Positions 1 through 64,000 of a DNA stretch of 64,000 nt are shown here, piece after piece. Numbering within the stretch: position 1 is the stretch's first letter; each line of letters starts with the position of its first letter. The DNA lies in NCBI GenBank assembly GCA_020692945.1, contig JAIMJY010000001.1, positions 1 through 64,000 on the forward strand. Reading direction: 5' to 3'. The DNA is from Caldisericum sp. Its GTDB lineage: Bacteria; Caldisericota; Caldisericia; Caldisericales; Caldisericaceae. The position numbers and the translations under genes are program-made. Under the pieces are notes generated by a model that saw nothing but the letters and a program-made list of their open reading frames with translations, did not search any database and was not told the DNA's origin.

Positions 1-242
1 CATTCATATTGTTATTATATTATTATATACAATTTTTCAGAAATTCACATGAATTGCCTCACATAAAAACTATCCCTTCAGAAGTGGAAAAATAGAAAAA
101 AAGCATACTCAAAAAAATTGCAAGTTTTCAAATTGCCTCACCAAGAAAAGAGCAAGAAATTTACGTAAGGCAACACGTATTACGAGTCAACGCTGCTTTC
201 ATATTACAAAAATATTCAAATCTGTTATAATATACAAAAAAT

Positions 243-390
243 AACCTGCTGAAAAAGAGTACAGGTTACAAAGGAGTAAACCTGCTGAAAAGAAGCGCAG
301 TTTTAATCTTTTCTAATCCACGATCATTATCAATGGATTCCAGAGGAATAAATCTGCTAAAAAAGAGTGCAGATTACAAAGGATTAAAGG
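243..390 (+). repeat. Cluster of 3-4 units of the dispersed hairpin repeat. Units: AACCTGC-TGAAAAAGAGTA-CAGGTT-ACAAAGGAGTAAA; a degenerate unit at 281-308; a palindromic variant at 316-340; AATCTGC-TAAAAAAGAGT-GCAGATT-ACAAAGGATTAAAGG. The last unit supplies the AAGGAG Shine-Dalgarno for proS.
   Basis: Read directly in the sequence: inverted-repeat stems with complementary variation, conserved loop and linker, same family as the other listed loci. Confidence 0.8.
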
Positions 391-399
391 AGCCAAAAA

Positions 400-2148
400 A
401 TGAGAATGAGTAATTTCTTTTTACCGACGCTTAGAGAAGAGCCACAGGACGCAGAAATTGAAAGCCACAAGCTAATGCTCAAAGCTGCTCTTCTAAGAAA
501 AGTAGCGGCAGGAATATATTCTTATCTTCCTTTAGGGCTTATTGCGTTAAAAAAAGTTGAGAACATAATCCGAGATGAGATGAACAAAATTGGAGCAGTT
601 GAATTACTATTCCCTGCAATAATGCCAAAAGAATTATGGGAAGAAACGGGAAGATGGTTTATATATGGCGATGAAATGTTCAGATTAAAAGACAGAAAAT
701 CAAGAGAATTCTGCCTTGGACCAACTCATGAAGAAGCAGTTGTTGACTTAGCTAGAAATGAAATGCGCTCGTACAAAGAGCTACCTAAAACACTCTATCA
801 GATACAGACAAAATACCGAGATGAAATAAGACCTCGCTTTGGATTGATAAGGGCGAGAGAATTTGTTATGAAAGATGCTTACTCGTTCGATGCCTCTGAT
901 GATTCTCTTGAAGAAACGTACAACAAGATTTATCATGCTTATACGGAAATTTTCAAGAGATGCGGATTAGAAACTATTCCAATTGAAGCAGATTCGGGAG
1001 CAATCGGAGGAAAGGTTTCCCACGAATTTGTCGTAGAATCAGAAGTTGGGAGTGAAAGTGATTATGTTTTCTGCCCAAAGTGTCATTACGCTTCGAACAT
1101 AGAAGCAGCAAAGTCTTCAATAACTGCTGAGGAAAGTTCCGAAGATACCAATGAATTAACAAAAGTTGAAACGTTTGATTTCAAAACAATTGAAGAAGTT
1201 TCTCAATTTTTGAAAGTTGAAAAAAGCAAGATTTTGAAGTCTTTACTCTATAAACTCGACGGAGAGTTTATCCTTGCTCTCATGAGAGGCGATGATGAGC
1301 TCAATGAGATAAAATTAAAGAATCTATTCAATGCAAAGAATATATCTCAAGCTACGGGTGAAGAAGTCCTAAAAACGATGGGAGCTAATGTAGGAGCAAT
1401 AGGACCCGTAAATACAAAAGTGAAAATTGTTTTAGATAAAAGAATTATAGGAATGAAAAATTTCATTACAGGAGCAAACGCAAATGGATACCACTTCTTA
1501 AACGTAAATATGGGGAGAGATTTTAAAGAAGAAAACATTTATGACATAAGAAATGTTAAGAGTGGGGAACCATGCCCAAAATGCGGTACTCCTATTGAGC
1601 TTCGTCAAGGAATAGAGGTAGGACATGCTTTTAAACTGGGCACAAAATACTCAGAAAAAATGCACGCAACATTCCTCGACAGTGAGGGAAAGGAGCAGTT
1701 TTACATCATGGGTTGCTACGGTATTGGTGTTGGAAGAACTCTACAGTCAGTTGTTGAGCAACACCATGACGTGCATGGGATAAAATGGCCAGTTTCGATA
1801 GCACCTTTCCAGGTTGAAATACTTCCTTTAAATTCTTCTGATAGCGAAATAAACAATTTTTCCGAAGAACTCTACCTGGATTTAACGAATAAAGGTTTTG
1901 ATACTCTGCTTGACGACAGATTGGATGCAAGCGCAGGAGTAAAGTTCAACGATGCAGACCTTATTGGAATTCCAATTCAGTTGATTATTGGAAAAACTTT
2001 TAAAAAAGACAAAAAAATTGAAATCAAAATAAGAGAAACCGGAGAAAAGCTACAATTAGAAAAAGGCTCACTCGAACTTTTTCTCAAAACCTATTTTTCA
2101 AAAGAGTTGCAGAAATTACATAAGAATAATTCAAGGGGAGCTATTTGA
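400..2148 (+). CDS. proS: Prolyl-tRNA synthetase (class II, bacterial type with editing domain)
   Basis: 582 aa ORF with class II aaRS motifs and a ProRS-like architecture including the INS editing-domain region and a C-terminal anticodon-binding domain. Confidence 0.93.
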   Translation: MRMSNFFLPTLREEPQDAEIESHKLMLKAALLRKVAAGIYSYLPLGLIALKKVENIIRDEMNKIGAVELLFPAIMPKELWEETGRWFIYGDEMFRLKDRKSREFCLGPTHEEAVVDLARNEMRSYKELPKTLYQIQTKYRDEIRPRFGLIRAREFVMKDAYSFDASDDSLEETYNKIYHAYTEIFKRCGLETIPIEADSGAIGGKVSHEFVVESEVGSESDYVFCPKCHYASNIEAAKSSITAEESSEDTNELTKVETFDFKTIEEVSQFLKVEKSKILKSLLYKLDGEFILALMRGDDELNEIKLKNLFNAKNISQATGEEVLKTMGANVGAIGPVNTKVKIVLDKRIIGMKNFITGANANGYHFLNVNMGRDFKEENIYDIRNVKSGEPCPKCGTPIELRQGIEVGHAFKLGTKYSEKMHATFLDSEGKEQFYIMGCYGIGVGRTLQSVVEQHHDVHGIKWPVSIAPFQVEILPLNSSDSEINNFSEELYLDLTNKGFDTLLDDRLDASAGVKFNDADLIGIPIQLIIGKTFKKDKKIEIKIRETGEKLQLEKGSLELFLKTYFSKELQKLHKNNSRGAI

Positions 2149-2168
2149 GCCCCCCCTTTTTTTATTGA
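2134..2168 (+). terminator. Rho-independent terminator after proS
   Basis: GGGGAGC-TATTTGA-GCCCCCC hairpin overlapping the proS stop codon, followed by a T8 run. Confidence 0.5.
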
Positions 2169-2180
2169 TTTGTGCACCAA

Positions 2181-2222
2181 TTAATCCTTTGTAATCCGTA
2201 CTCTTTTTCAGCGGATTGATTA
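2181..2222 (-). repeat. Single unit of the dispersed hairpin repeat, minus orientation, between convergent proS and fabF
   Basis: Reverse complement reads AATCCGC-TGAAAAAGAGTA-CGGATT-ACAAAGGATTAA. Confidence 0.8.
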
Positions 2223-3458
2223 CTACTCAAATCTTTTATATACAAGGACGGCGTTGTGCCCGCCAAATCCAAATGCATTCTTCAGGGCAACATTTATCTT
2301 GGCCTCTCGCGGAGCATTCGGAACATAATCAAGATCGCAATCTGGATCTTTTTCCTCATAATTTATCGTTGGGAAAATAATCCCTCTTTCGATTGAAAGA
2401 ACAGTTGCCACTGATTCAATTGCTGCGGCCGCACCAAGAAGGTGACCAATCATTGACTTAGTGGAAGTTACAGGTATTTTATAAGCACCTTCGCCAAAGA
2501 GCTCTTTAATTGCAAGAGTTTCGTTCTTGTCGTTGAGTGGAGTTGAAGTGCCATGGGCATTTATGTAATTAACATCTTCTTTGTTGATGCGGGCATGTTC
2601 AAGAGCAAGAACCATTGACCTAATTACCTGTTTTCCAGATGGGTCAGGAGCTGTTATATGGTAAGCATCTGTTGAAGTACCATATCCTGCAAGTTCTGCG
2701 TAAATTTTTGCACCTCTTGCTTTTGCATGAGTAAGTGATTCAATAATAAGTACTCCTGCACCTTCACCCATTACAAATCCGTCTCTTCCTTTGTCAAAAG
2801 GGCGAGAAGCATGTTCTGGGTCATCATTTCTCCGAGAAAGTGCCCTCATTGATGCAAACGCAGCAACACCTAGAGGGGTAATAGCTGCATCAGCGCCACC
2901 CGCAACAATTACATCAAGGTCTCCTCGCTGAATGGAGTAAATGGCTTCCCCGATTGTCTTCGCTGAAGAAGCACAAGCAGCAACAGCAGCAAAAGTTTCT
3001 CCTTTTAACCCGTATTTAAGTGCGATATACGCTGGAATAGCATCAATAATCATCTGCGTAATTAGGAATGGGCTGACTCTATCAGGACCCTTTTCTTTGT
3101 ACTGTAATACCTGGTCTTCCATTGAGTGGAGGCCGCCTACTCCAGAAGTCACGTAAACCCCTATTCTTTCAAGGTTCTCCTCGTTCAACTCGATAGAAGA
3201 ATCCTCAATCGCCTCTTTTGCTGCAGCAAATGCAAATTGTTGGACTCTATCAAGTCGATTAATTTCCTTTTTTTCAATGAAGTTTTCAGCATTAAAATCC
3301 TTGATCTCTCCTGCTATCTGTACAGAGTGCCTGGAAGCATCAAATTGAGTTATCAGTGATACGCCAGACTTACCAGCAATTAGAGATTCAGCGAAGTTGT
3401 CTTTACCGATTCCAATTGGGGATACAACTCCCAAGCCAGTTATAACAACCCTTTCCAT
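2223..3458 (-). CDS. fabF: 3-oxoacyl-ACP synthase II
   Basis: 411 aa, KAS I/II family, active-site Cys (AACAS) and His-His motifs; sits in the fab cluster. Confidence 0.92.
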   Translation of the reverse strand: MERVVITGLGVVSPIGIGKDNFAESLIAGKSGVSLITQFDASRHSVQIAGEIKDFNAENFIEKKEINRLDRVQQFAFAAAKEAIEDSSIELNEENLERIGVYVTSGVGGLHSMEDQVLQYKEKGPDRVSPFLITQMIIDAIPAYIALKYGLKGETFAAVAACASSAKTIGEAIYSIQRGDLDVIVAGGADAAITPLGVAAFASMRALSRRNDDPEHASRPFDKGRDGFVMGEGAGVLIIESLTHAKARGAKIYAELAGYGTSTDAYHITAPDPSGKQVIRSMVLALEHARINKEDVNYINAHGTSTPLNDKNETLAIKELFGEGAYKIPVTSTKSMIGHLLGAAAAIESVATVLSIERGIIFPTINYEEKDPDCDLDYVPNAPREAKINVALKNAFGFGGHNAVLVYKRFE

Positions 3459-3459
3459 T

Positions 3460-3702
3460 CTACTTTAAATGTTCTTGGATATATGAGATAGTACTTCCAA
3501 TGGTGGAAATCTTCTCAATATCTTCGTCTGGAATCTTCATTCCAAACTCATCTTCAAGCGCCATTGCAATGTCGACAAGTGATAGAGAATCCGCACCAAG
3601 ATCCTCAACGTACTTTGCAGAGTCAACAATTTTGTCGTCCTCTACGCTGAGTTTCTCCTTTACAACCTTAACAACTTTCTCTCTAATTTCTTTTTCTTCC
3701 AC
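3460..3702 (-). CDS. acpP: Acyl carrier protein
   Basis: 80 aa with the DSL phosphopantetheine attachment motif (LGADSLSLVD). Confidence 0.9.
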   Translation of the reverse strand: MEEKEIREKVVKVVKEKLSVEDDKIVDSAKYVEDLGADSLSLVDIAMALEDEFGMKIPDEDIEKISTIGSTISYIQEHLK

Positions 3703-3720
3703 TTCTAACCTCCTTGATTT

Positions 3721-4476
3721 TTATCCTAAAGATAGCCCACCATCAACAACGATAACTTGACCAGTTATATAAGATGCCAAAGGTGAGACTAAGAAAGATA
3801 CAATACTTGCAACGTCATCAGGAGTGCCTGCTCTCTTTATAGACACCCTGTTAATAAAAGCTTCTTTTATTCTGTCTATGAGATTTTTGGTCATGTCAGT
3901 GGATATGAAACCGGGGGCAACAAGATTTGCCGTTATATTACGAGAGCCATACTCGATGGCAATAGCCTTAGTAAGGCCAATAAGTCCAGCCTTAGACGCA
4001 ACGTAATTTGCTTGCCCAGCATTGCCATTAATGCCAACTATAGAACCTATGTTAACAATTCTTCCTGATTTATCTTTAAGCATGTACTTGAGTGTGTGTT
4101 TCGTCATCAAAAAAGTTCCCTTAAGATTTGCGTCAAGAACCATATCCCAGTCTTCTTCGCTCATTCTCATAATTAATCCGTCTTTAGTAACTCCAGCATT
4201 ATTGATGAGTATGTCAATTTTCCCGAGCTCAATATAAATATTTGCAACAGAGTTCTCTACTTCGTTCTCTTTTCGAATATCGCATTTAACAGCTAAGGCC
4301 TTCCTGCCTAATTTTTCGATTTCAGTTTTGGTTTGCATAGCTTTATCGGCATTATGAGCATAGATAACTGCAATATCAGCTCCTGCTTCAGCAAGGCTCA
4401 AAGCTATAGACTTGCCAATGCCTCTCGAGCCACCAGTAACAATCGCCTTTTTACCTGATAGATCTATTTTAAGCAT
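3721..4476 (-). CDS. fabG: 3-oxoacyl-ACP reductase (SDR family)
   Basis: 251 aa with TGGSRGIG Rossmann motif and NNAG and YxxxK SDR motifs. Confidence 0.9.
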
Positions 4477-5368
4477 TTACCAACGCCTCCACTGGATCAA
4501 CTTTAGCGTTCTTTAATATTTTTTCAACAAGAGCCTTCAAAACATTCTTAGGGCCAACCTCAATAAAATAATCAACGCCCATTTGTTCCATCATTAGTAC
4601 TGTGTCGACCCATTTCACAGGGCCAGTTAGTTGTTGTTTTAGGTTCTGCTTAATTTCATATGCATTTTCTACAACGTGAGCAGAAATATTTTGGATAATC
4701 GGTACACTTGGATCTTTAAAGTCCATATTATCAATAAAAGAGCTCATCTCTTGAACAACAGGTTTCATTAAAGGAGAATGAAAAGCAGCAGAAACATCAA
4801 GTAACTTTACAAGGCGTGCTCCTAAACTTTTAGCAATAGGTATAGCTACTTCTATTGCTTTTGCTTCTCCTGATAAGACAATCTGGTCAAAAGAATTGAA
4901 GTTCGCACAAACGATATCGCCAACTTTTTGTGCCTCACAAATCAAAGTATTTACTTTCTCACTTTCAAGGCCAACAACCGCAAGCATTTTTCCCGGAGAT
5001 TTCTGAGACACATTTTTCATGAGAGAGCCTCTTTTATGAGTAAGCCTTACGCCATCCTCAAACGAAAACACACTCGCAGAAAAGAGGGCAGAGTATTCTC
5101 CAAGACTGTGTCCCGCTACAACTTCAGGAATAACGTTCTTACTTTTTAAAAATTGAAAATAAATCGCAGATACTACAAATAAGGCTGGCTGAGCGATATC
5201 AGTTGAAGTCAACTTCTCCTGTGGTCCTTTTTCGCAAATATCCAAAAGGTCAACCTGTACAATAGAAGACGCCTTATCAAACAGCTCCTTTTTCAAACTT
5301 GAATCTGGTATTTTTTGAGTCATCCCTACGTACTGAGAACCCTGTCCTGGAAAAACAAACGCTTTCAT
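4469..5368 (-). CDS. fabD: Malonyl-CoA:ACP transacylase
   Basis: 299 aa, N-terminal FPGQGSQ and GHSLGE active-site motif. Confidence 0.9.
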
Positions 5369-6345
5369 TTAGACCACTCCATAATAATTGCTCCGGAAGT
5401 CATTCCAGCTCCAAAAGAAACCATAAGCACTTTGTCGCTATTTTTTAACTTTCCTTCTCTATAAATTTTGTCAAGCGCAACAGGGATAGAAGCAGCAGAG
5501 GAATTGCCAAACTTATCAATAGTAACAACGACTTTTTCCATAGGTATGCCCAGTTTTTGAGCTCCAGCCTTAATGATTCTAAGGTTTGCTTGGTGAGGTA
5601 TGAACCAATCAACACTCTCAAGGGGAACATTTGCTTTATCCAGAACTTTCTTAGAAATACGCGAGATCTCACGGACAGAAAATTTAAATACTTCCTGACC
5701 ATCCATTTTAGTGAAGTAAGTTCGTTCTTTTAATACTTCTTCGCTAAAAGGTTTTCTCGAGCCACCGGCAGGTAAAGTGAGGTACTGCGCAAGAGAGCCA
5801 TCAGCATATAGTTCAGATGAGATAAAACCACCATTTTCGACAGTGCTTAGTACCGTAGCGCCTGCTCCGTCACCAAACAAAACATAAGTTCCTCTATCTG
5901 TGCTATCCATCATCCTTGTGATAACCTCAGCTCCTATGACAAGAATATTTTTGTACATGCCTGATTTAATAAATTGAGCTCCAACAGTAGCTGCATAGAT
6001 CCAGCCTGGACAACCTGCCTGGAGGTCAAAAGCAGCTGCATTCTTCGCTCCAATTTTATCCTGCACCAGGCAAGCTGTAGCAGGATAAAGCATGTCAGGA
6101 GAGTTTGTCCCAACAATTATCAAGTCAATATCGTAAGGAGAAAGATTTGCATCTTTCAGCGCCCTTTCAGCAGCAATTTTTGCGAGATCACTTGTTGCTT
6201 GATCTTCTCTCGCAAAACGCCTTTCAATAATTCCTGATCTGGTCCTTATCCATTCATCAGTTGTGTCGAGAACTTTCTCGAGATCGGCATTAGTGACAAC
6301 TCTCTCAGGAACATAACTACCTAAACCAACGATTCCTACCTTCAA
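5365..6345 (-). CDS. fabH: 3-oxoacyl-ACP synthase III
   Basis: 326 aa KAS III with active-site Cys (AGCPGW) and the C-terminal HQAN motif. Confidence 0.9.
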   Translation of the reverse strand: MKVGIVGLGSYVPERVVTNADLEKVLDTTDEWIRTRSGIIERRFAREDQATSDLAKIAAERALKDANLSPYDIDLIIVGTNSPDMLYPATACLVQDKIGAKNAAAFDLQAGCPGWIYAATVGAQFIKSGMYKNILVIGAEVITRMMDSTDRGTYVLFGDGAGATVLSTVENGGFISSELYADGSLAQYLTLPAGGSRKPFSEEVLKERTYFTKMDGQEVFKFSVREISRISKKVLDKANVPLESVDWFIPHQANLRIIKAGAQKLGIPMEKVVVTIDKFGNSSAASIPVALDKIYREGKLKNSDKVLMVSFGAGMTSGAIIMEWSK

Positions 6346-6362
6346 AATAGATACCTCCTACA

Positions 6363-6824
6363 TTAAAAAGTTTTATTATCAATAAAAACCGCAGTAATAA
6401 CACCATCTGCTACGAGAGAATCACCAGAATAAATCTTGCACTCGCTTCTTGCAATGTTGTGTCTAAAAGAAATAAGCCTTGCTTTTACAATGAGAGTTTG
6501 TCCAGGAATAACTTTCTTTAAAAACCTGAACTTGTCCACTCCGGCAAAAAAGCCAAATAAGCTTCTATATTTTAAAACAGTAAGTATCATAAATGCTGAT
6601 ACCTGTGCAGCAAGCTCCACCATAATAACCCCTGGAAGAATTGGCATCTTTGGAAAATGTCCCTTGAAAAAATCCTCCTTTCCAGTGAAAGTTTTCTTGC
6701 CTGTCACGCTTTCTTCGGGCACAACGTTGGTTATCTCATCGACAAAGAGGAACGGCTCTCTTTGAGGGAGTATTTTTTTTATATCCTCCCTGGATAACTT
6801 AAGTTCATTCGTGTTCATCTTCAA
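6363..6824 (-). CDS. fabZ: 3-hydroxyacyl-ACP dehydratase
   Basis: 153 aa hot-dog fold with the FabZ-like HFP..PILPGV motif. Confidence 0.85.
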   Translation of the reverse strand: MKMNTNELKLSREDIKKILPQREPFLFVDEITNVVPEESVTGKKTFTGKEDFFKGHFPKMPILPGVIMVELAAQVSAFMILTVLKYRSLFGFFAGVDKFRFLKKVIPGQTLIVKARLISFRHNIARSECKIYSGDSLVADGVITAVFIDNKTF

Positions 6825-8067
6825 GTAAAGCCCTCCTACTCAATTTTATTTTTTTGTTCTCTTTATCAATGGCAATGACTTTGACCTGAAGTTTATCGCC
6901 AATGTTAACAACTTCCTCTACTTTATTTACGCGCTTTTTATCAAGTTGGGAAATATGCACAAGTCCTGTCAAACCATCATCAATTTCGAGAACTGCCCCA
7001 AAAGGATGAATTCTTATAACAGTACCTTCAACTGTGCTGTTTATTGGAAACTTCTCACTGACTATATCCCAAGGATAGGGTTTTGTCTGTTTCAGGCTTA
7101 GGAGTACCCTTTCGGTGTCAAGATTTATCCCTATTATCTTCGCTTTGATAGCCTCACCGACTTTTAGGATTTCGTGAGGAGATTTTCTTCTACCCCAAGT
7201 AAGCTCGTTAACTCGTACAAGACCTTCTATCCCGTTACCAAGGTCAACAAAAACTCCAAAGTCCTGGATAGATCTAACGGTACCTTCATATATTTCACCT
7301 TTTTTAAGGCTTACGAGGGCCTGCTTCCTCTCTTTTTCTCTTATTTCTTCAAGGAGTTTAATTCTCGAAACCACAACTCGCTTTATGGATTTATCAAGCT
7401 CCAAAATGTTTAACTCAAGCTCTTGGGCAACAAAATTTTCAGGTTTTTCACCCCTTTTGAGCCCAATTTGAGATTGTGGAAGGAAAGCAGTAATACCATT
7501 TACATCAACCAATAGTCCCCCTTTTATAGCTTTTGAAGCAGTACCTTTAACAAACTCTCCATTTGTAAATTTTTCTTTGAGGTTATTCCATTTTTTTATG
7601 TAATCAGCCATCTTTTTGGAAAGAATTGCGCCGCCGCCAGACCTCCCTTCTTTCATTACAAAAACATCTATTCTATCTCCAACCTGAACTACCTCATCTG
7701 GTGTTAAAATTTCTTTTAATGAGAGCCCGTGTAAAGGAATAAAAATATCCTCCTTGCCCCCTGCGCTAACAAGTACACCATTTGGCTCAATTTTAACTAC
7801 TGTAACTGATATGATTTCTCCTTTTTTAAATACTTTGGGTAGGAAATTCTTATTAGAGCTTTTTGGAGACTCTTTTTTTTCACCTGGTTGCTCTTTTGCT
7901 TCTTTACGCTCTACTGTTTCTGTAATTGATTCTTTTACTTCCTCAATCTGAGGTTCTTGAATCCCCTCAATAAACCTGCGAGGTAATTTTTCAGCACTCG
8001 CTTCCTCAAGGATAGATCCTACATCATCAGAACTAACATCGTTTACAAAGCTTCTCTTCTCTTCCAT
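6805..8067 (-). CDS. S1 RNA-binding domain protein (four S1 repeats, ribosomal protein S1-like) with an acidic N-terminal extension
   Basis: 420 aa containing repeated S1-type OB-fold segments (GxV..I..fGaFV motifs). Confidence 0.7.
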   Translation of the reverse strand: MEEKRSFVNDVSSDDVGSILEEASAEKLPRRFIEGIQEPQIEEVKESITETVERKEAKEQPGEKKESPKSSNKNFLPKVFKKGEIISVTVVKIEPNGVLVSAGGKEDIFIPLHGLSLKEILTPDEVVQVGDRIDVFVMKEGRSGGGAILSKKMADYIKKWNNLKEKFTNGEFVKGTASKAIKGGLLVDVNGITAFLPQSQIGLKRGEKPENFVAQELELNILELDKSIKRVVVSRIKLLEEIREKERKQALVSLKKGEIYEGTVRSIQDFGVFVDLGNGIEGLVRVNELTWGRRKSPHEILKVGEAIKAKIIGINLDTERVLLSLKQTKPYPWDIVSEKFPINSTVEGTVIRIHPFGAVLEIDDGLTGLVHISQLDKKRVNKVEEVVNIGDKLQVKVIAIDKENKKIKLSRRALLEDEHE

Positions 8068-8141
8068 CGCGCTCGCTCCTATTTTGTGTATTTTATCAAA
8101 AAAATCAAAATTTCAAAATTAATCCAAAAATTGCATTTTTA

Positions 8142-9056
8142 CTACGCTCTTGACATGAGTGCTGCAAGAGCAAGTGAATAAAGTTTCGATTCTTCACTAT
8201 CTCCACGTGAAGTAAGAACAGCTGGAGCAATAGTTCCCGTAACTAAAGCTGCAATTTCAGCGTTACCGAGTTTAGTAGTGGATTTATAAAAAGCATTTCC
8301 TGATTCGATGTTCGGGAAGATCAAAATATCAGCATCACCTGCAACAAGTGAATTGAGTTTCTTGATTTCTGCTGATTCTTTAGAAACAGCAACATCTAAT
8401 GCAAGAGGTCCGTCGACGATGCATCCCTTTATCTGCTGTCTATCATTCATTTTTGAAAGAATAGCACCGTCAATTGTCGCTTGCATTTTTAAGTTAACCG
8501 TTTCAACTGCTGCAATAATAGCGACTTTAGGGTTATCGATGCCAAATTTATGAGCGATTTTAACATCATAGTTAATCATCATTTCTTTCGTTTTTAGATC
8601 TGGTTGAGGAATAACAGCAACATCTGAAACAATGAGCAATTTGTGGTAATTTGGTGATTCGATTATCGTGACATGAGAAAGTATGGCATCTGGAGGAAGT
8701 AGGCCTTCGTCCTTATCGAGCAAACCTCTCATATACGTTGCACTCTGGCAAAGCCCTTTCATTATAAAGTCAGCCTTCTTTTCTCTTACCATGCGTACTG
8801 CTTGTCTGACGGCTTCTTTCTCTTCTGGAACATCAACTACTTCAAACATAGATGTATCGATACCATTTGCTTCTGCAACACGCTTAACCTCACTTTTGTT
8901 CGCGAAAATAACTGCCTTAAGAAAGCCCTCCTTTACTCCATTTGAAACCGCTTGAAGCGTGTGCAAATCCTGCCCGTAGGCAACAGACACAATTCGCTTT
9001 TCCTGTTCAGATTTTACTGCCCCAAGAATGTCTTTTAGCTTCCTAATTTGTTCCAT
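8142..9056 (-). CDS. Phosphate acetyl/butyryl transferase family protein (Pta/Ptb-like)
   Basis: 304 aa with Ptb-like N-terminus, ADFIMKG motif and a Gly-rich C-terminal half. It occupies the position where plsX is often found, but the sequence resembles Ptb/Pta rather than PlsX. Confidence 0.7.
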   Translation of the reverse strand: MEQIRKLKDILGAVKSEQEKRIVSVAYGQDLHTLQAVSNGVKEGFLKAVIFANKSEVKRVAEANGIDTSMFEVVDVPEEKEAVRQAVRMVREKKADFIMKGLCQSATYMRGLLDKDEGLLPPDAILSHVTIIESPNYHKLLIVSDVAVIPQPDLKTKEMMINYDVKIAHKFGIDNPKVAIIAAVETVNLKMQATIDGAILSKMNDRQQIKGCIVDGPLALDVAVSKESAEIKKLNSLVAGDADILIFPNIESGNAFYKSTTKLGNAEIAALVTGTIAPAVLTSRGDSEESKLYSLALAALMSRA

Positions 9057-9225
9057 CTAATCCTCCTTAGTCTTATTGACTTTCAAACCTTTTATCGTTA
9101 CCAGTATAGATATAAAAAGAATAAAAGGTCCTTAAGTTTTTCATTTCATCTTGACATTATACATGTAACAGCAAAATTTGCATAACAAATTGTAAGCACA
9201 AAAAAACCCTTGAATAATATCATGC

Positions 9226-9262
9226 TAAAAAGTAAGGGCGCAATCGCGCCCAGCCTCTTACT
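9226..9262 (-). terminator. Probable rho-independent terminator downstream of recN
   Basis: Perfect GC stem GGGCGC-AATC-GCGCCC extended by AGTAAG/CTTACT, followed by a T-rich stretch on the minus strand. Confidence 0.45.
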
Positions 9263-9300
9263 AATGTCTTATAAAGTTTCCTTCAGCATTTTATTGCTAC

Positions 9301-11010
9301 TTATTGTTTCCACCTTTCTAATAATTCTTTGGACTGCTTGATTGTTGTGTCAGTAACACCTGTTCCAGAAATCATTCGTGCGATTTCATTAATTCTTTCA
9401 TACTCTCCAAGCTTATTAACTTTAAGGAACGTTTCACCCCCATCAATAATTTTCTCGACAACAAAATGTTCTCCGGGAAGCGAAGCAATCTGTGGAAGAT
9501 GTGTTATGCATATTACCTGCCTGTATTTTGAAATCTCAAGAAGCTTCTCTGCTACTTTTTCTCCCGTTTTGCCACCAATGCCAGCATCTACTTCATCAAA
9601 CGCAAGGATTGGAATCTCGTCAATAGAGGCTATGACATATTTAATTGCTAACATAGTCCTTGAGAGCTCGCCGCCTGAAGCTATTGACGCAAGAGGCTTG
9701 CAGTCATCTCCTGGATTAGTCTTTATTAGAAATTCTGCATAATCAACCCCGTCGCTAAATAATTTTACGAGTTTCCCATCAAATTCTATCCCGTCGTTAT
9801 CTTCTATTGTTTTAAATCTAACCTCAAAATCTGCATTTTCCATTGCAAGTTCTTTCAATTGCTTAATAACCAAAGAGCTAAATATGAGTGCAGTTTCCTT
9901 CCGCTTGGTAGACAAAAGCTCTACGTCACGGTTTATTTCTTTGAGTATCGTGCCTTCTTCTTCCTGAAGCTCGTCAATTTGTTCTTTCAATGAGTTAAAA
10001 CTCTTCACTTTATCCTTTAACTCAGAAAGATAAATTATTAGCTCATCAACTTTTTTCTTATATTTAAGTTTAATCTTTGAAATAACGCTTAATCGCTCTT
10101 CAATTATGTTTAGTCTATCTGGCTCCCAAACTAAACTGCCAGAAAAAGATGACAAGTCCCGAGCGATTTCCTTAAGTTCAATCTGCATATTTTCAGCCTG
10201 AGTCGTTAAAGGAACCAATCTTTCAGCTATTTGAGAACCTCTACTTAAAAACCCAATTAGCGTTGACATCTGTTTCAGTAGCGAATAATCTTCGGAAAGT
10301 GAAATCAAATTTTCAGCATTATTGACTATTTCAACGACTTCCTTCAAATTTGACAATATTTTTTCTTCTTCTCGCAATTCTTCCTCTTCATTCTTGCGTA
10401 AATTAGTCTCCTCAAGCTCTGCAATTTCAAAATTGATAAAATCACGTTCTTCAATATATTTTCTATCGAATTCTTCAAGTCCTCTTTTTATTTTTTTGAT
10501 TTCTTTGTAGCGTGCAATCTCTGAGATTACTTTAACTTTAAGCTCTGAGGTCTCTTTCCCTCCAAAAGCATCTATAAACATTAGGTGTGTATCTGGATTC
10601 AACAAAGACTGGATTTCATGTTGACCATGCATGTCAACAAGTGTCCTGCCAATTTCTGATAACTCCTTAACGGATGTTATGTGCCCATTAACGACACTTT
10701 TTCCCCTACTTTTAGCAATCGTTCTTGAGATAACAACAATATCTTCTCCATCATAAAGAGAAAATTTTTCAAGTGTTTCGAGAGCCTTTTTGGAGTCATT
10801 TAGAGTAAAACTTGCTTCAACAGTTGCTGATTCCTGCCCATTGCGTATGAGATCGCTGTTTGCATTAGTGCCACACACGATTCCTAATGAGTTCATAATG
10901 ATTGTTTTGCCCGCACCAGTCTCTCCTGAAATAATGACAAGATTATTGCTAAAGTTAAGTTCCGTCTTTTTAGCAATTGCAAGATTTGATATATACAGTC
11001 CTAAGAGCAA
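9301..11010 (-). CDS. recN: DNA repair protein RecN
   Basis: 569 aa SMC-like protein with N-terminal Walker A (GETGAGKT), a long coiled coil and a C-terminal signature/Walker B region. Confidence 0.9.
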   Translation of the reverse strand: MLLGLYISNLAIAKKTELNFSNNLVIISGETGAGKTIIMNSLGIVCGTNANSDLIRNGQESATVEASFTLNDSKKALETLEKFSLYDGEDIVVISRTIAKSRGKSVVNGHITSVKELSEIGRTLVDMHGQHEIQSLLNPDTHLMFIDAFGGKETSELKVKVISEIARYKEIKKIKRGLEEFDRKYIEERDFINFEIAELEETNLRKNEEEELREEEKILSNLKEVVEIVNNAENLISLSEDYSLLKQMSTLIGFLSRGSQIAERLVPLTTQAENMQIELKEIARDLSSFSGSLVWEPDRLNIIEERLSVISKIKLKYKKKVDELIIYLSELKDKVKSFNSLKEQIDELQEEEGTILKEINRDVELLSTKRKETALIFSSLVIKQLKELAMENADFEVRFKTIEDNDGIEFDGKLVKLFSDGVDYAEFLIKTNPGDDCKPLASIASGGELSRTMLAIKYVIASIDEIPILAFDEVDAGIGGKTGEKVAEKLLEISKYRQVICITHLPQIASLPGEHFVVEKIIDGGETFLKVNKLGEYERINEIARMISGTGVTDTTIKQSKELLERWKQ

Positions 11011-11012
11011 CT

Positions 11013-11837
11013 TTAGTCACCCCACCCGAATTTTTTGTTCAGCACTTCAAAAAAATTTTTGCTTTTAAGATGAATAATGTTAAGATCAGCATCATTTTTA
11101 GAAATCATAATACGATCGAATCTACTGAGGCGCAACAAATTTTCACCGTCACGCTGGAAAGTAAAATTGCCTTCCGATAATATTTTAATAACAAGCTTGT
11201 CTTGATGAGAGAAAACGACTGGTCGAGCAGAAAGCTTATGTGGAGCAGCAAATACAAGAGAAAAGACTTGAGATTGTGGAGTGATTATTGGGCCCCCAAG
11301 GGATAGAGAATAAGCAGTGGAGCCGGTGGGGGTTGAAACTACTACACCATCTGCCCTGAATTTACCAATCTCAAAACCATTTGCAATTATCTCTATTTGG
11401 ATTATATTATCAGATAATTCTCTCATTAAAACGAAATCATTTACAGCAATAAAGCTCTCTTCAACATTCTCGCCTGAAATTTCCGACCTTAGTGTCATTC
11501 TTCTCTCTACAATGTATTTCCCTGCAATAAAATCATCCACAGCCGAAAATATATCAACTCCTTCTACGTCTGTTAAAAAGCCAAGATTGCCAAGATTGAC
11601 ACCAAAAACAGATGCACCAATCTTTATAGCAAGGCGAGAAGCTTTTAAAAAAGTGCCGTCTCCACCAAGACTAATTACGGTAATACCGTCACTTTTAGTC
11701 AACTGTTCAAGCTCTTCTTTAGAAAGAACCCCTATACCCTTCTTTTTGAGATATGAGCATAACTCCTTCGCAACTTCTTCAATTAAGGCACCGTCAGCAA
11801 AAAAAATCCCCATTTTCATCATTTGGATAGCTCCCAT
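11013..11837 (-). CDS. nadK: NAD kinase
   Basis: 274 aa with GGDGT and NxGxLGFL motifs. Confidence 0.9.
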   Translation of the reverse strand: MGAIQMMKMGIFFADGALIEEVAKELCSYLKKKGIGVLSKEELEQLTKSDGITVISLGGDGTFLKASRLAIKIGASVFGVNLGNLGFLTDVEGVDIFSAVDDFIAGKYIVERRMTLRSEISGENVEESFIAVNDFVLMRELSDNIIQIEIIANGFEIGKFRADGVVVSTPTGSTAYSLSLGGPIITPQSQVFSLVFAAPHKLSARPVVFSHQDKLVIKILSEGNFTFQRDGENLLRLSRFDRIMISKNDADLNIIHLKSKNFFEVLNKKFGWGD

Positions 11838-12625
11838 GCTTCACTAATTATTTTATCAATTAAAGATAAATTTACAAGCTCGCCATTTTTTTTAATTCGG
11901 AAAAAGAACTCTATATTTCCTTTCCTTCCCTTGATGGGAGAGTAAGTTGCGTCGACTACAGAGAAACCTAATTTGGGAATAATTTCAATGAGTGAATTCA
12001 GAATAATTTTATGAAAATTCTTATCTTTTATTATGCCTTTCCTGTTGAATTTTCTTTCTCCCTCGAACTGAGGTTTGACAAGTGAAATAATCTCACCGTC
12101 ATCTCTAAGCAAATCACGCAAAGACGGGAGAATTTTTGTTATAGAGATGAACGAAACATCCATTACTATAAGATCGATCTTTTCTGGAATTAAATCTTGA
12201 GAAAGATATCTTGCATTTACTTTTTCTAAAATAACTACCCTTGGATTGGTCCTCAGGGTGTAATCAAGCTGTCCGTACCCAACATCCAAAGCATATACTT
12301 TCGTCGCATTCCTTTTTAATAGGCAATCCGTGAAGCCTCCCGTAGATGCACCAACATCTAAAGCAACTGAGCCACTTGCATCAAATTTAAAATAATCAAG
12401 TGCAAAACTAAGTTTTACTCCGCCACGGCTAACGAACGCCTTTGGTCCAATTATTTCAATCGAGTCAGTGTCCTTAACGAGAGTGCTTGCGCGAGAAACA
12501 GTCTCCTTATTCAAAAGTACTTTCCCTTCAATGATAAATTTTTTTGCCAATGTTCTGCTTTCAAGCAAACTTCGCTCGACAATAGCTTCGTCAATCCTTT
12601 TTTCCACGTATAAAACTCTCACCAA
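11819..12625 (-). CDS. tlyA: TlyA-family rRNA 2'-O-methyltransferase (hemolysin A-like)
   Basis: 268 aa with N-terminal S4 domain and FtsJ-like SAM-binding motif (LDVGASTGGFTD). Confidence 0.85.
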   Translation of the reverse strand: MVRVLYVEKRIDEAIVERSLLESRTLAKKFIIEGKVLLNKETVSRASTLVKDTDSIEIIGPKAFVSRGGVKLSFALDYFKFDASGSVALDVGASTGGFTDCLLKRNATKVYALDVGYGQLDYTLRTNPRVVILEKVNARYLSQDLIPEKIDLIVMDVSFISITKILPSLRDLLRDDGEIISLVKPQFEGERKFNRKGIIKDKNFHKIILNSLIEIIPKLGFSVVDATYSPIKGRKGNIEFFFRIKKNGELVNLSLIDKIISEAWELSK

Positions 12626-14429
12626 TGGTTACAATATTTTCTATACTAAGACCATATTTATCAAGGAGAAAATTCCTTTTACCCTGTTCGGGGTAAAAGT
12701 CCCCTATTCCTAAGTTAATTACATTAATATTTTTTTTATAGAGAGCATAGGCAATCTCTCTGCCGAAGCTTCCTTTCACAATATTATCTTCGATTGTGAT
12801 GACTTTCTTGGAAGTTTGAGCGGCACTTAGAATTAGTTCCATATCGATTGGCTTGATGAAACGTGCATTTATAAGTCCGACTGAAAACCCCCTGCTTTCG
12901 ATTATTTCTTTTGCCTTAAGTGTTCTTTCGAACATTGCCCCAACTGAAACAAGCAGCAAATCATTTCCATGAGACCAAAGTTCCCCTTTGCCAACCTCAT
13001 ATTGTGAACGAGAATCAAAAGAAGGTTCAGCGCTTGCTTTTGGGTATCTAATAATAAAAGGATGATTTGTTTGGAGTGCCAGATGGAGAAGGCGTTTAAG
13101 TTCCTCCCCATCCTTTGGTGCTGAAACAACGAAAGAAGGAATAATTTGAGTAAACGAGGTATCGAATATACCCTGGTGAGTAGGGCCATCATCTGAAACA
13201 ACTCCACTCCTATCAAGAGCAAAAACAACTGGAAGATTAAGGATACCGACATCATGAATCAATTGATCATACGCTCTTTGAAGAAACGTAGAGTAAATAG
13301 CAACAACAGGTTTAAAGCCGTTCTGTGCTAAGGCAGCTGCGGTTGAAACAGCACACTGTTCGGCTATTCCGACGTCAATGAAGCGTTCAGGAAAAGCTTT
13401 TTTGAATAGATCTGTTCGAGTTCCATCAGGCATAGCCGCCGTGATAGTTACAACCTTCGGGTCTTGTGTCCCTTCTTCGACAAGTGCTTCGCCAAAGTAA
13501 TCAGAGAAACTCTTTGCTCCTTTTTTACCGTTAAATATACCTGTTTCAACGTCAAAAGGGGATGAGCTGTGAAACTTTGTAGGGTTGTCCTCTGAGCTTT
13601 GGTAACCTTTGCCTTTTTTTGTAACAACATGAACTACCGTTGGTTGATAAATATTCTTTGTTCTTTCAAATGTATCAATGAGTTCTTTGATGTTGTGTCC
13701 ATCAATAGGGCCAATATACGTGAAGCCAAACTCTTCAAAGAGGACATTCTGCAGAAATAAATCTTTGATTGCAAGTTTTATTCTTCGGCCTATTTTTGTT
13801 CCTGGTGTTTTCCTTCTAAGGTTTTGATAAAACCTGGAAGAGCGAATACGAGAAAGATAACGAGAGATAGCACCAACATTATGTGCTATTGACATTTCAT
13901 TATCATTCAAGATAATTAGAACCTTCTTGCCAAAAGCGCCAAGATTGTTGAGTCCCTCGTAAGCCTCGCCACCTGTTAGAGCTCCATCGCCTATTACTGC
14001 GACTACCTCATAATTTTCTTTTTTAAGTTCTTTCGCTTTAATGAAGCCAAAAGCAATAGGGAGAGCCGTTGAAGCATGCCCTGCAATAAAACTATCGTAA
14101 GGGCTCTCATTTGGATCAGTGTATCCGCTTATTCCACCATACTGCCTTAATGAGTAAAAAGAATCCTTTCTTCCAGTGATTATCTTATGCGTGTATGCCT
14201 GGTGGCCAACATCAAAAATCAGCTTATCCTTCCTGAAATCAAATACGCTGTGAAGGGCAAGAGTAAGTTCAACAGTTCCAAGGTTAGAGGCAAGATGCCC
14301 CCCGTTCATTGAAACAGTTTCAATAATTAAATCCCTTATTTCCCCTGAAAGTACATTGAGTTCTTCAATCGAAAGCAACCTAAGATCACCTGGACTGTTT
14401 ATCCTATCTAAAAATTTTGGTTTTACCAT
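12591..14429 (-). CDS. dxs: 1-deoxy-D-xylulose-5-phosphate synthase. The ORF call extends to 14555, but the extra 42 codons are encoded by a copy of the dispersed repeat; the likely start is Met43 at 14429, preceded by AAAGGA.
   Basis: TPP-dependent transketolase-like protein. The canonical Dxs N-terminus (LDRINSPGDL) begins right after the internal Met. The upstream extension translates a repeat unit (LLRGIADYKRLKK). Confidence 0.88.
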   Translation of the reverse strand: MVKPKFLDRINSPGDLRLLSIEELNVLSGEIRDLIIETVSMNGGHLASNLGTVELTLALHSVFDFRKDKLIFDVGHQAYTHKIITGRKDSFYSLRQYGGISGYTDPNESPYDSFIAGHASTALPIAFGFIKAKELKKENYEVVAVIGDGALTGGEAYEGLNNLGAFGKKVLIILNDNEMSIAHNVGAISRYLSRIRSSRFYQNLRRKTPGTKIGRRIKLAIKDLFLQNVLFEEFGFTYIGPIDGHNIKELIDTFERTKNIYQPTVVHVVTKKGKGYQSSEDNPTKFHSSSPFDVETGIFNGKKGAKSFSDYFGEALVEEGTQDPKVVTITAAMPDGTRTDLFKKAFPERFIDVGIAEQCAVSTAAALAQNGFKPVVAIYSTFLQRAYDQLIHDVGILNLPVVFALDRSGVVSDDGPTHQGIFDTSFTQIIPSFVVSAPKDGEELKRLLHLALQTNHPFIIRYPKASAEPSFDSRSQYEVGKGELWSHGNDLLLVSVGAMFERTLKAKEIIESRGFSVGLINARFIKPIDMELILSAAQTSKKVITIEDNIVKGSFGREIAYALYKKNINVINLGIGDFYPEQGKRNFLLDKYGLSIENIVTIGESFIRGKKD

Positions 14430-14460
14430 TTTTTCCTTTAATTTTCTCAGTTTTTTTAAT

Positions 14461-14552
14461 CTCTTGTAATCTGCGATCCCTCTCAGCAGATTCCTTTTTT
14501 GTAATTTTAACTCTCTAAAGTTTATTTTTTTTTGCAATCGTGCCTTTGTAGT
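14461..14552 (-). repeat. Dispersed hairpin repeat (one full unit AATCTGC-TGAGAGGGATC-GCAGATT-ACAAGAG plus partial units) between ispA and dxs
   Basis: Stem, loop and linker architecture read directly; it explains the spurious N-terminal extension of the dxs ORF. Confidence 0.7.
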
Positions 14553-15442
14553 CACTTCATCCTGCCAAGCGTGAATTCTGCAAGCTCAATTATCGTTGTA
14601 TATTTGTTATTATAAGGTTTCAAAAAATCAACAGCTTTTAAGATGAGTTCTTGCGCAATATTTTTAGACTTCTCCACTCCGAAAAGGGCTACAAAAGTTG
14701 CCTTTTTGTTCTTCTTATCCTGTTGTGTTTCTTTCCCAAGGATTTCTGGAGAAGACGTCTCGTCGAGGACATCGTCAATAATCTGATAGCTTATACCGAG
14801 ATTTTCCCCGAACCTTGAGAGAGCAAGTTTCTCACTTTCGTTAACTCCTGCGAGTATTCCCCCTGTCCTGATTGCAAGAGAAATAAGGGAAGCAGTTTTC
14901 AGTCGGTCGATATAAGTGATAGTTTCTTCGTTGATTTCTTCATCGACACTGGAAATCATGTCCATTACCTGACCTCCCACGAGTCCCTTAACTCCGGAGG
15001 ACAAAGCAAAATTATTTACTACTTCAAGCAATAATTTTTCATCAAACAAATTTCTGTGAATTGGGTTTGACGCCATCTCGAAAGAATAAGAAAGCAAGGC
15101 ATCCCCTGCAAGGAGAGCCATATCGCTTCCATAAACCTTATGGCAACTTGATTTGCCTCTTCTCTCATCACTGTTATCCATTATTGGTAGATCATCATGT
15201 ATCAAGGAGTAAGTATGTATCATCTCAATCGCACAGGCAAAAGGAAGTATGTCTGCTTCGTTCTTACCGCTTGCAGAATATGTAGTAATTGCAAGAATAG
15301 GCCTAATTCTTTTGCCTCCTAAAAGCAAACTGTAAGCCATAGCTGCATAGAGAATTGAGTGCTCTTTTAAAGGAATGAGCGAAGACTCAAGCGCAGAATC
15401 AATAACTTTCTTCTTCTCCTCAAGATATTTAGTTATATCCAT
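14552..15442 (-). CDS. ispA: Polyprenyl diphosphate synthase (farnesyl/geranylgeranyl diphosphate synthase)
   Basis: 296 aa with first and second aspartate-rich motifs (LIHDDLPIMDNSDERRG; IIDDVLD). Confidence 0.85.
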   Translation of the reverse strand: MDITKYLEEKKKVIDSALESSLIPLKEHSILYAAMAYSLLLGGKRIRPILAITTYSASGKNEADILPFACAIEMIHTYSLIHDDLPIMDNSDERRGKSSCHKVYGSDMALLAGDALLSYSFEMASNPIHRNLFDEKLLLEVVNNFALSSGVKGLVGGQVMDMISSVDEEINEETITYIDRLKTASLISLAIRTGGILAGVNESEKLALSRFGENLGISYQIIDDVLDETSSPEILGKETQQDKKNKKATFVALFGVEKSKNIAQELILKAVDFLKPYNNKYTTIIELAEFTLGRMK

Positions 15443-15451
15443 TTGATCACC

Positions 15452-15733
15452 TCAAAAACTTTCAAAATCAACAAAATCATTATGAGCTTCTTTAAATGAA
15501 TAATCAATCTTCTCTACTGCTGAGTAAGAATTCCCTCTTGAAAGTACTTCAAGAAGCTTATCCAGGTTTTTCTTTTCGCCTTCAGCAACAACCTCAACGC
15601 TTCCATCAGGCATATTTTCTATATATCCAGAAACTTCTAACGCCAAAGCGTTCTTTCTTACGAAATAGCGAAATCCTACACCTTGTACGATCCCAAAAAC
15701 TTTAGCTTCAAGCCTCACTTTTTGATTTGCCAT
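15452..15733 (-). CDS. acyP: Acylphosphatase
   Basis: 93 aa with VQGVGFRYF signature. Confidence 0.85.
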   Translation of the reverse strand: MANQKVRLEAKVFGIVQGVGFRYFVRKNALALEVSGYIENMPDGSVEVVAEGEKKNLDKLLEVLSRGNSYSAVEKIDYSFKEAHNDFVDFESF

Positions 15734-16118
15734 CTCTAAGTAAATTCCTCAGTATTCCGTTAACAAAAACAGAAGACTCAACATCTCCGTAACGCTTTGC
15801 AAGTTCAACCGTTTCGTAAACTACAAGTCCGTCATCTACCTCTTTGACGTTTTCAATTTCGTATAAAGCGATTCTTAATAGCTCTTTATCAATAACACTT
15901 ATTCTCTCTATGCTCCAATTTTCTAATCTACTTACTATTTGGGAGTCGATTTCATTGAGTTTTTCAATGGTGCCGTTAACTAGTTTTAAAGCATAATCAA
16001 CGACAACAGGTGCCTCGTACTGAAAATATAAAAGAGCATCTGGAAGTTTATTTTTACCAATATCAATTGCAAATAAAAGCTTGAAGGCTATTTCTCTTCC
16101 CTTTGATTTAACCTTCAT
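15708..16118 (-). CDS. nusB: Transcription antitermination factor NusB
   Basis: 136 aa, NusB-like helical protein (REIAFKLLFAID...). Confidence 0.85.
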   Translation of the reverse strand: MKVKSKGREIAFKLLFAIDIGKNKLPDALLYFQYEAPVVVDYALKLVNGTIEKLNEIDSQIVSRLENWSIERISVIDKELLRIALYEIENVKEVDDGLVVYETVELAKRYGDVESSVFVNGILRNLLRDGKSKSEA

Positions 16119-16437
16119 CTTTTATGTCTTCGATAATAACGTTAACATCAACAACCTTAAAAGGAGTTATATTCTCGACCTGCAATTTAACCTGTTTTTG
16201 AATATCTTCACCAATTTGCTTAAGGTTAGTACCGTATCTCGCAATAACAAAAACTGTAACTTTTAAAGAATTATTCTCAACAGAAAACTCAACTCCATGC
16301 GGACTCTCTTTGTCGTTTTTTAAGTGAGGAATGTACTCTTTCATTCCTTTCCAAACGTCAATAACCCCTTCAACTGTAACAACTGCGTTGAGTATTATTG
16401 ACTCAATCGCTTCGTCAGAAATAACAATTTTACTCAT
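16108..16437 (-). CDS. Asp23/Gls24-family alkaline shock protein
   Basis: 109 aa, Asp23 family pattern. Confidence 0.75.
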   Translation of the reverse strand: MSKIVISDEAIESIILNAVVTVEGVIDVWKGMKEYIPHLKNDKESPHGVEFSVENNSLKVTVFVIARYGTNLKQIGEDIQKQVKLQVENITPFKVVDVNVIIEDIKDEG

Positions 16438-16997
16438 TTATTCACCCTCTCCAGGTATTCGCCTGTTCTCGTATCAATTCTAATAATATCGCCCTCGTTA
16501 ACAAAAAGCGGAACACCTACTTTGTATCCGGTCTCAAGAACAGCAGGTTTCAAACTACTTGTAGCAGTATCACCCCTGACTCCTTGTTCCGTGGATACTA
16601 CTGCCAATTCTACAAATGTTGGCAGTTCAACAGAAACAGGTTTATTCTTAAAAAACACAACTTGTATTTCAAGATTCTCTTTAAGAAAATTGCCAGCATC
16701 TCCGGCATCTTCTATGGATAAATAAAATTGTTCATAAGTTTCAAGCTCCATGAAAACAAAATTGTCTCCTTCTCTATAAAGGTACTGCATATTTTTTCTG
16801 TCAAGAAAAGCTTTCTTAAATTTCTCTTCTGGCCGAAAAGTTTTCTCAGTTATATTGCCTGAGTTGAGATTCTTCATCTTCACACGCACAAACGGAGAGC
16901 CCTTGCCAGGCTTTACATGCTGGTAAGAAATAACAGCGTAAAGGTCGTTATCAATTTCAAAAGTCACTCCGGTTCTCAAATCATTTGCGGAAATCAT
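16434..16997 (-). CDS. efp: Translation elongation factor P
   Basis: 187 aa with the KPGKG loop (modifiable Lys) and three OB/KOW-like domains. Confidence 0.93.
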   Translation of the reverse strand: MISANDLRTGVTFEIDNDLYAVISYQHVKPGKGSPFVRVKMKNLNSGNITEKTFRPEEKFKKAFLDRKNMQYLYREGDNFVFMELETYEQFYLSIEDAGDAGNFLKENLEIQVVFFKNKPVSVELPTFVELAVVSTEQGVRGDTATSSLKPAVLETGYKVGVPLFVNEGDIIRIDTRTGEYLERVNK

Positions 16998-17153
16998 AAA
17001 TCCTCCTTAAAAATTAATCTCACTAATAATGATACCAAAAACTAAAAATTCGTCAACTGCCTTTACAGAGGTCTCTCACAAACCTTATTGGTAGCTTAAA
17101 TAAATCAGCTCTATTTTGGAATTTTTTCTTTTTATGATATACTTAAAAAGGAG

Positions 17154-17924
17154 GTGGATATGATGTCATTAGTATATTTAATACCCATAAGTTTAATTTT
17201 AATCATTATCTTTGCGCTGAGTATCAGAATCGTGCAGCAGTGGCAAAGAGGTGTTGTCTTTTTCCTTGGAAGGTACAAGAGGGAACTTAAGCCCGGGTTC
17301 AACTTAATAATACCTATTTTTGAATATGTTCGGTATGTAGATGTGCGTACTCGCACAATGGATGTTACCCCACAAGAAGTTATGACCAAAGATTCTGTTC
17401 CAGTTAAAATTGATGCGGTGGTTTACTACAGGGTGTTTGACGCGATGAAATCGATTATAGCCGTTGAGAATTTTGCTTCAGCATCTACCCTTATGGCACA
17501 GTCTAAGTTAAGAGATGTCGTGGGGAAATACGACCTTGACACTCTTCTTGCAAGTAAGGATAAAATAGGAAAAGAAATCCTTGAAGCCTTGCAGGGGCCA
17601 ACAGATAATTGGGGAATAACCATTGTAAGTGTTGAGATTAAGAATATTGAGCTGCCTGATAATATGAAGCGTGCAATGGCAAAAGAAGCTGAAGCAACAA
17701 GGGAGAAGAGGGCTCGTCAAATCAAAGCATCTGCAGAAGAAGATGCGAGTTTAGCTTTTCTAAAAGCGGCCAAAAATATGTCAGAAGCACCTGGAGCAAT
17801 TCTTTTAAGGCAACTTCAAACATGGCAGGAGATTGGTGCAGAACAAAACAGCCTGATTATCCTTGTCCCAACTGAATTTGCAAACGCAATCGGGAGACTT
17901 CAGTCTAAAAAAGAAGAAAAATAA
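17154..17924 (+). CDS. SPFH/band-7 (stomatin/prohibitin-like) membrane protein
   Basis: 256 aa, N-terminal transmembrane helix then SPFH domain and coiled-coil (EAEATREKRA...). Confidence 0.8.
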   Translation: MDMMSLVYLIPISLILIIIFALSIRIVQQWQRGVVFFLGRYKRELKPGFNLIIPIFEYVRYVDVRTRTMDVTPQEVMTKDSVPVKIDAVVYYRVFDAMKSIIAVENFASASTLMAQSKLRDVVGKYDLDTLLASKDKIGKEILEALQGPTDNWGITIVSVEIKNIELPDNMKRAMAKEAEATREKRARQIKASAEEDASLAFLKAAKNMSEAPGAILLRQLQTWQEIGAEQNSLIILVPTEFANAIGRLQSKKEEK

Positions 17925-18052
17925 TCTACTGAGAAAGAGTATAGATTACAGAAGATTAAATTCACACACTTTTCCAGTGGATTTATTTGCACTCTTTTCG
18001 GCAAATGTGCCTGCATTCTTTCTCAGCGGGTTACAAAGGATTAAAGGAGTAT
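17923..18052 (+). repeat. Cluster of about 3 units of the dispersed hairpin repeat in mixed orientation, downstream of the SPFH gene
   Basis: AATCTA-CTGAGAAAGAGTA-TAGATT-ACAGAAGATTAAA; reverse unit ATTTGC-CGAAAAGAGT-GCAAAT; third unit ending in ACAAAGGATTAAAGGAG. Confidence 0.8.
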
Positions 18053-18234
18053 CATATATATTGTAACTTATTCATAAAATCCTGCTTTTATCTCGCATGT
18101 AAAGAAGAGAGGGTTCTTGTAGGAGGTGTCCTAAAAAATAAAGAGTTAAATGCGTAAAAAGCCTTGCTTTGTAAATTTTTTAAAAAATTCATAATTTTTT
18201 CATAATCTCAACTATAATTATATTAAGTGAAACT

Positions 18235-18906
18235 ATGAAAAAAGTACTTATTGTAGATGATGAAGAAAACATTAGAGAACTAGTTGATATCTACCTGAAA
18301 AAAGCTGGCTATTTGACTATTCAAGCACGCGATGGTAGAGAGGCTATAGAAAAGTTTCAATCCGAAAAGCCCCATTTAATAATACTCGATCTTATGATTC
18401 CGTATATAAATGGAGAAAATGTTGCTCAAACAATAAGAAAGAAATCAAACGTCCCGATTATAATGCTTACTGCAAAAGCTGAAGAAAATAACAGAATAAC
18501 TGGCCTCGAAATAGGCGCGGATGATTATGTGTTAAAGCCTTTTAGCCCTAGAGAGCTTGTGGTAAGAGTCAAAAACATTTTAAGAAGAAGCTATCCGGAG
18601 GAAGGGGTTATTAAATTCAACGACCTTGAAATTTACCCTAAGGAAATGACAGTTTTTAAAGAAGGAAAAGACATGATGTTAACGGCTAAAGAGTTCAGAG
18701 TTTTATTTGCTCTTATCAAAAAACCTGGCACGATTTTTTCACGAGAAGACATTATGAATGAAATATACAGTGAGTACGACGATGTTGTTTTTGACAGAAC
18801 TGTCGACGCATACATAAAAAACATTCGCAAAAAATTGGACGACGACCCAAAGTCGCCTAAGTATATTGAATCCGTTTATGGAGCAGGATACAGGTTCAAA
18901 AAATGA
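18235..18906 (+). CDS. Two-component response regulator, OmpR/PhoB family
   Basis: 223 aa with receiver domain (DDE...D...K) and winged-helix C-terminus (GAGYRF). Confidence 0.88.
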   Translation: MKKVLIVDDEENIRELVDIYLKKAGYLTIQARDGREAIEKFQSEKPHLIILDLMIPYINGENVAQTIRKKSNVPIIMLTAKAEENNRITGLEIGADDYVLKPFSPRELVVRVKNILRRSYPEEGVIKFNDLEIYPKEMTVFKEGKDMMLTAKEFRVLFALIKKPGTIFSREDIMNEIYSEYDDVVFDRTVDAYIKNIRKKLDDDPKSPKYIESVYGAGYRFKK

Positions 18907-19991
18907 CATTTAAGACAAAACTAATTATTAGCTATATTTTTGTAGTACTAATTGCTACTGTTTTTCCGCTTATCGTAACAAGCATAATTGTTAGGGATAA
19001 GTTTGTTCAGATTGTAATAGGAGGAGGACCTGGCCCTGGTTTTTCAGTTTTGATACCAGAAAAAGGACTAAAGTTCCTTCAAACCGTCCGCAACACTCTT
19101 ATGATTTCTGGGCTTATTTCAATGGCAATTGGCGTAGTTACCGCTTTGTTCAACTCAAAAGTGATAACAAAACCATTAAAGGAAATGAGAAATTTTGCAA
19201 GAAAGATTTCTAACGGGGATTATTCAGCAAGAGTTGGTGTAAAAACACAAGATGAAATTGGAGAGCTTGCAGATTCACTAAACTACATGGCAGATAGATT
19301 AGACGACATAGAGAACATGAGGAAGACGCTTGTACAAAATGTTTCGCATGATCTTAGAACACCTCTTTCAAGCATAAAAGGACACCTGGAGCTCATTTCA
19401 GATAGCGATTTCGATGAAAAAGAAAAAGAGCATTCGCTTTCCGTCATTCACAAAGAAGTTGAGCGAATGGAAAAAATGGTCAACGAACTAGCACACCTTT
19501 CTACGATTGATAGCAAAAAATACGAACTCGAAATGAAAAAAATCGATATAAACACTGTTGTACAAGAAACACTTGAGCTTTTGAAAGTTGAAATAGAGAA
19601 AAAAGGGCTTGGATTAAAAGAAGCTTTAGGCAAAACACCAATCTACATAAACGGAGACCCTGGAAAAATCAAGGAAATATTAATGAACCTTATCAATAAC
19701 TCAATAAAATTCACTCAAGAAGGGTCCATTGGCGTTGCTGCCACCTCAACAAAAACATGTGCAGTTATTTCAATTGAGGACTCAGGAATTGGAGTTGATG
19801 AAAAGGATCTTCCGCATATCTTTGATAGATTTTACAGAGGCGAAAAATCGAGATCTTCAAATTTAGGCGGACTTGGCATAGGACTAACAATAGTTAAGGA
19901 ACTCGTTTATGCTCAAAATGGCAGGATTCAGATTGAAAGCCCCGGACGAAATGGGACCAAAGTTACAATAACATTCCCGCTCAGCGCCTAA
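18903..19991 (+). CDS. Two-component sensor histidine kinase (TM-HAMP-HisKA-HATPase)
   Basis: 362 aa with H-box (VSHDLRTPL), N, G1 (DSGIGV) and G2 (GGLGIGL) boxes; 4 nt overlap with the regulator. Confidence 0.88.
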   Translation: MTFKTKLIISYIFVVLIATVFPLIVTSIIVRDKFVQIVIGGGPGPGFSVLIPEKGLKFLQTVRNTLMISGLISMAIGVVTALFNSKVITKPLKEMRNFARKISNGDYSARVGVKTQDEIGELADSLNYMADRLDDIENMRKTLVQNVSHDLRTPLSSIKGHLELISDSDFDEKEKEHSLSVIHKEVERMEKMVNELAHLSTIDSKKYELEMKKIDINTVVQETLELLKVEIEKKGLGLKEALGKTPIYINGDPGKIKEILMNLINNSIKFTQEGSIGVAATSTKTCAVISIEDSGIGVDEKDLPHIFDRFYRGEKSRSSNLGGLGIGLTIVKELVYAQNGRIQIESPGRNGTKVTITFPLSA

Positions 19992-20350
19992 AGACACTTT
20001 TCAAAATTCTCAACGTAAGTAATCATCTCTTGAGCATAGGATTTCAAAAGAGAAGAATCTTCTTCGTTTATCCTATTTAAACTGTACTTAATTTTATTAA
20101 ACATGTTTGTGAGGAATTGGAAAAATAATTGGCTCAATCTCGGGAGCCTTTTTATCTAAAGAAGTTATGCTTCCAAAGCATGCCCTAAGTACCATGCTTC
20201 TTCCACAATCAACTATTAGTATCAATTTTGCGATTCACTCTAAAATATACTTACCAACTTACGGGAACTATCTATTTATCGTAACAATGGTAAGCGTTAT
20301 TGTTTTTGAAGTAATCGGAGCGCCACTTCTTAAATTCTCCCTGGTGAAAC

Positions 20351-21500
20351 TCAAACAAAGAGTATAAGTATGGATGCAATTACCGCAAGTATTCCACCGA
20401 AGTAGAAAGGAGTTTTAGGTGCAATATATTGATACAAGATTCCTGCAATAAATGATGCAGGGAAAGCCGTAATACTAACACCAAAGTTATAAATTCCGTA
20501 TGCAGTTCCTCTTGAATCATCGTCTTCAACAAGATCAGCGACAAAAGCTTTTTGTGCCCCTTCAGTAAACGCATAATAAATCGCGTATATTATAAAGAAA
20601 ATCCAAAGAAATGAGGAAATTTTTGTCAGAGCAAAACCAAGATATGAAAGTCCATACACTGTATAGCCAATGATAATTGTCTTCTTCCTTCCGATCTTAT
20701 CAGAAAGTGCCCCAAGTGGTGCAGAAAGAAGTCCATAAATAGTGGAGTGAAGAGCCCATAGAGCAAGGATAGTCGTGGCCAAAAGCCCTAGATTTTCTGC
20801 ATACATTGTTATAAAAGCATCGGAACTATTACCAAGCGTAAAAATAGTAACAACGGCAATAAAAAAATAGAAACGTTTGCCAAGGTCGAATTTAGATGAA
20901 CTTTTAGCCTTCTTTATTGTTTCTTTAAATTCATGCTCACGAACAAAAAGCATCAAAATTAGTGCAATAAAAGCAGGTATCAAGGCATATTTAAAAACTG
21001 CCTGGTAATTTGTCTTGCCAAGTTTATTAAGCACCCATATACCAAGCAGAGGGCCAACTGCAGCACCAAAGAGTATCAAGTGCTCTATGAAAACCAAAAT
21101 ACAGCCCTCTATTCGTTTCGTTTGTATAAGATGAAATCAGTGCATCTCTTGGTGCAGTCCTTATTCCCTTGCCTATTCTTTCAGTTACCCGGATAATTAG
21201 GATACCAAAAGGTGTTACCGTAAAAGGCAAAAAGATTTTTGTAAACGTTGACTCTGCGTATCCAAAGAAAGCAAGCCATTTTCTGTTTTTAAATTTATCT
21301 GAAAAATATCCAGAAACAATCTTTAAAGTCGAAGATGTTGTTTCTGCAAGCCCTTCAATAACTCCGATAAATGCTCCACCAGCCCCAATTGACTCAAGGA
21401 AATGCGGCAAAACCTTCGTTATCATTTCAGATGAAACATCTGTGAAGAAACTTACCAATCCGAGCAAAACGACATTTAGATTAATTTTTCTTTTCGTCAA
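20351..21500 (-). pseudogene. MFS transporter split by a single-base frameshift into an N-terminal ORF (21027-21500) and a C-terminal ORF (20351-21097)
   Basis: The two overlapping ORFs together give a roughly 400 aa, 12-TM MFS protein. The frames switch inside the sequence GATACTCTTTGGTGCTGCAGTTGG (plus strand about 21068-21078; the G/A run is given on the minus-strand coding sequence, so the plus-strand run is an A run). A one-base indel in that short homopolymer would restore ...ALDTL(x)GAAVGPLLG. Confidence 0.6.
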
Positions 21501-23430
21501 AGCCTCCTATATACTTATACCCTTTAAAGGCTTTTGCAAATTCTCTGAATTCAGGTGAAGCAAGTGTATCGATGAACAAACGCACACTTTTCTTTTGCAG
21601 CTCGCTTTTTAAAATCAACAAATCGTACTCTTCGTCTTTAACGCTCACGAAGTCCAAATCAAACATATCTGCAACATATCTTATACCCATGCCACAATCA
21701 GCACCCCCAAACTTAACTGCGTTGGCAATTCCAAGATGGGTATACTCTTCATACTCATACCCTGCAATATCCGATGCAGGTATTTTATTGCGTTTAAGTA
21801 AATAGTCAAACAATACTCTTGTACCAGACCCCTGTTGTCTGTTAACAAATTTAATTCCATTTCGTATAAGATCAGAAATGGACAAGATGTTTTTAGGATT
21901 ACCTCTCTTTAAAATCAAACCCTGGTCTCTTAGACTAAATTTAACAACAATAATATCTTTCGAAACGTACTTTTCTAAAAAAGGCTTATTGTAAGTGCCT
22001 GTCATGTCATCAAAGAGGTGCACAGATGAAATAGAGCACTCCCCTCTTTCTAAGGCAAGAAGCCCTCCAAAACTTCCAGTATTGATAACTCCAATCCTAA
22101 AATTAGTATTCCTTTTCGCAATGTAATCGACAAGCGCATCAAGCAGCGGGTCATTACTTCCGATAAAGAGCAGTTGGTTTTCAATATTTTGTTTGGACTC
22201 CAATAAATTTACTTTCACTTTAGACCCACTTTCGATACCTTCAACATGATTAGGAATAACAAAAATACCATCGGCATTGGTTACGCTTGTTAGTACTCCT
22301 GCGCCCTTCTTAAGTGGCACTGCAACTAATTTGCCACCGACATCGCCCAATCTCACCCTTATGTATTCCTCAACTCCAATCGAAGATGGAATAGGACGAA
22401 GAACAAAAGCCTCAACTTCCTCATTTGACCCTTTATCGTCAGTTAAGGTTCTAATTGCTTCCTCTAAAAATATTCTGGTATCCAGGTAGCAGGATACTGG
22501 AAATCCAGGCATTCCAATGAGAGGCTTATTATGAGAAACAGCGAGAACAAATGGCTTGCCTGGTTGAATAGAAAGTCCATGTATTAAAACTTCACCGACT
22601 ATTGCAAAAATTTTTGAAACAAGGTCTTTATTTCCCTTAGCCGAGCCTCCAACAACAACAATAAAATCGGCATTACTTACATTTGATAAAATAGCTTTTG
22701 AAATTAACTCTTCATTATTAGGAAGAATTTCCGTAATGTAAGCCGCTCCTCCTGCCCCCTCTACAATATTTTTAATCATATAGGAGTTGGTATCAACGAT
22801 ATCGGGAACTGCAAGCTTCTCAAAGGGGGCTTTTATTTCCTCTCCCGTGGGAATAATACAAACTACTGGCCTTCGTTTTACAAAAACACTTTTAACTCCA
22901 CTTGCTATCATTACGGCTATATGCTCTGCCCGAATCTTTTGGTTTGGATGAATTAAAATATCGCCAACCGAAAAATCGTCACCTATCATTCGTACATTCT
23001 TGTATGCTGAAACTGGAAATGGTACTTTTATTCCTTTGTAATCCGCGCTCTTCTTCAGCGGATTTATTGACTTCATTGATAACTCTACATCCTCTATCAT
23101 GACAACGCCGTCAAAACCTTTAGGAATTGGGTCTCCTGTATTAACGGGAATAGCATCATTTGACAAAAATAATTCCTTAGGGTTTTTGATGTTCGCATCG
23201 GCTGTTTTGGAAGAGTGAATTGCAAATCCATCAACCGCAGAGGCATTGTAAGCTGGGGAACAAAGTTTTGCAACAACAGGGTCAGCAACAACTCTCCCAA
23301 GAGATTCAAAGGTTGAAACTTCTTCGTTGCTCAGAGGATACGCTTTTACTGCTTCTTTAACAACTTTATTCCAAATTTCGAGAGCTTCGTCTAAAGTACG
23401 TTTTTTGAGGAAAATTTCTCTTTCTACCAT
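21481..23430 (-). CDS. moeA: MoeA-like molybdopterin molybdenum/tungsten transferase fused to a C-terminal periplasmic-binding-protein-like (molybdate/tungstate-binding-like) domain
   Basis: 649 aa. N-terminal MoeA domains (MoCF biosynthesis GSAKG-like block, VVVGG) and a PBP-like roughly 230 aa C-terminus. Contains an in-frame repeat-derived insert SINPLKKSADYKGIK. Confidence 0.8.
   Translation of the reverse strand: MVEREIFLKKRTLDEALEIWNKVVKEAVKAYPLSNEEVSTFESLGRVVADPVVAKLCSPAYNASAVDGFAIHSSKTADANIKNPKELFLSNDAIPVNTGDPIPKGFDGVVMIEDVELSMKSINPLKKSADYKGIKVPFPVSAYKNVRMIGDDFSVGDILIHPNQKIRAEHIAVMIASGVKSVFVKRRPVVCIIPTGEEIKAPFEKLAVPDIVDTNSYMIKNIVEGAGGAAYITEILPNNEELISKAILSNVSNADFIVVVGGSAKGNKDLVSKIFAIVGEVLIHGLSIQPGKPFVLAVSHNKPLIGMPGFPVSCYLDTRIFLEEAIRTLTDDKGSNEEVEAFVLRPIPSSIGVEEYIRVRLGDVGGKLVAVPLKKGAGVLTSVTNADGIFVIPNHVEGIESGSKVKVNLLESKQNIENQLLFIGSNDPLLDALVDYIAKRNTNFRIGVINTGSFGGLLALERGECSISSVHLFDDMTGTYNKPFLEKYVSKDIIVVKFSLRDQGLILKRGNPKNILSISDLIRNGIKFVNRQQGSGTRVLFDYLLKRNKIPASDIAGYEYEEYTHLGIANAVKFGGADCGMGIRYVADMFDLDFVSVKDEEYDLLILKSELQKKSVRLFIDTLASPEFREFAKAFKGYKYIGGFDEKKN
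23031..23068 (-). repeat. Dispersed hairpin repeat unit inserted in frame inside the moeA-PBP CDS
   Basis: Reverse complement reads AATCCGC-TGAAGAAGAGC-GCGGATT-ACAAAGGAA and is translated as INPLKKSADYKG inside a loop of the MoeA N-terminal domain. Confidence 0.8.
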
Positions 23431-24647
23431 ATCTCAAATTTCACCTTTTCTCCTTTATACAACCCTTCTTTGTTTTGAGGAATAACGAAAAACCCATTTC
23501 CTTTTTGCAAAGTGGTTACAAAAGCTGACTCAGAAAAAATTGGTTGAATAATATTTCTATCGCTATCCACTGACAAGAATCCAATAACAATTTCGCTTCG
23601 TCCTTTCTTAGACGGGACGTTTTCTGTAAGTTCTCCAATTACAGAGATCCTATCAGAAACTAAAGACAACTTTTTCATTATCAGATCTTTAACAATGATA
23701 AGGTATATCAAAGTAGCAGCTAACGGATTACCAGATAATCCTGCAATGAGTTTGCCTTGCACCACTCCAAAGACAGAAGGCTTTCCCGGGGAAACATTGA
23801 GGCCGTGAATCAATACGCCAGGTGAACCCATTTTATTGATCACTGACACAGTAAAATCAAAATTGCCTTTGCTCGTTCCTCCGCTCATAACAACTACGTT
23901 ATTTTCTGATAATGCCCGCTTCAAGTTTAATTCCAAAATATCTGGGTCATCTTTCAAAATGCCATAGTCTGTTGGGGTGAACCCGTCTTTAAGCATTTGG
24001 CTCATTAGAGAAATTCTGTTGTAATCGTATATTTTACCTATGGGCAATGGGTACTGGTCTGATAGTTCATCGCCAGTTGAGAACAATCCAATCTTTACAG
24101 GCTTAAAGACCTTAATAAGCTTAATTCCTGCACTTTTTAGTACTCCTATAGAGCGTGGAGTGATTCTTTCACCTTTTTTCAAAACCAATTCACCATATTT
24201 AACGTCAACCCCAGTTCGCAAAACATTTTTATTCGGCGCAACGTCTTTCATCACAAAAAGCGAATTGTTTAAAGAATCCGTATATTCAATCATGACGACG
24301 CAATCTGCGCCTTCTGGCAGATAGCCGCCGGTTGGTACAAATACTGCAGTCCCCTTTTCTAATAGTACATCTGGTTTCGTACCTATTTTTACTTCTTTGA
24401 GCACTGAAAGCATTGCAGGGTTAGAAGCATTTGCACCTTTGATGTCTGAGGATCTCACGGCAAAACCATCAACAAGAGATTTGTCGAAAGGTGGGATATC
24501 AAGTATTGAGGAAATGTCCTCTGCTAAAAAATATCCTGAGGAATAATTGACGGGAATACTTTTAAAAAGGGGTTCAATTGAAAAGGAATCCAAAAGTTTA
24601 TCTTGAACTTCGCCAACTTGAACTACCTTGAGGAATTTTTTGCCCAC
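23424..24647 (-). CDS. moeA: Molybdopterin molybdenumtransferase MoeA (second paralogue)
   Basis: 407 aa canonical MoeA domain organisation (GGTSKG-like motif GGTSKGNFD). Confidence 0.85.
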   Translation of the reverse strand: MGKKFLKVVQVGEVQDKLLDSFSIEPLFKSIPVNYSSGYFLAEDISSILDIPPFDKSLVDGFAVRSSDIKGANASNPAMLSVLKEVKIGTKPDVLLEKGTAVFVPTGGYLPEGADCVVMIEYTDSLNNSLFVMKDVAPNKNVLRTGVDVKYGELVLKKGERITPRSIGVLKSAGIKLIKVFKPVKIGLFSTGDELSDQYPLPIGKIYDYNRISLMSQMLKDGFTPTDYGILKDDPDILELNLKRALSENNVVVMSGGTSKGNFDFTVSVINKMGSPGVLIHGLNVSPGKPSVFGVVQGKLIAGLSGNPLAATLIYLIIVKDLIMKKLSLVSDRISVIGELTENVPSKKGRSEIVIGFLSVDSDRNIIQPIFSESAFVTTLQKGNGFFVIPQNKEGLYKGEKVKFEIW

Positions 24648-25558
24648 GATAATAAATCCTCAATTACGTTTTCAATTTTTTGGTTAATTGAAAGGTCTGC
24701 CTTTGAAAAAATTGGAGCGTTTGGATCTGCATTAAAAGCAATTATATGCTTTGCATGAACTGCATCAATGTGCTGGATAGCACCAGAGATTCCAAAAGCA
24801 ATGTACAGTTCTGGATTAATAGATAGCCCGGTGTCACCCACTATCCGATTAGCATCGATCAGTCCTCTATCGCCAACAGGCCGTGTGCAGCAAATTTCAG
24901 CACCAATAGATGATGCAAATTCTTTTATCTTGGGGATCAACGATTCTTTGACTCCCCTTCCAACACCCACAACAACTTTAGATTCAATAAGTGGATTATT
25001 TTCCAGGCATTCGCTTGAAATACAATCGAGTGAATGAGTTTTAGTCACCTGAATGACTTCGCAAATTCCTTTGGAATCCGCACTCTTTTTCAGCGGACTT
25101 ATTTTTGATTTTGTTTCTTTGTAATTGTTGCCCTTTTTCAAACGATTATAAGGAAAGCATTTCTTGTCGTCCTTTAAAATTAGAAGCGCTGGCTTTTTTT
25201 GAGAGAAAACTTCTGCAACAAAATTTTCCCAGCCGTAAACAAGTCCAATAATTTTACCATCCTCAAACTTGATTTCTTTGCTGTGAGCAATAAGCCCGAG
25301 AGCATTCTTACCTGCAAAATAGGATGCAGTTTCTTTTACAACTGTTTCATCTGAAAAGATTATCGCGTCAAAATCCATAATCCCTGGTATATTCGAGATG
25401 AAATCTGTTCCAATGAGAGGGTCGTTTATAGCCAGGGAAGGAATAAAATCTGCACTACCTTCTTCACTTGAAAAGCTTGCAGAAAACACTTCGGGGAACA
25501 TTCCACGAAGCTTGGAAATGATACCGTTATCTTCTTTAAAAATTCCCAATATCTTCAT
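24623..25558 (-). CDS. etfA: Electron transfer flavoprotein alpha subunit (FixB-like)
   Basis: 311 aa with C-terminal FAD-binding domain motifs (YIAFGISGAIQHIDAVHAKHIIAFN). The interdomain linker carries two in-frame repeat units. Confidence 0.85.
   Translation of the reverse strand: MKILGIFKEDNGIISKLRGMFPEVFSASFSSEEGSADFIPSLAINDPLIGTDFISNIPGIMDFDAIIFSDETVVKETASYFAGKNALGLIAHSKEIKFEDGKIIGLVYGWENFVAEVFSQKKPALLILKDDKKCFPYNRLKKGNNYKETKSKISPLKKSADSKGICEVIQVTKTHSLDCISSECLENNPLIESKVVVGVGRGVKESLIPKIKEFASSIGAEICCTRPVGDRGLIDANRIVGDTGLSINPELYIAFGISGAIQHIDAVHAKHIIAFNADPNAPIFSKADLSINQKIENVIEDLLSWAKNSSR
25066..25150 (-). repeat. Two tandem dispersed-repeat units in frame within etfA
   Basis: Units AAGTCCGC-TGAAAAAGAGT-GCGGATT-CCAAAGGAA and AATCGTT-TGAAAAAGGGC-AACAATT-ACAAAGAAA, translated as NRLKKGNNYKETKSK-ISPLKKSADSKGI. 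Confidence 0.8.
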
Positions 25559-26334
25559 ATCGCAACACCTGAGTTCTTAATAAAATCGTTAAAGGCATCA
25601 AGCCAATTTTCTCTGATAGACTCTCTTTGTTTATTGGCTTCAATGTTAAAAACCCTCTTTACAAACGTTTTAGAAAACTTTGAACCAGAAAAATCTTCTG
25701 GCAATTTTAGATTCTTTGTGTCAAGAGTTTCGACTTCTTTTTCTTTAGAATGCAAGATTGAGTACAAATTTGGCGAAACACCCGTGTTGGTCGAGGCATC
25801 GAAAGTCAAAAGTGTCGGAGACTTTACTGTGAATGTCTCTATGGTTTTTTGAGAAGCGATTTTTTTAATAGTAAGCAAGGACGGCTCCTGAACGGTCAAC
25901 TCTTTAACAGAAGTTAAAAATGGAATACTCAATAATGATGCAAGTTCGCCTCCAAGCTGCCCGGTCAAGCCATCTGGGGAGTAATTCCCTGCGAGGATAA
26001 GATTATAATCGCCTTGAAATGTTTTAATGGCCTTCGCTAGTATAAAGGCTGTTGCATAAACATCTGAACCTGCAAACGCCAAATCACTTAAATGGATTAC
26101 TCTGTCAACTTCATAATTGAAGAGTTTTTGAAGGATTTCTCTCTCTTTTTGAGGTGCCATCGAAATAACAGTAATGCTTACGTTTTGATTACTCCTTTTT
26201 ATTTTGATTGCCTCTCGCAGGGCAATGATGTCTAATGGGTTAAAGAGAGATTCTCCAATGCGTTTTATCCGAAGTGATTCCGAATCAAAAACAATCTTCT
26301 CTGGAACAACCTTCACTAAAACAACGATTTTCAA
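25555..26334 (-). CDS. etfB: Electron transfer flavoprotein beta subunit (FixA-like)
   Basis: 259 aa, EtfB family, 4 nt overlap with etfA. Confidence 0.85.
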   Translation of the reverse strand: MKIVVLVKVVPEKIVFDSESLRIKRIGESLFNPLDIIALREAIKIKRSNQNVSITVISMAPQKEREILQKLFNYEVDRVIHLSDLAFAGSDVYATAFILAKAIKTFQGDYNLILAGNYSPDGLTGQLGGELASLLSIPFLTSVKELTVQEPSLLTIKKIASQKTIETFTVKSPTLLTFDASTNTGVSPNLYSILHSKEKEVETLDTKNLKLPEDFSGSKFSKTFVKRVFNIEANKQRESIRENWLDAFNDFIKNSGVAI

Positions 26335-27254
26335 AGCTTACCTCCTAATTTTTCACCATGCTTTAGTCGATACCCGTTGATGAAATCTTGTGCTGACATC
26401 TTACGTTTCCCCTCAGGAATTATTTCAGTAATCTTTAAAGAGCCTTTGCCGCACTGAACAGAAAATCCGCTCTTTTCAACTGAACAGACAATTCCAGGTG
26501 AACACCCAAATTCTCTTTCATCAATTACTGCACTTACTATTTTAAGAATACGGCCTTTTAGTAAAGTATACGCAAGGGGTTTTGGATTTAATGCCCTGAT
26601 CGTATTGTAAATAGTATAATTATCCTTTTCCCAATTGATGATTTCGTCAGTTTTATATATCTTTTTGGCATAATTAGAAATTCCTTTCTGCGAATTTCCT
26701 TTACAATTTTCATTTTCAATAAGTTCCAGAGCCTTTTTAAGGAGCGGAACGCCAATCCTATATATTTTCTGCTCGACATCACCTTTAGTATCACTGGTCA
26801 ATATTTTAAAAGGCTCCTGTAGAATAATATCGCCGCTGTCAAGAACTTCGCTAATTTTCATTATAGTCACGGCGGACTCAACAAATCCATCTATTATCTG
26901 TCTTTCTATTGGGGAAGCCCCTCTATAAAGGGGTAACTTTGAGGGATGCAAATTGATTGAGCACCTAACAATCTCAAGAATCTTTTTAGGTATCATTTTC
27001 CCATAAGAAACTACCACGAAGGCATCTGGAGCAAGCGAGCGAATAAAACTCTCTTCCTTTTCGGTAAATTTCAGACATTCAAGTACTCGAATGGAATTAG
27101 CAATTGCGTATTGTTTGACAGGATTTGCAGATGCTTTGTTTCCTCTCCCGCGAATTTTATCAGGAGTCGTAACGACTAGAGTAACGCCACCCTTTAAAGA
27201 CTCAAGAAAAGGCAGAGAAAAATAGGAAGACCCAAAAAAAACTATTCTTATCAT
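26331..27254 (-). CDS. fmt: Methionyl-tRNA formyltransferase
   Basis: 307 aa with formyltransferase N-domain (SINLHPSKLPLYRG) and Fmt C-terminal domain. Confidence 0.9.
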   Translation of the reverse strand: MIRIVFFGSSYFSLPFLESLKGGVTLVVTTPDKIRGRGNKASANPVKQYAIANSIRVLECLKFTEKEESFIRSLAPDAFVVVSYGKMIPKKILEIVRCSINLHPSKLPLYRGASPIERQIIDGFVESAVTIMKISEVLDSGDIILQEPFKILTSDTKGDVEQKIYRIGVPLLKKALELIENENCKGNSQKGISNYAKKIYKTDEIINWEKDNYTIYNTIRALNPKPLAYTLLKGRILKIVSAVIDEREFGCSPGIVCSVEKSGFSVQCGKGSLKITEIIPEGKRKMSAQDFINGYRLKHGEKLGGKL

Positions 27255-27754
27255 TTGACCAACTTATCAATTAACTCTTCTGGAACTTCATATCCCTCTT
27301 CAACGGACAGCACCTCAAGTTCGTTTATGTAATCAGTAAAGATGATGCCATTAAGATGGTCGATTTCATGCTGGAAAACTCTCGCCTTAATCCCCAATAA
27401 TTCTGTTTCAAAACGACGTCCTTTTAAGTCAATGCCTTTAACTAATATTTTTTCAGCACGTTCGATAGGAGCATAGATACCTGGTACAGAGAGACAACCC
27501 TCTTCACCTAACTCCTGCCCACTTCTTTCAATGATTTCTGGGTTGATTATCGCTCCAGAGTCATCCTCAAGCTTGTAAATAAATATCGCAATAGGTACCC
27601 CAACCTGTATTGCTGCAAGCCCAATACCTTTAGGGGTGGTCTGCTCCATTGTATCAAACATATCCTTAACGATTTGAAGAGTTTCTTTGTCAATATTCCT
27701 GACTTTCTTAGACTTTTTTCTTAGCACAGGATTTCCATACGTATAAATTTTCAT
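27251..27754 (-). CDS. def: Peptide deformylase
   Basis: 167 aa with GIGLAAIQVG, EGCLSVPG and HEIDHLNG motifs. Confidence 0.93.
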   Translation of the reverse strand: MKIYTYGNPVLRKKSKKVRNIDKETLQIVKDMFDTMEQTTPKGIGLAAIQVGVPIAIFIYKLEDDSGAIINPEIIERSGQELGEEGCLSVPGIYAPIERAEKILVKGIDLKGRRFETELLGIKARVFQHEIDHLNGIIFTDYINELEVLSVEEGYEVPEELIDKLVK

Positions 27755-27759
27755 ATTTT

Positions 27760-28398
27760 TTACTCCTTAGTGACCTTTATTTCTCTTAATGGATTTACGC
27801 TCCCTTCTCTTAGAAGTTTTGGTTTGCTTCCAGTACAATCAACTACCGTTGAGGACAAGCCGCTCATTTGTATATTATAATCGCAAAGACGGCGATTGCA
27901 AAGGAGTAAATCAAAATCTACGAAAAAGACTTTATCTCCAAAAAATCTATTAACTTCTTCCTTTGTAAGCATTGGCTGCTCGCCCGAAATGTTTGCGCTT
28001 GTATTCAAAAGAGGAATACCAATGTAGGCAAGGAATTCATTGAGCGGCCTTGAATTGGCAATTCGTACTCCGATGGTATCACCAATGGTGTTGGGGGAGG
28101 TAAATAATTTGTGGCTTGAGTAAAAAATAAGAGTCAATCCGCCCGGAAAATGTTTTTTCATAAGGTCATAAGCGTAATAAGGGATAGCACGTGCGTACTC
28201 AAATATTTGTGCTATTGAGTAGGCAAGCATGTATAATGGCTTATCAAACGATCTCTTTTTCAATTTAAAAAGATTGCTAACAGCAATGCTATCTCTTCCG
28301 TCAACCCCAATTCCCATTACCGTGTCAGTCTTAAAAGCAATTATGCCATGCAAATCAAGGTTTTTTTTTGCTTCTTTGAAAAAATCTATTTTTTCCAT
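27760..28398 (-). CDS. tsaC: L-threonylcarbamoyladenylate synthase (YrdC/Sua5 family)
   Basis: 212 aa YrdC-domain protein. The C-terminus may carry a degenerate in-frame repeat copy. Confidence 0.8.
   Translation of the reverse strand: MEKIDFFKEAKKNLDLHGIIAFKTDTVMGIGVDGRDSIAVSNLFKLKKRSFDKPLYMLAYSIAQIFEYARAIPYYAYDLMKKHFPGGLTLIFYSSHKLFTSPNTIGDTIGVRIANSRPLNEFLAYIGIPLLNTSANISGEQPMLTKEEVNRFFGDKVFFVDFDLLLCNRRLCDYNIQMSGLSSTVVDCTGSKPKLLREGSVNPLREIKVTKE
27879..27912 (-). repeat. Possible degenerate copy of the dispersed repeat (short loop) inside tsaC
   Basis: AATCGC-AAAGACG-GCGATT-GCAAAGGAGTAAATC; translated LLLCNRRLCDYN between the conserved DGG and STVVD blocks of YrdC. Confidence 0.35.
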
Positions 28399-29234
28399 CC
28401 TGCAACAAACCTTTTTTTGTCCGCAAGGTCTGGAATAATTTCGATATCCAGAAAACCTTCTTTTTTAAAACTATCGAAAGTTTTCGCTGAGAGACAGTCA
28501 TCAATTTCAACGATAAAATAACCACCATTCTTGAGCAAACGGAATGCTTTTCTAATCAAGTCAACATATAATTCGAAACCATCAATCCCTCCGTCAAGAG
28601 CCACTAAAGGTTCATGTTTTAAATGAATTAGGTTTCTTGTTTTAACATAAGGTGGGTTAGAGAGTATCATATCGAATTTTAATTTCGAGAAAAAATTTCT
28701 AAAGTCAGTTGCAATAAATTTAACTCGATTGCTTAATGCTAAATTTCTTGCATTCTCCTCGGCAACAGAGATTGATTTTTCTGATATATCTATTCCCGTA
28801 CCTACAGAAGATCCATTGTATTTAACGAAAGAAAGTAAAATACATCCACTTCCGGTTCCAACATCCAGGACAGTGAGAGATCTCCCGTCTGCAATCTCAA
28901 TAGCCTTCTCGACAAGAGTTTCCGTTTCAGGCCGTGGAATAAGAACTGACTCATTTACTTTAAATTCCAATCCCATAAATTCTCTTTTGCCAACCAAGTA
29001 ATAAAAAGGCGTCCCGTTGCGTCTTTTTTCAACAAATGCTACAATTTCTTCAAGTTTATCTTCACTTATTTTTTCATCATTGCTTATATATAAGCTCTCC
29101 TTAGAGATACCTAAAACAAAAGCGACAATAAGCTGAGCCTCGAGAAATGGCGAATCAGAGAAACGTTTAAGCTCTGCCCCGCAATACGCAACAGCATCGC
29201 TCAAACATTGAACATCATTTTTCATTAAGTTCAT
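28386..29234 (-). CDS. prmC: Release factor glutamine N5-methyltransferase (HemK/PrmC)
   Basis: 282 aa with LDVGTGSG and NPPY motifs; co-operonic with prfA. Confidence 0.88.
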   Translation of the reverse strand: MNLMKNDVQCLSDAVAYCGAELKRFSDSPFLEAQLIVAFVLGISKESLYISNDEKISEDKLEEIVAFVEKRRNGTPFYYLVGKREFMGLEFKVNESVLIPRPETETLVEKAIEIADGRSLTVLDVGTGSGCILLSFVKYNGSSVGTGIDISEKSISVAEENARNLALSNRVKFIATDFRNFFSKLKFDMILSNPPYVKTRNLIHLKHEPLVALDGGIDGFELYVDLIRKAFRLLKNGGYFIVEIDDCLSAKTFDSFKKEGFLDIEIIPDLADKKRFVAGWKK

Positions 29235-30294
29235 TGATCGATTCTTTTTGTTGTTCTTCTATGAGGGTATTGATTAATTGGCTTAGGTCGCCCTCCATTA
29301 TGCTTTGGATGTTGTATAGTGACAAATTTATGCGGTGATCGGTTACTCTCCCCTGAGAAAAGTTATAAGTCCTAATGCGCTCGTTTCTGTTTCCTCTGCC
29401 AATTTGAGACCTTCTTTCATCAACTCTTGCCTTATCTAACTCCTGCTGTTTCAGGTCATAGAGTCTTGCTCGCAAAATTCTGAGAGCTTTTGTTTTATTT
29501 TGCAACTGCGAACGTTCGTCCTGACAAGTTACAATCATTCCAGTAGGTCTGTGCAAAACTCTGATTGCAGTTGCGACTTTTTGTACATTCTGGCCTCCAT
29601 GACCGCTTGCATGAAAAATATCTATCCTTATGTCATCAGGATTAATTTCTAAATCAACATCCTCTGCTTCAGGTAACACGGCAACGGTTGCAGTTGATGT
29701 ATGAATCCGTCCTCCCGACTCAGTTTCTGGAACTCTTTGCACTCTGTGAACGCCGCTTTCATATCTAAGATACTTATATACGTTTTTACCCGTGATTGAG
29801 AAAATGATCTCCTTTAGACCTCCAATATCTGTTGGATGAGAGTCGAGTATCTCAGTTTTCCACCCTTTATTCTCAGCGTACATCGTATACATCCGAAAAA
29901 GGTCCTTTGCAAAAAGTGCTGCTTCTTCTCCTCCAACGCCTGCCCTTATCTCAATGATAATATTTTTGTCTTCAAACTGGTCTTTAGGGATAAGCAACGA
30001 TTTGAGTTCTTCAATGACAGCATTTTTCCTCTCTTCGAGAGCTTGTTTTTCATTTTTTCCAAGGTCAGCCATTTCAAGATCATCTGATTTAGCAAGTTCT
30101 TCTGCATCAATGATTTCCTCATCGAGTTTCTTTAAATCATTGTACTTTTCTACAATGGGCTCAATGTCTTTTAACTCCTTTGAGTACTTTCTAAATACAG
30201 CTCCCTCCTTTATTACTTTGGGGTCTGAAAGTTGGCTCGAAAGCTCGGCATATCTTTTTTTTACGTTATCAAGTTTGTGAATCAAAACAATCAC
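29215..30294 (-). CDS. prfA: Peptide chain release factor 1
   Basis: 359 aa with GGQ motif (SGHGGQNVQ) and an RF1-type PxT-containing region. Confidence 0.93.
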   Translation of the reverse strand: MIVLIHKLDNVKKRYAELSSQLSDPKVIKEGAVFRKYSKELKDIEPIVEKYNDLKKLDEEIIDAEELAKSDDLEMADLGKNEKQALEERKNAVIEELKSLLIPKDQFEDKNIIIEIRAGVGGEEAALFAKDLFRMYTMYAENKGWKTEILDSHPTDIGGLKEIIFSITGKNVYKYLRYESGVHRVQRVPETESGGRIHTSTATVAVLPEAEDVDLEINPDDIRIDIFHASGHGGQNVQKVATAIRVLHRPTGMIVTCQDERSQLQNKTKALRILRARLYDLKQQELDKARVDERRSQIGRGNRNERIRTYNFSQGRVTDHRINLSLYNIQSIMEGDLSQLINTLIEEQQKESINELNEK

Positions 30295-30866
30295 TCCTCT
30301 CTTTCAATGTAATGATGCAATTTACAGCGTGCTTCATACCTTTCTTCTGCTCCAATTAAAACGATGGGATCGGAATATTTGGCTGCATGCCCATCAATAA
30401 GCCTTTGAGTCATTGTTGCGTCCTCTCCGCAAACCATACAGATAGCATGGAGTTTAAGAACCTCGTCAGCAATTGCCATAAGAGAAGGCATACGCCCGAA
30501 AGGCTCACCTCTAAAGTCCATATCAAGGCCGGCAAAGATTATCCTCTTGCCATCTTTCGAAATTTGTCTTGCAACATCGAAGATTCCATCATCAAAAAAC
30601 TGGACTTCGTCAACTCCTATAACGTCAGCATCGGTTTTGATGGCCTTATATAGCTCGGAGGAACTTGCAACAGGCTCTGCCTGAATCATCTCCCCAGTAT
30701 GCGAAACAACCTCTATAGAAGAAACTCTAGTGTCAAGAGATGGTTTAAACACTTGAACATTCAATTTTGCTATTTTTGCCCTTTTTAGCCTTCGTATCAG
30801 CTCTTCGCTTTTGCCAGAAAACATACAACCAGTAACAACTTCAATTTTACCAACTCTATCTCTCAT
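30291..30866 (-). CDS. tdk: Thymidine kinase
   Basis: 191 aa with P-loop (GCMFSGKS) and C-terminal zinc ribbon (CxxC ... CxxH). Confidence 0.9.
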   Translation of the reverse strand: MRDRVGKIEVVTGCMFSGKSEELIRRLKRAKIAKLNVQVFKPSLDTRVSSIEVVSHTGEMIQAEPVASSSELYKAIKTDADVIGVDEVQFFDDGIFDVARQISKDGKRIIFAGLDMDFRGEPFGRMPSLMAIADEVLKLHAICMVCGEDATMTQRLIDGHAAKYSDPIVLIGAEERYEARCKLHHYIEREE

Positions 30867-32298
30867 TTTGCACCGCTATACTTTTTAAAAGCACGTCGTT
30901 AGAGTTCGTCTGAGAAAGCATTTCTATAATCCTCTCAAGAGCTTCTTGCGGCCCGAGGTCTCCAATGAATTTTCTCAAAGCCCATATTTTTTTGTACTCT
31001 TCAGGGGTATAGAGTAATTCTTCCTTCCTGGTGCCTGATTTTTTAATGTCTACTGCAGGGAAAATCCTCTGCTCAGCAAGCTCTCTATCAAGAATGATTT
31101 CCATATTTCCTGTACCTTTAAACTCCTCATAGATAACCTGGTCAAGCCTCGAGCCAGTATCAATCAGTGCGGTAGCAAGCATTGTAAGACTTCCTCCATC
31201 TATTATGCTTCTTGCTGCACCAAGGAACTTCTTTGGCCCCTTAATAGCAGCAGGGTCAAGGCCTCCGGAAAGAGTTTTACCAGTAGAAGAACTTAAAAGG
31301 TTGTAAGCACGTGTTAATCTTGTAATTCCATCAAGCAATATCATTACATCCTTCCCAACTTCAACAAGCCTCTTTGCTTTCTCAATTGCAAGTTCTACAA
31401 CTCTTATATGGTTCTCTGGCGGTTGATCAAATGTTGAACTTATTACTTCAGCAGCAACTGAGTTTTTCATATCAGTCACTTCTTCAGGCCTTTCGTCAAT
31501 CAGTAGAACCATAAGATTAATCTCGGGTGAACTCTTGGCAACGCTCTTCGCTATCTCTTTTATAAGAGTAGTCTTGCCTGCTTTAGGGGCTGAAACAATA
31601 AGCCCCCTTTGTCCTTTTCCGAGAGGTGCGATAAGGTCAAGAACACGGAGAGCTATGTTGCAACCAGGTGTTTCAAGAACAATCCTCTTCGTAGGGTAGT
31701 ATGGAGTAAGACTTTCGAAGTTTGTCCTCTTAAAAAATCCATTCACTTCAATCCCATTAATCGAAATGATATTTACTAAAGATGGATATTTCTCTCCTTC
31801 TCTTTGCGGTTTACGCACTGTCCCTATAATTGTATCACCAGTTTTTAGGCCATATCTTCTGATTAATGGGGGAGATACGTACACGTCAGAAAAAGAAGGA
31901 AAGTAATTGGATCTCAAAAAACCATAACCGTCAGGATGAGATTCAAATAAGCCTCTTGATACTGACTCTTCTGGGGATCTCTCGTTTACTCTTATTTCGC
32001 TCGGTGCTCTTTCGAATGACCTATCACGAGAAGGTCTATCGAAAGATCGTTCTACTACACCATGCGTATATGTTTTTTCTTCCACTTGTTTTTCAACCTC
32101 TTTTTCGACTTCTTCTTTAGTGCCTTCTAATCCTGTGGTCCCTCTGATTGATTTTAGAATTTCAAAAATCAACTCATCCTTTTTAAAATGAGTGTAGTTC
32201 TTAACTTTCAACGCTTGAGCTATCTTATAAAGCTCTCTCGCGGTTTTTATTTCGAGCGTTTCTTTAGTCAGCCCGCTCATTTCGCTAAAATTATTCAT
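30856..32298 (-). CDS. rho: Transcription termination factor Rho
   Basis: 480 aa with N-terminal insertion, OB-fold RNA-binding domain, RecA-like ATPase with Walker A (APKAGKT) and Q/R loops. Confidence 0.95.
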   Translation of the reverse strand: MNNFSEMSGLTKETLEIKTARELYKIAQALKVKNYTHFKKDELIFEILKSIRGTTGLEGTKEEVEKEVEKQVEEKTYTHGVVERSFDRPSRDRSFERAPSEIRVNERSPEESVSRGLFESHPDGYGFLRSNYFPSFSDVYVSPPLIRRYGLKTGDTIIGTVRKPQREGEKYPSLVNIISINGIEVNGFFKRTNFESLTPYYPTKRIVLETPGCNIALRVLDLIAPLGKGQRGLIVSAPKAGKTTLIKEIAKSVAKSSPEINLMVLLIDERPEEVTDMKNSVAAEVISSTFDQPPENHIRVVELAIEKAKRLVEVGKDVMILLDGITRLTRAYNLLSSSTGKTLSGGLDPAAIKGPKKFLGAARSIIDGGSLTMLATALIDTGSRLDQVIYEEFKGTGNMEIILDRELAEQRIFPAVDIKKSGTRKEELLYTPEEYKKIWALRKFIGDLGPQEALERIIEMLSQTNSNDVLLKSIAVQNER

Positions 32299-32326
32299 AA
32301 ATTGAACCTCCCATTGGTTTCGTTTT

Positions 32327-32953
32327 TTAATAAAGCTTCTTAAGGTTTTCTGCCTTAAGAATGTTGATTTTATTTAAAAGATTGTTAGAAATTTCTTGAG
32401 ACTCAGTATCGATTCTTTTAACAAATCCGTAATCATCAATCGACTTAAGATTGATTTTTACGTTAAAATAAGAGCCGCTAATTCCAGCCTCCAAAAAGCA
32501 TAATCCTGTTCCAAAATCGCTTGCAGTTGACTCAAGAGTGTTCTTAAATGCAAAATCTAAGATCTCTGCAACTTCGTAGATAGAGTGCATCATCCGCAAA
32601 GGGGAAAGTGATGCATCTTTAAGTGATTCTTGTATTTTTCCCTTTCTTAAACGTTTATCCTCATCAGTTAATTTGGGAAGCTTAAATGCCTCCATAACAA
32701 TGTCAAAAGCAATTTTGTCGCCATTGGCTAATGTTATAAGTTTATCTATCGAAGACTCAAGTTTTTTAATATTACCGTTTAACTTGACTACAAGTTCTTC
32801 ATCCTTGCTCTTTTTTGCCGCCACCCCCATAGCCATTGAAATCAAGGCCAAACCCATTGCACTGCCAATAGCAGAAGCAGTACCACCGCCCGGGGTTGGG
32901 GAAGAAGAAGATAATTCAAAAAGAAATTCTTTGAGCGTAATTTCGTGAGACAT
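32327..32953 (-). CDS. Cyclodeaminase/cyclohydrolase family protein (formiminotransferase-cyclodeaminase C-domain-like; methenyl-THF cyclohydrolase-like)
   Basis: 208 aa with the N-terminal TPGGGTASAIGSAMGLAL signature of the cyclodeaminase domain. Confidence 0.65.
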   Translation of the reverse strand: MSHEITLKEFLFELSSSSPTPGGGTASAIGSAMGLALISMAMGVAAKKSKDEELVVKLNGNIKKLESSIDKLITLANGDKIAFDIVMEAFKLPKLTDEDKRLRKGKIQESLKDASLSPLRMMHSIYEVAEILDFAFKNTLESTASDFGTGLCFLEAGISGSYFNVKINLKSIDDYGFVKRIDTESQEISNNLLNKINILKAENLKKLY

Positions 32954-32987
32954 TAAATCACCTCTCTAAAAATAAAGTATTCTTTAT

Positions 32988-33177
32988 TCCTTTGTAATCC
33001 ATACTCTTTCTCAGTGGATTTACTCCTAGGGTATATAATATTGTATAAGATTTTCAATATATTTCAAGTGGCTTATTTTTGTAGATGACCTTTGCTTTTT
33101 CACTTTTTTTAACTCTTCTGTAACCTGCGATCTTTCTCAGCAGATTTATTTCCACCTTTTCAGCAGATTTCTAAAGC
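32988..33177 (-). repeat. Three dispersed-repeat units (32988-33030 and 33115-33177) in the upstream region of the rho operon, forming the left border of the accessory island
   Basis: Reverse complement reads AATCCAC-TGAGAAAGAGTA-TGGATT-ACAAAGG, then AATCTGC-TGAGAAAGATC-GCAGGTT-ACAGAA and a partial unit. Confidence 0.8.
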
Positions 33178-33201
33178 AAAATCTCTCCTACCGCAAGATA
33201 G

Positions 33202-33744
33202 GAGAGAGTAATTATTCAAGATGCGTTAGATTTATTAAAACAAGCTGCCCTAAATGCAGGAAATGAAATAAACAAAACTGGAATCTTAAGACAAAGACCA
33301 AATGAAGTTGGAAATGATATAGAAACGTACGTTAAGGATGCTTTAAATTCGTTAGGTTTAAAAGCAGATATTCCAGTAGGACCAAGTGGAAATAAAAAGG
33401 CTATGGGCTATCCTGATGTGCTGTTCTGGTTTAGTGATACACCCTATTATTTAGAATGTAAAACTTACAACATTGAAAATATAGAGACAACACAAAGAAG
33501 CTTTTATTTTTCGCCCTCTGATGAATTTAAAGTGACCTATGATGCGCCTCATTTTATTTTGTCTTTTGAAATTTATGTTTCTGGAGAGCAAGGAGACAAA
33601 CATATCTACAAATGCAAACATTACAAGATTTTGTCCGTAGAATCATTGTCATTGGATGTAAAGTATGAATTTAACTCTGATAATAAGAGAATGTATTCAG
33701 GTAAAGATGGAACAATTATTCTTGCAGAGTACGATATCTCTTAG
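33202..33744 (+). CDS. PD-(D/E)XK superfamily nuclease (restriction-endonuclease-like). The reading frame is open from 33202, but the first canonical start is ATG 33403; the start is uncertain (non-ATG or damaged).
   Basis: Motif GYPD-x14-ECK matches the PD-(D/E)XK active site. The upstream in-frame 67 codons (DALDLLKQAALNAG...IETYVKDAL) look like the helix that normally precedes the catalytic strands, so the protein probably starts before Met 33403. Confidence 0.5.
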   Translation, partial: ERVIIQDALDLLKQAALNAGNEINKTGILRQRPNEVGNDIETYVKDALNSLGLKADIPVGPSGNKKAMGYPDVLFWFSDTPYYLECKTYNIENIETTQRSFYFSPSDEFKVTYDAPHFILSFEIYVSGEQGDKHIYKCKHYKILSVESLSLDVKYEFNSDNKRMYSGKDGTIILAEYDIS

Positions 33745-34057
33745 CATTTGCACTCCTTCTTGCCTTATCATGATTAGATAAAGATTTCTTATTCAGTATT
33801 GCCTCCCTCTCTTTCGACAGCCTTCGTATATTAATTGGTAGGAGGCGAACAAAAATGAGAAAAACAAAAAAGTTATTGGAATAATAAAGAGTATGTTTGA
33901 GTAGAAAAATAAAAAAAGTATAATAAATAGTGGCTAAATAGATGGGAATATGGAGAAAATTAAAATGAATCTATTTGAAGATAAATAGATGTTAGTAATT
34001 TGTTTTAGGCATATAAGATTTGAGGGTTGTCTTTTTATTATTTAGGGAAAAGGAGGC

Positions 34058-34702
34058 TTGTCCATGAAAATCTTTCAAACTGAAGATGAATTAAAAGATC
34101 AGCTAAAAGATCAGATTGACTTTTTGATAAAATCTTCAAAAGCTTACGATGAAGGATTCACAAGTGAGGCAAAAAGACTAGCTACGGGGATTAGAGTATT
34201 GCTCCATGATACTCAAAATTTAACTTCTTTATTAACACTTTTGAAAAAAAATGATATTTTATTTTATGATACTTCATTAGATTATAATCAGAATAGTCTA
34301 CTTCTTACGCCTGGGCTCATTATGCTGAAAATGGGACCTAATGGCGGGGAGTATGTTCCACCGTTAGGTAATGGTCCTCCGACAAGGTATCAGAAGGGAA
34401 AAATTCCATTTACACAATGGTGGAATAAAATTGTGCTCGTAGATGACAAAGGCAATAAACTAACAAGAAAAGACTTAGTTCTCACAGTTTGCGACAAGGA
34501 TGGAGGAGCACATGTTGATCCGAAATTAGATGAAGCTTATTTTGCACTTTCACGATTTAATTCTTTGGGGTGGAAATACATAAAAAATGACGTTGAAAAA
34601 GATTTTGTTACCAGACCAGAATTAGCAAGTATACGGCAAATTAGTTACGAGGTACTAAAATCTCTTAAAGATGAATTTCCAGAATATTTTAAAACAGTAT
34701 AA
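34058..34702 (+). CDS. Hypothetical protein (214 aa), first gene of a three-gene cassette
   Basis: ORF with good RBS context (AAAGGAGG). No family recognised from sequence. Alpha-helical acidic N-terminus, Gly/Pro-rich centre. Confidence 0.5.
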   Translation: MSMKIFQTEDELKDQLKDQIDFLIKSSKAYDEGFTSEAKRLATGIRVLLHDTQNLTSLLTLLKKNDILFYDTSLDYNQNSLLLTPGLIMLKMGPNGGEYVPPLGNGPPTRYQKGKIPFTQWWNKIVLVDDKGNKLTRKDLVLTVCDKDGGAHVDPKLDEAYFALSRFNSLGWKYIKNDVEKDFVTRPELASIRQISYEVLKSLKDEFPEYFKTV

Positions 34703-34714
34703 GCCATCAATAAT

Positions 34715-35338
34715 TTGCAAGAGTTAGATAAAATTAAGTTTAAGGAGGAGGTAAATATGATTACAAAGCCAGTTGTAATTAAGTTTTTTGCTCCTGTCAT
34801 TGAAGTTACGATTAATGCTCTAATGAATGCTATTGATCAGAAAATGAAACAAGGGATAACAAATTTTATAATTCTAATTTCTTCACCTGGTGGTATGGTT
34901 TTTCACGGTTTAAGTGCATACAATTATTTGAAAGGAATACCTGCCATAATAACTACACACAATTTTGGTAGCGTGGACTCAATAGGTGTTGTTCTATATT
35001 GTGGTGGATCAAAAAGACTATCAGTACCTCAGGCAAGATTCTTACTTCATGGTGTTAGTGCCAATTTTGAACAGAAGACAAGCTTAGAAGAAAAGCAATT
35101 AGAAGAGAGGTTGAAAGGATTAAGGATTGACGTTGAGAATATTGCTAAGGTAATTGCGGCAAATACAGGTAAGAGTGTGGAAGCTGTGATAAATGCTATG
35201 CTTGAACGAACAACATTGAATCCTGAAGAGGCTCAAGCTTGGGGACTTGTGAATGAAATTAGATCCGAATTATTTGAAGCAGGGAGTGAAGTAATTTCAA
35301 TACAATTTCAACAACAGAATCCTAATATGCAGCCCTAA
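34715..35338 (+). CDS. ClpP/S14-family serine peptidase-like protein (ATP-independent, stand-alone)
   Basis: ILISSPGG motif aligns with the ClpP INSPGG block. Candidate nucleophile Ser in GSVDSIG and His in LLHGV align with ClpP Ser/His. The Asp position is not conserved (RT instead of RD). Lies 13 nt after the upstream gene. Confidence 0.65.
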   Translation: MQELDKIKFKEEVNMITKPVVIKFFAPVIEVTINALMNAIDQKMKQGITNFIILISSPGGMVFHGLSAYNYLKGIPAIITTHNFGSVDSIGVVLYCGGSKRLSVPQARFLLHGVSANFEQKTSLEEKQLEERLKGLRIDVENIAKVIAANTGKSVEAVINAMLERTTLNPEEAQAWGLVNEIRSELFEAGSEVISIQFQQQNPNMQP

Positions 35339-35401
35339 CTTAAACCATAAAACTATTATGCACATGCAAAGAAATTTCATACCAAGTAAAAGGATTGAAA
35401 T

Positions 35402-35908
35402 ATGAAAATAGAATGGAACTGGCAAGTAATAACAATAATAATAACTTCTATAGTTGCAGTTTATGGTGCAATACTTTCTACTGTGAACATGATAGCAAAT
35501 ATTAGAGATAAACAACTGCATTTATCTGTTGTTTTAAAAAGTGGTAGTTTAGAAGGCTCTTACTTACGTTTTGGCCCTCCTTCTGCCTCTTCAATGCTCT
35601 TTATAGTAATCGCAAATGTAGGTAGTAAAGTTGTAACAATACAAGTTATTAATATAAAAGTGACAAAAGGATCTTTCTTGCCTATATGGAATATCATTAA
35701 CCCAAAGGGGGTCTCTCTTCCTTATACTTTAGAGGAAAGTCAAAATTGCATTGCTGGAGTTGATATAAAGGAACTTTCCAAAAAACTCATCCAAAGTGGA
35801 TGTTCTAAAATTATTAAACTTCATGCTATTGTTGTAAGCGGAACAGGAAAAACATACAAGTCAAAGAAAGCATGGATACTTAATTTAGATAAATATAATA
35901 AACAATAA
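35402..35908 (+). CDS. Small membrane-anchored hypothetical protein (N-terminal TM helix, beta-rich C-terminus)
   Basis: 168 aa. Hydrophobic stretch VITIIITSIVAVYGAILSTV. Third gene of the cassette. Confidence 0.45.
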   Translation: MKIEWNWQVITIIITSIVAVYGAILSTVNMIANIRDKQLHLSVVLKSGSLEGSYLRFGPPSASSMLFIVIANVGSKVVTIQVINIKVTKGSFLPIWNIINPKGVSLPYTLEESQNCIAGVDIKELSKKLIQSGCSKIIKLHAIVVSGTGKTYKSKKAWILNLDKYNKQ

Positions 35909-36033
35909 TTGCTATTATAAAATGAAATTGATCGACTTTCCAATTATAATTTAAGAAAATATTGTGTTTTTATCTGAATATAGTTAAAATAAGATATCTG
36001 TTAAAATAAATGCATTAAGGGGTCCATAACAAA

Positions 36034-36363
36034 ATGAAAAAAGATAAAAAGTTTCAAGGCCAAGGAGTGCAAAAATGGAAACATCCGGGAGGAAAGTTAA
36101 GAGAACTGGGGGCAGACAAACTTTCTGATGCAGAGCTGTTGGCTATTCTTATTTCAACAGGCACGAAAAATAAGTCGGCAGAAGCAATAGCCAATGAACT
36201 TATTAGTAAATTTGGATCCTTTCGTGGCTTAGCGAATCAACCGCTTTCTAAGCTTCTTGAAATTAACGGACTCGGTGATGTCAAAATTATACGTATCGCT
36301 GCTACTTTTGAAATAGCGCGTAGAATTGCTAACGAAATAGTTAAAACTTATGAGCAAAAGTAA
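36034..36363 (+). CDS. RadC N-terminal domain-like helix-hairpin-helix protein lacking the JAB/MPN domain
   Basis: LSDAELLAILISTGTKNKSAEAIANELISKFGSFRGLANQPLSKLLEINGLGDVKIIRIAATFEIARR closely matches the RadC N-terminal HhH region. Its stop overlaps the start of the downstream RM gene by 14 nt. Confidence 0.7.
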   Translation: MKKDKKFQGQGVQKWKHPGGKLRELGADKLSDAELLAILISTGTKNKSAEAIANELISKFGSFRGLANQPLSKLLEINGLGDVKIIRIAATFEIARRIANEIVKTYEQK

Positions 36364-39300
36364 AAAATTAGGAAAGATTTCATCAGAAACAAAAACAACT
36401 ATTCCAAATCCTTTTGAGATATCGACTCACAAAACAGAAAGGTCAGGTGCTGCTGTCATTATGCACTGGATGAGAGATATTATAGAGGAGAAGAATATTG
36501 ATTTAGGTTTACCTGATGTTGAAACAGGTGGCAAGGATAGCCTCTTTCCAGATACAATAATTAAAAAAACAAGAATAAGTCATGATGTTTTATGTGTTAT
36601 GGAGTTTAAACCCCCTCACTGGGATCCTTTTAACTATGATGATCCAAAAGAACCAGCTCGGAAAAAAGCTACCAAAAGAAACGCAAAATACTTCGCTACC
36701 TCGAACTTTCGAGATTTGATTCTTTGGAGTACTGAAAAGGTTAATGCCAACAAACCAGAAGAAGAACAAATCGTTTCACGCTATCATTTGTCAGATATTT
36801 ACGACCTTGACATGCTTGAGGACAATAGATACAAGGTTCCTACTAAAAAAGAGCTTGAAAAGTTTTTGACTGATCTTTACGAGTTTTCTACTGGTACCAA
36901 GGTTGAGCCACTTTTGGCTGTTGATGAATTACTCATTTATCGTCTTCAGGAAAAAATTGGAAAACTCGCGTACTATTATAGAGAAATTATTTATGATAAG
37001 ACTCACAAGGATAAAGATTTTGCCGAAAAGCTCTCAAAGTGGTTTACGGAACAAGGTTGGAGTTTTTTCATAGAAGATGAAGATTGTTATAATCGCATAG
37101 CTCATCAAACAGCATATCTTTTAGCAAATAAAATTATCTTCTACAATGCTTTGCAATTAAAGCGTCCTGATAAGCTAAGTCCATTAAGCATTCCTGAAGA
37201 CCTTACTCATGGCAAGATATTAGAAGGTTTCCTACAGTCATATTTTAAGTCTGTGCTTGATATAGATTATGAAACAATTTATACAACTGACTTTATTGAT
37301 GAAATTGCTTTTCCTGATAGTAAAGAAGTTGTTGAAGAAATCAAGAGCTTGGTTAATATTCTAAAACAATATGACTTTTCAAGCTTAGGTTTCGATGTAA
37401 TTGGTAGAATATTTGAGCGTTTAATTCCAGCGGATGAGAGACATAACTTAGGGCAATATTTTACCAATCCAGATATCGTTGATTTGATACTTCAATTTTG
37501 CATAAAAAACGAAAGAGATAAAATTTTTGACCCTTCTTGCGGTGCAGGCACCTTCCTTGTGCGTGCTTATCAGTATAAAAAACTGATGAACCAGAGGTTG
37601 CAGCACGAGGAAATCTTAAACACTCTTTGGGGAAACGATATCGCCAAATTTCCAGCCCATCTTTCTACAATTAACCTTGCGATAAACGACCTTTCGGTAG
37701 AGAAGAATTATCCTAGAATCATGCAGAAAGACTTCTTTGACCTCTTAGCTTCGCCGGATGAAGGATTTCGTTTGCCAGAGGACGTGAGAAAAGTTCTGTT
37801 AAAAACAATGAGCAATGAGGAATTTGAAATTGTCCACCCTCGTTGGTTTGATGTAATTGTAGGAAATCCTCCTTACACGAGGCAAGAGGAGATTTCCGAG
37901 ATTTCTGGAGATGAAGCGTACAAGGGAAATTTAATTGACAAAGCACTGAGATATGGAAATAATAAAATAGCAGATATTTCAAAGAGAGCTGGTATCTATG
38001 CGTATTTCTTCGTCCATGGAACTAAATTTCTGAAAGATAGTGGGCGTTTTGGTTTTATTGTTTCAAATGCCTGGCTTGACGTTGAGTATGGGGCTGGACT
38101 CCAAGAATTCTTTCTTGAAAACTACAAAATCGTTGCTATTATTGAGTCCAAAGTAGAGCGATGGTTTAAGGATGCGGATATTAATACTGTAATTGTGATT
38201 CTTGAAAAATGCAAAGAAAAAGAAGAGCGAGACAATAATGTTGTTCGTTTTGTATATTTGCTTAAGACTCTTCGAAATTTTATCCCTCCAGCTCAAACAA
38301 TCTGGGAAAAACAAATTGGAAGAAAGCAGGCCATAGATAATTTAATTAAGACTATCCTTGCACACTCAGAACTTTATGAAAATGAAGAGCTCAGGATTTT
38401 TGCCAAGAAACAATCAGAGCTCTGGGACGAAGGGTTAGACCCTGAAGAGCAAAAATATGTTGGTTCAAAGTGGGGAAAATATTTAAGGGCACCAGAAATC
38501 TTTTTCAAAATTTTGGAGAAAGGAAAAGACAAATTAGTCCCACTGAAAAAAATTGCAGATGTACGACGAGGTTTTACAACCGGCGCTAATGAGTTTTTCT
38601 ATTTAACTGAAGAAGAAATAAAACGCCGCAAGATTGAGAAAGAATTTTGGATGCATCAAGAGGGAAGAGGCAACTGGGTGCCAAACTATATTATTAAAAG
38701 CCCAAGGGAGTGTAAATCAATCATTGTTAATCCTAAAGATTTGAAGTACCTAGTTCTAATGATTCACAAAGATAAGGAAGATTTGAAGGGCACTAATGTC
38801 TTAAAATACATTGAAGAAGGTGAACGAAATGGATTTCATAATAGGCCGACGTGTGCAAGCAGGGAAAGATGGTATGAACTAACAGAGTTTAAAAGTAATA
38901 TTGTATGCATGATGACAGTAAATAAAAGGCATATTTGGCTTGATAATAGAAATGAATTTTTTATTGACGCAAGATTATACGGTGCTAACATAAAAGACAA
39001 TAGATATAAAACAATTTTAGGCACCATGCTTAATTCTACTTTGTTTTGGTTATTTACAGAATTGTGGGGGAGAGTGAATTTAGGAGAAGGAGCTCTTGAC
39101 GTTAAGGTTTATGAATATGCTTCTATGCCAGTATTAAAATTTGATAATAGGTTAGAAGAATTATTTAAAAACGAGATTTACAAAAGACCTATTAATGATG
39201 TTTTTGATGAGCTTGGTGTCTCTTCCCCTGAAAAAGTCTCTCTTGACAAAGTTAAGCCCGACAGAAGAGAATTAGATAAGATTGTAATGGGAGATCTCCT

Positions 39301-39826
39301 TGGATTAACTGATGACGAGCAATTAGAGGTCTATCATTCGGTCGTGGATTTAGTAAAATCAAGAATTGAAAAATCAAAAAGTGTTGGAAAATCTCACAAA
39401 GTAAAAAAAGGCATAGATATAGATGCAATATTAGTGCTCATTATAGAAAAGATTGGCGATAAAAGTCTTAAGAAGTGGTATGAAGAAAAAATTCTATCAA
39501 GAAACGACCTGGAAACAAAAGAGCTTCCCGAGATAGGCAATAACTTAAAGATAGAAAAAGGGCTTTATGGTTGGAAAATCAAAGGTGAAAGAGGTACCTT
39601 GCAATGCACTTCTGAGGCTGAGGCAGAATATTTGAAAGTATGGATTGAAATAGGTGCCAAATCTATTGATATTCCAAAAGATGAAACATATTTATCAAAA
39701 GTTGCAGAAGAACTTAAAACTCTTAAGAAAGAAATAGGCGATATAATTGATTCATATCTTGGTTCAGTTTTAGATATTAAATTAAAATCGCAAATTCTAT
39801 ATCGAATTTGGCAAAGTATAAGTTAA
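36350..39826 (+). CDS. Type IIG/IIL restriction-modification fusion enzyme: N-terminal PD-(D/E)XK endonuclease, gamma-class N6-adenine DNA methyltransferase, C-terminal target-recognition region
   Basis: 1158 aa. Nuclease motif FPD-x18-EFK near the N-terminus. MTase motif I FDPSCGAGTFLV and motif IV VGNPPYT. Long C-terminal region typical of TRDs in MmeI/Eco57I-like enzymes. Confidence 0.8.
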   Translation: MSKSKKLGKISSETKTTIPNPFEISTHKTERSGAAVIMHWMRDIIEEKNIDLGLPDVETGGKDSLFPDTIIKKTRISHDVLCVMEFKPPHWDPFNYDDPKEPARKKATKRNAKYFATSNFRDLILWSTEKVNANKPEEEQIVSRYHLSDIYDLDMLEDNRYKVPTKKELEKFLTDLYEFSTGTKVEPLLAVDELLIYRLQEKIGKLAYYYREIIYDKTHKDKDFAEKLSKWFTEQGWSFFIEDEDCYNRIAHQTAYLLANKIIFYNALQLKRPDKLSPLSIPEDLTHGKILEGFLQSYFKSVLDIDYETIYTTDFIDEIAFPDSKEVVEEIKSLVNILKQYDFSSLGFDVIGRIFERLIPADERHNLGQYFTNPDIVDLILQFCIKNERDKIFDPSCGAGTFLVRAYQYKKLMNQRLQHEEILNTLWGNDIAKFPAHLSTINLAINDLSVEKNYPRIMQKDFFDLLASPDEGFRLPEDVRKVLLKTMSNEEFEIVHPRWFDVIVGNPPYTRQEEISEISGDEAYKGNLIDKALRYGNNKIADISKRAGIYAYFFVHGTKFLKDSGRFGFIVSNAWLDVEYGAGLQEFFLENYKIVAIIESKVERWFKDADINTVIVILEKCKEKEERDNNVVRFVYLLKTLRNFIPPAQTIWEKQIGRKQAIDNLIKTILAHSELYENEELRIFAKKQSELWDEGLDPEEQKYVGSKWGKYLRAPEIFFKILEKGKDKLVPLKKIADVRRGFTTGANEFFYLTEEEIKRRKIEKEFWMHQEGRGNWVPNYIIKSPRECKSIIVNPKDLKYLVLMIHKDKEDLKGTNVLKYIEEGERNGFHNRPTCASRERWYELTEFKSNIVCMMTVNKRHIWLDNRNEFFIDARLYGANIKDNRYKTILGTMLNSTLFWLFTELWGRVNLGEGALDVKVYEYASMPVLKFDNRLEELFKNEIYKRPINDVFDELGVSSPEKVSLDKVKPDRRELDKIVMGDLLGLTDDEQLEVYHSVVDLVKSRIEKSKSVGKSHKVKKGIDIDAILVLIIEKIGDKSLKKWYEEKILSRNDLETKELPEIGNNLKIEKGLYGWKIKGERGTLQCTSEAEAEYLKVWIEIGAKSIDIPKDETYLSKVAEELKTLKKEIGDIIDSYLGSVLDIKLKSQILYRIWQSIS

Positions 39827-39875
39827 TATTTTGAATATGAATGTTACTTAATTGTTTTGAAATGAATTTTGCTAT

Positions 39876-39903
39876 TTGATGTTTTCCTGCAATCTGTTAT
39901 AAT
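39876..39903 (+). promoter_or_regulatory. Sigma70-like promoter with extended -10 (TTGATG -35, 16 nt spacer, TGTTATAAT) upstream of the toxin-antitoxin operon
   Basis: Hexamers read directly. RBS AGGGAGG follows. The same TCTGTTATAAT box recurs at 219-232 and about 62388. Confidence 0.45.
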
Positions 39904-39924
39904 ATTTCAAAAGGGAGGTTAAGA

Positions 39925-40509
39925 ATGTATAAAATTGAAGAAATCATTGAGGCTCTCCTTTACTTTGCAGGTTCGCAAGACATTAAGACAAAAATAGTAA
40001 AAGCATGCTATCTTTTAGAGTCAGAATATTTTGATAAGACAGGCCAAAGACTTACTGACATTGAGTATAAATATCACCTTTACGGTCCTTATAGCGAAGC
40101 TATTATAAGTTCAATGATGAACGATAAAAATATTGCATATAGCCCTCAAACAAGCATGAATGGAAATGAGTACGATTTGTTCAAACTTAAAAAAACTTCT
40201 GTTATCGCTAAAATTGATTCATTGGCACTTTCCTTTATCGAGAAGTGGGCAAAGATAATGCAGCAAAAGACATATAACGAAATGTTAGAACTTGCATATA
40301 ATGATAAGAATTTTAAGAGAACTGAAAAAGGACAAATCATAAAGTTTGATTCAGATTTTCTCAAAAAGAAAGAGTTGTTAAAGAAAAGAGCAAAGGAAAA
40401 ATTCGGAAACCGTAAACTAACAAAAGAAGAAGCTGACGGCTTGAAAGAAGCAGGCAACGAAGACTTAATTCAATACTCAAGGAAGTTATTAAAAGAGTCA
40501 GGTAGATGA
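39925..40509 (+). CDS. Panacea-domain (DUF4065, SocA-like) antitoxin
   Basis: N-terminal LLYFAG ... YKYHLYGPYSEAI pattern typical of Panacea/DUF4065 proteins. 4 nt overlap with the downstream toxin gene. Confidence 0.7.
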   Translation: MYKIEEIIEALLYFAGSQDIKTKIVKACYLLESEYFDKTGQRLTDIEYKYHLYGPYSEAIISSMMNDKNIAYSPQTSMNGNEYDLFKLKKTSVIAKIDSLALSFIEKWAKIMQQKTYNEMLELAYNDKNFKRTEKGQIIKFDSDFLKKKELLKKRAKEKFGNRKLTKEEADGLKEAGNEDLIQYSRKLLKESGR

Positions 40510-40886
40510 AAGCGCGTGTTCACCCTAAACGAGGCTTTGTATATAGAATTATTCTTAATTATATAGATAGACCTGCAGAATCTAATGAAAAGCATATGGT
40601 CGTTGTTATCCAAAACAATGATATTCTAAAATGGTCAAGAGAAGTTAATGTCTTGGAAATAACAAGTAACCCGAGGGACATTAGTGCACCATATAACGTT
40701 TCTCTTCCAGCAAAAACTCTAACGAGCCAATATCAATCAACCGACAGCAAAATTAAATGCCATGTCCTTTATGGAGTCAAGATAGAAGATTTGCTTAACG
40801 GAGAGTATTGCGGAAAAATCCCAAGTGAAATTATGAAAGAAATTGACGATGCAATTATTTTTTCACTTGGATTGTCAGAAGATTAA
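40506..40886 (+). CDS. MazF/PemK-family type II toxin (endoribonuclease fold)
   Basis: 126 aa with the conserved pattern RGFVY ... HMVVVIQNND ... ITSN ... KCHVLYGVKIEDL ... GKIPSEIMKEIDDAIIFSLGL matching Kid/PemK/MazF. Confidence 0.7.
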   Translation: MKARVHPKRGFVYRIILNYIDRPAESNEKHMVVVIQNNDILKWSREVNVLEITSNPRDISAPYNVSLPAKTLTSQYQSTDSKIKCHVLYGVKIEDLLNGEYCGKIPSEIMKEIDDAIIFSLGLSED

Positions 40887-40906
40887 TAGTTCAGAAGATT
40901 AATAGT
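40875..40906 (+). repeat. Perfect tandem duplication of the 16-mer TCAGAAGATTAATAGT spanning the toxin stop codon
   Basis: Read directly: two identical 16-mers followed by a partial third (TCAGAATATAATAA). Confidence 0.6.
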
Positions 40907-41069
40907 TCAGAATATAATAAAGTTTTATTGTGTGGAGCAAATTATGGACGACCAGGAAAAACAAAAAATTGACGTTATAATGAAAGACTATGAAATACTA
41001 AAAACCTATTCTACTCCAGTCGGAAAAAAAGTCAAACAATTTGAATCAGACCTTTTGTTAAGTTTCATA

Positions 41070-41172
41070 AACCTGCTGAGAATGATCGTGGGTTCCAAAG
41101 GATTAAATCCACTGAAAAGGATCGTGGATGAATCCGATGAAAATGAGCTCGGATTTCAAAGGAGTGACAAAA
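41070..41172 (+). repeat. Three dispersed-repeat units forming the right border of the accessory island, upstream of tilS
   Basis: AACCTGC-TGAGAATGATC-GTGGGTT-CCAAAGGATTAA; ATCCAC-TGAAAAGGATC-GTGGAT; AATCCGA-TGAAAATGAGCT-CGGATTT-CAAAGGAGT. Confidence 0.8.
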
Positions 41173-41202
41173 TATTAAACGGGGGGCAGCAGAGAAGTAA
41201 AT

Positions 41203-42546
41203 ATGGAAAACAGCCTGATAGACAAAATAAAAGAGGCTATAATTAATTTCAGCCTCATAGAGAAAAACGAGAAGGTGCTCATCGGGGTTTCGGGAGGACC
41301 AGACTCTTTGGCATTGCTTGCGGCATTGAATAAGCTTAAAAATGAATTGAATTTTTCAATAGCTGTTGCGACCTTTAATCATTTGATAAGAGATGAGTCG
41401 GGAAGCGAAGTCGAATTCGTAAGAGAGCTAACCAAAAATCTCGGAGTCCCCTTTTACACCAAACAAGAAGACATATTAAAAATTGCAAAAATGGAGTTTC
41501 TTTCTTTAGAGGAGGCTGCAAGGAAAGCGCGATTGGATTTCCTTTTTGCAATAAAAGACGAAAATCATTTTGATAAAATTGCTCTTGCTCATACCCTTGA
41601 TGACCTCGTAGAAACAATGCTATTTCATTTGATTAAAGGTACAGGAGCTTCGGGCTTAATTGGAATGAAGCCAAAAAGTTTTAACGGAATCATTCATCCG
41701 ATGCTAAGCGTTGAGAAAAAGGAAGTATTAGTTTTCTTGACAAATGCCAAAATCAGCTATAAATCAGACCTGACCAACCTCTCGCTTCGATACGAAAGGA
41801 ATAAAGTGCGCCTTCAAATCGTGCCGATGTTTGAAGCAATGAATCCTAATTTTAATAAGCACATGCTGTATACATCGCTTGTTTTGAGAGATGAGGACGA
41901 ATTCATCGAAGCTATTTCTAATAAAGACGCCAAGGTGATAAAAGATGGTGACTCGTACTCAATTTCAATCTTTAATAACCTCCCCATTTTTGAAAAAAGA
42001 AGAATCCTCAGGGCTATATTGGGAAAAGAATCAAATTTTGAAAGAATCGAAAGGGCTATGCTCTTTCTCAAGGGCAAGTTCGGCAGGCTCAACATTTTCG
42101 GAGAAACTTACATCGTATCAAGTAGCAGCCATTTTTGGCTCGAACAAAAAACTCCCTTCACGATAGATAGGAAAATCGTACTTGAGATTCCCGGAACTAC
42201 CGTTATTCCCGATGCAGATCTCGCAATAGAAACGCTTCTGAGCAGCAACCTTCCGGTATTAGACAATCTCAATGTTGCTTTTGATTTGAAAGAGCTCAAG
42301 TTGCCTTTAAGAGCTCGCTTCAGGCGCGAAGGAGACAAAATGCTAACAGAAGTTGGTTACAAAAAAGTTCAAGATATTTTTACTGACTGCAAGGTAAGAA
42401 GAGACAAGCGATATAAAACGCCAATTGTAACTGACAGAGACGATGAAATTCTCTGGATACCTGGAGTAAAGAGGAGCTCCCTAAATAAAATAAGCAATAA
42501 AGCGTCACAAACGCTTATTCTTAAGGCCGTATTTAATAAAAAATAA
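41203..42546 (+). CDS. tilS: tRNA(Ile)-lysidine synthetase
   Basis: 447 aa with N-terminal PP-loop (VSGGPDSLALL) and TilS C-terminal domain. Confidence 0.9.
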   Translation: MENSLIDKIKEAIINFSLIEKNEKVLIGVSGGPDSLALLAALNKLKNELNFSIAVATFNHLIRDESGSEVEFVRELTKNLGVPFYTKQEDILKIAKMEFLSLEEAARKARLDFLFAIKDENHFDKIALAHTLDDLVETMLFHLIKGTGASGLIGMKPKSFNGIIHPMLSVEKKEVLVFLTNAKISYKSDLTNLSLRYERNKVRLQIVPMFEAMNPNFNKHMLYTSLVLRDEDEFIEAISNKDAKVIKDGDSYSISIFNNLPIFEKRRILRAILGKESNFERIERAMLFLKGKFGRLNIFGETYIVSSSSHFWLEQKTPFTIDRKIVLEIPGTTVIPDADLAIETLLSSNLPVLDNLNVAFDLKELKLPLRARFRREGDKMLTEVGYKKVQDIFTDCKVRRDKRYKTPIVTDRDDEILWIPGVKRSSLNKISNKASQTLILKAVFNKK

Positions 42547-42566
42547 TTTTCTGATATAATATTTAT

Positions 42567-43130
42567 ATGAATAGCGACGTTAAAGAAGTTTTGATTACAG
42601 CCAACAAAATTAAAGCAAGAATAAAAGAACTTGGCCAGGAAATAAGCAAGGATTACAGCAATAAATTTCCTCTGCTGATCTGTGTTCTAAGAGGGGCTTT
42701 TTTATTTCTCGGAGACCTTGTTCGCGAGATTGATATACCTCTTTCTATAGATTTTATGGCAATTTCTAGTTATAACGGGCAAACTGAATCGAGCGGGCAG
42801 GTTAAAATTTTAAAAGATCTTGAAACCCCGATTGACAAGAGGGACGTTATTGTTATTGAAGACATAGTCGACACTGGATTAACTATGGACGCCATAACGA
42901 GACTATTGATAACAAGGAAGCCAAAGAGCATAAAGATTTGTACTCTCCTCGACAAAGCGGAGAGACGTAAAATTAATATCAATATTGACTATTACGGGTT
43001 CCGTATACCTAATAAATTTGTCATAGGATACGGCCTTGATTACGAAGAGAAGTACAGAAATCTACCTTTCATTGGAGAATTGAAGGAAGAGGTTTACAAG
43101 GGAGGCATTAACAAAAAAGATGGCAAATAA
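42567..43130 (+). CDS. hpt: Hypoxanthine-guanine phosphoribosyltransferase
   Basis: 187 aa with PRPP-binding motif (VIVIEDIVDTGLT). Confidence 0.9.
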   Translation: MNSDVKEVLITANKIKARIKELGQEISKDYSNKFPLLICVLRGAFLFLGDLVREIDIPLSIDFMAISSYNGQTESSGQVKILKDLETPIDKRDVIVIEDIVDTGLTMDAITRLLITRKPKSIKICTLLDKAERRKININIDYYGFRIPNKFVIGYGLDYEEKYRNLPFIGELKEEVYKGGINKKDGK

Positions 43131-45015
43131 TAACAAAAATAGAAATAATAGTAGACTCATCGTAAGAGATATAATCACCTGGGTTTTGCTATTCGTGACT
43201 GTGTTTGCGGTTTCGAAATTTTTTAACTTTTCAGGAGGCACGCAAGTAAAAAAAGTTGCCTATTCAGACTTTATTAATTATATAGAGGGCGGTGAGTTAA
43301 ACTCGGCTACAATTACAGTGCAGGGTAGCATTCCTACACAGATTACTGGAGTTTTGAAAGATGGCACGACAATACAAACCGACACAACTAACGACGTGAA
43401 CATTCTGGAGAAGTATCTGTTGGATAAAAAAGTTTCATTTGATATAAAGAGAAATAGTTCTTCGTTCTGGTCAATATTTTGGAACATAGTTCCGTGGATT
43501 GTTGTCCTTGCACTCTGGTGGTTTATGATGCAGAGAATAATGCAGGGAGCGGGAGGGGGCGGGAGTCAAGCTTTCTCTTTTGGAAAAAGCAAAGCGAAAT
43601 TGTTTATGGAAAACAAACCACAGGTGACATTCAAAGATGTGGCGGGAGCAGAAGAAGTCAAAGAAGAAGTAAAAGAAATCATTGAATTTCTTAAAAATCC
43701 AAATAAGTTTCTTAAATTCGGTGCGAAGATACCAAAGGGCGTTCTTTTGGTAGGTCCTCCGGGATGCGGTAAAACACTCGTTGCGAAAGCAATAGCAGGA
43801 GAAGCTGGTGTTCCTTTCTTCTCTGTTTCTGGATCAGAGTTCGTTGAAATGTTTGTAGGGGTCGGGGCTTCAAGAGTTAGGGACCTCTTTACTCAAGCAC
43901 GATCTTATGCTCCATGTATTGTTTTTGTCGACGAAATAGATGCTGTTGGAAGACACAGGGGAGCCGGAATCGGGGGTGGAAACGACGAAAGAGAACAAAC
44001 ACTTAACCAATTGCTCGTTGAGATGGATGGGTTTGATCCTCATACAGGAATCATAATTGTCGCAGCAACCAATAGGCCCGATATACTTGACCCAGCACTT
44101 TTAAGGCCGGGAAGATTTGATAGGAGAGTCATTGTTGGACTTCCTGATACGAAGGAAAGAGAAGAAATTTTAAAACTGCATGCAAAAAATAAACCTATGG
44201 ATGATAGCATAAATCTTGGCGCTATTGCTCAACAAACCGCAGGCTTTACTGGAGCAGACCTCGAAAATCTTCTCAATGAAGCTGCTTTACTCACCGTGCG
44301 CCAAAGCCTTGAAAAAATTACACAAAATGAGATTGAGGAAGCTATAGATAAGGTTATTGCTGGACCTGAGAAGAAATCACTCGTGCTTTCCGATGAAGAA
44401 AAAAGAATAATTGCTTATCATGAAACAGGACATGCTGTTGTAACAAAGGCATTGCCTTCTGGCGATTTAGTGCATAGAATTTCAGTAGTTTCAAGAGGAA
44501 TGGCGCTTGGCTACAATGTGCAACTTCCGGAAAGAGACAAGTACCTGCAAAGGAAAAGTGAATTGCTTAATAAAATCTCTTCTTTACTTGGTGGAAGAGC
44601 TGCAGAAGAAATAGTAATTGGGGAAGTTTCTACCGGAGCAGCTAATGACCTCGAGCGAGCCACTGATATAGCGATGAAGATGGTAAGAGCTTACGGAATG
44701 AGCGAAAAACTTGGCCCAATCACCTTCGGAAAAGAAAATGAACTTATTTTTCTTGGGAAAGAGCTCGGAGAAGAAAGAAACTACAGCGAAAATACTGCTA
44801 ACGTAATTGACGCAGAGGTTAAAAAAATTGTTGAATTATGCTACGAAGCGGCAAAACAAGTAATAAAGAAACAGATTGCTGCAGTTAACACTATAGCAAC
44901 CGCTCTTCTTGAAAAGGAAACGCTTCAGGGAGACGAATTAAAAAGTTTGCTTTCTCTTATAAAAATTGGACTCTCAGCAAATAATTCGCAAGTTGTTCCA
45001 GCGACTTCTGAGTGA
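43120..45015 (+). CDS. ftsH: ATP-dependent zinc metalloprotease FtsH
   Basis: 631 aa with TM segments, AAA+ module (GPPGCGKT, Walker B DEIDAV, SRH) and HEXXH (HETGHA). Confidence 0.95.
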
Positions 45016-45652
45016 ATTTGGAAGCCAAAAGTGGTGGCCTGCTGATTCTCCTTTCGAGGTAATGATTGGGGCTATATTAATTCAGCAAACAACTTGGAAG
45101 AACGTGCAGAAAGCCATTGAAAACATTAAACTCAGTGGGACACTATCCCCTGAGCTAATAAATTTGATCAGCCTCGAAGAGTTAGAGAACTTAATAAAGC
45201 CTTCAGGATTTTATAGGGTAAAAGCCAGGACTTTAAAGACGTATGTTGCATTTCTCATGGAAGGCTACAACGGAAGGATAAGCAGTATGAATAGGGAAAG
45301 TTTAGAAATTCTAAGAAACAAGCTTCTCAAAATAAAAGGGATAGGAATGGAAACCGCTGATTCAATTCTTTTGTATGCACTTAAAAAAGAGATATTTGTC
45401 GTTGATGGGTACACAAAGAGAATATTTGAACGGATTGGAATAACTAATTCAAGAGATCATGAAAAAATACGTATTTTATGTGAAAGGTCCCTAAGGTCAG
45501 AAGGTAATTCTATATACTGTTTCAATGAGATGCATGCTTTGATTGTTGCGTTAGGAAAAAGTTATTGCAAAAAGAGGCCTAAGTGCGGCATTTGCCCCGG
45601 GAAAGATTTATGCCAAAAGAAAGGAGTGAAAAATGAGCAGCGTTGGAATTAA
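44966..45652 (+). CDS. HhH-GPD superfamily base-excision DNA glycosylase (endonuclease III-like). The ORF overlaps the ftsH 3' end by 50 nt; an internal start at 45062 is possible.
   Basis: 228 aa with helix-hairpin-helix GIG motif (IKGIGMETADSILLYAL), catalytic Asp (VVDGYTKRIFERIG) and conserved N-terminal ILIQQTTW block. Confidence 0.7.
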   Translation: MDSQQIIRKLFQRLLSEFGSQKWWPADSPFEVMIGAILIQQTTWKNVQKAIENIKLSGTLSPELINLISLEELENLIKPSGFYRVKARTLKTYVAFLMEGYNGRISSMNRESLEILRNKLLKIKGIGMETADSILLYALKKEIFVVDGYTKRIFERIGITNSRDHEKIRILCERSLRSEGNSIYCFNEMHALIVALGKSYCKKRPKCGICPGKDLCQKKGVKNEQRWN

Positions 45653-46742
45653 AAAATGTGAAAGTTATCGAATCGAAGACGTTAAAAATGCTTTCAAAGA
45701 GTTATTCACAGGCTTAGATAAAGACAAGATAAAAGACAAAAAAATTCTCATTTTCTTCGATTACCCTTTCCCTAATTACGTAATTTTAGATTATGTAATT
45801 AATTTTTTGAAAGAGGAGGGAGCTTCAAAGATCTCGGTTGGAACTTCTTTATTTATCGAACCTATTCCTCACGAACTTATGAATACCTTTTCTGAGAATA
45901 ACGTAGAATTTACAGATTTTAGGCAAAGCCAATACGAACGGCTTGATGTACCTTACAGAAAAAATAAACGCCCCGAACATTTTAGAGGTTTTGCTGTTAT
46001 GTCGCCTGTACAGTACGCGGAAGAAAAATCACTTGAAAAAATAGAACAAACGAATGTAAGGACAATGAAAAATGTCTTATTACCAGTGTCTCTGACTGAC
46101 AGCGATTTCGTTGTGCCAATAATAAAGATGAAGGACTCTCCTATTTTTAAAATAGGGGGTTTTGTGAATTCAATGTTGTATTTGGTGCCAACTATTACAC
46201 GCGGAGAAATTTTTGTAAATATGCTTGAGGCAAAACACATTGAATCTGTTCTCGAGATATTTAATATTTTTAGTGAGAGAACTTTATTTGGAATAGTAGA
46301 TGGAATAGAAGGGGATTTGTCGCAGAAGGAAGAATTAAATAGAATGCAGGTTTTGCTCTTTTCGACAGATCTACTTTCCCTTGATTCTCTTACGTCTGTG
46401 CTTATTGGATTTAGATCAAGTGAAATTGAAACTAACAAGGTGGGAGATGTTTTTGGTTTTGGGAAAGGGCTCTTACAAAATATTGAACTCTATGGAGACA
46501 ATTTCGAAAAGGTTAGAAAAGACATCGTAAAAAACCTTAAGTACGCTAATGAGATCGGGAAGAGACGATCGAATATACCCCACATTGCTAAGACTGACCC
46601 AACAAAAATAAAAAAGGCAATGGATTTTTGCCCGACGGGAGCAATTGAAGAAAAAGACGGGGAGTTCTCAATCAACAAGGACAAGTGCATCAAATGCAAC
46701 TTCTGTGTTCAAATCGCACATGAGATATTTAAACTAAAATAG
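45633..46742 (+). CDS. DUF362-family protein with C-terminal 4Fe-4S ferredoxin-type domain
   Basis: 369 aa. DUF362-like N-terminal block. C-terminal CPTGAIE ... CIKCNFCVQ cysteine clusters. Confidence 0.6.
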   Translation: MSSVGIKKCESYRIEDVKNAFKELFTGLDKDKIKDKKILIFFDYPFPNYVILDYVINFLKEEGASKISVGTSLFIEPIPHELMNTFSENNVEFTDFRQSQYERLDVPYRKNKRPEHFRGFAVMSPVQYAEEKSLEKIEQTNVRTMKNVLLPVSLTDSDFVVPIIKMKDSPIFKIGGFVNSMLYLVPTITRGEIFVNMLEAKHIESVLEIFNIFSERTLFGIVDGIEGDLSQKEELNRMQVLLFSTDLLSLDSLTSVLIGFRSSEIETNKVGDVFGFGKGLLQNIELYGDNFEKVRKDIVKNLKYANEIGKRRSNIPHIAKTDPTKIKKAMDFCPTGAIEEKDGEFSINKDKCIKCNFCVQIAHEIFKLK

Positions 46743-46773
46743 AAGCTTGAGGTCTTACGTAAAAAATCAGCTT

Positions 46774-46986
46774 CTAAGGAAGAATTACTCCTGATAAAAG
46801 AGGGTCGATAACAGGTGCAATTTCAAACAGAATTGAAATAATTAATGCCGAGAAGATTAGAGAAGAAGCAAGGGCAAATGCAATGAACTGTTTATTTTCT
46901 CCTTTCATGATCCGGTTTTTAAGAGCTTTTGGTATTTCAATCCCATCAGAGACTATTTGAAAGTAATCTTTAATTTTATTCTCCAC
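46774..46986 (-). CDS. Small single-TM protein (possible anti-sigma-factor-like partner), GTG start
   Basis: 70 aa with one hydrophobic helix. Overlaps the 3' end of the sigma region-4 fragment by 11 nt, the arrangement typical of ECF sigma / anti-sigma pairs. Confidence 0.35.
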   Translation of the reverse strand: MENKIKDYFQIVSDGIEIPKALKNRIMKGENKQFIAFALASSLIFSALIISILFEIAPVIDPLLSGVILP

Positions 46987-47134
46987 TGTCCATTTCCTCC
47001 TTCAATTTCCTTTTTGCATTAAAAAGCCTTGATTTCACAGTTCCTTCCGGAACATCGAGCACAAAAGCTATTTCTTTCTCGCTCATGCCTTTAAAGAATT
47101 TCAAATAAATTGCTTCGTAATCATCTCGCTCAAG
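46976..47134 (-). pseudogene. Remnant of an ECF/sigma-70 family sigma factor: only region 4 (HTH) is encoded
   Basis: Frame translation ERDDYEAIYLKFFKGMSEKEIAFVLDVPEGTVKSRLFNAKRKLKEEM is a textbook sigma region 4.2. An in-frame TAA lies immediately upstream, only about 45 nt separate it from the neighbouring permease gene, and the only RBS (AGGAGG) feeds a different frame that yields a 10 aa peptide. Confidence 0.55.
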
Positions 47135-47182
47135 TTACCTCCTGTATATTAGATACGTTGAGGAAGAAAAAGGTTCAAAAAT

Positions 47183-48454
47183 TTATCGATAAAAGAGTGC
47201 AAATAAAATTCCTGCAACTAAAATATTGATGAAGGTAATCGGGACAACTGCTTTTAAATAATCTTTCCACTCAACGTCAATGCCTGCCTTGGATAAGATT
47301 GAAAGGCCAACAACATTTGCAGAGGCACCAATCGGGGTGAAGTTTCCTCCTACGTCTGTTCCAAAGCTAACTATTAAGCCCATACCCAACAAGGAAACAA
47401 CGCCTGATGGAGACATTAATTTAACAACTGGCACCATTGATGCTGCAAACGGGACGTTATCGATAAAACCAGAAAGTATTCCCGAAGACCAAAGAAGAAT
47501 ACCCTTAGTTAGAATACTGCTTCCGTTTGAAAGATCTGTAATCGCTTTGCTAAGCGATGCAATCACACCAGTTTTTTCTAACGAACCAATTATGATAAAT
47601 AGAGTGGTAAAAAACATAAGCACTTCCCAATCAATTGATTCCCAGATATTTGCAACTCTTTTCCCGTTAAGCAAAAGCGCAAGTGATGCTCCCAAAAGAC
47701 CGGCATACGCAACTGGAAAATTCAGCTTTTCATGGAGAATAAGTAGAGTAATAGCCAAAATAAAACTTATTATGCCGGTTACCATCATGTAAAAGTCATT
47801 GACATGCTCGGAAGGATTCAAGCTTTTTAAGTACTCTTTATCGAGGCTTGCAGATTTTGCAAAACTTTTCTTATAGAAAAAAACAAAGTAAAGAGTGTTT
47901 AAAAGAAGTATCGTGATAGAGATAGGTGCAAGGTATCTAACGAACTGGTTCAGTGTAATTCCAAGACCAGTACCAAGAATGATATTAGGAGGATCGCCCA
48001 TGAGAGTTGCGCTTCCACCAATGTTTGCAGCGGTTATCTGAGACAAAACAAATGGAATCGGACTCATTTTCATTTTCTTGGCTGTTTGAACCGATAAAGC
48101 GCTCATGAATAGCAAAACTGTAATGCTGTCCATAAAAGCTGCAAGCAAGCCAGTAAATAAGGCGAAGGCGATAAGAATATTAATAGGTACACCTTTTGTG
48201 AATTTTAACACTTTCACGCTCAGAAAATCAAAAAATCCGCTATCGGTTAAGATTCTTACAAGGATGAACATTCCGAAGATAAGCCCGATTGCCTCCCAGT
48301 TGACTGATGAAACAATTTCTTTTGGCTCAAGGACTCCAAAGATTACGAGCAAAAAAGCTCCTACCAGTGAAACAATTGAGCGCGGCAATAGATTAAAAAT
48401 AATGAAGGCATAAACAATAACAAATATTAATAAAGAAATGATTTTAGGGCTCAT
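47183..48454 (-). CDS. ArsB/NhaD-superfamily permease (YbiR/citrate-transporter-like anion or Na+/H+ transporter)
   Basis: 423 aa polytopic membrane protein with the duplicated hairpin-loop pattern of this ion-transporter superfamily (GGSATLMGDPPNII ... GGNFTPIGASANVV). Confidence 0.7.
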   Translation of the reverse strand: MSPKIISLLIFVIVYAFIIFNLLPRSIVSLVGAFLLVIFGVLEPKEIVSSVNWEAIGLIFGMFILVRILTDSGFFDFLSVKVLKFTKGVPINILIAFALFTGLLAAFMDSITVLLFMSALSVQTAKKMKMSPIPFVLSQITAANIGGSATLMGDPPNIILGTGLGITLNQFVRYLAPISITILLLNTLYFVFFYKKSFAKSASLDKEYLKSLNPSEHVNDFYMMVTGIISFILAITLLILHEKLNFPVAYAGLLGASLALLLNGKRVANIWESIDWEVLMFFTTLFIIIGSLEKTGVIASLSKAITDLSNGSSILTKGILLWSSGILSGFIDNVPFAASMVPVVKLMSPSGVVSLLGMGLIVSFGTDVGGNFTPIGASANVVGLSILSKAGIDVEWKDYLKAVVPITFINILVAGILFALFYR

Positions 48455-48472
48455 AAGATGTCTCCTCTTAAA

Positions 48473-49276
48473 TTAGTCACAAACCAATAGGAAAGGTTTT
48501 GGAAGGAACGCGACTATGAGTTTAACATGAGGGTCAAGTGCAAAAGGATGGAATAAAAATCTTAACTTATAACTTTTTCTTGGTGAACCTCTACTCCCGA
48601 TAATTATATCTGTGTTTGAAGACTGAGAAATAACCGAAGAAACTTCTTTACCAGATTCTGCGAAGTCAAATGAAGCTTTTTTTTGATAATTTGCCAGAAT
48701 ATTTTCAACTCTTGTTTTAACTCTTTCTTTATCATCATTTAATATAAGGACGTCAACACTGGTATTCCATTTGCTTGCAACCTCGCCTGTTATTTGAGTT
48801 GCAAGCTCCGAGTATTTGCTGCCAGAAGTAGGATGCAGAATTTTTGGTTTAGATACAGGTTTCAAATCTTCACCAAGAAGCAATACTGGAATATTTGAGT
48901 GCATTATCATTGAAGCTGTAGTCTTTCCGAGTTTAATCTTATTTGCGCTCATTCCTGCATGCGTTTCCATTACTATGAGGTCGACACCTTGCCTCCTGGC
49001 AAACGAAAGAGTGTCACTCACGGGATCCCCTACTTCAATCTGAGTAGAGAATTTTAAGGATTTTGCTTCGAGGATTTCCGTAAGGCTCTCAAGAGTCTGT
49101 TGACTCAATTCATTCATTTCTTTGTAGACAACTTTTGTATAGTATCCCGCAAAAGAGCCAAGATTAATGATGCTAAATAGATAGTAAAAAGCTTCCGGAA
49201 ATAGGGTGGTCATGTATTCAATAACATCCTTCATAGCCTCAGAATTGTCAACAATTATAAGAATTTTCCTAAACAT
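48473..49276 (-). CDS. Universal stress protein, tandem UspA domains
   Basis: 267 aa with two Usp-like halves (ILIIVDNSE...; conserved G-x2-G-x9-G(S/T) in HAGMS/IIGSRGS blocks). Confidence 0.8.
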   Translation of the reverse strand: MFRKILIIVDNSEAMKDVIEYMTTLFPEAFYYLFSIINLGSFAGYYTKVVYKEMNELSQQTLESLTEILEAKSLKFSTQIEVGDPVSDTLSFARRQGVDLIVMETHAGMSANKIKLGKTTASMIMHSNIPVLLLGEDLKPVSKPKILHPTSGSKYSELATQITGEVASKWNTSVDVLILNDDKERVKTRVENILANYQKKASFDFAESGKEVSSVISQSSNTDIIIGSRGSPRKSYKLRFLFHPFALDPHVKLIVAFLPKPFLLVCD

Positions 49277-49394
49277 TTTTTTGCCTCCTTTGCATCGTGT
49301 TATTTTATCACAAATATAATGCTACTGCAACTAAAAACACTATTTGTTAAAAAAGTACTTTTATGATAACCTGTTACAAAAATAGGAGAATGTT

Positions 49395-50150
49395 ATGCTT
49401 AAGGTTAGAAAATTTCCGAGCGTTTTGCTTTCTATTTCTACCGTTGGTGTTGTCTTCGCTGTATTTGCGTTTTTTTCAAAAGGTAAATTACTTTTTGGCC
49501 TCGTTTCCCTCGCCATTTCTACAATCATTTACTTAGCTTATTTGCTTTCTTATGATTATAAAGCTTCCCATCTCATGCTAACAGCAAAGAAATATCTTGA
49601 TAAAGAAAATGCAGATAAGGCTGCTGATTGTATTTTGGAGTCCGCTCGATTGAATCCAGATGAAGAAAATCTTGTCAAAATATTCGGACATCAAAAGAAA
49701 AACTTAGATGCTTTTAGGCAAACTGCAGTCAAAATGTACAAGGAAATTGGTGCAAATGATACTCCTTTCGTTCGCTTTACAATTGCAAGTTTTTTCTATT
49801 TTGCTGGCGACCTGAAAAAGGCAAAAGAACTTTTGAATGAAGTTCCTGAGGAAAAGCGCACAATCAAAATGGTAAGACTTCTTGGTTCAACTCTTTTTGA
49901 TCTCAAAGATTACGACAAATCAATTGAAGCATTAAGTACTTATGATCCCCCGTACCTTCCAACAAATGAAGATGAACTTGCTGTAGTTTTCGGTTTAGGA
50001 ATTGCTTATCTTAGTAAAGGTGACAAAGATAAAGCATTTGAGTATCTCGTTAGGGTGGAAACAAGAAATTCCAAGTTTGGTAACGTTTCAAAAATCTTAG
50101 CAAGCATCGAAGACGAAACGGAGAAGGATAAATCAACTCACACTGCCTGA
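49395..50150 (+). CDS. Membrane-anchored TPR-repeat protein
   Basis: 251 aa with two N-terminal TM helices followed by TPR-like helical repeats. Confidence 0.55.
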   Translation: MLKVRKFPSVLLSISTVGVVFAVFAFFSKGKLLFGLVSLAISTIIYLAYLLSYDYKASHLMLTAKKYLDKENADKAADCILESARLNPDEENLVKIFGHQKKNLDAFRQTAVKMYKEIGANDTPFVRFTIASFFYFAGDLKKAKELLNEVPEEKRTIKMVRLLGSTLFDLKDYDKSIEALSTYDPPYLPTNEDELAVVFGLGIAYLSKGDKDKAFEYLVRVETRNSKFGNVSKILASIEDETEKDKSTHTA

Positions 50151-50193
50151 GCAAAGCTAAAGGCAAGGTCTTTTACTTGAAGGAAGATAAATT

Positions 50194-50235
50194 AAGGAGG
50201 CTGCTCATACACTGATAGCAGCCTCCTTAAGTAGT
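50194..50235. terminator. Bidirectional rho-independent terminator between convergent genes
   Basis: 12 bp perfect stem AAGGAGGCTGCT / AGCAGCCTCCTT with 11 nt loop, T-rich flanks on both strands. Confidence 0.6.
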
Positions 50236-50247
50236 TTTAAGAAATTA

Positions 50248-51444
50248 TCACTGATATCTTAATGCTTCAACGGGATTCAATCTTGATGCCCTTCTTGCAG
50301 GGTAAACCCCAAAGAAAACACCAATGAGAAGTGAAACTAAAAACCCAACAACTATCGAAGTGGGAGTTATGTGAGTAGGTATTACGCTCTCAGGAACAAG
50401 TTTTGACAACGTAACGCCAAAGATTATCCCAACAACCCCGCCAAACGCTGAAATAAATGAAGCTTCTATCAAAAACTGAGTTAAAATATCCCTGTTTTTT
50501 GCTCCTACCGCTTTTCTTATCCCTATTTCCCTTGTTCTTTCGGCAACTGATGCAAGCATTATGTTCATTATACCAATGCCTCCAACAATCAATGCTATAG
50601 ACCCAATTGCGGTAAGCGCCACGGTAAACGTGTCAGTAACCTGTTTTGCTAACTGGAGATACTGTTGCTCGCTTCTTATAGTAAAATTTTCCATGCCGTG
50701 AAGCTCCATAAGCATCCTTTTAAGTCTTGCCCCGAACAACTCGATCGAGGTTGTTGGAGGTGCTTTAGCGTATACAACTTGAAGGCTCCTCTTGTTAATA
50801 ATTGCCTGCATTGAAGTTACCGGAACAAAAACTGTCTGGTCGAGGTTCATTTGCCCGAATGCACCCTGAGATTCAAGCACTCCAATTACCGTAAACTTTG
50901 TATTTAAGAGCTTTACTGAGTTGCCTAATACTTTGCCTGATTTAAATAACTGCTGGTATGTTTCGTAACCTAGTATGCAAATGTTTCTATAATTTGCTAC
51001 GTCTTCAGTATTAAAACCTCTTCCTAACTGCAACTTGTAGTTTGAAACAAGCAAAATATCCTCATTTGAGCCCACAACAGTCGTAAAAATCTCCGTATTG
51101 CCATATTTTATTGTAGATGTAGCAGTGAGCTCTGGAGCAATTTTAGCATCTGGGATTTTCTTCTTAAGGTACTTTACATCATCATATGTAAGAGGTTTCC
51201 TCAGAGCGCTTTCGCCAATTGCAGCACTCATTAGAGTTGAGCCTTTCCCTGGCAAAATCAAAACCACATCGGATCCAAGCGACTGAATGCTTGATAAAAT
51301 GCTGTTCTGAGCACCGTAGCCGAAAGAAGTTATAAGTATGAGAGAAGAAACGCCAACAATAACTCCAAGCATTGATAGAAATGTCCTCATTTTGTTAAGC
51401 TTCATGGAGGTAAAAGCCATTTTAAGAATTCTGATAATTTTCAT
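50248..51444 (-). CDS. ABC transporter permease, MacB/FtsX family
   Basis: 398 aa with N-terminal TM, periplasmic MacB_PCD-like domain and C-terminal FtsX 3-TM bundle. Confidence 0.85.
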   Translation of the reverse strand: MKIIRILKMAFTSMKLNKMRTFLSMLGVIVGVSSLILITSFGYGAQNSILSSIQSLGSDVVLILPGKGSTLMSAAIGESALRKPLTYDDVKYLKKKIPDAKIAPELTATSTIKYGNTEIFTTVVGSNEDILLVSNYKLQLGRGFNTEDVANYRNICILGYETYQQLFKSGKVLGNSVKLLNTKFTVIGVLESQGAFGQMNLDQTVFVPVTSMQAIINKRSLQVVYAKAPPTTSIELFGARLKRMLMELHGMENFTIRSEQQYLQLAKQVTDTFTVALTAIGSIALIVGGIGIMNIMLASVAERTREIGIRKAVGAKNRDILTQFLIEASFISAFGGVVGIIFGVTLSKLVPESVIPTHITPTSIVVGFLVSLLIGVFFGVYPARRASRLNPVEALRYQ

Positions 51445-51446
51445 GA

Positions 51447-52163
51447 TTATTCTAAGGCCTCCTCTTCAAAACTTGAGTTATGCTCGTCGTCTTCAATACG
51501 CCCATCTTTAACTTTTATGATTCTTTGAGTAAAGCTCGCAATAAATGGATCATGCGTTACAATGACTTCAGTGACGCCACGGCTTTTGCTGAGCTCACGA
51601 AAAACTTTTATTATTTCAAGTCCAGTTTTTGAATCCAGGTCTCCTGTAGGCTCATCTGCAAGGATTATCAACGGGTCGTTTATGAGAGCACGCACTATTG
51701 CAACTCGTTGCATCTCTCCTCCGGAAAGTTGGTTAGGTACATGCCTTACTCTATCTTTCAAACCTACACTATCAAGAAGTTCAAGTGCTTTTCTTTCTGT
51801 TGCTTTTACGGAAGCATTAGGATTATAAACCGCTGGAAGCATAACATTCTCAAGCACCGTAAGGTTCTGCAATAGGTTAAATGTTTGAAATACAAATCCA
51901 ATTTTCTTGTTTCGTATTTCTGCAAGTTTGTCATCGTTAAGTCTTGAAACATCTGCTCCTTCAAGAAAATATTTTCCGCTCGTTGGCTTATCAAGGCACC
52001 CAAGGAGATGCATTAGCGTGGATTTTCCTGAGCCAGAGGCTCCCATTATGGAAACAAGTTCACCTGGCTTGATATTTAAAGAAACTCCCCTGACAGCCTC
52101 AACTTTAACTCCGCTGAGAAAATAAGTTTTTACTAAGCTTTCGGTACTTATAATGTCATTCAT
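51447..52163 (-). CDS. ABC transporter ATP-binding protein (MacB/LolD-type)
   Basis: 238 aa with Walker A GASGSGKST, signature LSGGEMQR and Walker B ILADEPTG. Confidence 0.9.
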   Translation of the reverse strand: MNDIISTESLVKTYFLSGVKVEAVRGVSLNIKPGELVSIMGASGSGKSTLMHLLGCLDKPTSGKYFLEGADVSRLNDDKLAEIRNKKIGFVFQTFNLLQNLTVLENVMLPAVYNPNASVKATERKALELLDSVGLKDRVRHVPNQLSGGEMQRVAIVRALINDPLIILADEPTGDLDSKTGLEIIKVFRELSKSRGVTEVIVTHDPFIASFTQRIIKVKDGRIEDDEHNSSFEEEALE

Positions 52164-52167
52164 ACTT

Positions 52168-54045
52168 TCATTTTCCTTGCCCAGAGAAAATACTTCTATT
52201 TATTGCAGTAAACCCGGAAGAGGCAACCTCAGCAATTTTATCGCCTTCATTTAAACCTGAAACAATTTCAACAAATTCGTCTGATGAAACTCCTGTGACA
52301 ACTTCAACTCTTTCAAAAATCTTTTCATCAAGCGTTAAATAGACAAACTTTTTTCCATTTTCTTCGAGGATAGCGTCAATGGGTATGCCTATTGCGTTAT
52401 CCTTCTCTTGGACGGTAATGTCAATGTTGACACTCAAACCACTTTTTAGGGAAATATTCGATGAATTTATAGCAGTCTGCACTTTATATGCTTGAACTCC
52501 TTGATTTGTAACCGTAGAAACGAAAGAAATGGATTTAACGCTTCCATTGATACTCTGCTCTGGTAAGGCATCAAAAGAGTACTGAACAGATTGCCCTGGT
52601 TTTATCTTCACTGTGTCAATCTCGTCAGAATAGGCCTCTGCAAAAAAATGCATTGTATTACCAATTATACAGATCACCGCGCCAGGAGAAACAATATCCC
52701 CCTCGCTCGGTTTGACCATAAGAACCGTACCATCAAACGGAGCTTTTATCGTGAATTTACTAAGAGTGTCATTTGCAACTTGAAGGTTTGCTTTTGACTG
52801 CTCTACTTGAAGTTCAGCTTGTATAACCTTATCGTCTCCAATGTCAAACTGCAATTTTGCGTTTGAAAGTGTTGCCTCAGCCTGAGAAACGCTATCTGAG
52901 GCCTGTTCAACCTGCAAATGCCTAATTTCTATCGTATCATTGCTTGTAGAAGCATTCTTATTCACCATATCAAGATTAGCCTTTGCAACCTCAAGTTGCG
53001 ATTCTGCTAAGTGTACCTGGTTCTCGAGTTGAATCTTCTGGACTGACTTAGTATTTTGAGCTTTAACTGCCTGGTTGTAGTTTTCCTGGGCAATTTGAAG
53101 TGAATTTTTGGCTTGTTCTACCTGGTTTTCGGCAGTATTTATTTGGTCGTCAGACGCAGGACCATTGATTATTTTCATCTTTTCCAAACTATTCGTTGCT
53201 ATCGTAACATTACTTTTAGCGATTTCCACCTGAGATTCGTAGATCGTTATTTCTTCCTCTGGTGTTTTTGGGTTGTTGGCAGCTTCGTTTAGCTTTTCCT
53301 CAGCAATTTTTTCGTTCTCTTTTGCCTGGTTGAGTTGCTCATTTGCAGTGCTTATATCCTGAGCGGTTGTTAGAGATTCCTTCATTCTTTTTAGGCTGAG
53401 CTGAGCAATTGCAAGAGAAAGTTCAGCATTTTTTTCCTGAAGTTCTGCAATCTTAACAGATTCGGGAGACGTATCGGTTTGATCAAAGGACTCGTAGTTG
53501 AGCCTGGCATTTGAGAGATTTATTTCGGCTTGTTTTACAGATTCTTCTGCTTGAGTTAACTGGCTGGAATGATTATCCGTTTTCTGAGTAATTTCCAAAT
53601 TTTTCCGTGCAATGGCTAACGACTCATTTGCATTTTTTAGTCCAGCTTCTGCCTGCAAAACCGCTGCGTTAGTATTGGACTTTTTTGTTATGTTTAAACT
53701 CTCTAAAGCAAGATTGTAGTTAATCTGCGCAATTTGATAATTGGAAGATGCCTGCGTAGAATCAATATAAAGTATAACATCGCCTTTTTTTACAGAAGTT
53801 CCATCCTTTTTATATATCTTTGAAACCTTTCCCTGCACTTCCGAGTAAACAGTAATCTCAGGATCAGTTTTTAATGTCCCTGTCAAGCTCACAACGTTTT
53901 GTATGTCCATCCTACCTACAGTATAAATTCCAGTTTGTTGAGAAGATGAAGAACTGTTGCATCCATAAAAAACTACAGTGCCAACAATCAAAATGGCTAA
54001 CAACAGCAATGTTTTTACTCTTCTGGAATCTGCAATCTTTTTCAT
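52168..54045 (-). CDS. Periplasmic adaptor (HlyD/MacA-type membrane fusion protein) with an unusually long coiled-coil
   Basis: 625 aa with N-terminal TM or lipobox region, roughly 350 aa of heptad-rich Q/A/E/N sequence and C-terminal beta-barrel/MPD domains. Confidence 0.75.
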   Translation of the reverse strand: MKKIADSRRVKTLLLLAILIVGTVVFYGCNSSSSSQQTGIYTVGRMDIQNVVSLTGTLKTDPEITVYSEVQGKVSKIYKKDGTSVKKGDVILYIDSTQASSNYQIAQINYNLALESLNITKKSNTNAAVLQAEAGLKNANESLAIARKNLEITQKTDNHSSQLTQAEESVKQAEINLSNARLNYESFDQTDTSPESVKIAELQEKNAELSLAIAQLSLKRMKESLTTAQDISTANEQLNQAKENEKIAEEKLNEAANNPKTPEEEITIYESQVEIAKSNVTIATNSLEKMKIINGPASDDQINTAENQVEQAKNSLQIAQENYNQAVKAQNTKSVQKIQLENQVHLAESQLEVAKANLDMVNKNASTSNDTIEIRHLQVEQASDSVSQAEATLSNAKLQFDIGDDKVIQAELQVEQSKANLQVANDTLSKFTIKAPFDGTVLMVKPSEGDIVSPGAVICIIGNTMHFFAEAYSDEIDTVKIKPGQSVQYSFDALPEQSINGSVKSISFVSTVTNQGVQAYKVQTAINSSNISLKSGLSVNIDITVQEKDNAIGIPIDAILEENGKKFVYLTLDEKIFERVEVVTGVSSDEFVEIVSGLNEGDKIAEVASSGFTAINRSIFSGQGK

Positions 54046-54135
54046 TTGCTCTTTACCTCCCTGTTATAATTAAAATCAGTTCTTTTAATCCCCTGGAATC
54101 CACTGATAAGGATCGTGGCTTTACTCTCTTCTTAC

Positions 54136-54236
54136 TTCTTTGTAATTGCTGCCTTTGCAATTTATCGCATTTCTTTTCAGCGATTCCAAAAGAATAAATC
54201 TGTTGAAAAAGAGTGCAGATTATAAAAGAATAAAGA
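54136..54236. repeat. Two or three dispersed-repeat units in mixed orientation between the efflux operon and the NHL-protein gene
   Basis: AATTGC-AAAGGCA-GCAATT-ACAAAGAAG (minus strand); ATCGC-ATTTCTTTTCA-GCGAT; AATCTGT-TGAAAAAGAGT-GCAGATT-ATAAAAGAATAAAG. Confidence 0.7.
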
Positions 54237-54239
54237 AAA

Positions 54240-57200
54240 TCAATCTTCGTAATAAATTGTAATTTTCTTTGTAGTATCGTCCCAACTAACCGTGCATCCA
54301 AGATTTTCAGCAACAAACCTAATGGGAAGCATGGTTCTCGAGTTAATAATTATTGGTTTGACGTCTTTATTATCTTCATCGATATTTAATTTCACTCCGT
54401 TTACTTCAGCTGCAGGATTATTAATCCACAATTTGATTGTTTTATTTATAAACAAAACCGAAACGAGTTGCTCCCTATCATTCCAACTGATAGTGCCGCC
54501 GAGCGTTTCGACGATAGCCCTTACTGGAACGATAGTTCTATTCCATCCAGCAAGTATTATCGGAGAAGTTCCCCTTCCGGGATCAATTTCTTTCTTCACT
54601 CCATTGACTTCCATTATAGGGTTACCAACTTGCATTACAATCGTTATCTTCTTCTTTCCTGAATAATAAACAGTTTTCGAAGTTGCTGTTTGTTCTCCAC
54701 TTAAAGCTTTCGCAGTAACGGTTACTTGGTTAGTGTTATAGAGCAGGCTAATTGAAGCAGAAAAGCTTCCATCGCTTTTAATTTGAACAGGGCTCCCGTT
54801 TACCGTAACGGTGCATCCTGCATTAGTCTTTCCCGTAAAGGAGAAAGTCTGAGTTGTAGAAACTGCTCCATCGATAAAACTAAGCCATAGATAAGGTCCA
54901 ATGGTAATAGTGGAGCTTTTCTTATTGTAATCCATGGATTCGTCAAGAACATTTTGAACAAGGACATTTTGAAAATCTATGGAATTGGTTGAAATATTTT
55001 TGGCTTTGAACTTGATGTTTAGTATTTGCATCATCCCGTCGACAGCCTTCCCGTTTGGTGCATAAGTTGCAACAGTAAGACCTGCTGAAGTTTCGCTGTA
55101 CGCCAGGAGATTGTCAGTTGCTCCAAGAGGAAGTTCTATGCCTGAGAGAGAAAGGGCATTTTTATTGTAAGGCAGGTCAAATGCAACTCCCTTTATATTG
55201 TTAGCGTTCTTGACAAATATTGGTACCGAAAATGTATCCGCGTTTGGAGCAAATATATCTTGAGAATAAATAGTCAAAGGAAGATTAGTAGAAACTAAAA
55301 TATTCGCATTAACTGTTTTGATAATTTTGGAATTCGAAGAAGTAACGCTGAAAATCAAGTTCCCTTTATCACCATCTTTAGCAGTTTTTGATGCGCTAAC
55401 GTTCACCTTTATTGCTCTTGTACCATTGGGGTCAATTGTAAATGTAAGAGAAGCACTTTCTAATACCTGGTAATTCCAACCCGGAGGAAGATTATTTTTA
55501 ACTGATACGGAATAGGTGTCAGAATTAGTACCCGAGTTTCCTACCGTAATTATGAAAGTATCAGAATCAGAAGGTGCAAGGACAAAAGTATCAGGATAAA
55601 TTGAGACATAGAAAGAATAGAGCTCGTTCTCAACTTCCTCGGATACCACTCTAATAATATTATGAAAACAGTCAGCTAAAAGAAAGGTATCACCCTCGGA
55701 TTCGATAGAGATTGTCTCGTAAAACGACCTTTCAGTTTGGAAAAGCAGCGCTCCGTCCTGAGAGAAAAATGATAATCTTCCATTTTCGGTATCTGCAACA
55801 ACAAGATTTCCATATTTGTCGATTGCCACATCCTCAGGAATATAAAATTGCAACGAACCTCTTCCGCCACCTTGCCCGATAGTCCTTAAAAACTTAAAGT
55901 TTGTATCATATACGTAAATTTTACTATCAGAGAGGGATGAAATAAAAAAATTCCCTTTGGAGCTTTGGGTTATCCCTGAAGGAGAGCTGCACACAGAAAA
56001 GCTTTTTATAATTTTGCCCTGCGTGTTAAATTCTACGACAGAGTCTTTATCTTCATTTGTTGCGTATAGGTTACCATCTGTTCCTTTAATAATTTTGCGA
56101 ACAAAACCGATGCTGTCACTTCTTATAACGCTTTTAAAGGCACCTGAGTTTGCAAAGACAGCAATGGCATTTTTCATTCCGACAAAAATTGACCCTTTCT
56201 TATCAGAGAAAACACTAAACGCACCGGAAAGATTATCTGCACCCATTTTAGTAATACTTTTTACAAACTTACCAGAAAGAGAAAACTCATCAAGTTCGCT
56301 TGAGTTAAAGCCTCCATTATTTATCACCCACATGTTTCCGTTTTCATCAAGCGTTACTCCTGTCGGGTTCGTAAGAATACCCTGGTTATTATGCAGGAAA
56401 TCCTTTTTAGATAAAAAAATGCCTGTGGAGGTAAAGACACTTAGTCTTGCTCCAATTGGGGAACCAAAAGGGGCATCAGAGTCGAGAGACCAATAAAAAT
56501 AACCCCCATCCATCACATAGATGCTGCCGAAACTATCGACGGCAATTCCGCAAGGGGTTAAAAAGGAACCGTCTTTTTGATTAGGATACACCGTTGCAGC
56601 AGTACCTATCGTAGTGACAAGGTTTCCCGAGGCAGAATAAATTACTACCCTTCCATTGGCACCGTTACCCTTAGAAAGTCCTCTATCAACAATGCAGATA
56701 TTGCCCTTTGAGTCAATCACAGAATCAGAGGGAAAGACAAGTTCGTTCCCGGTAAAAGAGCTCAAAAGATTGAGGTTTGTGTCAAAAATAAAAATCTTAT
56801 TTTCAAGCATACTTATTGCAATGACTGTTTTGCTTCCATCAGAGGAGAGGCCTCCAGGGAAATTTATAGGATAAGTCTTAATAATGTTCCCATTTAAATC
56901 AAGTTTGAAAATCTTACCGCCAAAATAATCTGAAACGAATATCCCATCTTTCAGGACCGTAACTCCATTAGGAGTATTCATTCCATTAGATATCGTTTTA
57001 GAAAAAAGGCCACTTTTTGAAAATACTTTGACTCCTCCTCCAAGTGCATCAGCAATGTAAAAATTGTTCGAATAATATGCTATATCAGTTGGATAAACCA
57101 ACTGTGCTAACGAGCCAAAGGTGTAACTATTTTGAAGAAGCGAGTTCAGGACGTGCACTCTTCCGTATGAGTTATCAATTACCGCAATTTTACCGTCATC

Positions 57201-57425
57201 AGTCATGCAAATACCCTGCATGGGGAATAAGTATTTAGAGTCATAATCGTTTTCGTATAAGTTCGCTTCAGTTAAGGAAATCGAACCAATGAACTCCTCC
57301 TGAGGAACTGCAATATCCTGTATGATCTTAACGCTCTTCACCGAGAAAGCTATTGAAGTCTCGACAGGTGTAAGCAAATTAAGAATAAGAACTAATCCAA
57401 TCGAAATTAGTGTTAATCTTTTCAT
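54240..57425 (-). CDS. Large secreted protein with multiple NHL-type beta-propeller repeats, Ig-like domains and two C-terminal copper-amine-oxidase N-terminal-like (cell-wall-associated) domains
   Basis: 1061 aa. Signal peptide. Recurring NHL-like motifs (GxxxGxFxxPxGIAVD). C-terminal duplicated segment (VNGVK...TMLPIRFVAENLG) typical of the CuAO-N-like domain of Firmicutes surface proteins. Confidence 0.7.
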   Translation of the reverse strand: MKRLTLISIGLVLILNLLTPVETSIAFSVKSVKIIQDIAVPQEEFIGSISLTEANLYENDYDSKYLFPMQGICMTDDGKIAVIDNSYGRVHVLNSLLQNSYTFGSLAQLVYPTDIAYYSNNFYIADALGGGVKVFSKSGLFSKTISNGMNTPNGVTVLKDGIFVSDYFGGKIFKLDLNGNIIKTYPINFPGGLSSDGSKTVIAISMLENKIFIFDTNLNLLSSFTGNELVFPSDSVIDSKGNICIVDRGLSKGNGANGRVVIYSASGNLVTTIGTAATVYPNQKDGSFLTPCGIAVDSFGSIYVMDGGYFYWSLDSDAPFGSPIGARLSVFTSTGIFLSKKDFLHNNQGILTNPTGVTLDENGNMWVINNGGFNSSELDEFSLSGKFVKSITKMGADNLSGAFSVFSDKKGSIFVGMKNAIAVFANSGAFKSVIRSDSIGFVRKIIKGTDGNLYATNEDKDSVVEFNTQGKIIKSFSVCSSPSGITQSSKGNFFISSLSDSKIYVYDTNFKFLRTIGQGGGRGSLQFYIPEDVAIDKYGNLVVADTENGRLSFFSQDGALLFQTERSFYETISIESEGDTFLLADCFHNIIRVVSEEVENELYSFYVSIYPDTFVLAPSDSDTFIITVGNSGTNSDTYSVSVKNNLPPGWNYQVLESASLTFTIDPNGTRAIKVNVSASKTAKDGDKGNLIFSVTSSNSKIIKTVNANILVSTNLPLTIYSQDIFAPNADTFSVPIFVKNANNIKGVAFDLPYNKNALSLSGIELPLGATDNLLAYSETSAGLTVATYAPNGKAVDGMMQILNIKFKAKNISTNSIDFQNVLVQNVLDESMDYNKKSSTITIGPYLWLSFIDGAVSTTQTFSFTGKTNAGCTVTVNGSPVQIKSDGSFSASISLLYNTNQVTVTAKALSGEQTATSKTVYYSGKKKITIVMQVGNPIMEVNGVKKEIDPGRGTSPIILAGWNRTIVPVRAIVETLGGTISWNDREQLVSVLFINKTIKLWINNPAAEVNGVKLNIDEDNKDVKPIIINSRTMLPIRFVAENLGCTVSWDDTTKKITIYYED

Positions 57426-57435
57426 TTTTCACCTC

Positions 57436-60400
57436 TCACGGGTATTTCTCGCCGTAATGCTTTGCAAGCATGAAAAAATCGATGCTGCTTATAATGCCGT
57501 CAAAATTAAGGTCACAGGAGGCGTTGTATCCTGTATCACCCTTTTTTTTCAAGAAGCTTGCTTTGAGAATGTTCAAGTCAAGATTATTGATTGCGTTATC
57601 ATTGTTCAAATCAAAGAAATGTGAATAATCAGAAATATTATAATACAGTTGTGGAAGGACAAAACCTAAAAGCTGAGAACTCTGAACAGAAGAAACGCCA
57701 ACAAAACCAGACCCATTGTCCAACGCTTTCAGTTTTAATGAAGCTATCACGCTCTTGTTTGTGAATGAGCTAGTTTCGGATGTCAAAGAAATTTTAACTA
57801 CCCCGTTCTGGATATCGGAGGTAAAATTTATGTCATCTGCCAGGCTTTTCCCTTTCTGACATTCGCTGACCGCAAAGTGGTACGGGTCGAAATTGAAGTT
57901 AAAGTTAAGGCTCCCCGCCAGTTTTAAAGAATCAACGTATACGTCAAGCCAAAATTCATTTCCGTTCTTCAATAAAAGCGTAAAATTGTTTTGAGGAACA
58001 ATGTATATGGTGTTGGAAGGAGACTGTGATACAGTAAATGTACCACTTGAGGAAGAAGTAACTTCTGTTGGCAAGACAATCTTTGCACCTTCGTTAACGG
58101 TTGCTTCTATGTACTCTACTTTATAGTAATAGGTACCGTTGTCGTACTTGAAATCTTGCGATAAATCCATTAGAGAGAGGTTTGCGGAATAATCGCCAAC
58201 GTAAATAGGGGCTTGGTCAAATATTGTATCAATCAACTTGCCCGAAAAATCATAAACATCAACCTTTACCTCCTCAGCAACGTTTCCGTTAAAAGTGGAA
58301 TTGTCATCAGACATGCTTTGTCCTATGCCAACCGTAAACTGTACTACGAGGTTGTTTTGAGGAGTCAAACCGGTGCCTGATATCTTAACGTTGTTTAGTA
58401 CAGGCTGGATTGAGGCATTGGCAATGTAGACAAAAGGAATGTGTAAATTTATTGAGCTTGAGTCTTTGAGGTAAATATATCCGTAGGCCTCCGACGACTC
58501 TTTCAAAGCAGAAAAATTAGCAGTGAAAGTAGCAGTGCCGTTTACTGGCACACTAACAATAAAAGGCAGAGTAATTGAAATTTTGTCATTTGAAACCATT
58601 TGATAAGAAGTAAAGAAAGTTTTTGCATTGCTTGATAAGTTAGTCACAGTAAACGTTACTGACTTAGTTAAATCACCGTTACCAAAAATCACTGAGGATG
58701 GTTTAATGAAATAATTTGAATTGATAGCATTTAATGCATTTATTCTGCCCGCTCCTTGCATTAATGGAGAAAAAGGAAGCCCGGAGTACGGGTTGATGAG
58801 TACGTCAGAGGAATTCATCAATAAAGCCTTTGCATCATCAGGGCTGATGTTCGGCCTCCACTGCTTTAGCAAGGCAGAAACGCCTGCAACTACTGGAGAA
58901 GCCATTGAAGTGCCACTCATTACGCCAACTTTATCTGCCGGAAGCGTTGAACTAACATTCACTCCAGGAGCTACCAAATCAGGTTTGAAAAACAAATCTG
59001 AAGTTGGTCCGTCAGAGGAGAAATCAGCGATCCGTCCGAGGCCATATTTATTCTGAATGTATATACCTAAAGATAGATTCTCCTTTAGTGTTTGCCCGTC
59101 AGTGAAAGAAACAAATAGAAACGGTATGAACCCAGTTGCTTGAGGGTTACTTTCAGAAGATAGTTGTATACTGGGGATACCACTAACATTGTTATATACT
59201 ATTACTCCGATTGCTCCTGCGCTCTTAGCGTTGAGATCTTTATCACCAAAATATATCTTACCTCGTTCAATGAAGGCAATTTTACCTTTAACGTCTTTCC
59301 CTTGAAAGTCACTTGGCTCTCCAAGACCGCAGTAGACCATATCATAATTTCCATCATTAAAAAATGGAGATTCTGGAGGGTAATTAGCAAGAATTTGCTT
59401 ATTACCAGAGGTTATAACTCCTGTGATGCTATCATCGGTTGCCCCGACTCCGATAGCTTTGTCCACAGAAGCAGGGGAGGAGAGCGGAAATTCCACTGAA
59501 TCAGAGCGCGAGCCCTTATTCCCTGCAGCAGCCACAACAACTACCCCGCTGCCAACCGCATTTCTTACGGCTAAAGACTGAGGGTCGTCTCCAAAAGCCT
59601 GCCCTCCAACCGTACCAATAGATATGTTAATGATGTTACATTTATCCTTAACTGCTTGTTCGATGCCTTGAATTATTGTCGAAGTAGAGGTAGAATTATC
59701 GTTACCCGAAAATACCTTATAAGCTCTTATTTTTGCATCAGGAGCAATGCCATCGACAGAACCTGCTATTATGCCAGCCACATGTGTACCATGGCCGTCG
59801 GAATCTTTTGGATCAGCATCGTCATCTGCAAAATCATAACCTCCGATCACTTTAGAGTTTGGAAAATTGCCTCCTCCAAGCTCTTTGTCAGTGTAATCCA
59901 CACCGGTGTCGACAATACCAACTACAATGCCTTTTCCTGTGATATAGTTATTGGAAGAATCTTTCTTTTTGTTCACGACATCTGATTGTATAACTTTTGT
60001 GAGAGTAGTCCTCTCAAGATAAACTGGATTATCTTCAAAGATACCGCTAACATCTTTAAAATTGGCAATGCCTTTGATATCAGTGCCTTTGACCTTGCAA
60101 GCAACAGCATTTACGGTGTAGGAAAATGAAAATCTTGTTTCCCCACCAAGTGAAGAAACTAAATCTGAAAACTTTTCGTGGAAACTTTGGATTTGTGCTT
60201 CATAGGAGTCCGCTTCATTCCTGTTTACAAATGACAGCAGCTTATAAGCAAAGCTTTTTCTGTACTCTAAAACTGGTGGTTTGTTGAACACTACAATAAC
60301 TTGTTTAAATTCATTTGAATAAAAGTCAAATTTTCCGAAAAATTTTGCACTTATTCTTTCATAATCCACGATCTCTATCAGTGGATTTACTCTCCCGTAC

Positions 60401-60465
60401 GATGACGGAAGTGAGCTCATTAGAAATAATATGGTTAGCATTAAAGCTACAACAACCCTTTTCAT
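57436..60465 (-). CDS. Subtilisin-like (S8) serine protease with PA/fibronectin-like domains and a C-terminal dockerin-type module. The pro-region carries an in-frame dispersed-repeat unit.
   Basis: 1009 aa. Signal peptide. Catalytic triad contexts VGIVDTGVD, HGTHVAGII and GTSMASPVVAG. C-terminal duplicated calcium-binding loops DLNNDNAINNLDLNIL and DLNFDGIISSIDFFML resemble a type I dockerin. Confidence 0.85.
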   Translation of the reverse strand: MKRVVVALMLTILFLMSSLPSSYGRVNPLIEIVDYERISAKFFGKFDFYSNEFKQVIVVFNKPPVLEYRKSFAYKLLSFVNRNEADSYEAQIQSFHEKFSDLVSSLGGETRFSFSYTVNAVACKVKGTDIKGIANFKDVSGIFEDNPVYLERTTLTKVIQSDVVNKKKDSSNNYITGKGIVVGIVDTGVDYTDKELGGGNFPNSKVIGGYDFADDDADPKDSDGHGTHVAGIIAGSVDGIAPDAKIRAYKVFSGNDNSTSTSTIIQGIEQAVKDKCNIINISIGTVGGQAFGDDPQSLAVRNAVGSGVVVVAAAGNKGSRSDSVEFPLSSPASVDKAIGVGATDDSITGVITSGNKQILANYPPESPFFNDGNYDMVYCGLGEPSDFQGKDVKGKIAFIERGKIYFGDKDLNAKSAGAIGVIVYNNVSGIPSIQLSSESNPQATGFIPFLFVSFTDGQTLKENLSLGIYIQNKYGLGRIADFSSDGPTSDLFFKPDLVAPGVNVSSTLPADKVGVMSGTSMASPVVAGVSALLKQWRPNISPDDAKALLMNSSDVLINPYSGLPFSPLMQGAGRINALNAINSNYFIKPSSVIFGNGDLTKSVTFTVTNLSSNAKTFFTSYQMVSNDKISITLPFIVSVPVNGTATFTANFSALKESSEAYGYIYLKDSSSINLHIPFVYIANASIQPVLNNVKISGTGLTPQNNLVVQFTVGIGQSMSDDNSTFNGNVAEEVKVDVYDFSGKLIDTIFDQAPIYVGDYSANLSLMDLSQDFKYDNGTYYYKVEYIEATVNEGAKIVLPTEVTSSSSGTFTVSQSPSNTIYIVPQNNFTLLLKNGNEFWLDVYVDSLKLAGSLNFNFNFDPYHFAVSECQKGKSLADDINFTSDIQNGVVKISLTSETSSFTNKSVIASLKLKALDNGSGFVGVSSVQSSQLLGFVLPQLYYNISDYSHFFDLNNDNAINNLDLNILKASFLKKKGDTGYNASCDLNFDGIISSIDFFMLAKHYGEKYP
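60363..60392 (-). repeat. Dispersed-repeat unit in frame in the S8 protease, just after the signal peptide
   Basis: Reverse complement AATCCAC-TGATAGAGATC-GTGGATT, translated VNPLIEIVDYE in the same reading frame as the moeA and etfA copies. Confidence 0.7.
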
Positions 60466-60484
60466 TGCGTCCTCCTAACTTTTA

Positions 60485-60580
60485 TTCTTCTGTAACCCGA
60501 GATCATTTTCATCGGATTTATCTATGCACTTCTTTCCAGCGGATTTACTCCTCTGTATCCGCACTTCTTACCAGAGGATA
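60485..60580 (-). repeat. Two degenerate dispersed-repeat units in the divergent promoter region between the S8 protease and the HAD hydrolase genes
   Basis: Reverse complement AATCCGA-TGAAAATGATC-TCGGGTT-ACAGAAGAA and a second partial unit with the CTCCTCTGTA linker. Confidence 0.6.
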
Positions 60581-60628
60581 TATTTTACACACTATTGACT
60601 GAAATTAAAATAGTTTTATAAATAAATC

Positions 60629-61270
60629 ATGAAATTTGATTTAATTATTTTTGATTTTGACGGTACTTTATTTGACACGAAAGCGGATATTACAGCATCT
60701 ATTAACTTTGCTTTAAAGCAGTGCAATGTACCTCCTGCTTCTCCAGCGTTGGTTTGGAGGTTCACGGGAGATGGGACTCCAGCCCTTGTTAAGAGAATTT
60801 TGGGAGAAAAAAACAAGGACTTTTTCGAGATTGTTCTGAAAACGTCTTTAGATTACTATGAAGCACATTCTGCTGATTTTGCTAAACCAATTGGTGATAT
60901 AGAGTGGTTCCTTGAGCATTATAAAAATAAAACAAAGACGATTCTCTCGAACAAATATAAATCATTGATAGACAACATAATCCATAAATTTGGCTTTGAA
61001 AAATATTTCAACGCTTCCTTCGGAAGGGACAGCTTTGCAAAAAGCAAGCCCGACCCGTTACCGCTCATTGAAATAATGAGCATGTTTAGCGTAGAAAGAT
61101 ACCAAACGCTTTATATAGGAGATAGCGTTAACGACGTTCTAATTGCAAAAAACGCAGATGTTAAATGCTTTATCATTCCATCAGGAGCATCTAATGAAAT
61201 TGAGATCGAAAAATTGAAACCTGATCTCTTGTTCAGAAATTACAGAGAGCTTGAAAATATTATCGAATAG
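60629..61270 (+). CDS. HAD-superfamily hydrolase (phosphoglycolate phosphatase-like)
   Basis: 213 aa with motif I DFDGTLFDT and C-terminal GDSVNDV motif. Confidence 0.85.
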   Translation: MKFDLIIFDFDGTLFDTKADITASINFALKQCNVPPASPALVWRFTGDGTPALVKRILGEKNKDFFEIVLKTSLDYYEAHSADFAKPIGDIEWFLEHYKNKTKTILSNKYKSLIDNIIHKFGFEKYFNASFGRDSFAKSKPDPLPLIEIMSMFSVERYQTLYIGDSVNDVLIAKNADVKCFIIPSGASNEIEIEKLKPDLLFRNYRELENIIE

Positions 61271-61291
61271 ATTAAAATTAAGTAGGAGGTA

Positions 61292-61699
61292 ATGATGGCA
61301 TATTTGCTCGTAATCGTTCTTAACAAAACAGAAAAGATCAACAAAATTCTTGAACGCTTTATAGAAGCTGATGTCCGCGGTGCAACAATTATCGATTCGA
61401 TTGGTATGGGAAGGACGCTTGAACCAGAGATTGCTACTTTTTCAACGCTTCTTGAAGTATTCAATATCGGGAAAGGACGCTACCCGGAGAACAAAACAAT
61501 TTTTACTCTAATTAAAGAAGAAAAAACTTTAAGGGATGCCCAGAAAATCGTAAGAGAAGAGCTTAATGATTTTAAAGAAGCAGGGACAGGAATAATGTTC
61601 GCCGTGCCTGTTACAGATTTTGTTGGTATATCTCCTTCGCTTGAAGAAGAAGAACAAGCACTTAAGGAACACAAAAACATCGAAAAACATATAGGATAA
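61292..61699 (+). CDS. PII (GlnB)-like family protein (DUF190-like)
   Basis: 135 aa with beta-alpha-beta pattern aligning to GlnB (LLVIVLNKTEKINKILERFIEADVRGATIIDSIGMGR ... EAGTGIMFAVPV). Confidence 0.5.
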   Translation: MMAYLLVIVLNKTEKINKILERFIEADVRGATIIDSIGMGRTLEPEIATFSTLLEVFNIGKGRYPENKTIFTLIKEEKTLRDAQKIVREELNDFKEAGTGIMFAVPVTDFVGISPSLEEEEQALKEHKNIEKHIG

Positions 61700-61783
61700 T
61701 AGGTTTCCATCCTACTCATCTTCTCGTTGGATTTCAATGCGAATGTTAATTGTAAGAGCAGTGAGGCTTCATGGATTTATATC

Positions 61784-62132
61784 TGGTGGAGGCGGCGGGA
61801 GTTGAACCCGCGTCCGAGTAAGTAACCCATACCGACGACTACAGGCTTAGTCGATCATTGTTTTTCTGTCTCCGCACCCGAGCGACAGGGTTTGGACACA
61901 TATCCTGAATTATACTTTGCAACATAGGCTCAGGCAACCTACACTGCAAGACCTGCATTCCTACGTTTTGAACGTCCTACAGGTGGAGACTGCCCAAAAC
62001 GTTAGCTGCCTATGCAGCTAATGCGTAATTATAATCGGCGTTTATATTTTTTGGTGGATGTTTAAAGAGGCCAACCACCGTCCTCTGCCTGCTCCGGTAT
62101 GCTCCACTTATCCGTCGAGCCCCAGCGCCCCC
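61784..62132 (-). ncRNA. ssrA: tmRNA (transfer-messenger RNA)
   Basis: 5' GGGGGCGCUGGGGCUCGACGG and 3' tRNA-like end GGACGCGGGUUCAACUCCCGCCGCCUCCACCA on the minus strand. Internal tag reading frame ...(N)ADYNYALAA-stop. Candidate promoter TTGTAA-16-TATAAT just upstream (about 62152-62180). Confidence 0.85.
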
Positions 62133-62445
62133 GATTTGTACTGCAAAATATATTATACTACATTCAAAAATATTTACAATCTAAACAATATTTTCATATT
62201 TCCTTCAAAGTTTTTTGATATCGTTAAATAAGGTAAATCATTTAAAAATGGAGATTGCAGAAGCAGTTGCCCTGAAAATAGGAAAAAGGTTTAGCAAAAT
62301 GGCACGAAAATTACTATTCCTTTAAAAGCATCGACTGCCGCCTCAGGCTAATAAAAAAGAGCCAATATTCTTGTTGCGAATTTAAAAGAATTCTGTTATA
62401 AATATTATGCGGTCAATTGATAAAAATAGATATAAGGAGATGATT

Positions 62446-63531
62446 ATGCGCTACGGAGAATACGAAATAGCAAATTACAGCCCAGAGTTTTTCCCGGAAG
62501 TTGTTGAGATTCAAAAGTATCTGTGGCCTAAGTATACAAGCAATACGGCAGAATACTTAAAATGGAAATTTGAAAATAATCCTATTAATAGGAAATTTCT
62601 TGGCGTTGTTGCGTTAGATAAAGGCAAAGTTATAGGTTTCAATGGGCTTTTCGTGACGCGCTGGAGAGTCGGAAACAAAAACGACCAAATATTAATGCTT
62701 AGCCAAGCGGATATATCTGTGCATCCTGATCATCGAAAGAAAGGTTTGTTCACGGCGATGACAGAATATGCAGTGGAGAAATTTGAAAGCACGGAATTTA
62801 AGGCGTTTATAGGCCTGAGTATAAATACATCTTCGGGTGTAGCCTACCGGAAAATGAGTTGGCCCAAAATTACCGACAGAACAAGTGTAAGGCAAACAAG
62901 TTTATCTGGGATGTTAAACTGGAGGCTCGTGCAGAAAACAGGTAAAAGTCTGCTTAAGCTCCGCATAAATTACGGGACGTCTGGGAATATCGAAGTTTCA
63001 AACAAACCAAGGCCAGAAGATATGTATTCTGTTGTAACCCAACAAAAAATTCTTGATGATAAGATTACACTTTTTAGAGATGTAGATTTTTTTAAATGGA
63101 GATTTCAAAACGTAAGAAGGAAATACTTCTTTTACTACTGTTTGAAAAATGAGTCCATCGACGGCTATGTTGTGATAGAAACAGCTGACGACAGCACAAG
63201 CGGACACATTTTAGATTATGCAGAAGCAGAAGACGGGGCCATTAATGAAATCCTGCACTACATTGTACGAGAAAGACATTTTGATATGCTATCTGCCTGG
63301 AATTTTAGTTTGAGGGAAGATTTCGGAAGAACATTAAAAAGTCTCAGGTTCAGCACAACAAACTTACCTGCAATAATAGAAAAACTTTTTCCTCACGAGT
63401 TCCCTTTGCTTCCGGTATTTGTAAGACCAACAAAGAAATTATACAAAGAAGAAGATTGGTTTATTGAAAGCATTGATATAAGGGACATTAAAAATTGGGA
63501 AATTAAGAGAATTTGCTCTGATAACACTTGA
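62446..63531 (+). CDS. GNAT-family N-acetyltransferase-like protein with C-terminal extension. The ORF call starts at 62407; the better start is ATG 62446, preceded by AAGGAG.
   Basis: Acetyl-CoA-binding-like motif (VHPDHRKKGLFTAM). Extended -10 TGTTATAAA box at about 62390. Confidence 0.55.
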   Translation: MRYGEYEIANYSPEFFPEVVEIQKYLWPKYTSNTAEYLKWKFENNPINRKFLGVVALDKGKVIGFNGLFVTRWRVGNKNDQILMLSQADISVHPDHRKKGLFTAMTEYAVEKFESTEFKAFIGLSINTSSGVAYRKMSWPKITDRTSVRQTSLSGMLNWRLVQKTGKSLLKLRINYGTSGNIEVSNKPRPEDMYSVVTQQKILDDKITLFRDVDFFKWRFQNVRRKYFFYYCLKNESIDGYVVIETADDSTSGHILDYAEAEDGAINEILHYIVRERHFDMLSAWNFSLREDFGRTLKSLRFSTTNLPAIIEKLFPHEFPLLPVFVRPTKKLYKEEDWFIESIDIRDIKNWEIKRICSDNT

Positions 63532-63671
63532 CGGAAGATGCTTGTATAGGTTTCATTACATATCTGGTGCCAGGCACCAATCTTGCCGCAAAGAACGCAA
63601 CTCCACTTTGTTTTGTGAGTTCGGAATGGTTCTCTCTTACTTTTCCTAAAAGCCTCCTCAGGATATTTTAT

Positions 63672-63989
63672 TTAGGAGCCTTCCTTTCGTAAAGCATCCC
63701 CACCTCTCAGACGTAAGAAATAGTCGTAAATTGGAGCAATAAGCTTAAAACCGTTCATTAAATCAACAAGTAAACCCTTGCTGAATAAATTATTATCAAT
63801 GCTCCTCCTGGATACAAAGTATATATTTTTTCTTTGATACCATTCTTGCAAGTCAGCAGAAAGCGAGTTATCAATTATTCTTTTGTATCTTTCTCCGGCA
63901 ATCATAAAGGTTTTCTGCTTTTTGTACAAGGAATTTATTTCTACGAAATCACTGTCTCTTTCAATGATCTGCCTTCTCAACTTGCACAT
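63672..63989 (-). CDS. Hypothetical protein (C-terminal part only; the gene continues past the window end)
   Basis: ORF at the window edge, no family recognised. Confidence 0.3.
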   Translation of the reverse strand: MCKLRRQIIERDSDFVEINSLYKKQKTFMIAGERYKRIIDNSLSADLQEWYQRKNIYFVSRRSIDNNLFSKGLLVDLMNGFKLIAPIYDYFLRLRGGDALRKEGS

Positions 63990-64000
63990 TGACTCTCCTG

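Follow-up and report, generated by a model that had tools for sequence, protein, structure and literature searches.

What is a protein of 109 amino acids, made up of the N-terminal domain of RadC only, doing directly in front of a restriction-modification gene? The question is raised by a locus in a 64,000-nucleotide stretch of DNA (hereafter the window), in which a small gene runs into the start of the gene of a Type IIG enzyme. An earlier note on this DNA offered two answers: either an ancestral radC was truncated when the restriction-modification cassette inserted, or a DNA-binding helix-hairpin-helix (HhH) module was recruited as an accessory or regulatory subunit of the enzyme.

The small gene and its protein

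The small gene and the landmarks of its product are as follows.

36034..36363, forward strand: small gene, ATG start and TAA stop, encoding a 109 amino acid standalone (HhH)2 protein (RadC N-terminal domain, UPF0758_N only)
Small-protein residues 1-11: disordered, Lys-rich tail
Small-protein motif W15-x-HPGGKLRELG: invariant
36154..36174, forward strand: first HhH hairpin, S41 T42 G43 T44 K45 N46 K47 (alignments)
36265..36285, forward strand: second, canonical HhH hairpin, N78 G79 L80 G81 D82 V83 K84 (alignments, Pfam HHH_2)
Small-protein residues 82-108: long C-terminal helix

The reading frame translates to exactly the amino acid sequence given in the earlier note, and the assignment made there, an N-terminal HhH region of RadC/UPF0758 without the JAB/MPN domain, is borne out. 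Pfam UPF0758_N (PF20582) matches residues 16-86, which correspond to model positions 8-77 of 77 (E = 1.3e-19; 70.5 bits against a cut-off of 27.1), PF04002 has no match, and the chain ends at residue 109. There is a second, weak match to Pfam HHH_2 over residues 50-93. The NCBIfam RadC models are covered at N-terminal positions 3-86 of 212 only, and both scores lie below cut-off (NF000642: 79 bits against 180; TIGR00608: 63.5 against 133.85); the small protein is therefore the N-terminal domain of RadC only. None of the PADLOC family models matches it. Its homology to RadC/UPF0758 proteins (e.g., E. coli YicR) extends over the whole N-terminal HhH domain, with the pattern PxxxL…LSDxELLAIL…GxxGxS…GIGxxKA…EL.RR. 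However, besides lacking JAB/MPN, the small protein belongs to a separate, far more conserved clade with its own W-x-HPGGKLRELG signature, and its gene sits in a restriction-modification/defence operon and not at a housekeeping radC locus. In RadC, the HhH domain has been described as fused to a JAB domain (Iyer et al. 2011; PMC3239186). The homology gives no mechanism, because RadC's own function is unresolved (PMC3239186, PMC5512222, PMC11981726).

The AF2 model of the small protein (pLDDT 86.7) is all-helical, with helix pairs flanking both hairpins. The two HhH motifs, with their Gly-containing hairpins, are conserved in the small-protein family (39 sequences): in the first hairpin G43 is invariant and K45 and K47 are invariant or nearly so, and the G-L-G-D-V of the second is found without change in 39 of 39. 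The pI is 9.9 (family median 9.2). A profile of the small protein matches the (HhH)2 repeats of topoisomerase V (Topo V; E = 2.5e-6), while the best Foldseek matches, to HhH domains of MutY, NusA, XPF/ERCC1, Hef, and DisA, are weak (E ≥ 0.35, TM 0.36-0.51). The likeness to known (HhH)2 modules (the Topo V repeats, the C-termini of XPF/ERCC1 and Hef, the AR domain of NusA) consists of this profile match and these weak structural matches; nothing in those domains corresponds to the N-terminal HPGGKLRELG element or to the long C-terminal helix. HTH families have no match in the small protein, whose domain is UPF0758_N/HhH.

HhH contacts are typically made to the DNA backbone and are not sequence-specific, and some (HhH)2 domains, such as the AR domain of NusA, bind proteins instead of DNA. 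Fold and chemistry (the helical model, the Topo V profile match, the invariant GxG hairpins, and the basic pI) appear to fit DNA binding. By analogy with the general HhH literature, the two hairpins are putatively phosphate-binding, and binding of the DNA backbone without sequence specificity is the most likely property predicted for the small protein.

Could the small gene simply be a broken radC? If it were the 5' remnant of a host radC cut by insertion of the restriction-modification cassette, or of a frameshifted full-length radC, one would expect it to match only the first 86 or so positions of the RadC models, as it does, and its locus lies in a low-GC island with a degraded R.MjaV gene. 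However, a length of 109 amino acids is the norm of a large standalone family. At E ≤ 1e-3, 2097 database relatives were retrieved for the small protein; the best 120 of these are all 97-126 amino acids long with UPF0758_N as their single domain and show 67-95% identity, and their sources include Poribacteria, WOR-3, CPR, Nitrospirota, and Desulfobacterota. The match to this family is far beyond chance. Identity within the family is 65-95%, even between members from different bacterial and archaeal phyla; with full-length RadC proteins it falls to about 37-50%. Pairwise identity of the small gene at codon positions 1/2/3 is 0.79/0.92/0.41, and we therefore conclude that strong purifying selection acts at the protein level. 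The gene also travels with the enzyme gene between unrelated contexts, as described below. The earlier note had proposed a search for the missing JAB half; in a six-frame motif scan of the whole 64-kb window, no JAB/MPN signature (HxHPxG, HNHP in an ORF, loose JAMM in a real ORF) was found in any frame. A frameshifted radC is ruled out, the next frame being the enzyme gene itself. Truncation of an ancestral radC by the cassette is thus refuted by the standalone family, the protein-level selection, the mobility with the enzyme, and the lack of a JAB remnant in the window, and we give next to no credence to a remnant of either kind. The small gene is intact and highly conserved, and it is not a broken radC.

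Linkage to the Type IIG enzyme gene

The enzyme gene and its junction with the small gene have the following features.

36350..36363, forward strand: 14-nt overlap of the small-gene end (…Y E Q K stop) with the enzyme start, reading ATGAGCAAAAGTAA
36350..39826, forward strand: gene of the 1158 amino acid single-chain Type IIG restriction-modification enzyme, ATG start (Pfam, PADLOC, motifs)
36548..36610, forward strand: predicted nuclease motif P67-D68…E85-F-K87, invariant in 7 orthologues of different phyla and inside the REase_MTase_IIG match
37529..37876, forward strand: methyltransferase (MTase) core, motif I to motif IV (Pfam and alignment)
37529-37555, forward strand: MTase motif I, D394-P-S-C-G-A-G-T-F402 (DPxCGAGTF), invariant in the 7 orthologues
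37865-37876, forward strand: MTase motif IV, N506-P-P-Y509, invariant in the 7 orthologues
38882..39199, forward strand: hypervariable block (residues ~845-950), presumed target-recognition domain; the consensus of the 7 orthologues fails only here

The enzyme consists of an N-terminal PD-(D/E)xK nuclease, a gamma-class N6-adenine MTase, a target-recognition region, and a conserved C-terminal region. Pfam matches include Eco57I (1.1e-22) and N6_Mtase (1e-21), as well as MmeI_Mtase and M_Eco57I_C, and the PADLOC model REase_MTase_IIG covers residues 60-980 (E = 5.2e-52). Judged by these motifs, with nuclease and MTase in one chain, the enzyme belongs to Type IIG, and cleavage is predicted. It shares its layout (PD-(D/E)xK, gamma N6A MTase with NPPY, variable recognition domain) with the single-chain Type IIG/IIL enzymes Eco57I, MmeI, and DrdV, but is only distantly related to the solved members: matches to the nearest proteins of solved structure (DrdV 7lo5, MmeI 5hr4, Type I M subunits) are confined to the MTase core. 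The MADS2 and PglX models give partial matches far under cut-off (75.6 bits against 720 and 19 against 400). The multi-gene systems of PADLOC (BREX, MADS, DISARM) have no component model for the small protein, and the enzyme falls under their system-specific cut-offs. Among 83 orthologues, column conservation of the enzyme is 0.36-0.49 in the hypervariable block and 0.6-0.9 elsewhere. Since the small protein stays constant while the recognition block of the enzyme is hypervariable, it is improbable that sequence specificity is determined by the small protein or that this protein acts as a specificity factor.

Is the small gene a regular companion of this enzyme? On the enzyme side, our survey covers 75 evaluable orthologue loci, one genome per species, from bacteria and archaea. 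At 69 of the 75 (approximately 92%), the small gene is found upstream and in the same orientation; it abuts or overlaps the enzyme gene at 61, lies 437-842 bp upstream at 8, and is absent at 6. On the small-gene side, the enzyme is adjacent at 50 of 73 evaluable metagenome loci and within approximately 700 bp at another 9. The pairing is found across more than 20 phyla and in both prokaryotic domains. What the earlier note considered unusual, an HhH-only protein attached to a restriction-modification enzyme, is thus the rule in this enzyme family; the same upstream gene, which the note suggested looking for at orthologous Type IIG enzymes, is carried by most other copies, and the absence that would have spoken against a partnership was not observed. 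It is this upstream gene, mostly abutting or overlapping, that distinguishes the family from Eco57I, MmeI, and DrdV. An adjacent copy is not indispensable for persistence of the enzyme, as the small gene is missing upstream of three apparently intact orthologues (L062, L074, L080). We found no description of the pairing of an HhH-only gene with a Type IIG enzyme in the literature on RadC/UPF0758 and restriction. As for carriage by viruses or plasmids, IMG/VR yielded one 3.3-kb contig, and INPHARED and PLSDB only ordinary radC genes at less than 45% identity.

The two genes also share their descent. In blastn comparisons between unrelated genomic contexts, similarity is limited to window positions 36062-39832, i.e., the small-gene core and the enzyme gene. 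The boundaries of this similarity, within the small ORF on one side and at the enzyme's stop codon on the other, mean that the small gene moves with the enzyme gene. The distances of the two proteins are correlated (Mantel r = 0.63, p = 0.001, n = 83), and the small protein is the more conserved partner (mean distance 0.32 versus 0.41 for the enzyme). The small gene and the enzyme gene share one evolutionary history and form one conserved, horizontally mobile two-gene operon.

At the junction, the enzyme ATG is embedded in the TAT-GAG codons of the small gene, and the 14-nt overlap described in the earlier note is confirmed (enzyme start at 36350, TAA ending at 36363). Overlap is common at other loci: of 71 distinct junctions at which the genes are directly adjacent, about 62 show it, over 4-38 nt and most often over 11, 14, or 17 nt. 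At the window locus, no SD-like core lies within the 20 nt before the enzyme ATG. This arrangement points to translational coupling of the enzyme gene to the small gene. As proof of coupling, a comparison of ribosome-binding sites is uninformative: SD-like cores are about as frequent before enzyme starts (42%) as before small-gene starts (40%), which is no demonstration that the enzyme gene relies on coupling.

Other partners and upstream regions

The small gene is not restricted to the simple pair. In four divergent clusters (P0221, P0275-P0277), the HhH module is fused N-terminally to an M.MjaV-type DNA methyltransferase. These fusions are 57-69% identical to each other and carry an HPGxKL signature, and their module is 52% identical to the window protein. 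Approximately 130 junctions and the top 150 representatives include no fusion to the Eco57I-like enzyme itself, and a standalone HhH gene upstream of unfused M.MjaV-type methylases was absent at both loci checked. There are also tandem-duplicated versions with two HhH modules in one chain of approximately 200 amino acids, which suggest that the working unit of the small protein is a dimer. Different genes follow the small gene in a smaller share of loci: other Type IIG families, a PglXI-like methylase, a Dsr1-like gene, a PLD nuclease, or toxin-antitoxin (TA) pairs. Such unrelated cargo speaks for a generic role of the small protein rather than for an interface dedicated to it as a subunit. 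The recruited partner of the earlier note is thus upheld in part: the linkage is conserved, co-inherited, and overlapping, and fusions to a DNA methyltransferase exist, but the small gene is not exclusive to the enzyme.

TA pairs of at least four unrelated families are found wedged exactly between the small gene and the enzyme gene, with the toxin stop abutting or overlapping the enzyme start. Tandem modules occur, each with its own promoter copy. In a sister subclade, a near-consensus promoter travels with the small gene, and there the 30-nt gene start (MKKTKLTEKP) is common to two enzyme families that are only 26% identical and to dead-end remnants; column identity is 0.90 in this block versus approximately 0.5 in its flanks. 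As a general direct repeat flanking modules the 30-nt block fails, being present upstream in only 2 of 15 promoter-bearing modules. The clade of the window has the simple two-gene form only.

The 5' region of the window operon contains the following candidates.

35909..36033, forward strand: 5' intergenic region of the operon (by-eye reading and consensus scan)
35922-35950, forward strand: candidate promoter ATGAAA-17-TATAAT (consensus scan)
35962-35967 and 35985-35990, forward strand: candidate promoter TTGTGT and TAAAAT with a 17-nt spacer (read by eye)
36017-36022, forward strand: SD-like AAGGGG, 11 nt ahead of the small-gene ATG

None of this region is conserved with modules of unrelated genomes, as blastn similarity begins inside the small ORF. 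The TTGACC-TAAAAT promoter common to the sister subclade is absent from it. In 13 aligned promoters of that subclade, only the -35 and -10 elements are fixed; the spacer varies freely, and neither it nor the flanks show dyad symmetry. We looked for an operator or C-box in 65 non-redundant upstream regions by k-mer enrichment and inverted-repeat counts, and the only element recovered was a sigma-70-type promoter, in one subclade. Perfect 7-nt inverted repeats occur in 18 of the 65 (10.9 expected), at scattered positions and with scattered sequences.

With regard to the surroundings, the low-GC island around the window locus, with its degraded R.MjaV gene, gave no match to Rfam RNA elements at E ≤ 0.1. 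Near-identical loci are present in assemblies GCA_020693205.1, GCA_017973935.1, and GCA_020692315.1. Inverted repeats that seemed to bracket 33.0-41.1 kb as termini are copies of a motif dispersed through the window (23 matches versus 4 expected) and hence no evidence of a transposon.

Candidate roles of the small protein

To our knowledge, the Type IIG enzymes described so far are regarded as self-sufficient single polypeptides, sometimes plus a separate second methylase. As our preferred reading, with somewhat less than even confidence, we propose that the small protein serves its Type IIG enzyme as a cofactor, an (HhH)2 protein that binds DNA without sequence specificity and is translated together with the enzyme. 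Both proteins would be made from the same mRNA, with ribosomes that end the small ORF re-initiating on the enzyme ORF, whose start sits in the last small-gene codons. The small protein, basic, all-helical, and derived from the N-terminal domain of RadC, would bind the DNA backbone without sequence specificity and, probably as a dimer, would work alongside the enzyme by helping it to load, stay, or assemble on DNA. Sequence specificity would stay with the enzyme's own variable recognition domain. Physical contact between the two proteins and an effect on enzyme activity are presumed in this proposal. The methyltransferase fusions do not separate a cofactor from a regulator, because N-terminal DNA-binding extensions of methyltransferases can be regulatory (M.SsoII-type).

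A regulator of the controller type is the obvious comparison. The C proteins of Type II systems (C.PvuII, C.AhdI) come from small genes that immediately precede the nuclease gene, often overlap it, and share its transcript; the proteins form dimers of the Xre-type HTH fold and recognize palindromic C-boxes in the promoters of their own genes. The small gene shares this classic layout, a small DNA-binding-protein gene upstream of and overlapping a nuclease-bearing gene in one operon, down to the 14-nt overlap in the window and the frequent overlaps elsewhere. The small protein might then bind at or near its own promoter and tune transcription of the operon, for example to delay or cap the enzyme in a new host. 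Its position ahead of several different defence cargos, which generic regulators also occupy, the fit of a DNA-binding module on a methyltransferase N-terminus to known autoregulatory extensions, and the conserved promoter carried with the gene in the sister subclade would all agree with such a role. There is also a conceptual likeness to WYL regulators of the BrxR/CapW type, DNA-binding genes heading defence operons with varied cargo, in that one conserved, here only predicted, DNA-binding gene stands 5' of varied defence cargo; however, there is no homology, those being wHTH-WYL proteins that bind defined operators. Against regulation, the fold is HhH and not Xre-type HTH, with contacts that are typically to the backbone and not sequence-specific. 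Upstream there is no conserved palindrome, operator-like dyad, or conserved motif other than the promoter, and similarity between unrelated loci begins inside the ORF. Upstream, the clade of the window has nothing in common with the promoter subclade, although the DNA-binding hairpins of the two are near-identical, and the promoter subclade itself keeps only the -35 and -10 with a free spacer. Moreover, the usual rationale of C proteins, methylase first and nuclease later, does not apply to a fused restriction-modification polypeptide. On this balance we consider a controller quite unlikely.

It is rather unlikely, too, that promoter, small gene, and junction together constitute a portable expression and recombination platform for conflict genes, in which the small protein would have a generic job unrelated to cargo catalysis, e.g., in module establishment or recombination. 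The unrelated TA families inserted at exactly one place, the tandem modules with their own promoter copies, the alternative cargo after the small gene, the shared 30-nt start on two divergent enzyme families, and the travelling promoter are what such an operon head would lead one to expect. However, approximately 81-92% of loci carry the same enzyme family and the two genes diverge together, which is tighter than a free platform predicts. The conserved unit contains no recombinase, integrase, or transposase, the 30-nt block precedes few of the promoters, the clade of the window has kept to two genes, and strong conservation of the small-protein sequence is left unexplained. A reading that joins cofactor and operon head goes further: these Type IIG enzymes, so far counted as single-chain, would really be two-component, needing a universal, interchangeable (HhH)2 DNA-loading protein that descends from the N-terminal domain of RadC, and the head (protein, portable promoter, and junction), a modular unit not recognized before, would have its defence cargos (several Type IIG families, other methylases and nucleases, TA pairs) swapped across bacterial and archaeal phyla. 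We regard this as unlikely, though with a real chance of being right.

The pairing bears on how these enzymes are handled. Both as prized tools and as objects of defence research, Type IIG enzymes are taken to do everything with a single polypeptide. A partner gene that is conserved, co-inherited, and overlapping in about 90% of a large enzyme family suggests that this assumption fails for the enzyme family of the window. If the partner is required, an enzyme expressed alone in a heterologous host could be inactive or misbehave, and mining pipelines that call Type IIG systems as single genes would miss a component. The N-terminal HhH domain of RadC, for its part, is able to function on its own, in association with DNA-modifying enzymes, and the combined two-component and modular-head reading, if true, would provide a first functional handle on this domain. 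The TA pairs at a single junction, the portable near-consensus promoter, and the 30-nt start on unrelated enzymes offer a system for studying the exchange of defence cargo.

A standalone helix-hairpin-helix protein ahead of a restriction-modification enzyme

The small gene and the enzyme gene overlap on the forward strand:

36034..36363 (+), small gene, ATG start, 109 amino acids, sequence identical to that quoted in the earlier note
36350..39826 (+), enzyme gene, open reading frame of 1158 amino acids, ATG 14 nt before the TAA of the small open reading frame

The overlap reads ATGAGCAAAAGTAA. The small protein matches Pfam UPF0758_N, the N-terminal domain of RadC (E = 1.3e-19, residues 16-86), and, more weakly, the helix-hairpin-helix (HhH) family HHH_2. 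It aligns to only the first ~86 of 212 positions of the NCBIfam RadC models (79 bits against a cut-off of 180), and no JAB/MPN motif occurs within a real open reading frame in the six frames of the 64-kb window. The protein is homologous to the N-terminal domain of RadC but is missing the JAB domain that defines RadC. The earlier note had described an HhH-only protein of 109 amino acids, without JAB, overlapping a 1158 amino acid enzyme by 14 nt; the reading frames, the Pfam and NCBIfam matches and the six-frame scan bear out all of these details. The JGI annotation “DNA repair protein RadC” should not be used for a protein in which the defining JAB domain is absent, and the NCBI name “UPF0758 domain-containing protein” is accurate. 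Fusions of the RadC JAB domain to HhH, ArdC, primase and DinG helicases have been described (Iyer et al. 2011, PMC3239186; Iyer et al. 2017, PMC5512222), and RadC function is still open according to a 2025 review (PMC11981726).

The enzyme has the Pfam domains Eco57I, N6_Mtase, MmeI_Mtase and M_Eco57I_C, and residues 60-980 match the PADLOC profile for Type IIG REase-MTases (E = 5e-52). Its nuclease motif P67-D68…E85-x-K87 is invariant, the methyltransferase motifs DPxCGAGTF and NPPY are present, and there is one hypervariable block, at about residues 845-950. Judged by motifs and profiles, it is predicted to be a Type IIG restriction-modification (RM) enzyme. The small protein matches none of the PADLOC defence-system models.

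Is the small gene a broken radC? We found 2097 relatives among 5.8 billion proteins searched. The best 120 of the 2097 are all 97-126 amino acids long, have UPF0758_N as sole domain and share 67-95% identity with the window protein; their sources include Poribacteria, WOR-3, Patescibacteria/CPR, Nitrospirota and Desulfobacterota. Among 50%-identity representatives, searched exhaustively, the closest relatives are likewise standalone (about 90-130 amino acids), and RadC-sized proteins (220-243 amino acids) reach only about 37-50% identity. Plasmid and phage collections from cultured organisms contain ordinary radC genes only, at less than 45% identity. Compared pairwise, 82 distinct homologous small genes have identities of 0.79, 0.92 and 0.41 at codon positions 1, 2 and 3, which indicates purifying selection on the protein rather than on a DNA or RNA element. 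Among 12 phylogenetically scattered small proteins, 44 alignment columns are invariant, including W15, H17-PGGKLRELG-26 and G79-LGDVK-84. The suggestion that a radC was truncated when the RM cassette inserted is refuted by this standalone family of ~100 amino acids, by the purifying selection and by the lack of a JAB motif in the window; reading the small gene as a pseudogene is effectively excluded.

Co-inheritance of the two genes and insertions between them

In each of the ten distinct genomic contexts of small-gene homologues looked up, the small gene is followed, in the same orientation, by a gene for an Eco57I-type methyltransferase of about 1090-1210 amino acids, which usually overlaps it by about 11 nt. 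We then scanned from the enzyme, taking one genome per species (75 evaluable orthologue loci, 43-65% identical). The small gene lies upstream, abutting or overlapping, at 61 of the 75 loci, 437-842 bp upstream at eight, and is missing from six, where three enzymes look intact and three are shortened. These loci span Chloroflexota, Nitrospirota, Desulfobacterota, Planctomycetota, Ignavibacteriota, Zixibacteria, Bacteroidota, Acidobacteriota, Gemmatimonadota and several CPR groups, and, among archaea, Pacearchaeota, Woesearchaeota, Methanosarcinales and Methanobacteriota. Scanning metagenome contigs from the small protein gave at least 526 matches and 73 evaluable loci, with the enzyme adjacent in 50, within about 700 bp in nine, and other content in 14. 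Of about 71 directly adjacent junctions that differ from one another, about 62 have overlaps of 4-38 nt (most commonly 11, 14 or 17 nt), and the enzyme start codon typically falls within the final codons of the small protein.

We compared the window island (33000-41200) by blastn with all fetched homologous loci. In unrelated contexts, similarity starts at 36062-36082, where the conserved protein core begins, and stops at 39826-39832, the enzyme stop codon; the conserved, horizontally moving unit is thus exactly the small gene plus the enzyme gene. Pairwise distances of the two proteins are correlated (Mantel r = 0.63, p = 0.001, 83 pairs), and the small protein is the more conserved partner (mean distance 0.32 versus 0.41). 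The module is nearly absent from viral contigs (one 3.3-kb match). It is a real, intact and conserved two-gene module, widespread in uncultured bacteria and archaea. The earlier note had also offered a recruited HhH partner of the Type IIG enzyme: as far as conserved linkage goes (abutting or overlapping at 61/75 loci, with co-divergence), such recruitment is supported. A dedicated HhH partner is what is new here over known Type IIG systems. A standalone RadC-N/HhH gene coupled to a Type IIG gene is undescribed in the full-text literature searched, outside which lie subscription journals and REBASE, so that an earlier mention is possible.

Where the enzyme does not directly follow, the gaps hold same-strand type II toxin-antitoxin (TA) pairs, which fall into at least four unrelated kinds:

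62 amino acid antitoxin and 84 amino acid ParE/RelE-like toxin
75 amino acid protein and 138 amino acid PIN protein
PHD/HicB-like protein and HicA
DUF4258 and DUF2283-like protein

Such pairs separate the two genes in loci L026, L029, L033, L036, L090, L092, L104, L117, L122, L130, L133, L160 and L168, with the enzyme gene starting right at the end of the last TA gene or overlapping it. The junction is a precise TA insertion hotspot inside an RM operon. Other cargo also follows the small gene:

second and third Type IIG families, PADLOC PDLC03610 (E = 2e-273) and PDLC03630
PglXI-like methylase, overlapping a second small-gene copy by 14 nt
Dsr1-like protein
PLD nuclease
GHKL ATPases

In L012/L115 (6001-12291), the small HhH gene precedes a 1083 amino acid Dsr1-like protein that aligns to positions 291-1209 of Dsr1 (PADLOC E = 9e-43) and thus lacks the N-terminal part. 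A 1093 amino acid enzyme from another Type IIG family and a KAP NTPase lie beyond it, and the whole may form a composite defence operon.

A near-consensus promoter of sigma-70 type (ATTGACC-17/18 nt-TA(A/C)AAT, then TAGGC) is common to about a quarter of the modules, where it stands about 35-45 nt before the small-gene start codon (L103, L129, L119, L144, L131, L026, L040, L028, L113, L145, L130, L166, L029). The carriers group in a sister subclade whose N-termini are short (MQKW… or MKTW…) and in which TA insertions and alternative cargo are enriched; one member bin is labelled Pacearchaeota. The window's clade has no ATTGACC-type promoter. Spacers and flanks of the promoter are variable and show no dyad symmetry. 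In the same subclade a 30-nt gene start, ATGAARAAAACCAARCTCACYGAAAARCCY (MKKTKLTEKP), is common to the window-type enzyme and another Eco57I-type enzyme with just 26% identity to it across the methylase core, and also stands on dead-end remnants of 9-44 codons:

L026 4983, L033 1000, L104 1966, L155 6285, L130 1680, L117 1384, L010 2145, L028 702, L145 964, L144 6948, L152 6960, L107 6764, and others

Column identity is 0.90 inside the block versus about 0.5-0.6 in both flanks, and the differences within it fall at synonymous sites. The block could mark a crossover hotspot, encode a docking peptide or serve in re-initiation; a general flanking repeat was rejected, the block lying upstream in only 2 of 15 modules. 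Tandem modules (L010 1214-2568, L107 6001-7328, L145 140-1372) carry two small-gene copies. Behind the first come a TA pair and the remnant of an enzyme gene start, and behind the second an intact enzyme (Type IIG in L010, a PglXI-like methylase of 846 amino acids in L107). Both small-gene copies of L010 come with a promoter of their own.

Candidate roles of the small protein

An AlphaFold2 model of the small protein (39-sequence alignment) is confident and all-helical (pLDDT 86.7), with a disordered Lys-rich tail (residues 1-11), two Gly-containing hairpins each flanked by helix pairs, and a long C-terminal helix (82 to 108). UPF0758_N has no solved structure. Foldseek gave only weak PDB matches (E ≥ 0.35), the top ones all HhH domains (MutY core, NusA AR, XPF/ERCC1, Hef, DisA); a sequence profile matched the tandem (HhH)2 repeats of topoisomerase V (E = 2.5e-6). 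The protein is basic (pI 9.9; family median 9.2). Representatives of about 190-215 amino acids are two copies in tandem, which hints at a dimer as the working unit.

In four divergent clusters (P0221, P0275-P0277; 511-535 amino acids, 57-69% mutually identical, from NCBI and JGI), the HhH module is fused to the N-terminus of a complete SPPY-type DNA methyltransferase. There it keeps the HPGxKL signature, and it shares 52% identity with the window protein. The methylase belongs to the large M.MjaV-type family, whose unfused members, where checked, have an R.MjaV endonuclease downstream and no small gene upstream. The fusions, rare as they are, show that the module can function in cis with a DNA methyltransferase. 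Methylases can also have N-terminal DNA-binding extensions with a regulatory role; for this reason, and given their rarity, the fusions alone do not separate a cofactor from a regulator. One representative, P0167 (711 amino acids), has the module fused to a long array of TPRs, a setting that would point to protein interaction rather than to a DNA enzyme.

The small gene is intact, selected as protein, co-inherited with the enzyme gene and overlapping it, and the mobile unit is the pair; the specificity region of the enzyme is variable while the small protein is constant. From what is known of HhH domains, the basic pI and the similarity to topoisomerase V, the two hairpins would bind the DNA backbone non-specifically. 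Ribosomes that terminate on the small frame would go on to translate the enzyme; no SD-like core precedes the enzyme ATG in the window, and family-wide the SD comparison is uninformative. The small protein, probably as a dimer, could then act with the enzyme on DNA in loading, tethering or assembly. That it helps the enzyme in this way is the leading explanation, a serious possibility though somewhat short of probable.

The gene arrangement resembles operons of a C protein and a nuclease and so favors a controller, but the small protein differs from C proteins in fold and a conserved operator is absent; we consider such a role quite unlikely. TA insertions, diverse cargo, the portable promoter and the shared 30-nt gene start would all suit a small gene that serves as a generic operon head or platform. 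Against this, the small gene co-diverges tightly with a single enzyme family and no recombinase is present, and we regard such a role as unlikely.

The surrounding island

The low-GC island (33000-41200; 0.31-0.36 versus about 0.38) is present in three NCBI assemblies at >99% identity. Besides the HhH and Type IIG pair, an MjaV remnant and a TA pair, its content and neighbors are:

32327..32953 (-), left neighbor, FTCD_C gene
34058..34702, phrog_7805 protein (E = 3e-52)
34715..35338, ClpP-like or head-maturation-protease-like protein
35402..35908, 168 amino acid protein without assigned family
41203..42546 (+), right neighbor, tilS

At 33217-33744 (+) lies a 5'-truncated remnant of an R.MjaV-type Type II endonuclease (residues 50-221 of 223, 42.6% identity, E = 3e-37), whose open reading frame 33403..33744 matches Pfam MjaV and PADLOC REase_II. 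Nowhere does the window encode a cognate methylase of M.MjaV type, and the remnant is therefore a dead RM system at the left island edge. The rare HhH-methylase fusions belong to the same methylase family as its cognate, and in L176 a degraded MjaV fragment comes after the fusion. Directly 3' of the Type IIG gene, at 39925-40886 (+), are a SocA/Panacea-domain antitoxin (194 amino acids) and a PemK/MazF toxin (126 amino acids) overlapping by 4 nt; a perfect 16-nt tandem repeat, TCAGAAGATTAATAGT x2 (40875-40906), straddles the toxin stop codon.

A dispersed repeat, TTCTCAGYRGATTT, has 23 matches with at most two mismatches versus 3.95 expected (0 of 100 shuffles had as many), clustered in intergenic gaps (278/350, 2205, 17922-18033, 33008-33170, 41069-41118, 54096-54209, 60375-60546, 61721). 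The island is bracketed by copies at 32997-33170 and 41067-41129 that make up imperfect inverted repeats; rather than being island-specific, the motif is REP-like and genome-wide. The window also carries a tmRNA gene at 61784-62132 (-), with the tag peptide ADYNYALAA.

Follow-up and report, generated by a model that had tools for sequence, protein, structure and literature searches.

A secreted S8 protease with a 36-nt palindromic repeat of the Caldisericaceae inserted in frame behind its signal peptide

By sequence comparison, a secreted S8 protease of Caldisericum sp. carries a lineage-specific, translated insertion of 12 residues directly after its conserved signal peptide, and the encoding DNA is one unit of a 36-nt stem-loop repeat family that is specific to the Caldisericaceae. 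The family is probably a REP/MITE-like proliferating element whose in-frame entry into the protease gene was tolerated. The features discussed lie within a 64-kb stretch of DNA, referred to here as the window, and their coordinates are collected in Table 1.

Table 1. Positions of the protease gene features and of the repeat units within the window
Feature	Position	Strand	Basis
Secreted S8 protease gene	57436..60465	-	Pfam, Caldisericota orthologs, AF2 model (mean pLDDT 85.5)
Signal-peptide coding region, M1-G24	60394..60465	-	n/h/c architecture kept in all orthologs
Shine-Dalgarno site AGGAGG	60471..60476	-	5 nt upstream of ATG 60465
In-gene copy of the 36-nt unit; codons N27-I38 (NPLIEIVDYERI) of the protease precursor	60353..60388	-	covariance model; ortholog and synteny gaps
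Hairpin of the in-gene unit; perfect 7-bp stem AATCCAC/GTGGATT, loop TGATAGAGATC	60363..60387	-	pattern match and RNA fold
Intact upstream unit, sense orientation	60484..60519	-	50.8 bits, E 2.9e-9; not in L001
3'-truncated upstream unit (AAATCCGCTGGAAAGAAGTGCATAGAT)	60520..60546	-	sequence, direct-repeat family D5; not in L001
Degenerate upstream unit, directly 3' of conserved TAAAAT box	60547..60581	-	15.1 bits, E 0.28; not in L001
Block near-identical in the 62%-identity relative, between divergent HAD-hydrolase and protease genes	60582..60628	.	alignment
Copy translated inside MoeA (INPLKKSADYKG), protease-copy frame	23030..23065	-	12-aa insertion versus 30 orthologs and versus PDB 1xi8
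Copy translated inside ETF-alpha (ISPLKKSADSKG), protease-copy frame	25065..25100	-	window protein 25 aa longer than that of the syntenic relative
Decayed second unit near the ETF-alpha copy	25113-25148		family unit
Copy supplying the start codon (CTG to ATG) and first codons of an HlyD-family gene, protease-copy frame	54017..54052	-	sequence

The inserted unit in the protease precursor

The protease ORF encodes 1009 amino acids and begins with MKRVVVALMLTILFLMSSLPSSYG, continuing as RVNPLIEIVDYERI. Pfam identifies the domains Peptidase_S8, PA and Dockerin_1, and the layout comprises a signal peptide, an I9-like propeptide, the S8 domain with a PA insert, beta-rich domains and a C-terminal dockerin. 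Cleavage of the signal peptide is predicted, by inspection, to occur after SYG. In the AF2 model the N-terminus forms a helix (residues 2-17), residues 18-40 have pLDDT values below 50, and the folded propeptide begins at residue 53.

Alignment with 43 orthologous proteases shows the peptide encoded by the unit to be an exact insertion of 12 residues, carried among the 44 orthologs by the query and the 99%-identical P0001 only. At the DNA level, the syntenic relative (L001) has an exact gap of 36 nt at the same site. Among genomes free of the insertion, even the closest shares just 62% identity in the protease protein, which leaves both the precise target site and the age of the event uncertain. 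Conservation of the start codon and of the signal peptide, in which MKR and the following hydrophobic stretch align with all 43 orthologs, shows that the repeat unit is translated. The equivalent of the Shine-Dalgarno site in the relative is GAAGGAGG.

The in-gene unit matches the covariance model of the family with 46.7 bits (E 2e-8). The pattern AATCCAC-N11-GTGGATT occurs once in the window, for which 100 shuffles give an expectation of 0.00, and the folding energy of the unit as RNA is -9.5 kcal/mol (z -3.7). Its loop is an ordinary variant within the TGATAAGGATC subfamily, seen also at 54097 and at the loci L016 and L020, and none of the seven differences from the subfamily consensus falls in the stem. 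TAA flanks the copy on both sides (AGAG-TAA-ATCC...AGAA-TAA-GTGC); a target-site duplication of TAA or AA is possible, and would be indistinguishable from the element's own ends, the empty site being too diverged.

These results agree with much of the original prediction. The repeat DNA and peptide that it quoted are found on the minus strand as part of the full unit, the loop variant is a normal member of its subfamily, the unit lies directly behind the signal peptide inside a translated gene, and the comparison with orthologous proteases that it proposed reveals the lineage-specific insertion. It assigned the unit to the pro-region; the model places the inserted residues in the disordered linker between signal-peptide helix and I9-like propeptide, not in the folded pro-domain. 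The proposed effect on the N-terminus applies to the pre-pro-protein, whereas the N-terminus of the mature enzyme is most likely unchanged. Signal-peptide cleavage and propeptide removal are both predicted, and maturation should rid the enzyme of the inserted residues along with the propeptide.

The repeat family

The 36-nt unit has a 7-bp stem enclosing a purine-rich loop of 11 nt (TGAAAAAGAGT), and its tail is likewise rich in purines (ACAAAGGAGT, then AAA). The consensus built from 49 copies reads nA...(stem)...ACAAAGGAnTAAA in the flanks adjacent to the stem. The covariance model detects 16 strong copies in the window and none in shuffled sequence. The stem is maintained by paired changes: 92.9% of cells are paired in the window copies, with 14 two-sided changes versus 5.4 in shuffles; for other genomes, represented by 39 distinct copies, the pairing is 93.8% and two-sided changes number 50 versus 18. 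A degenerate pattern of the unit finds 24 loci in the genome collection, all in Caldisericota except for one contig labelled as archaeon. The same pattern has no match in the viral contigs scanned, so that nothing points to a phage origin.

Most copies lie outside long ORFs (12 of 16 in the window, and essentially all 42 from other genomes). They occur in both orientations and can also lie behind genes or between convergent gene pairs; some are truncated or decayed. Arrays are mainly head-to-tail with a period of 36 nt (242/278/350, 41069/41107/41130 and 60484-60581), while inverted neighbours (305, 17959 and 54097) form a minority. Within 200 nt upstream of gene starts, 21 units are in sense and 5 in antisense orientation (p 0.002); counted by arrays, the figures are 16 versus 4. 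A CRISPR array was ruled out, the units abutting without spacers or standing singly. The arrays, made of units too diverged for it, escaped Tandem Repeats Finder, which gave no spaced array either. In the Rfam search only tmRNA exceeded the gathering threshold in the window, and nothing was returned at E up to 1 for 60300-60660. No description of the family was found in the literature searched; among the papers listed there that mention Caldisericum exile, titles and abstracts point to none on genomic repeats.

Other translated copies and the charge of the peptide

As had been predicted, the protease copy shares its frame with the other intragenic copies: position 1 of the unit is a third codon position in MoeA, in ETF-alpha, at the start of the HlyD-family gene and in the long DXS ORF (14458). 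The insertions in MoeA and ETF-alpha are also lineage-specific. Relatives carry a 25-aa insertion of their own at the MoeA site, which was considered as a decayed repeat and rejected, its DNA similarity being 25.5 versus 23.6 +/- 4.9 for shuffled sequence. The DXS copy is probably upstream of the real start, as the Pfam domain begins at residue 49 and M43 is encoded by an ATG that has an AAAGGA site.

The conceptual peptide of the family is basic (consensus NPLIRIVDYKGI): its net charge lies between +1 and +4 in 47 of the 48 distinct copies, and the remaining one, at -2, is the protease copy. Following insertion, R-to-E and K-to-E replacements in loop and tail would have removed the positive charges typical of the family and left the stem intact. 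A lack of positive charge right behind the signal peptide is a demand of Sec export, and the acidic peptide fits an adaptation to export after the insertion.

Units upstream of the protease gene

Three contiguous repeat units occupy a block of approximately 97 nt upstream of the protease gene, for which the syntenic relative has a gap of the same length. They are preceded by a block conserved in the relative that is probably a shared promoter or operator region of the two divergent genes. A promoter scan places a promoter-like site (TTTACA-16-TAAAAT, 60584-60611) on the plus strand of this block; the scan for consensus promoters returned none for the protease on the minus strand, where the TAAAAT box was read by eye. 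Comparison with the relative shows that the upstream units entered the stretch separating the promoter-like block from the Shine-Dalgarno site, and they are therefore probably part of the mRNA 5' leader rather than of the promoter, as far as transcription can be deduced from the box read by eye. The original prediction of two units in the promoter region was correct about the presence of units upstream, but there are three, in what is probably the leader. These insertions would lengthen the leader by about 97 nt and add one to two hairpins.

Origin of the protease insertion

The family would represent non-autonomous DNA of the REP/BIME or MITE type that multiplies within a lineage and settles mostly in intergenic DNA, singly or in arrays. 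Because the unit equals 12 codons and one of its sense frames is free of stops and hydrophilic, occasional in-gene insertions can survive where the extra residues are harmless. One copy entered the protease gene two codons past the predicted signal-peptidase site, in the unstructured linker ahead of the I9-like propeptide. The added residues are translated in the pre-pro-protein but should be lost together with the propeptide, which would make the insertion close to neutral. By analogy with REPs and with the ends of IS200/IS605 elements, the mobilising enzyme may be an HUH/RAYT-like single-strand transposase. Pfam searches of the 39 ORFs of the window detected no transposase, nor was one recognised by eye among small ORFs between copies elsewhere, which are apparently spurious. 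With no transposase gene seen in the window or beside copies, mobility is deduced from presence and absence only. The Caldisericota DNA covered amounts to about 0.3 Mb, and as RAYT is a single-copy gene, its absence here is uninformative.

The units might instead be primarily functional RNA elements, namely leader or intragenic hairpins that are bound by an RNA-binding protein or RNase and kept by selection, and that stabilise mRNA, tune initiation or, within the protease gene, pause the ribosome behind the signal peptide and so aid export. Such a role is in keeping with the compensatory changes that preserve the stem, the conserved sequence of loop and tail, the excess of sense units upstream of gene starts, the avoidance of the stem by all seven consensus differences of the in-gene copy, and the position of the upstream units behind a -10-like box, where the transcript may begin with them. 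We nevertheless judge it unlikely to be the primary explanation. The relative with equal gene order and promoter block has no copies in 41 kb (none in the 19 kb of L001 or in the 22 kb of L028), both orientations are used, gene-downstream and convergent-gene locations are also occupied, and no Rfam family matches even at E up to 1. The sense bias, moreover, is explicable by counter-selection of antisense copies, since their CTCCTTT would base-pair with ribosome-binding sites close by. The retained perfect stem and the upstream sense bias could still reflect a function of the RNA hairpin. GGA in the tail recalls the motif bound by CsrA-type proteins, a resemblance on which no claim is built. 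It is less probable again that the unit is a domesticated, Caldisericaceae-wide plug-in module with a dedicated RNA- or ssDNA-binding protein, in which sense units would provide hairpins in the leader, AAGGAG motifs resembling Shine-Dalgarno sites, start and stop codons, and short peptides as linkers, and the protease hairpin would act as an export-coupling translational pause.

Two further explanations concern the protein. The 12 residues could conceivably be a selected motif, serving as a sorting, chaperone-docking or propeptide-processing signal, with the DNA repeat a by-product of repeated recruitment; the single frame of all translated copies and their conserved N-P-L...D-Y would accord with this. 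However, most copies are non-coding, 6 of 48 distinct copies contain stop codons in that sense frame, and conservation tracks base pairing in the stem, not codons. The hosts are unrelated (cytoplasmic MoeA, cytoplasmic ETF-alpha and the secreted protease), the segment is predicted to be disordered and the orthologs work without it, which makes a selected motif very improbable. A mis-called start, with translation beginning downstream of the in-gene unit and all repeats belonging to a non-coding leader, is probably the case for other N-terminal copies such as that of DXS (M43), but is scarcely credible for the protease. There, ATG 60465 has a Shine-Dalgarno site 5 nt upstream (Table 1), the residues that follow it match the signal peptides of 43/43 orthologs, and a dockerin-bearing secreted protease requires a signal peptide. 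An alternative start downstream with a signal peptide of its own, which was named at the outset as evidence against the prediction, is not present: past the in-gene unit there is neither a Met nor a second hydrophobic segment, and the orthologs share the N-terminus.

Relationship to known repeat elements

The proliferating element that we favour can be compared with several known types. REP/BIME and REPIN-RAYT elements are imperfect palindromes of only 20-40 nt, one side of which is extended by conserved unpaired nucleotides (Nunvar 2010, PMC2817692; Di Nocera 2013, PMC3733652). The Caldisericaceae family resembles REP/BIMEs in its many copies, lineage-specific abundance, mostly intergenic and often clustered positions, and in-gene copies that add residues; a 36-nt stem-loop palindrome with 16 strong, predominantly extragenic copies in 64 kb is a REP in the broad sense. 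Like REPs it supplies stop codons to upstream ORFs, here through TAA at unit positions 1-3, which terminates five long ORFs; GTAG REPs provide TAG (PMC3733652). The tag of the GTAG/CGTC superfamilies is absent on either strand, the unpaired head on the opposite strand being TTTACTCCTTTGT. REPINs are inverted dimers, whereas in the arrays described here the units mostly follow one another head-to-tail at a strict 36-nt period. REPs usually lie downstream of genes, but many of the present copies are upstream. No RAYT gene was identified near the repeats within approximately 0.3 Mb, and the phylum Caldisericota is not among the described REP hosts.

The copies in the protease, MoeA and ETF-alpha recall Rickettsia palindromic elements (RPEs), which likewise insert in frame into unrelated housekeeping genes, encode hydrophilic peptides, occupy tolerant sites and are recognised against insertion-free orthologs (PMC10969869; PMC3733652). 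The resemblance is functional only and the unit is not an RPE: RPEs measure about 100-150 bp (30-50 aa), are Rickettsia-specific and are unrelated in sequence, whereas the unit here has 36 nt (12 aa) and its in-gene copies are a small minority. MITEs such as ERIC, Correia/NEMIS, BOX/RUP and Chunjie share its non-autonomous, AT-rich nature, stem-loop transcripts, mostly intergenic locations and occasional in-frame copies, and can change the expression of neighbours (PMC10969869). MITEs are, however, usually 50-500 bp long with terminal inverted repeats and target-site duplications; the present element is much shorter, an asymmetric hairpin plus tail, in which the internal stem is the only inverted repeat and the 5' end has no inverted counterpart of the conserved 3' tail, while a TAA or AA duplication is possible at the protease copy. 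The subterminal ends of IS200/IS605 elements such as IS608 consist of a hairpin followed by about 10-13 conserved nt up to the element boundary, with the stem recognised as a structure, a layout that the present unit may share. The repeats differ from these as solo or tandem units without an internal gene, and no TnpA/TnpB gene is associated with them in the DNA examined.

Implications

Peptides added by intragenic REPs and RPEs have been documented (PMC10969869; PMC3733652). These are established precedents; the protease insertion introduces no new principle and is a clean case, though an ordinary one, of a familiar type of event. It provides a very clean filled-site/empty-site example of a short palindromic repeat entering a protein at the junction of signal peptide and propeptide, and the reversal of charge suggests that the inserted peptide was reshaped for the constraints of export, with the DNA hairpin retained. 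The family itself lies outside Rfam and comes from a poorly studied phylum, the Caldisericota, for whose annotation it accounts for odd 12-residue insertions in proteins, N-terminal extensions of ORFs, repeat-made stop codons and one start codon.

Repeat unit in the S8 protease gene

A repeat unit was originally predicted in the pro-region of a secreted S8 protease, and DNA, peptide and a perfect palindrome were all found at that place in the gene. Residues V26–I38 are encoded by (GT)A AAT CCA CTG ATA GAG ATC GTG GAT TAT GAA AGA ATA, and the palindrome AATCCAC-N11-GTGGATT (60363–60387) matches once in the window and not at all in 100 shuffles. The unit is translated: AGGAGG precedes the ATG at 60465, and the signal peptide (positive start, hydrophobic core, small-residue end) aligns with that of all orthologs. 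A translation start downstream of the repeat, with its own signal peptide, is very unlikely: the sequence and the ortholog alignment 3′ of the unit show neither an alternative start nor a second hydrophobic segment.

Pfam assigns the protease a Peptidase_S8 domain (residues 177–553) that contains a PA insert, and a type I dockerin at the C-terminus. An AlphaFold2 model (35 sequences, mean pLDDT 85.5) has a helix at residues 2–17, pLDDT below 50 over residues 18–40, a beta-alpha-beta propeptide-like fold from residue 53, and a further low-confidence segment (147–152) ahead of the catalytic domain. As confidence is low at 18–40 and the propeptide-like fold starts only at 53, the insertion (residues 27–38) is modelled in a disordered linker, a place that should tolerate it, two residues past the predicted signal-peptidase site. 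In subtilases, removal of the S8 propeptide is normally autocatalytic, so the mature protease should be without the insertion. The unit thus lies at the start of the pro-protein, as predicted, but in a linker that is probably discarded.

Empty site in a syntenic relative

The nearest database matches, 987–999 aa long, are S8 peptidases from Caldisericota. The comparison with orthologous proteases that had been proposed shows a lineage-specific insertion: when the N-termini of 44 orthologs are aligned, NPLIEIVDYERI stands out as an insertion of exactly 12 residues, carried only by the query and P0001, an ortholog of 99% identity. Among proteins lacking the insertion the closest is P0002 (62% identity), from the MAG of a relative whose contig L001 shares the gene order HAD hydrolase, protease, NHL-repeat protein with the window. 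The L001 DNA has an exact 36-nt gap at the unit site, where the residues match as Y-G-K-R-N-V-S-Y-V-G-N-F-D (L001) versus Y-G-R-V-[12 aa]-S-A-K-F-F-G-K-F-D (window). No repeat copy was found in L001 (19 kb) or in L028 (22 kb), another syntenic contig from that MAG; the corresponding regions of the window hold many. Two MAGs from the same species as the window have identical filled sites.

To compare charge, every distinct full-length copy was translated in the in-gene frame. The conceptual peptide is basic (net +1 to +4) in 47 of 48 copies, and that of the protease alone is acidic (−2). It differs from its subfamily, NPLIRIVDYKGL, at seven positions, all outside the stem, with R-to-E and K-to-E changes in loop and tail. 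Since positive charges directly after a signal peptide impair Sec-dependent export, we infer that this acidic outlier, a single locus, is as expected if the inserted peptide has been adapted, or filtered, for export.

Units upstream of the protease

The "two further units" of the original prediction proved to be three contiguous sense units (60484–60581), one intact, one truncated and one degenerate. The HAD-protease spacer is 66 nt long in L001 and 163 nt long in the window. Next to the HAD gene the two share an almost identical block of ~45 nt; in L001 it passes straight from TGCTAAAATAT into TGAAGGAGG-N9-ATG, and exactly there ~97 nt of repeats are intercalated in the window. The units lie upstream of the protease but, being inserted after TAAAAT by comparison with L001, are more likely leader than promoter. 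They would form the 5′ end of the leader if TAAAAT, read by eye, is the −10 box; the only promoter detected by a consensus scan was that of the HAD gene, on the + strand. The predicted structure of the leader RNA is only marginally stabler than shuffles (z −1.8). The spacer beside the divergent HAD-hydrolase gene (60582–60628) is nearly identical to the relative's even though the flanking proteins are only ~62% identical, which points to a shared promoter or operator under strong constraint.

The repeat family

Scanning with a consensus, and with a covariance model of 16 units, identified 16 strong copies in the window (39–54 bits; none in shuffled sequence) and several truncated or decayed ones. 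The consensus is AAATCCGCTGAAAAAGAGTGCGGATTACAAAGGAGT followed by AA(A), and the 5′ flank is not conserved. The stem (unit positions 2–8 with 20–26) is kept by compensatory substitution, with 92.9% of cells paired and 14 double-sided changes versus 5.4 in shuffles for the window copies, and 93.8% and 50 versus 18 for 39 distinct copies from other genomes. Read from the sequence, the unit is internally symmetric (18+18: arm, purine-rich loop, complementary arm, purine-rich spacer), so an alternative hairpin is possible in tandem arrays.

In a collection of species-representative genomes the degenerate unit pattern occurs in 24 loci, all but one from Caldisericum or Caldisericaceae, the exception being a contig labelled archaeon; it is absent from viral contigs. 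The covariance model finds 42 copies in these loci, almost all intergenic and in both orientations. L007, a 4.6-kb contig that carries a good copy at 86–121, is binned as 'archaeon isolate MAG1' but probably represents a Caldisericota or mobile-element contig assigned to the wrong bin.

Copies in and beside other genes

The frame common to intragenic copies was borne out, the protease frame being used also in MoeA, ETF-alpha and the start of an HlyD-family gene. Of the six frames of the consensus, four are open; that all four copies judged translated use one frame is notable, although the sample is small. Thirty orthologs lack the 12-aa MoeA insertion, INPLKKSADYKG, as does the PDB homologue 1xi8. 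The two closest MoeA relatives, P0122 and P0123, carry a 25-aa insertion exactly at this site (within 22990–23110 of the window), the DNA of which has no detectable relation to the repeat; the site may be an insertion hot spot, or theirs may be a fully decayed older copy. ETF-alpha contains one intact and one decayed unit and exceeds the protein of the syntenic relative by 25 aa; as the decayed unit shows, the hairpin of a translated copy can be lost with time, whereas the protease copy has kept its own.

In the HlyD-family gene the RBS, GGGAGG (54056–54061), comes from the tail of the preceding unit, and a CTG-to-ATG change in a unit created the start codon (ATG at 54045), the first codons reading MKKIADSRRV. 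The HlyD/ABC/FtsX cluster (50248–54045) is entirely absent at the syntenic place in L001. The long DXS ORF starts with GTG at 14555 (−). Its Pfam domain starts at residue 49, and an AAAGGA site goes with M43 (ATG 14429), so the ORF is probably over-extended (14429–14555, −) and its repeat copy upstream of the true start. If M43 is the start, the repeat (14458–14493) would be intergenic within an ispA-dxs operon. Some units sit so tightly against genes that their positions 1–3 (TAA) provide the stop codon of five long upstream ORFs (188–596 aa), in five of the eight copies starting with T, a pattern for which a preference for TAA or AA targets may account.

Features of the window and of loci from other genomes (L009, L012, L027)
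Feature	Position	Strand	Details
S8 protease ORF	57436..60465	-	1009 aa, N-terminus MKRVVVALMLTILFLMSSLPSSYGRVNPLIEIVDYERISAKFF
HlyD-family gene	52168..54045	-	RBS, ATG and first ~10 codons from repeat units (54017-54061)
Decayed second unit in ETF-alpha	25113-25148	-	peptide PYNRLKKGNNYKET still unit-like, stem lost
TAA stop from unit, window	17922-17924		
TAA stops from units, L012	4736 and 6063		
TAA stop from unit, L027	1790		
TAA stop from unit, L009	4594		
Eco57I/MmeI-type restriction-methylase	36350-39826		1158 aa, in accessory block
SocA/MazF toxin-antitoxin pair	39925-40886		in accessory block
tmRNA gene	61784-62132	-	Rfam RF00023, 174.9 bits

Elsewhere in the window, a low-GC (0.33–0.36) accessory block between an FTCD-like gene and tilS (33150–41060) is flanked on both sides by repeat arrays (32986–33147 and 41055–41165); its content includes hypothetical genes, a Clp-protease-like gene and a gene with a RadC-like N-terminal domain. 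An SPFH/Band-7 gene (17154–17924) and then a mixed-orientation repeat array (17908–18049) lie between EF-P and a response regulator, where L028 has only a 176-nt spacer. At 20351–21500 (−), each of a pair of overlapping ORFs, of 248 and 157 aa, matches MFS_1, as against one MFS gene of 381 aa in the relative; the split may be a frameshift, pseudogene or sequencing error.

Nature of the element

The repeat is most likely a proliferating, non-autonomous hairpin element of REP/MITE type, a reading favoured by its differing presence between syntenic genomes, by dispersed, arrayed, truncated and decayed copies, by a hairpin conserved as structure and by a mainly intergenic location. Neither the window nor the surroundings of copies in other loci yielded a transposase. 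Within 200 nt upstream of gene starts, sense units outnumber antisense ones (21 versus 5, p 0.002). An RNA-level role of the unit may account for this bias, but so, equally well, may selection against antisense copies, since their CTCCTTT would pair with ribosome-binding sites.

REPs and Rickettsia RPEs are short palindromic repeats that, by occasional in-frame insertion, decorate proteins at tolerant sites, and intragenic REPs and RPEs are a functional match to the Caldisericaceae repeat (PMC3733652, PMC10969869). PMC3733652 likewise describes a minority of REP copies inside genes, as here, and GTAG REPs supplying TAG stops, as the Caldisericaceae unit supplies TAA. The GTAG and CGTC tags defining described REP superfamilies are absent from the unit. 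The family does not belong to the tagged REP superfamilies, RPEs or CRISPR arrays, and probably not to the classical MITEs. The family appears undescribed, as no Rfam family matches it and no paper in the library searched pairs Caldisericum with 'repetitive'. The interest of the protease case lies in its clean filled-site/empty-site evidence, together with the charge reversal beside the signal peptide.
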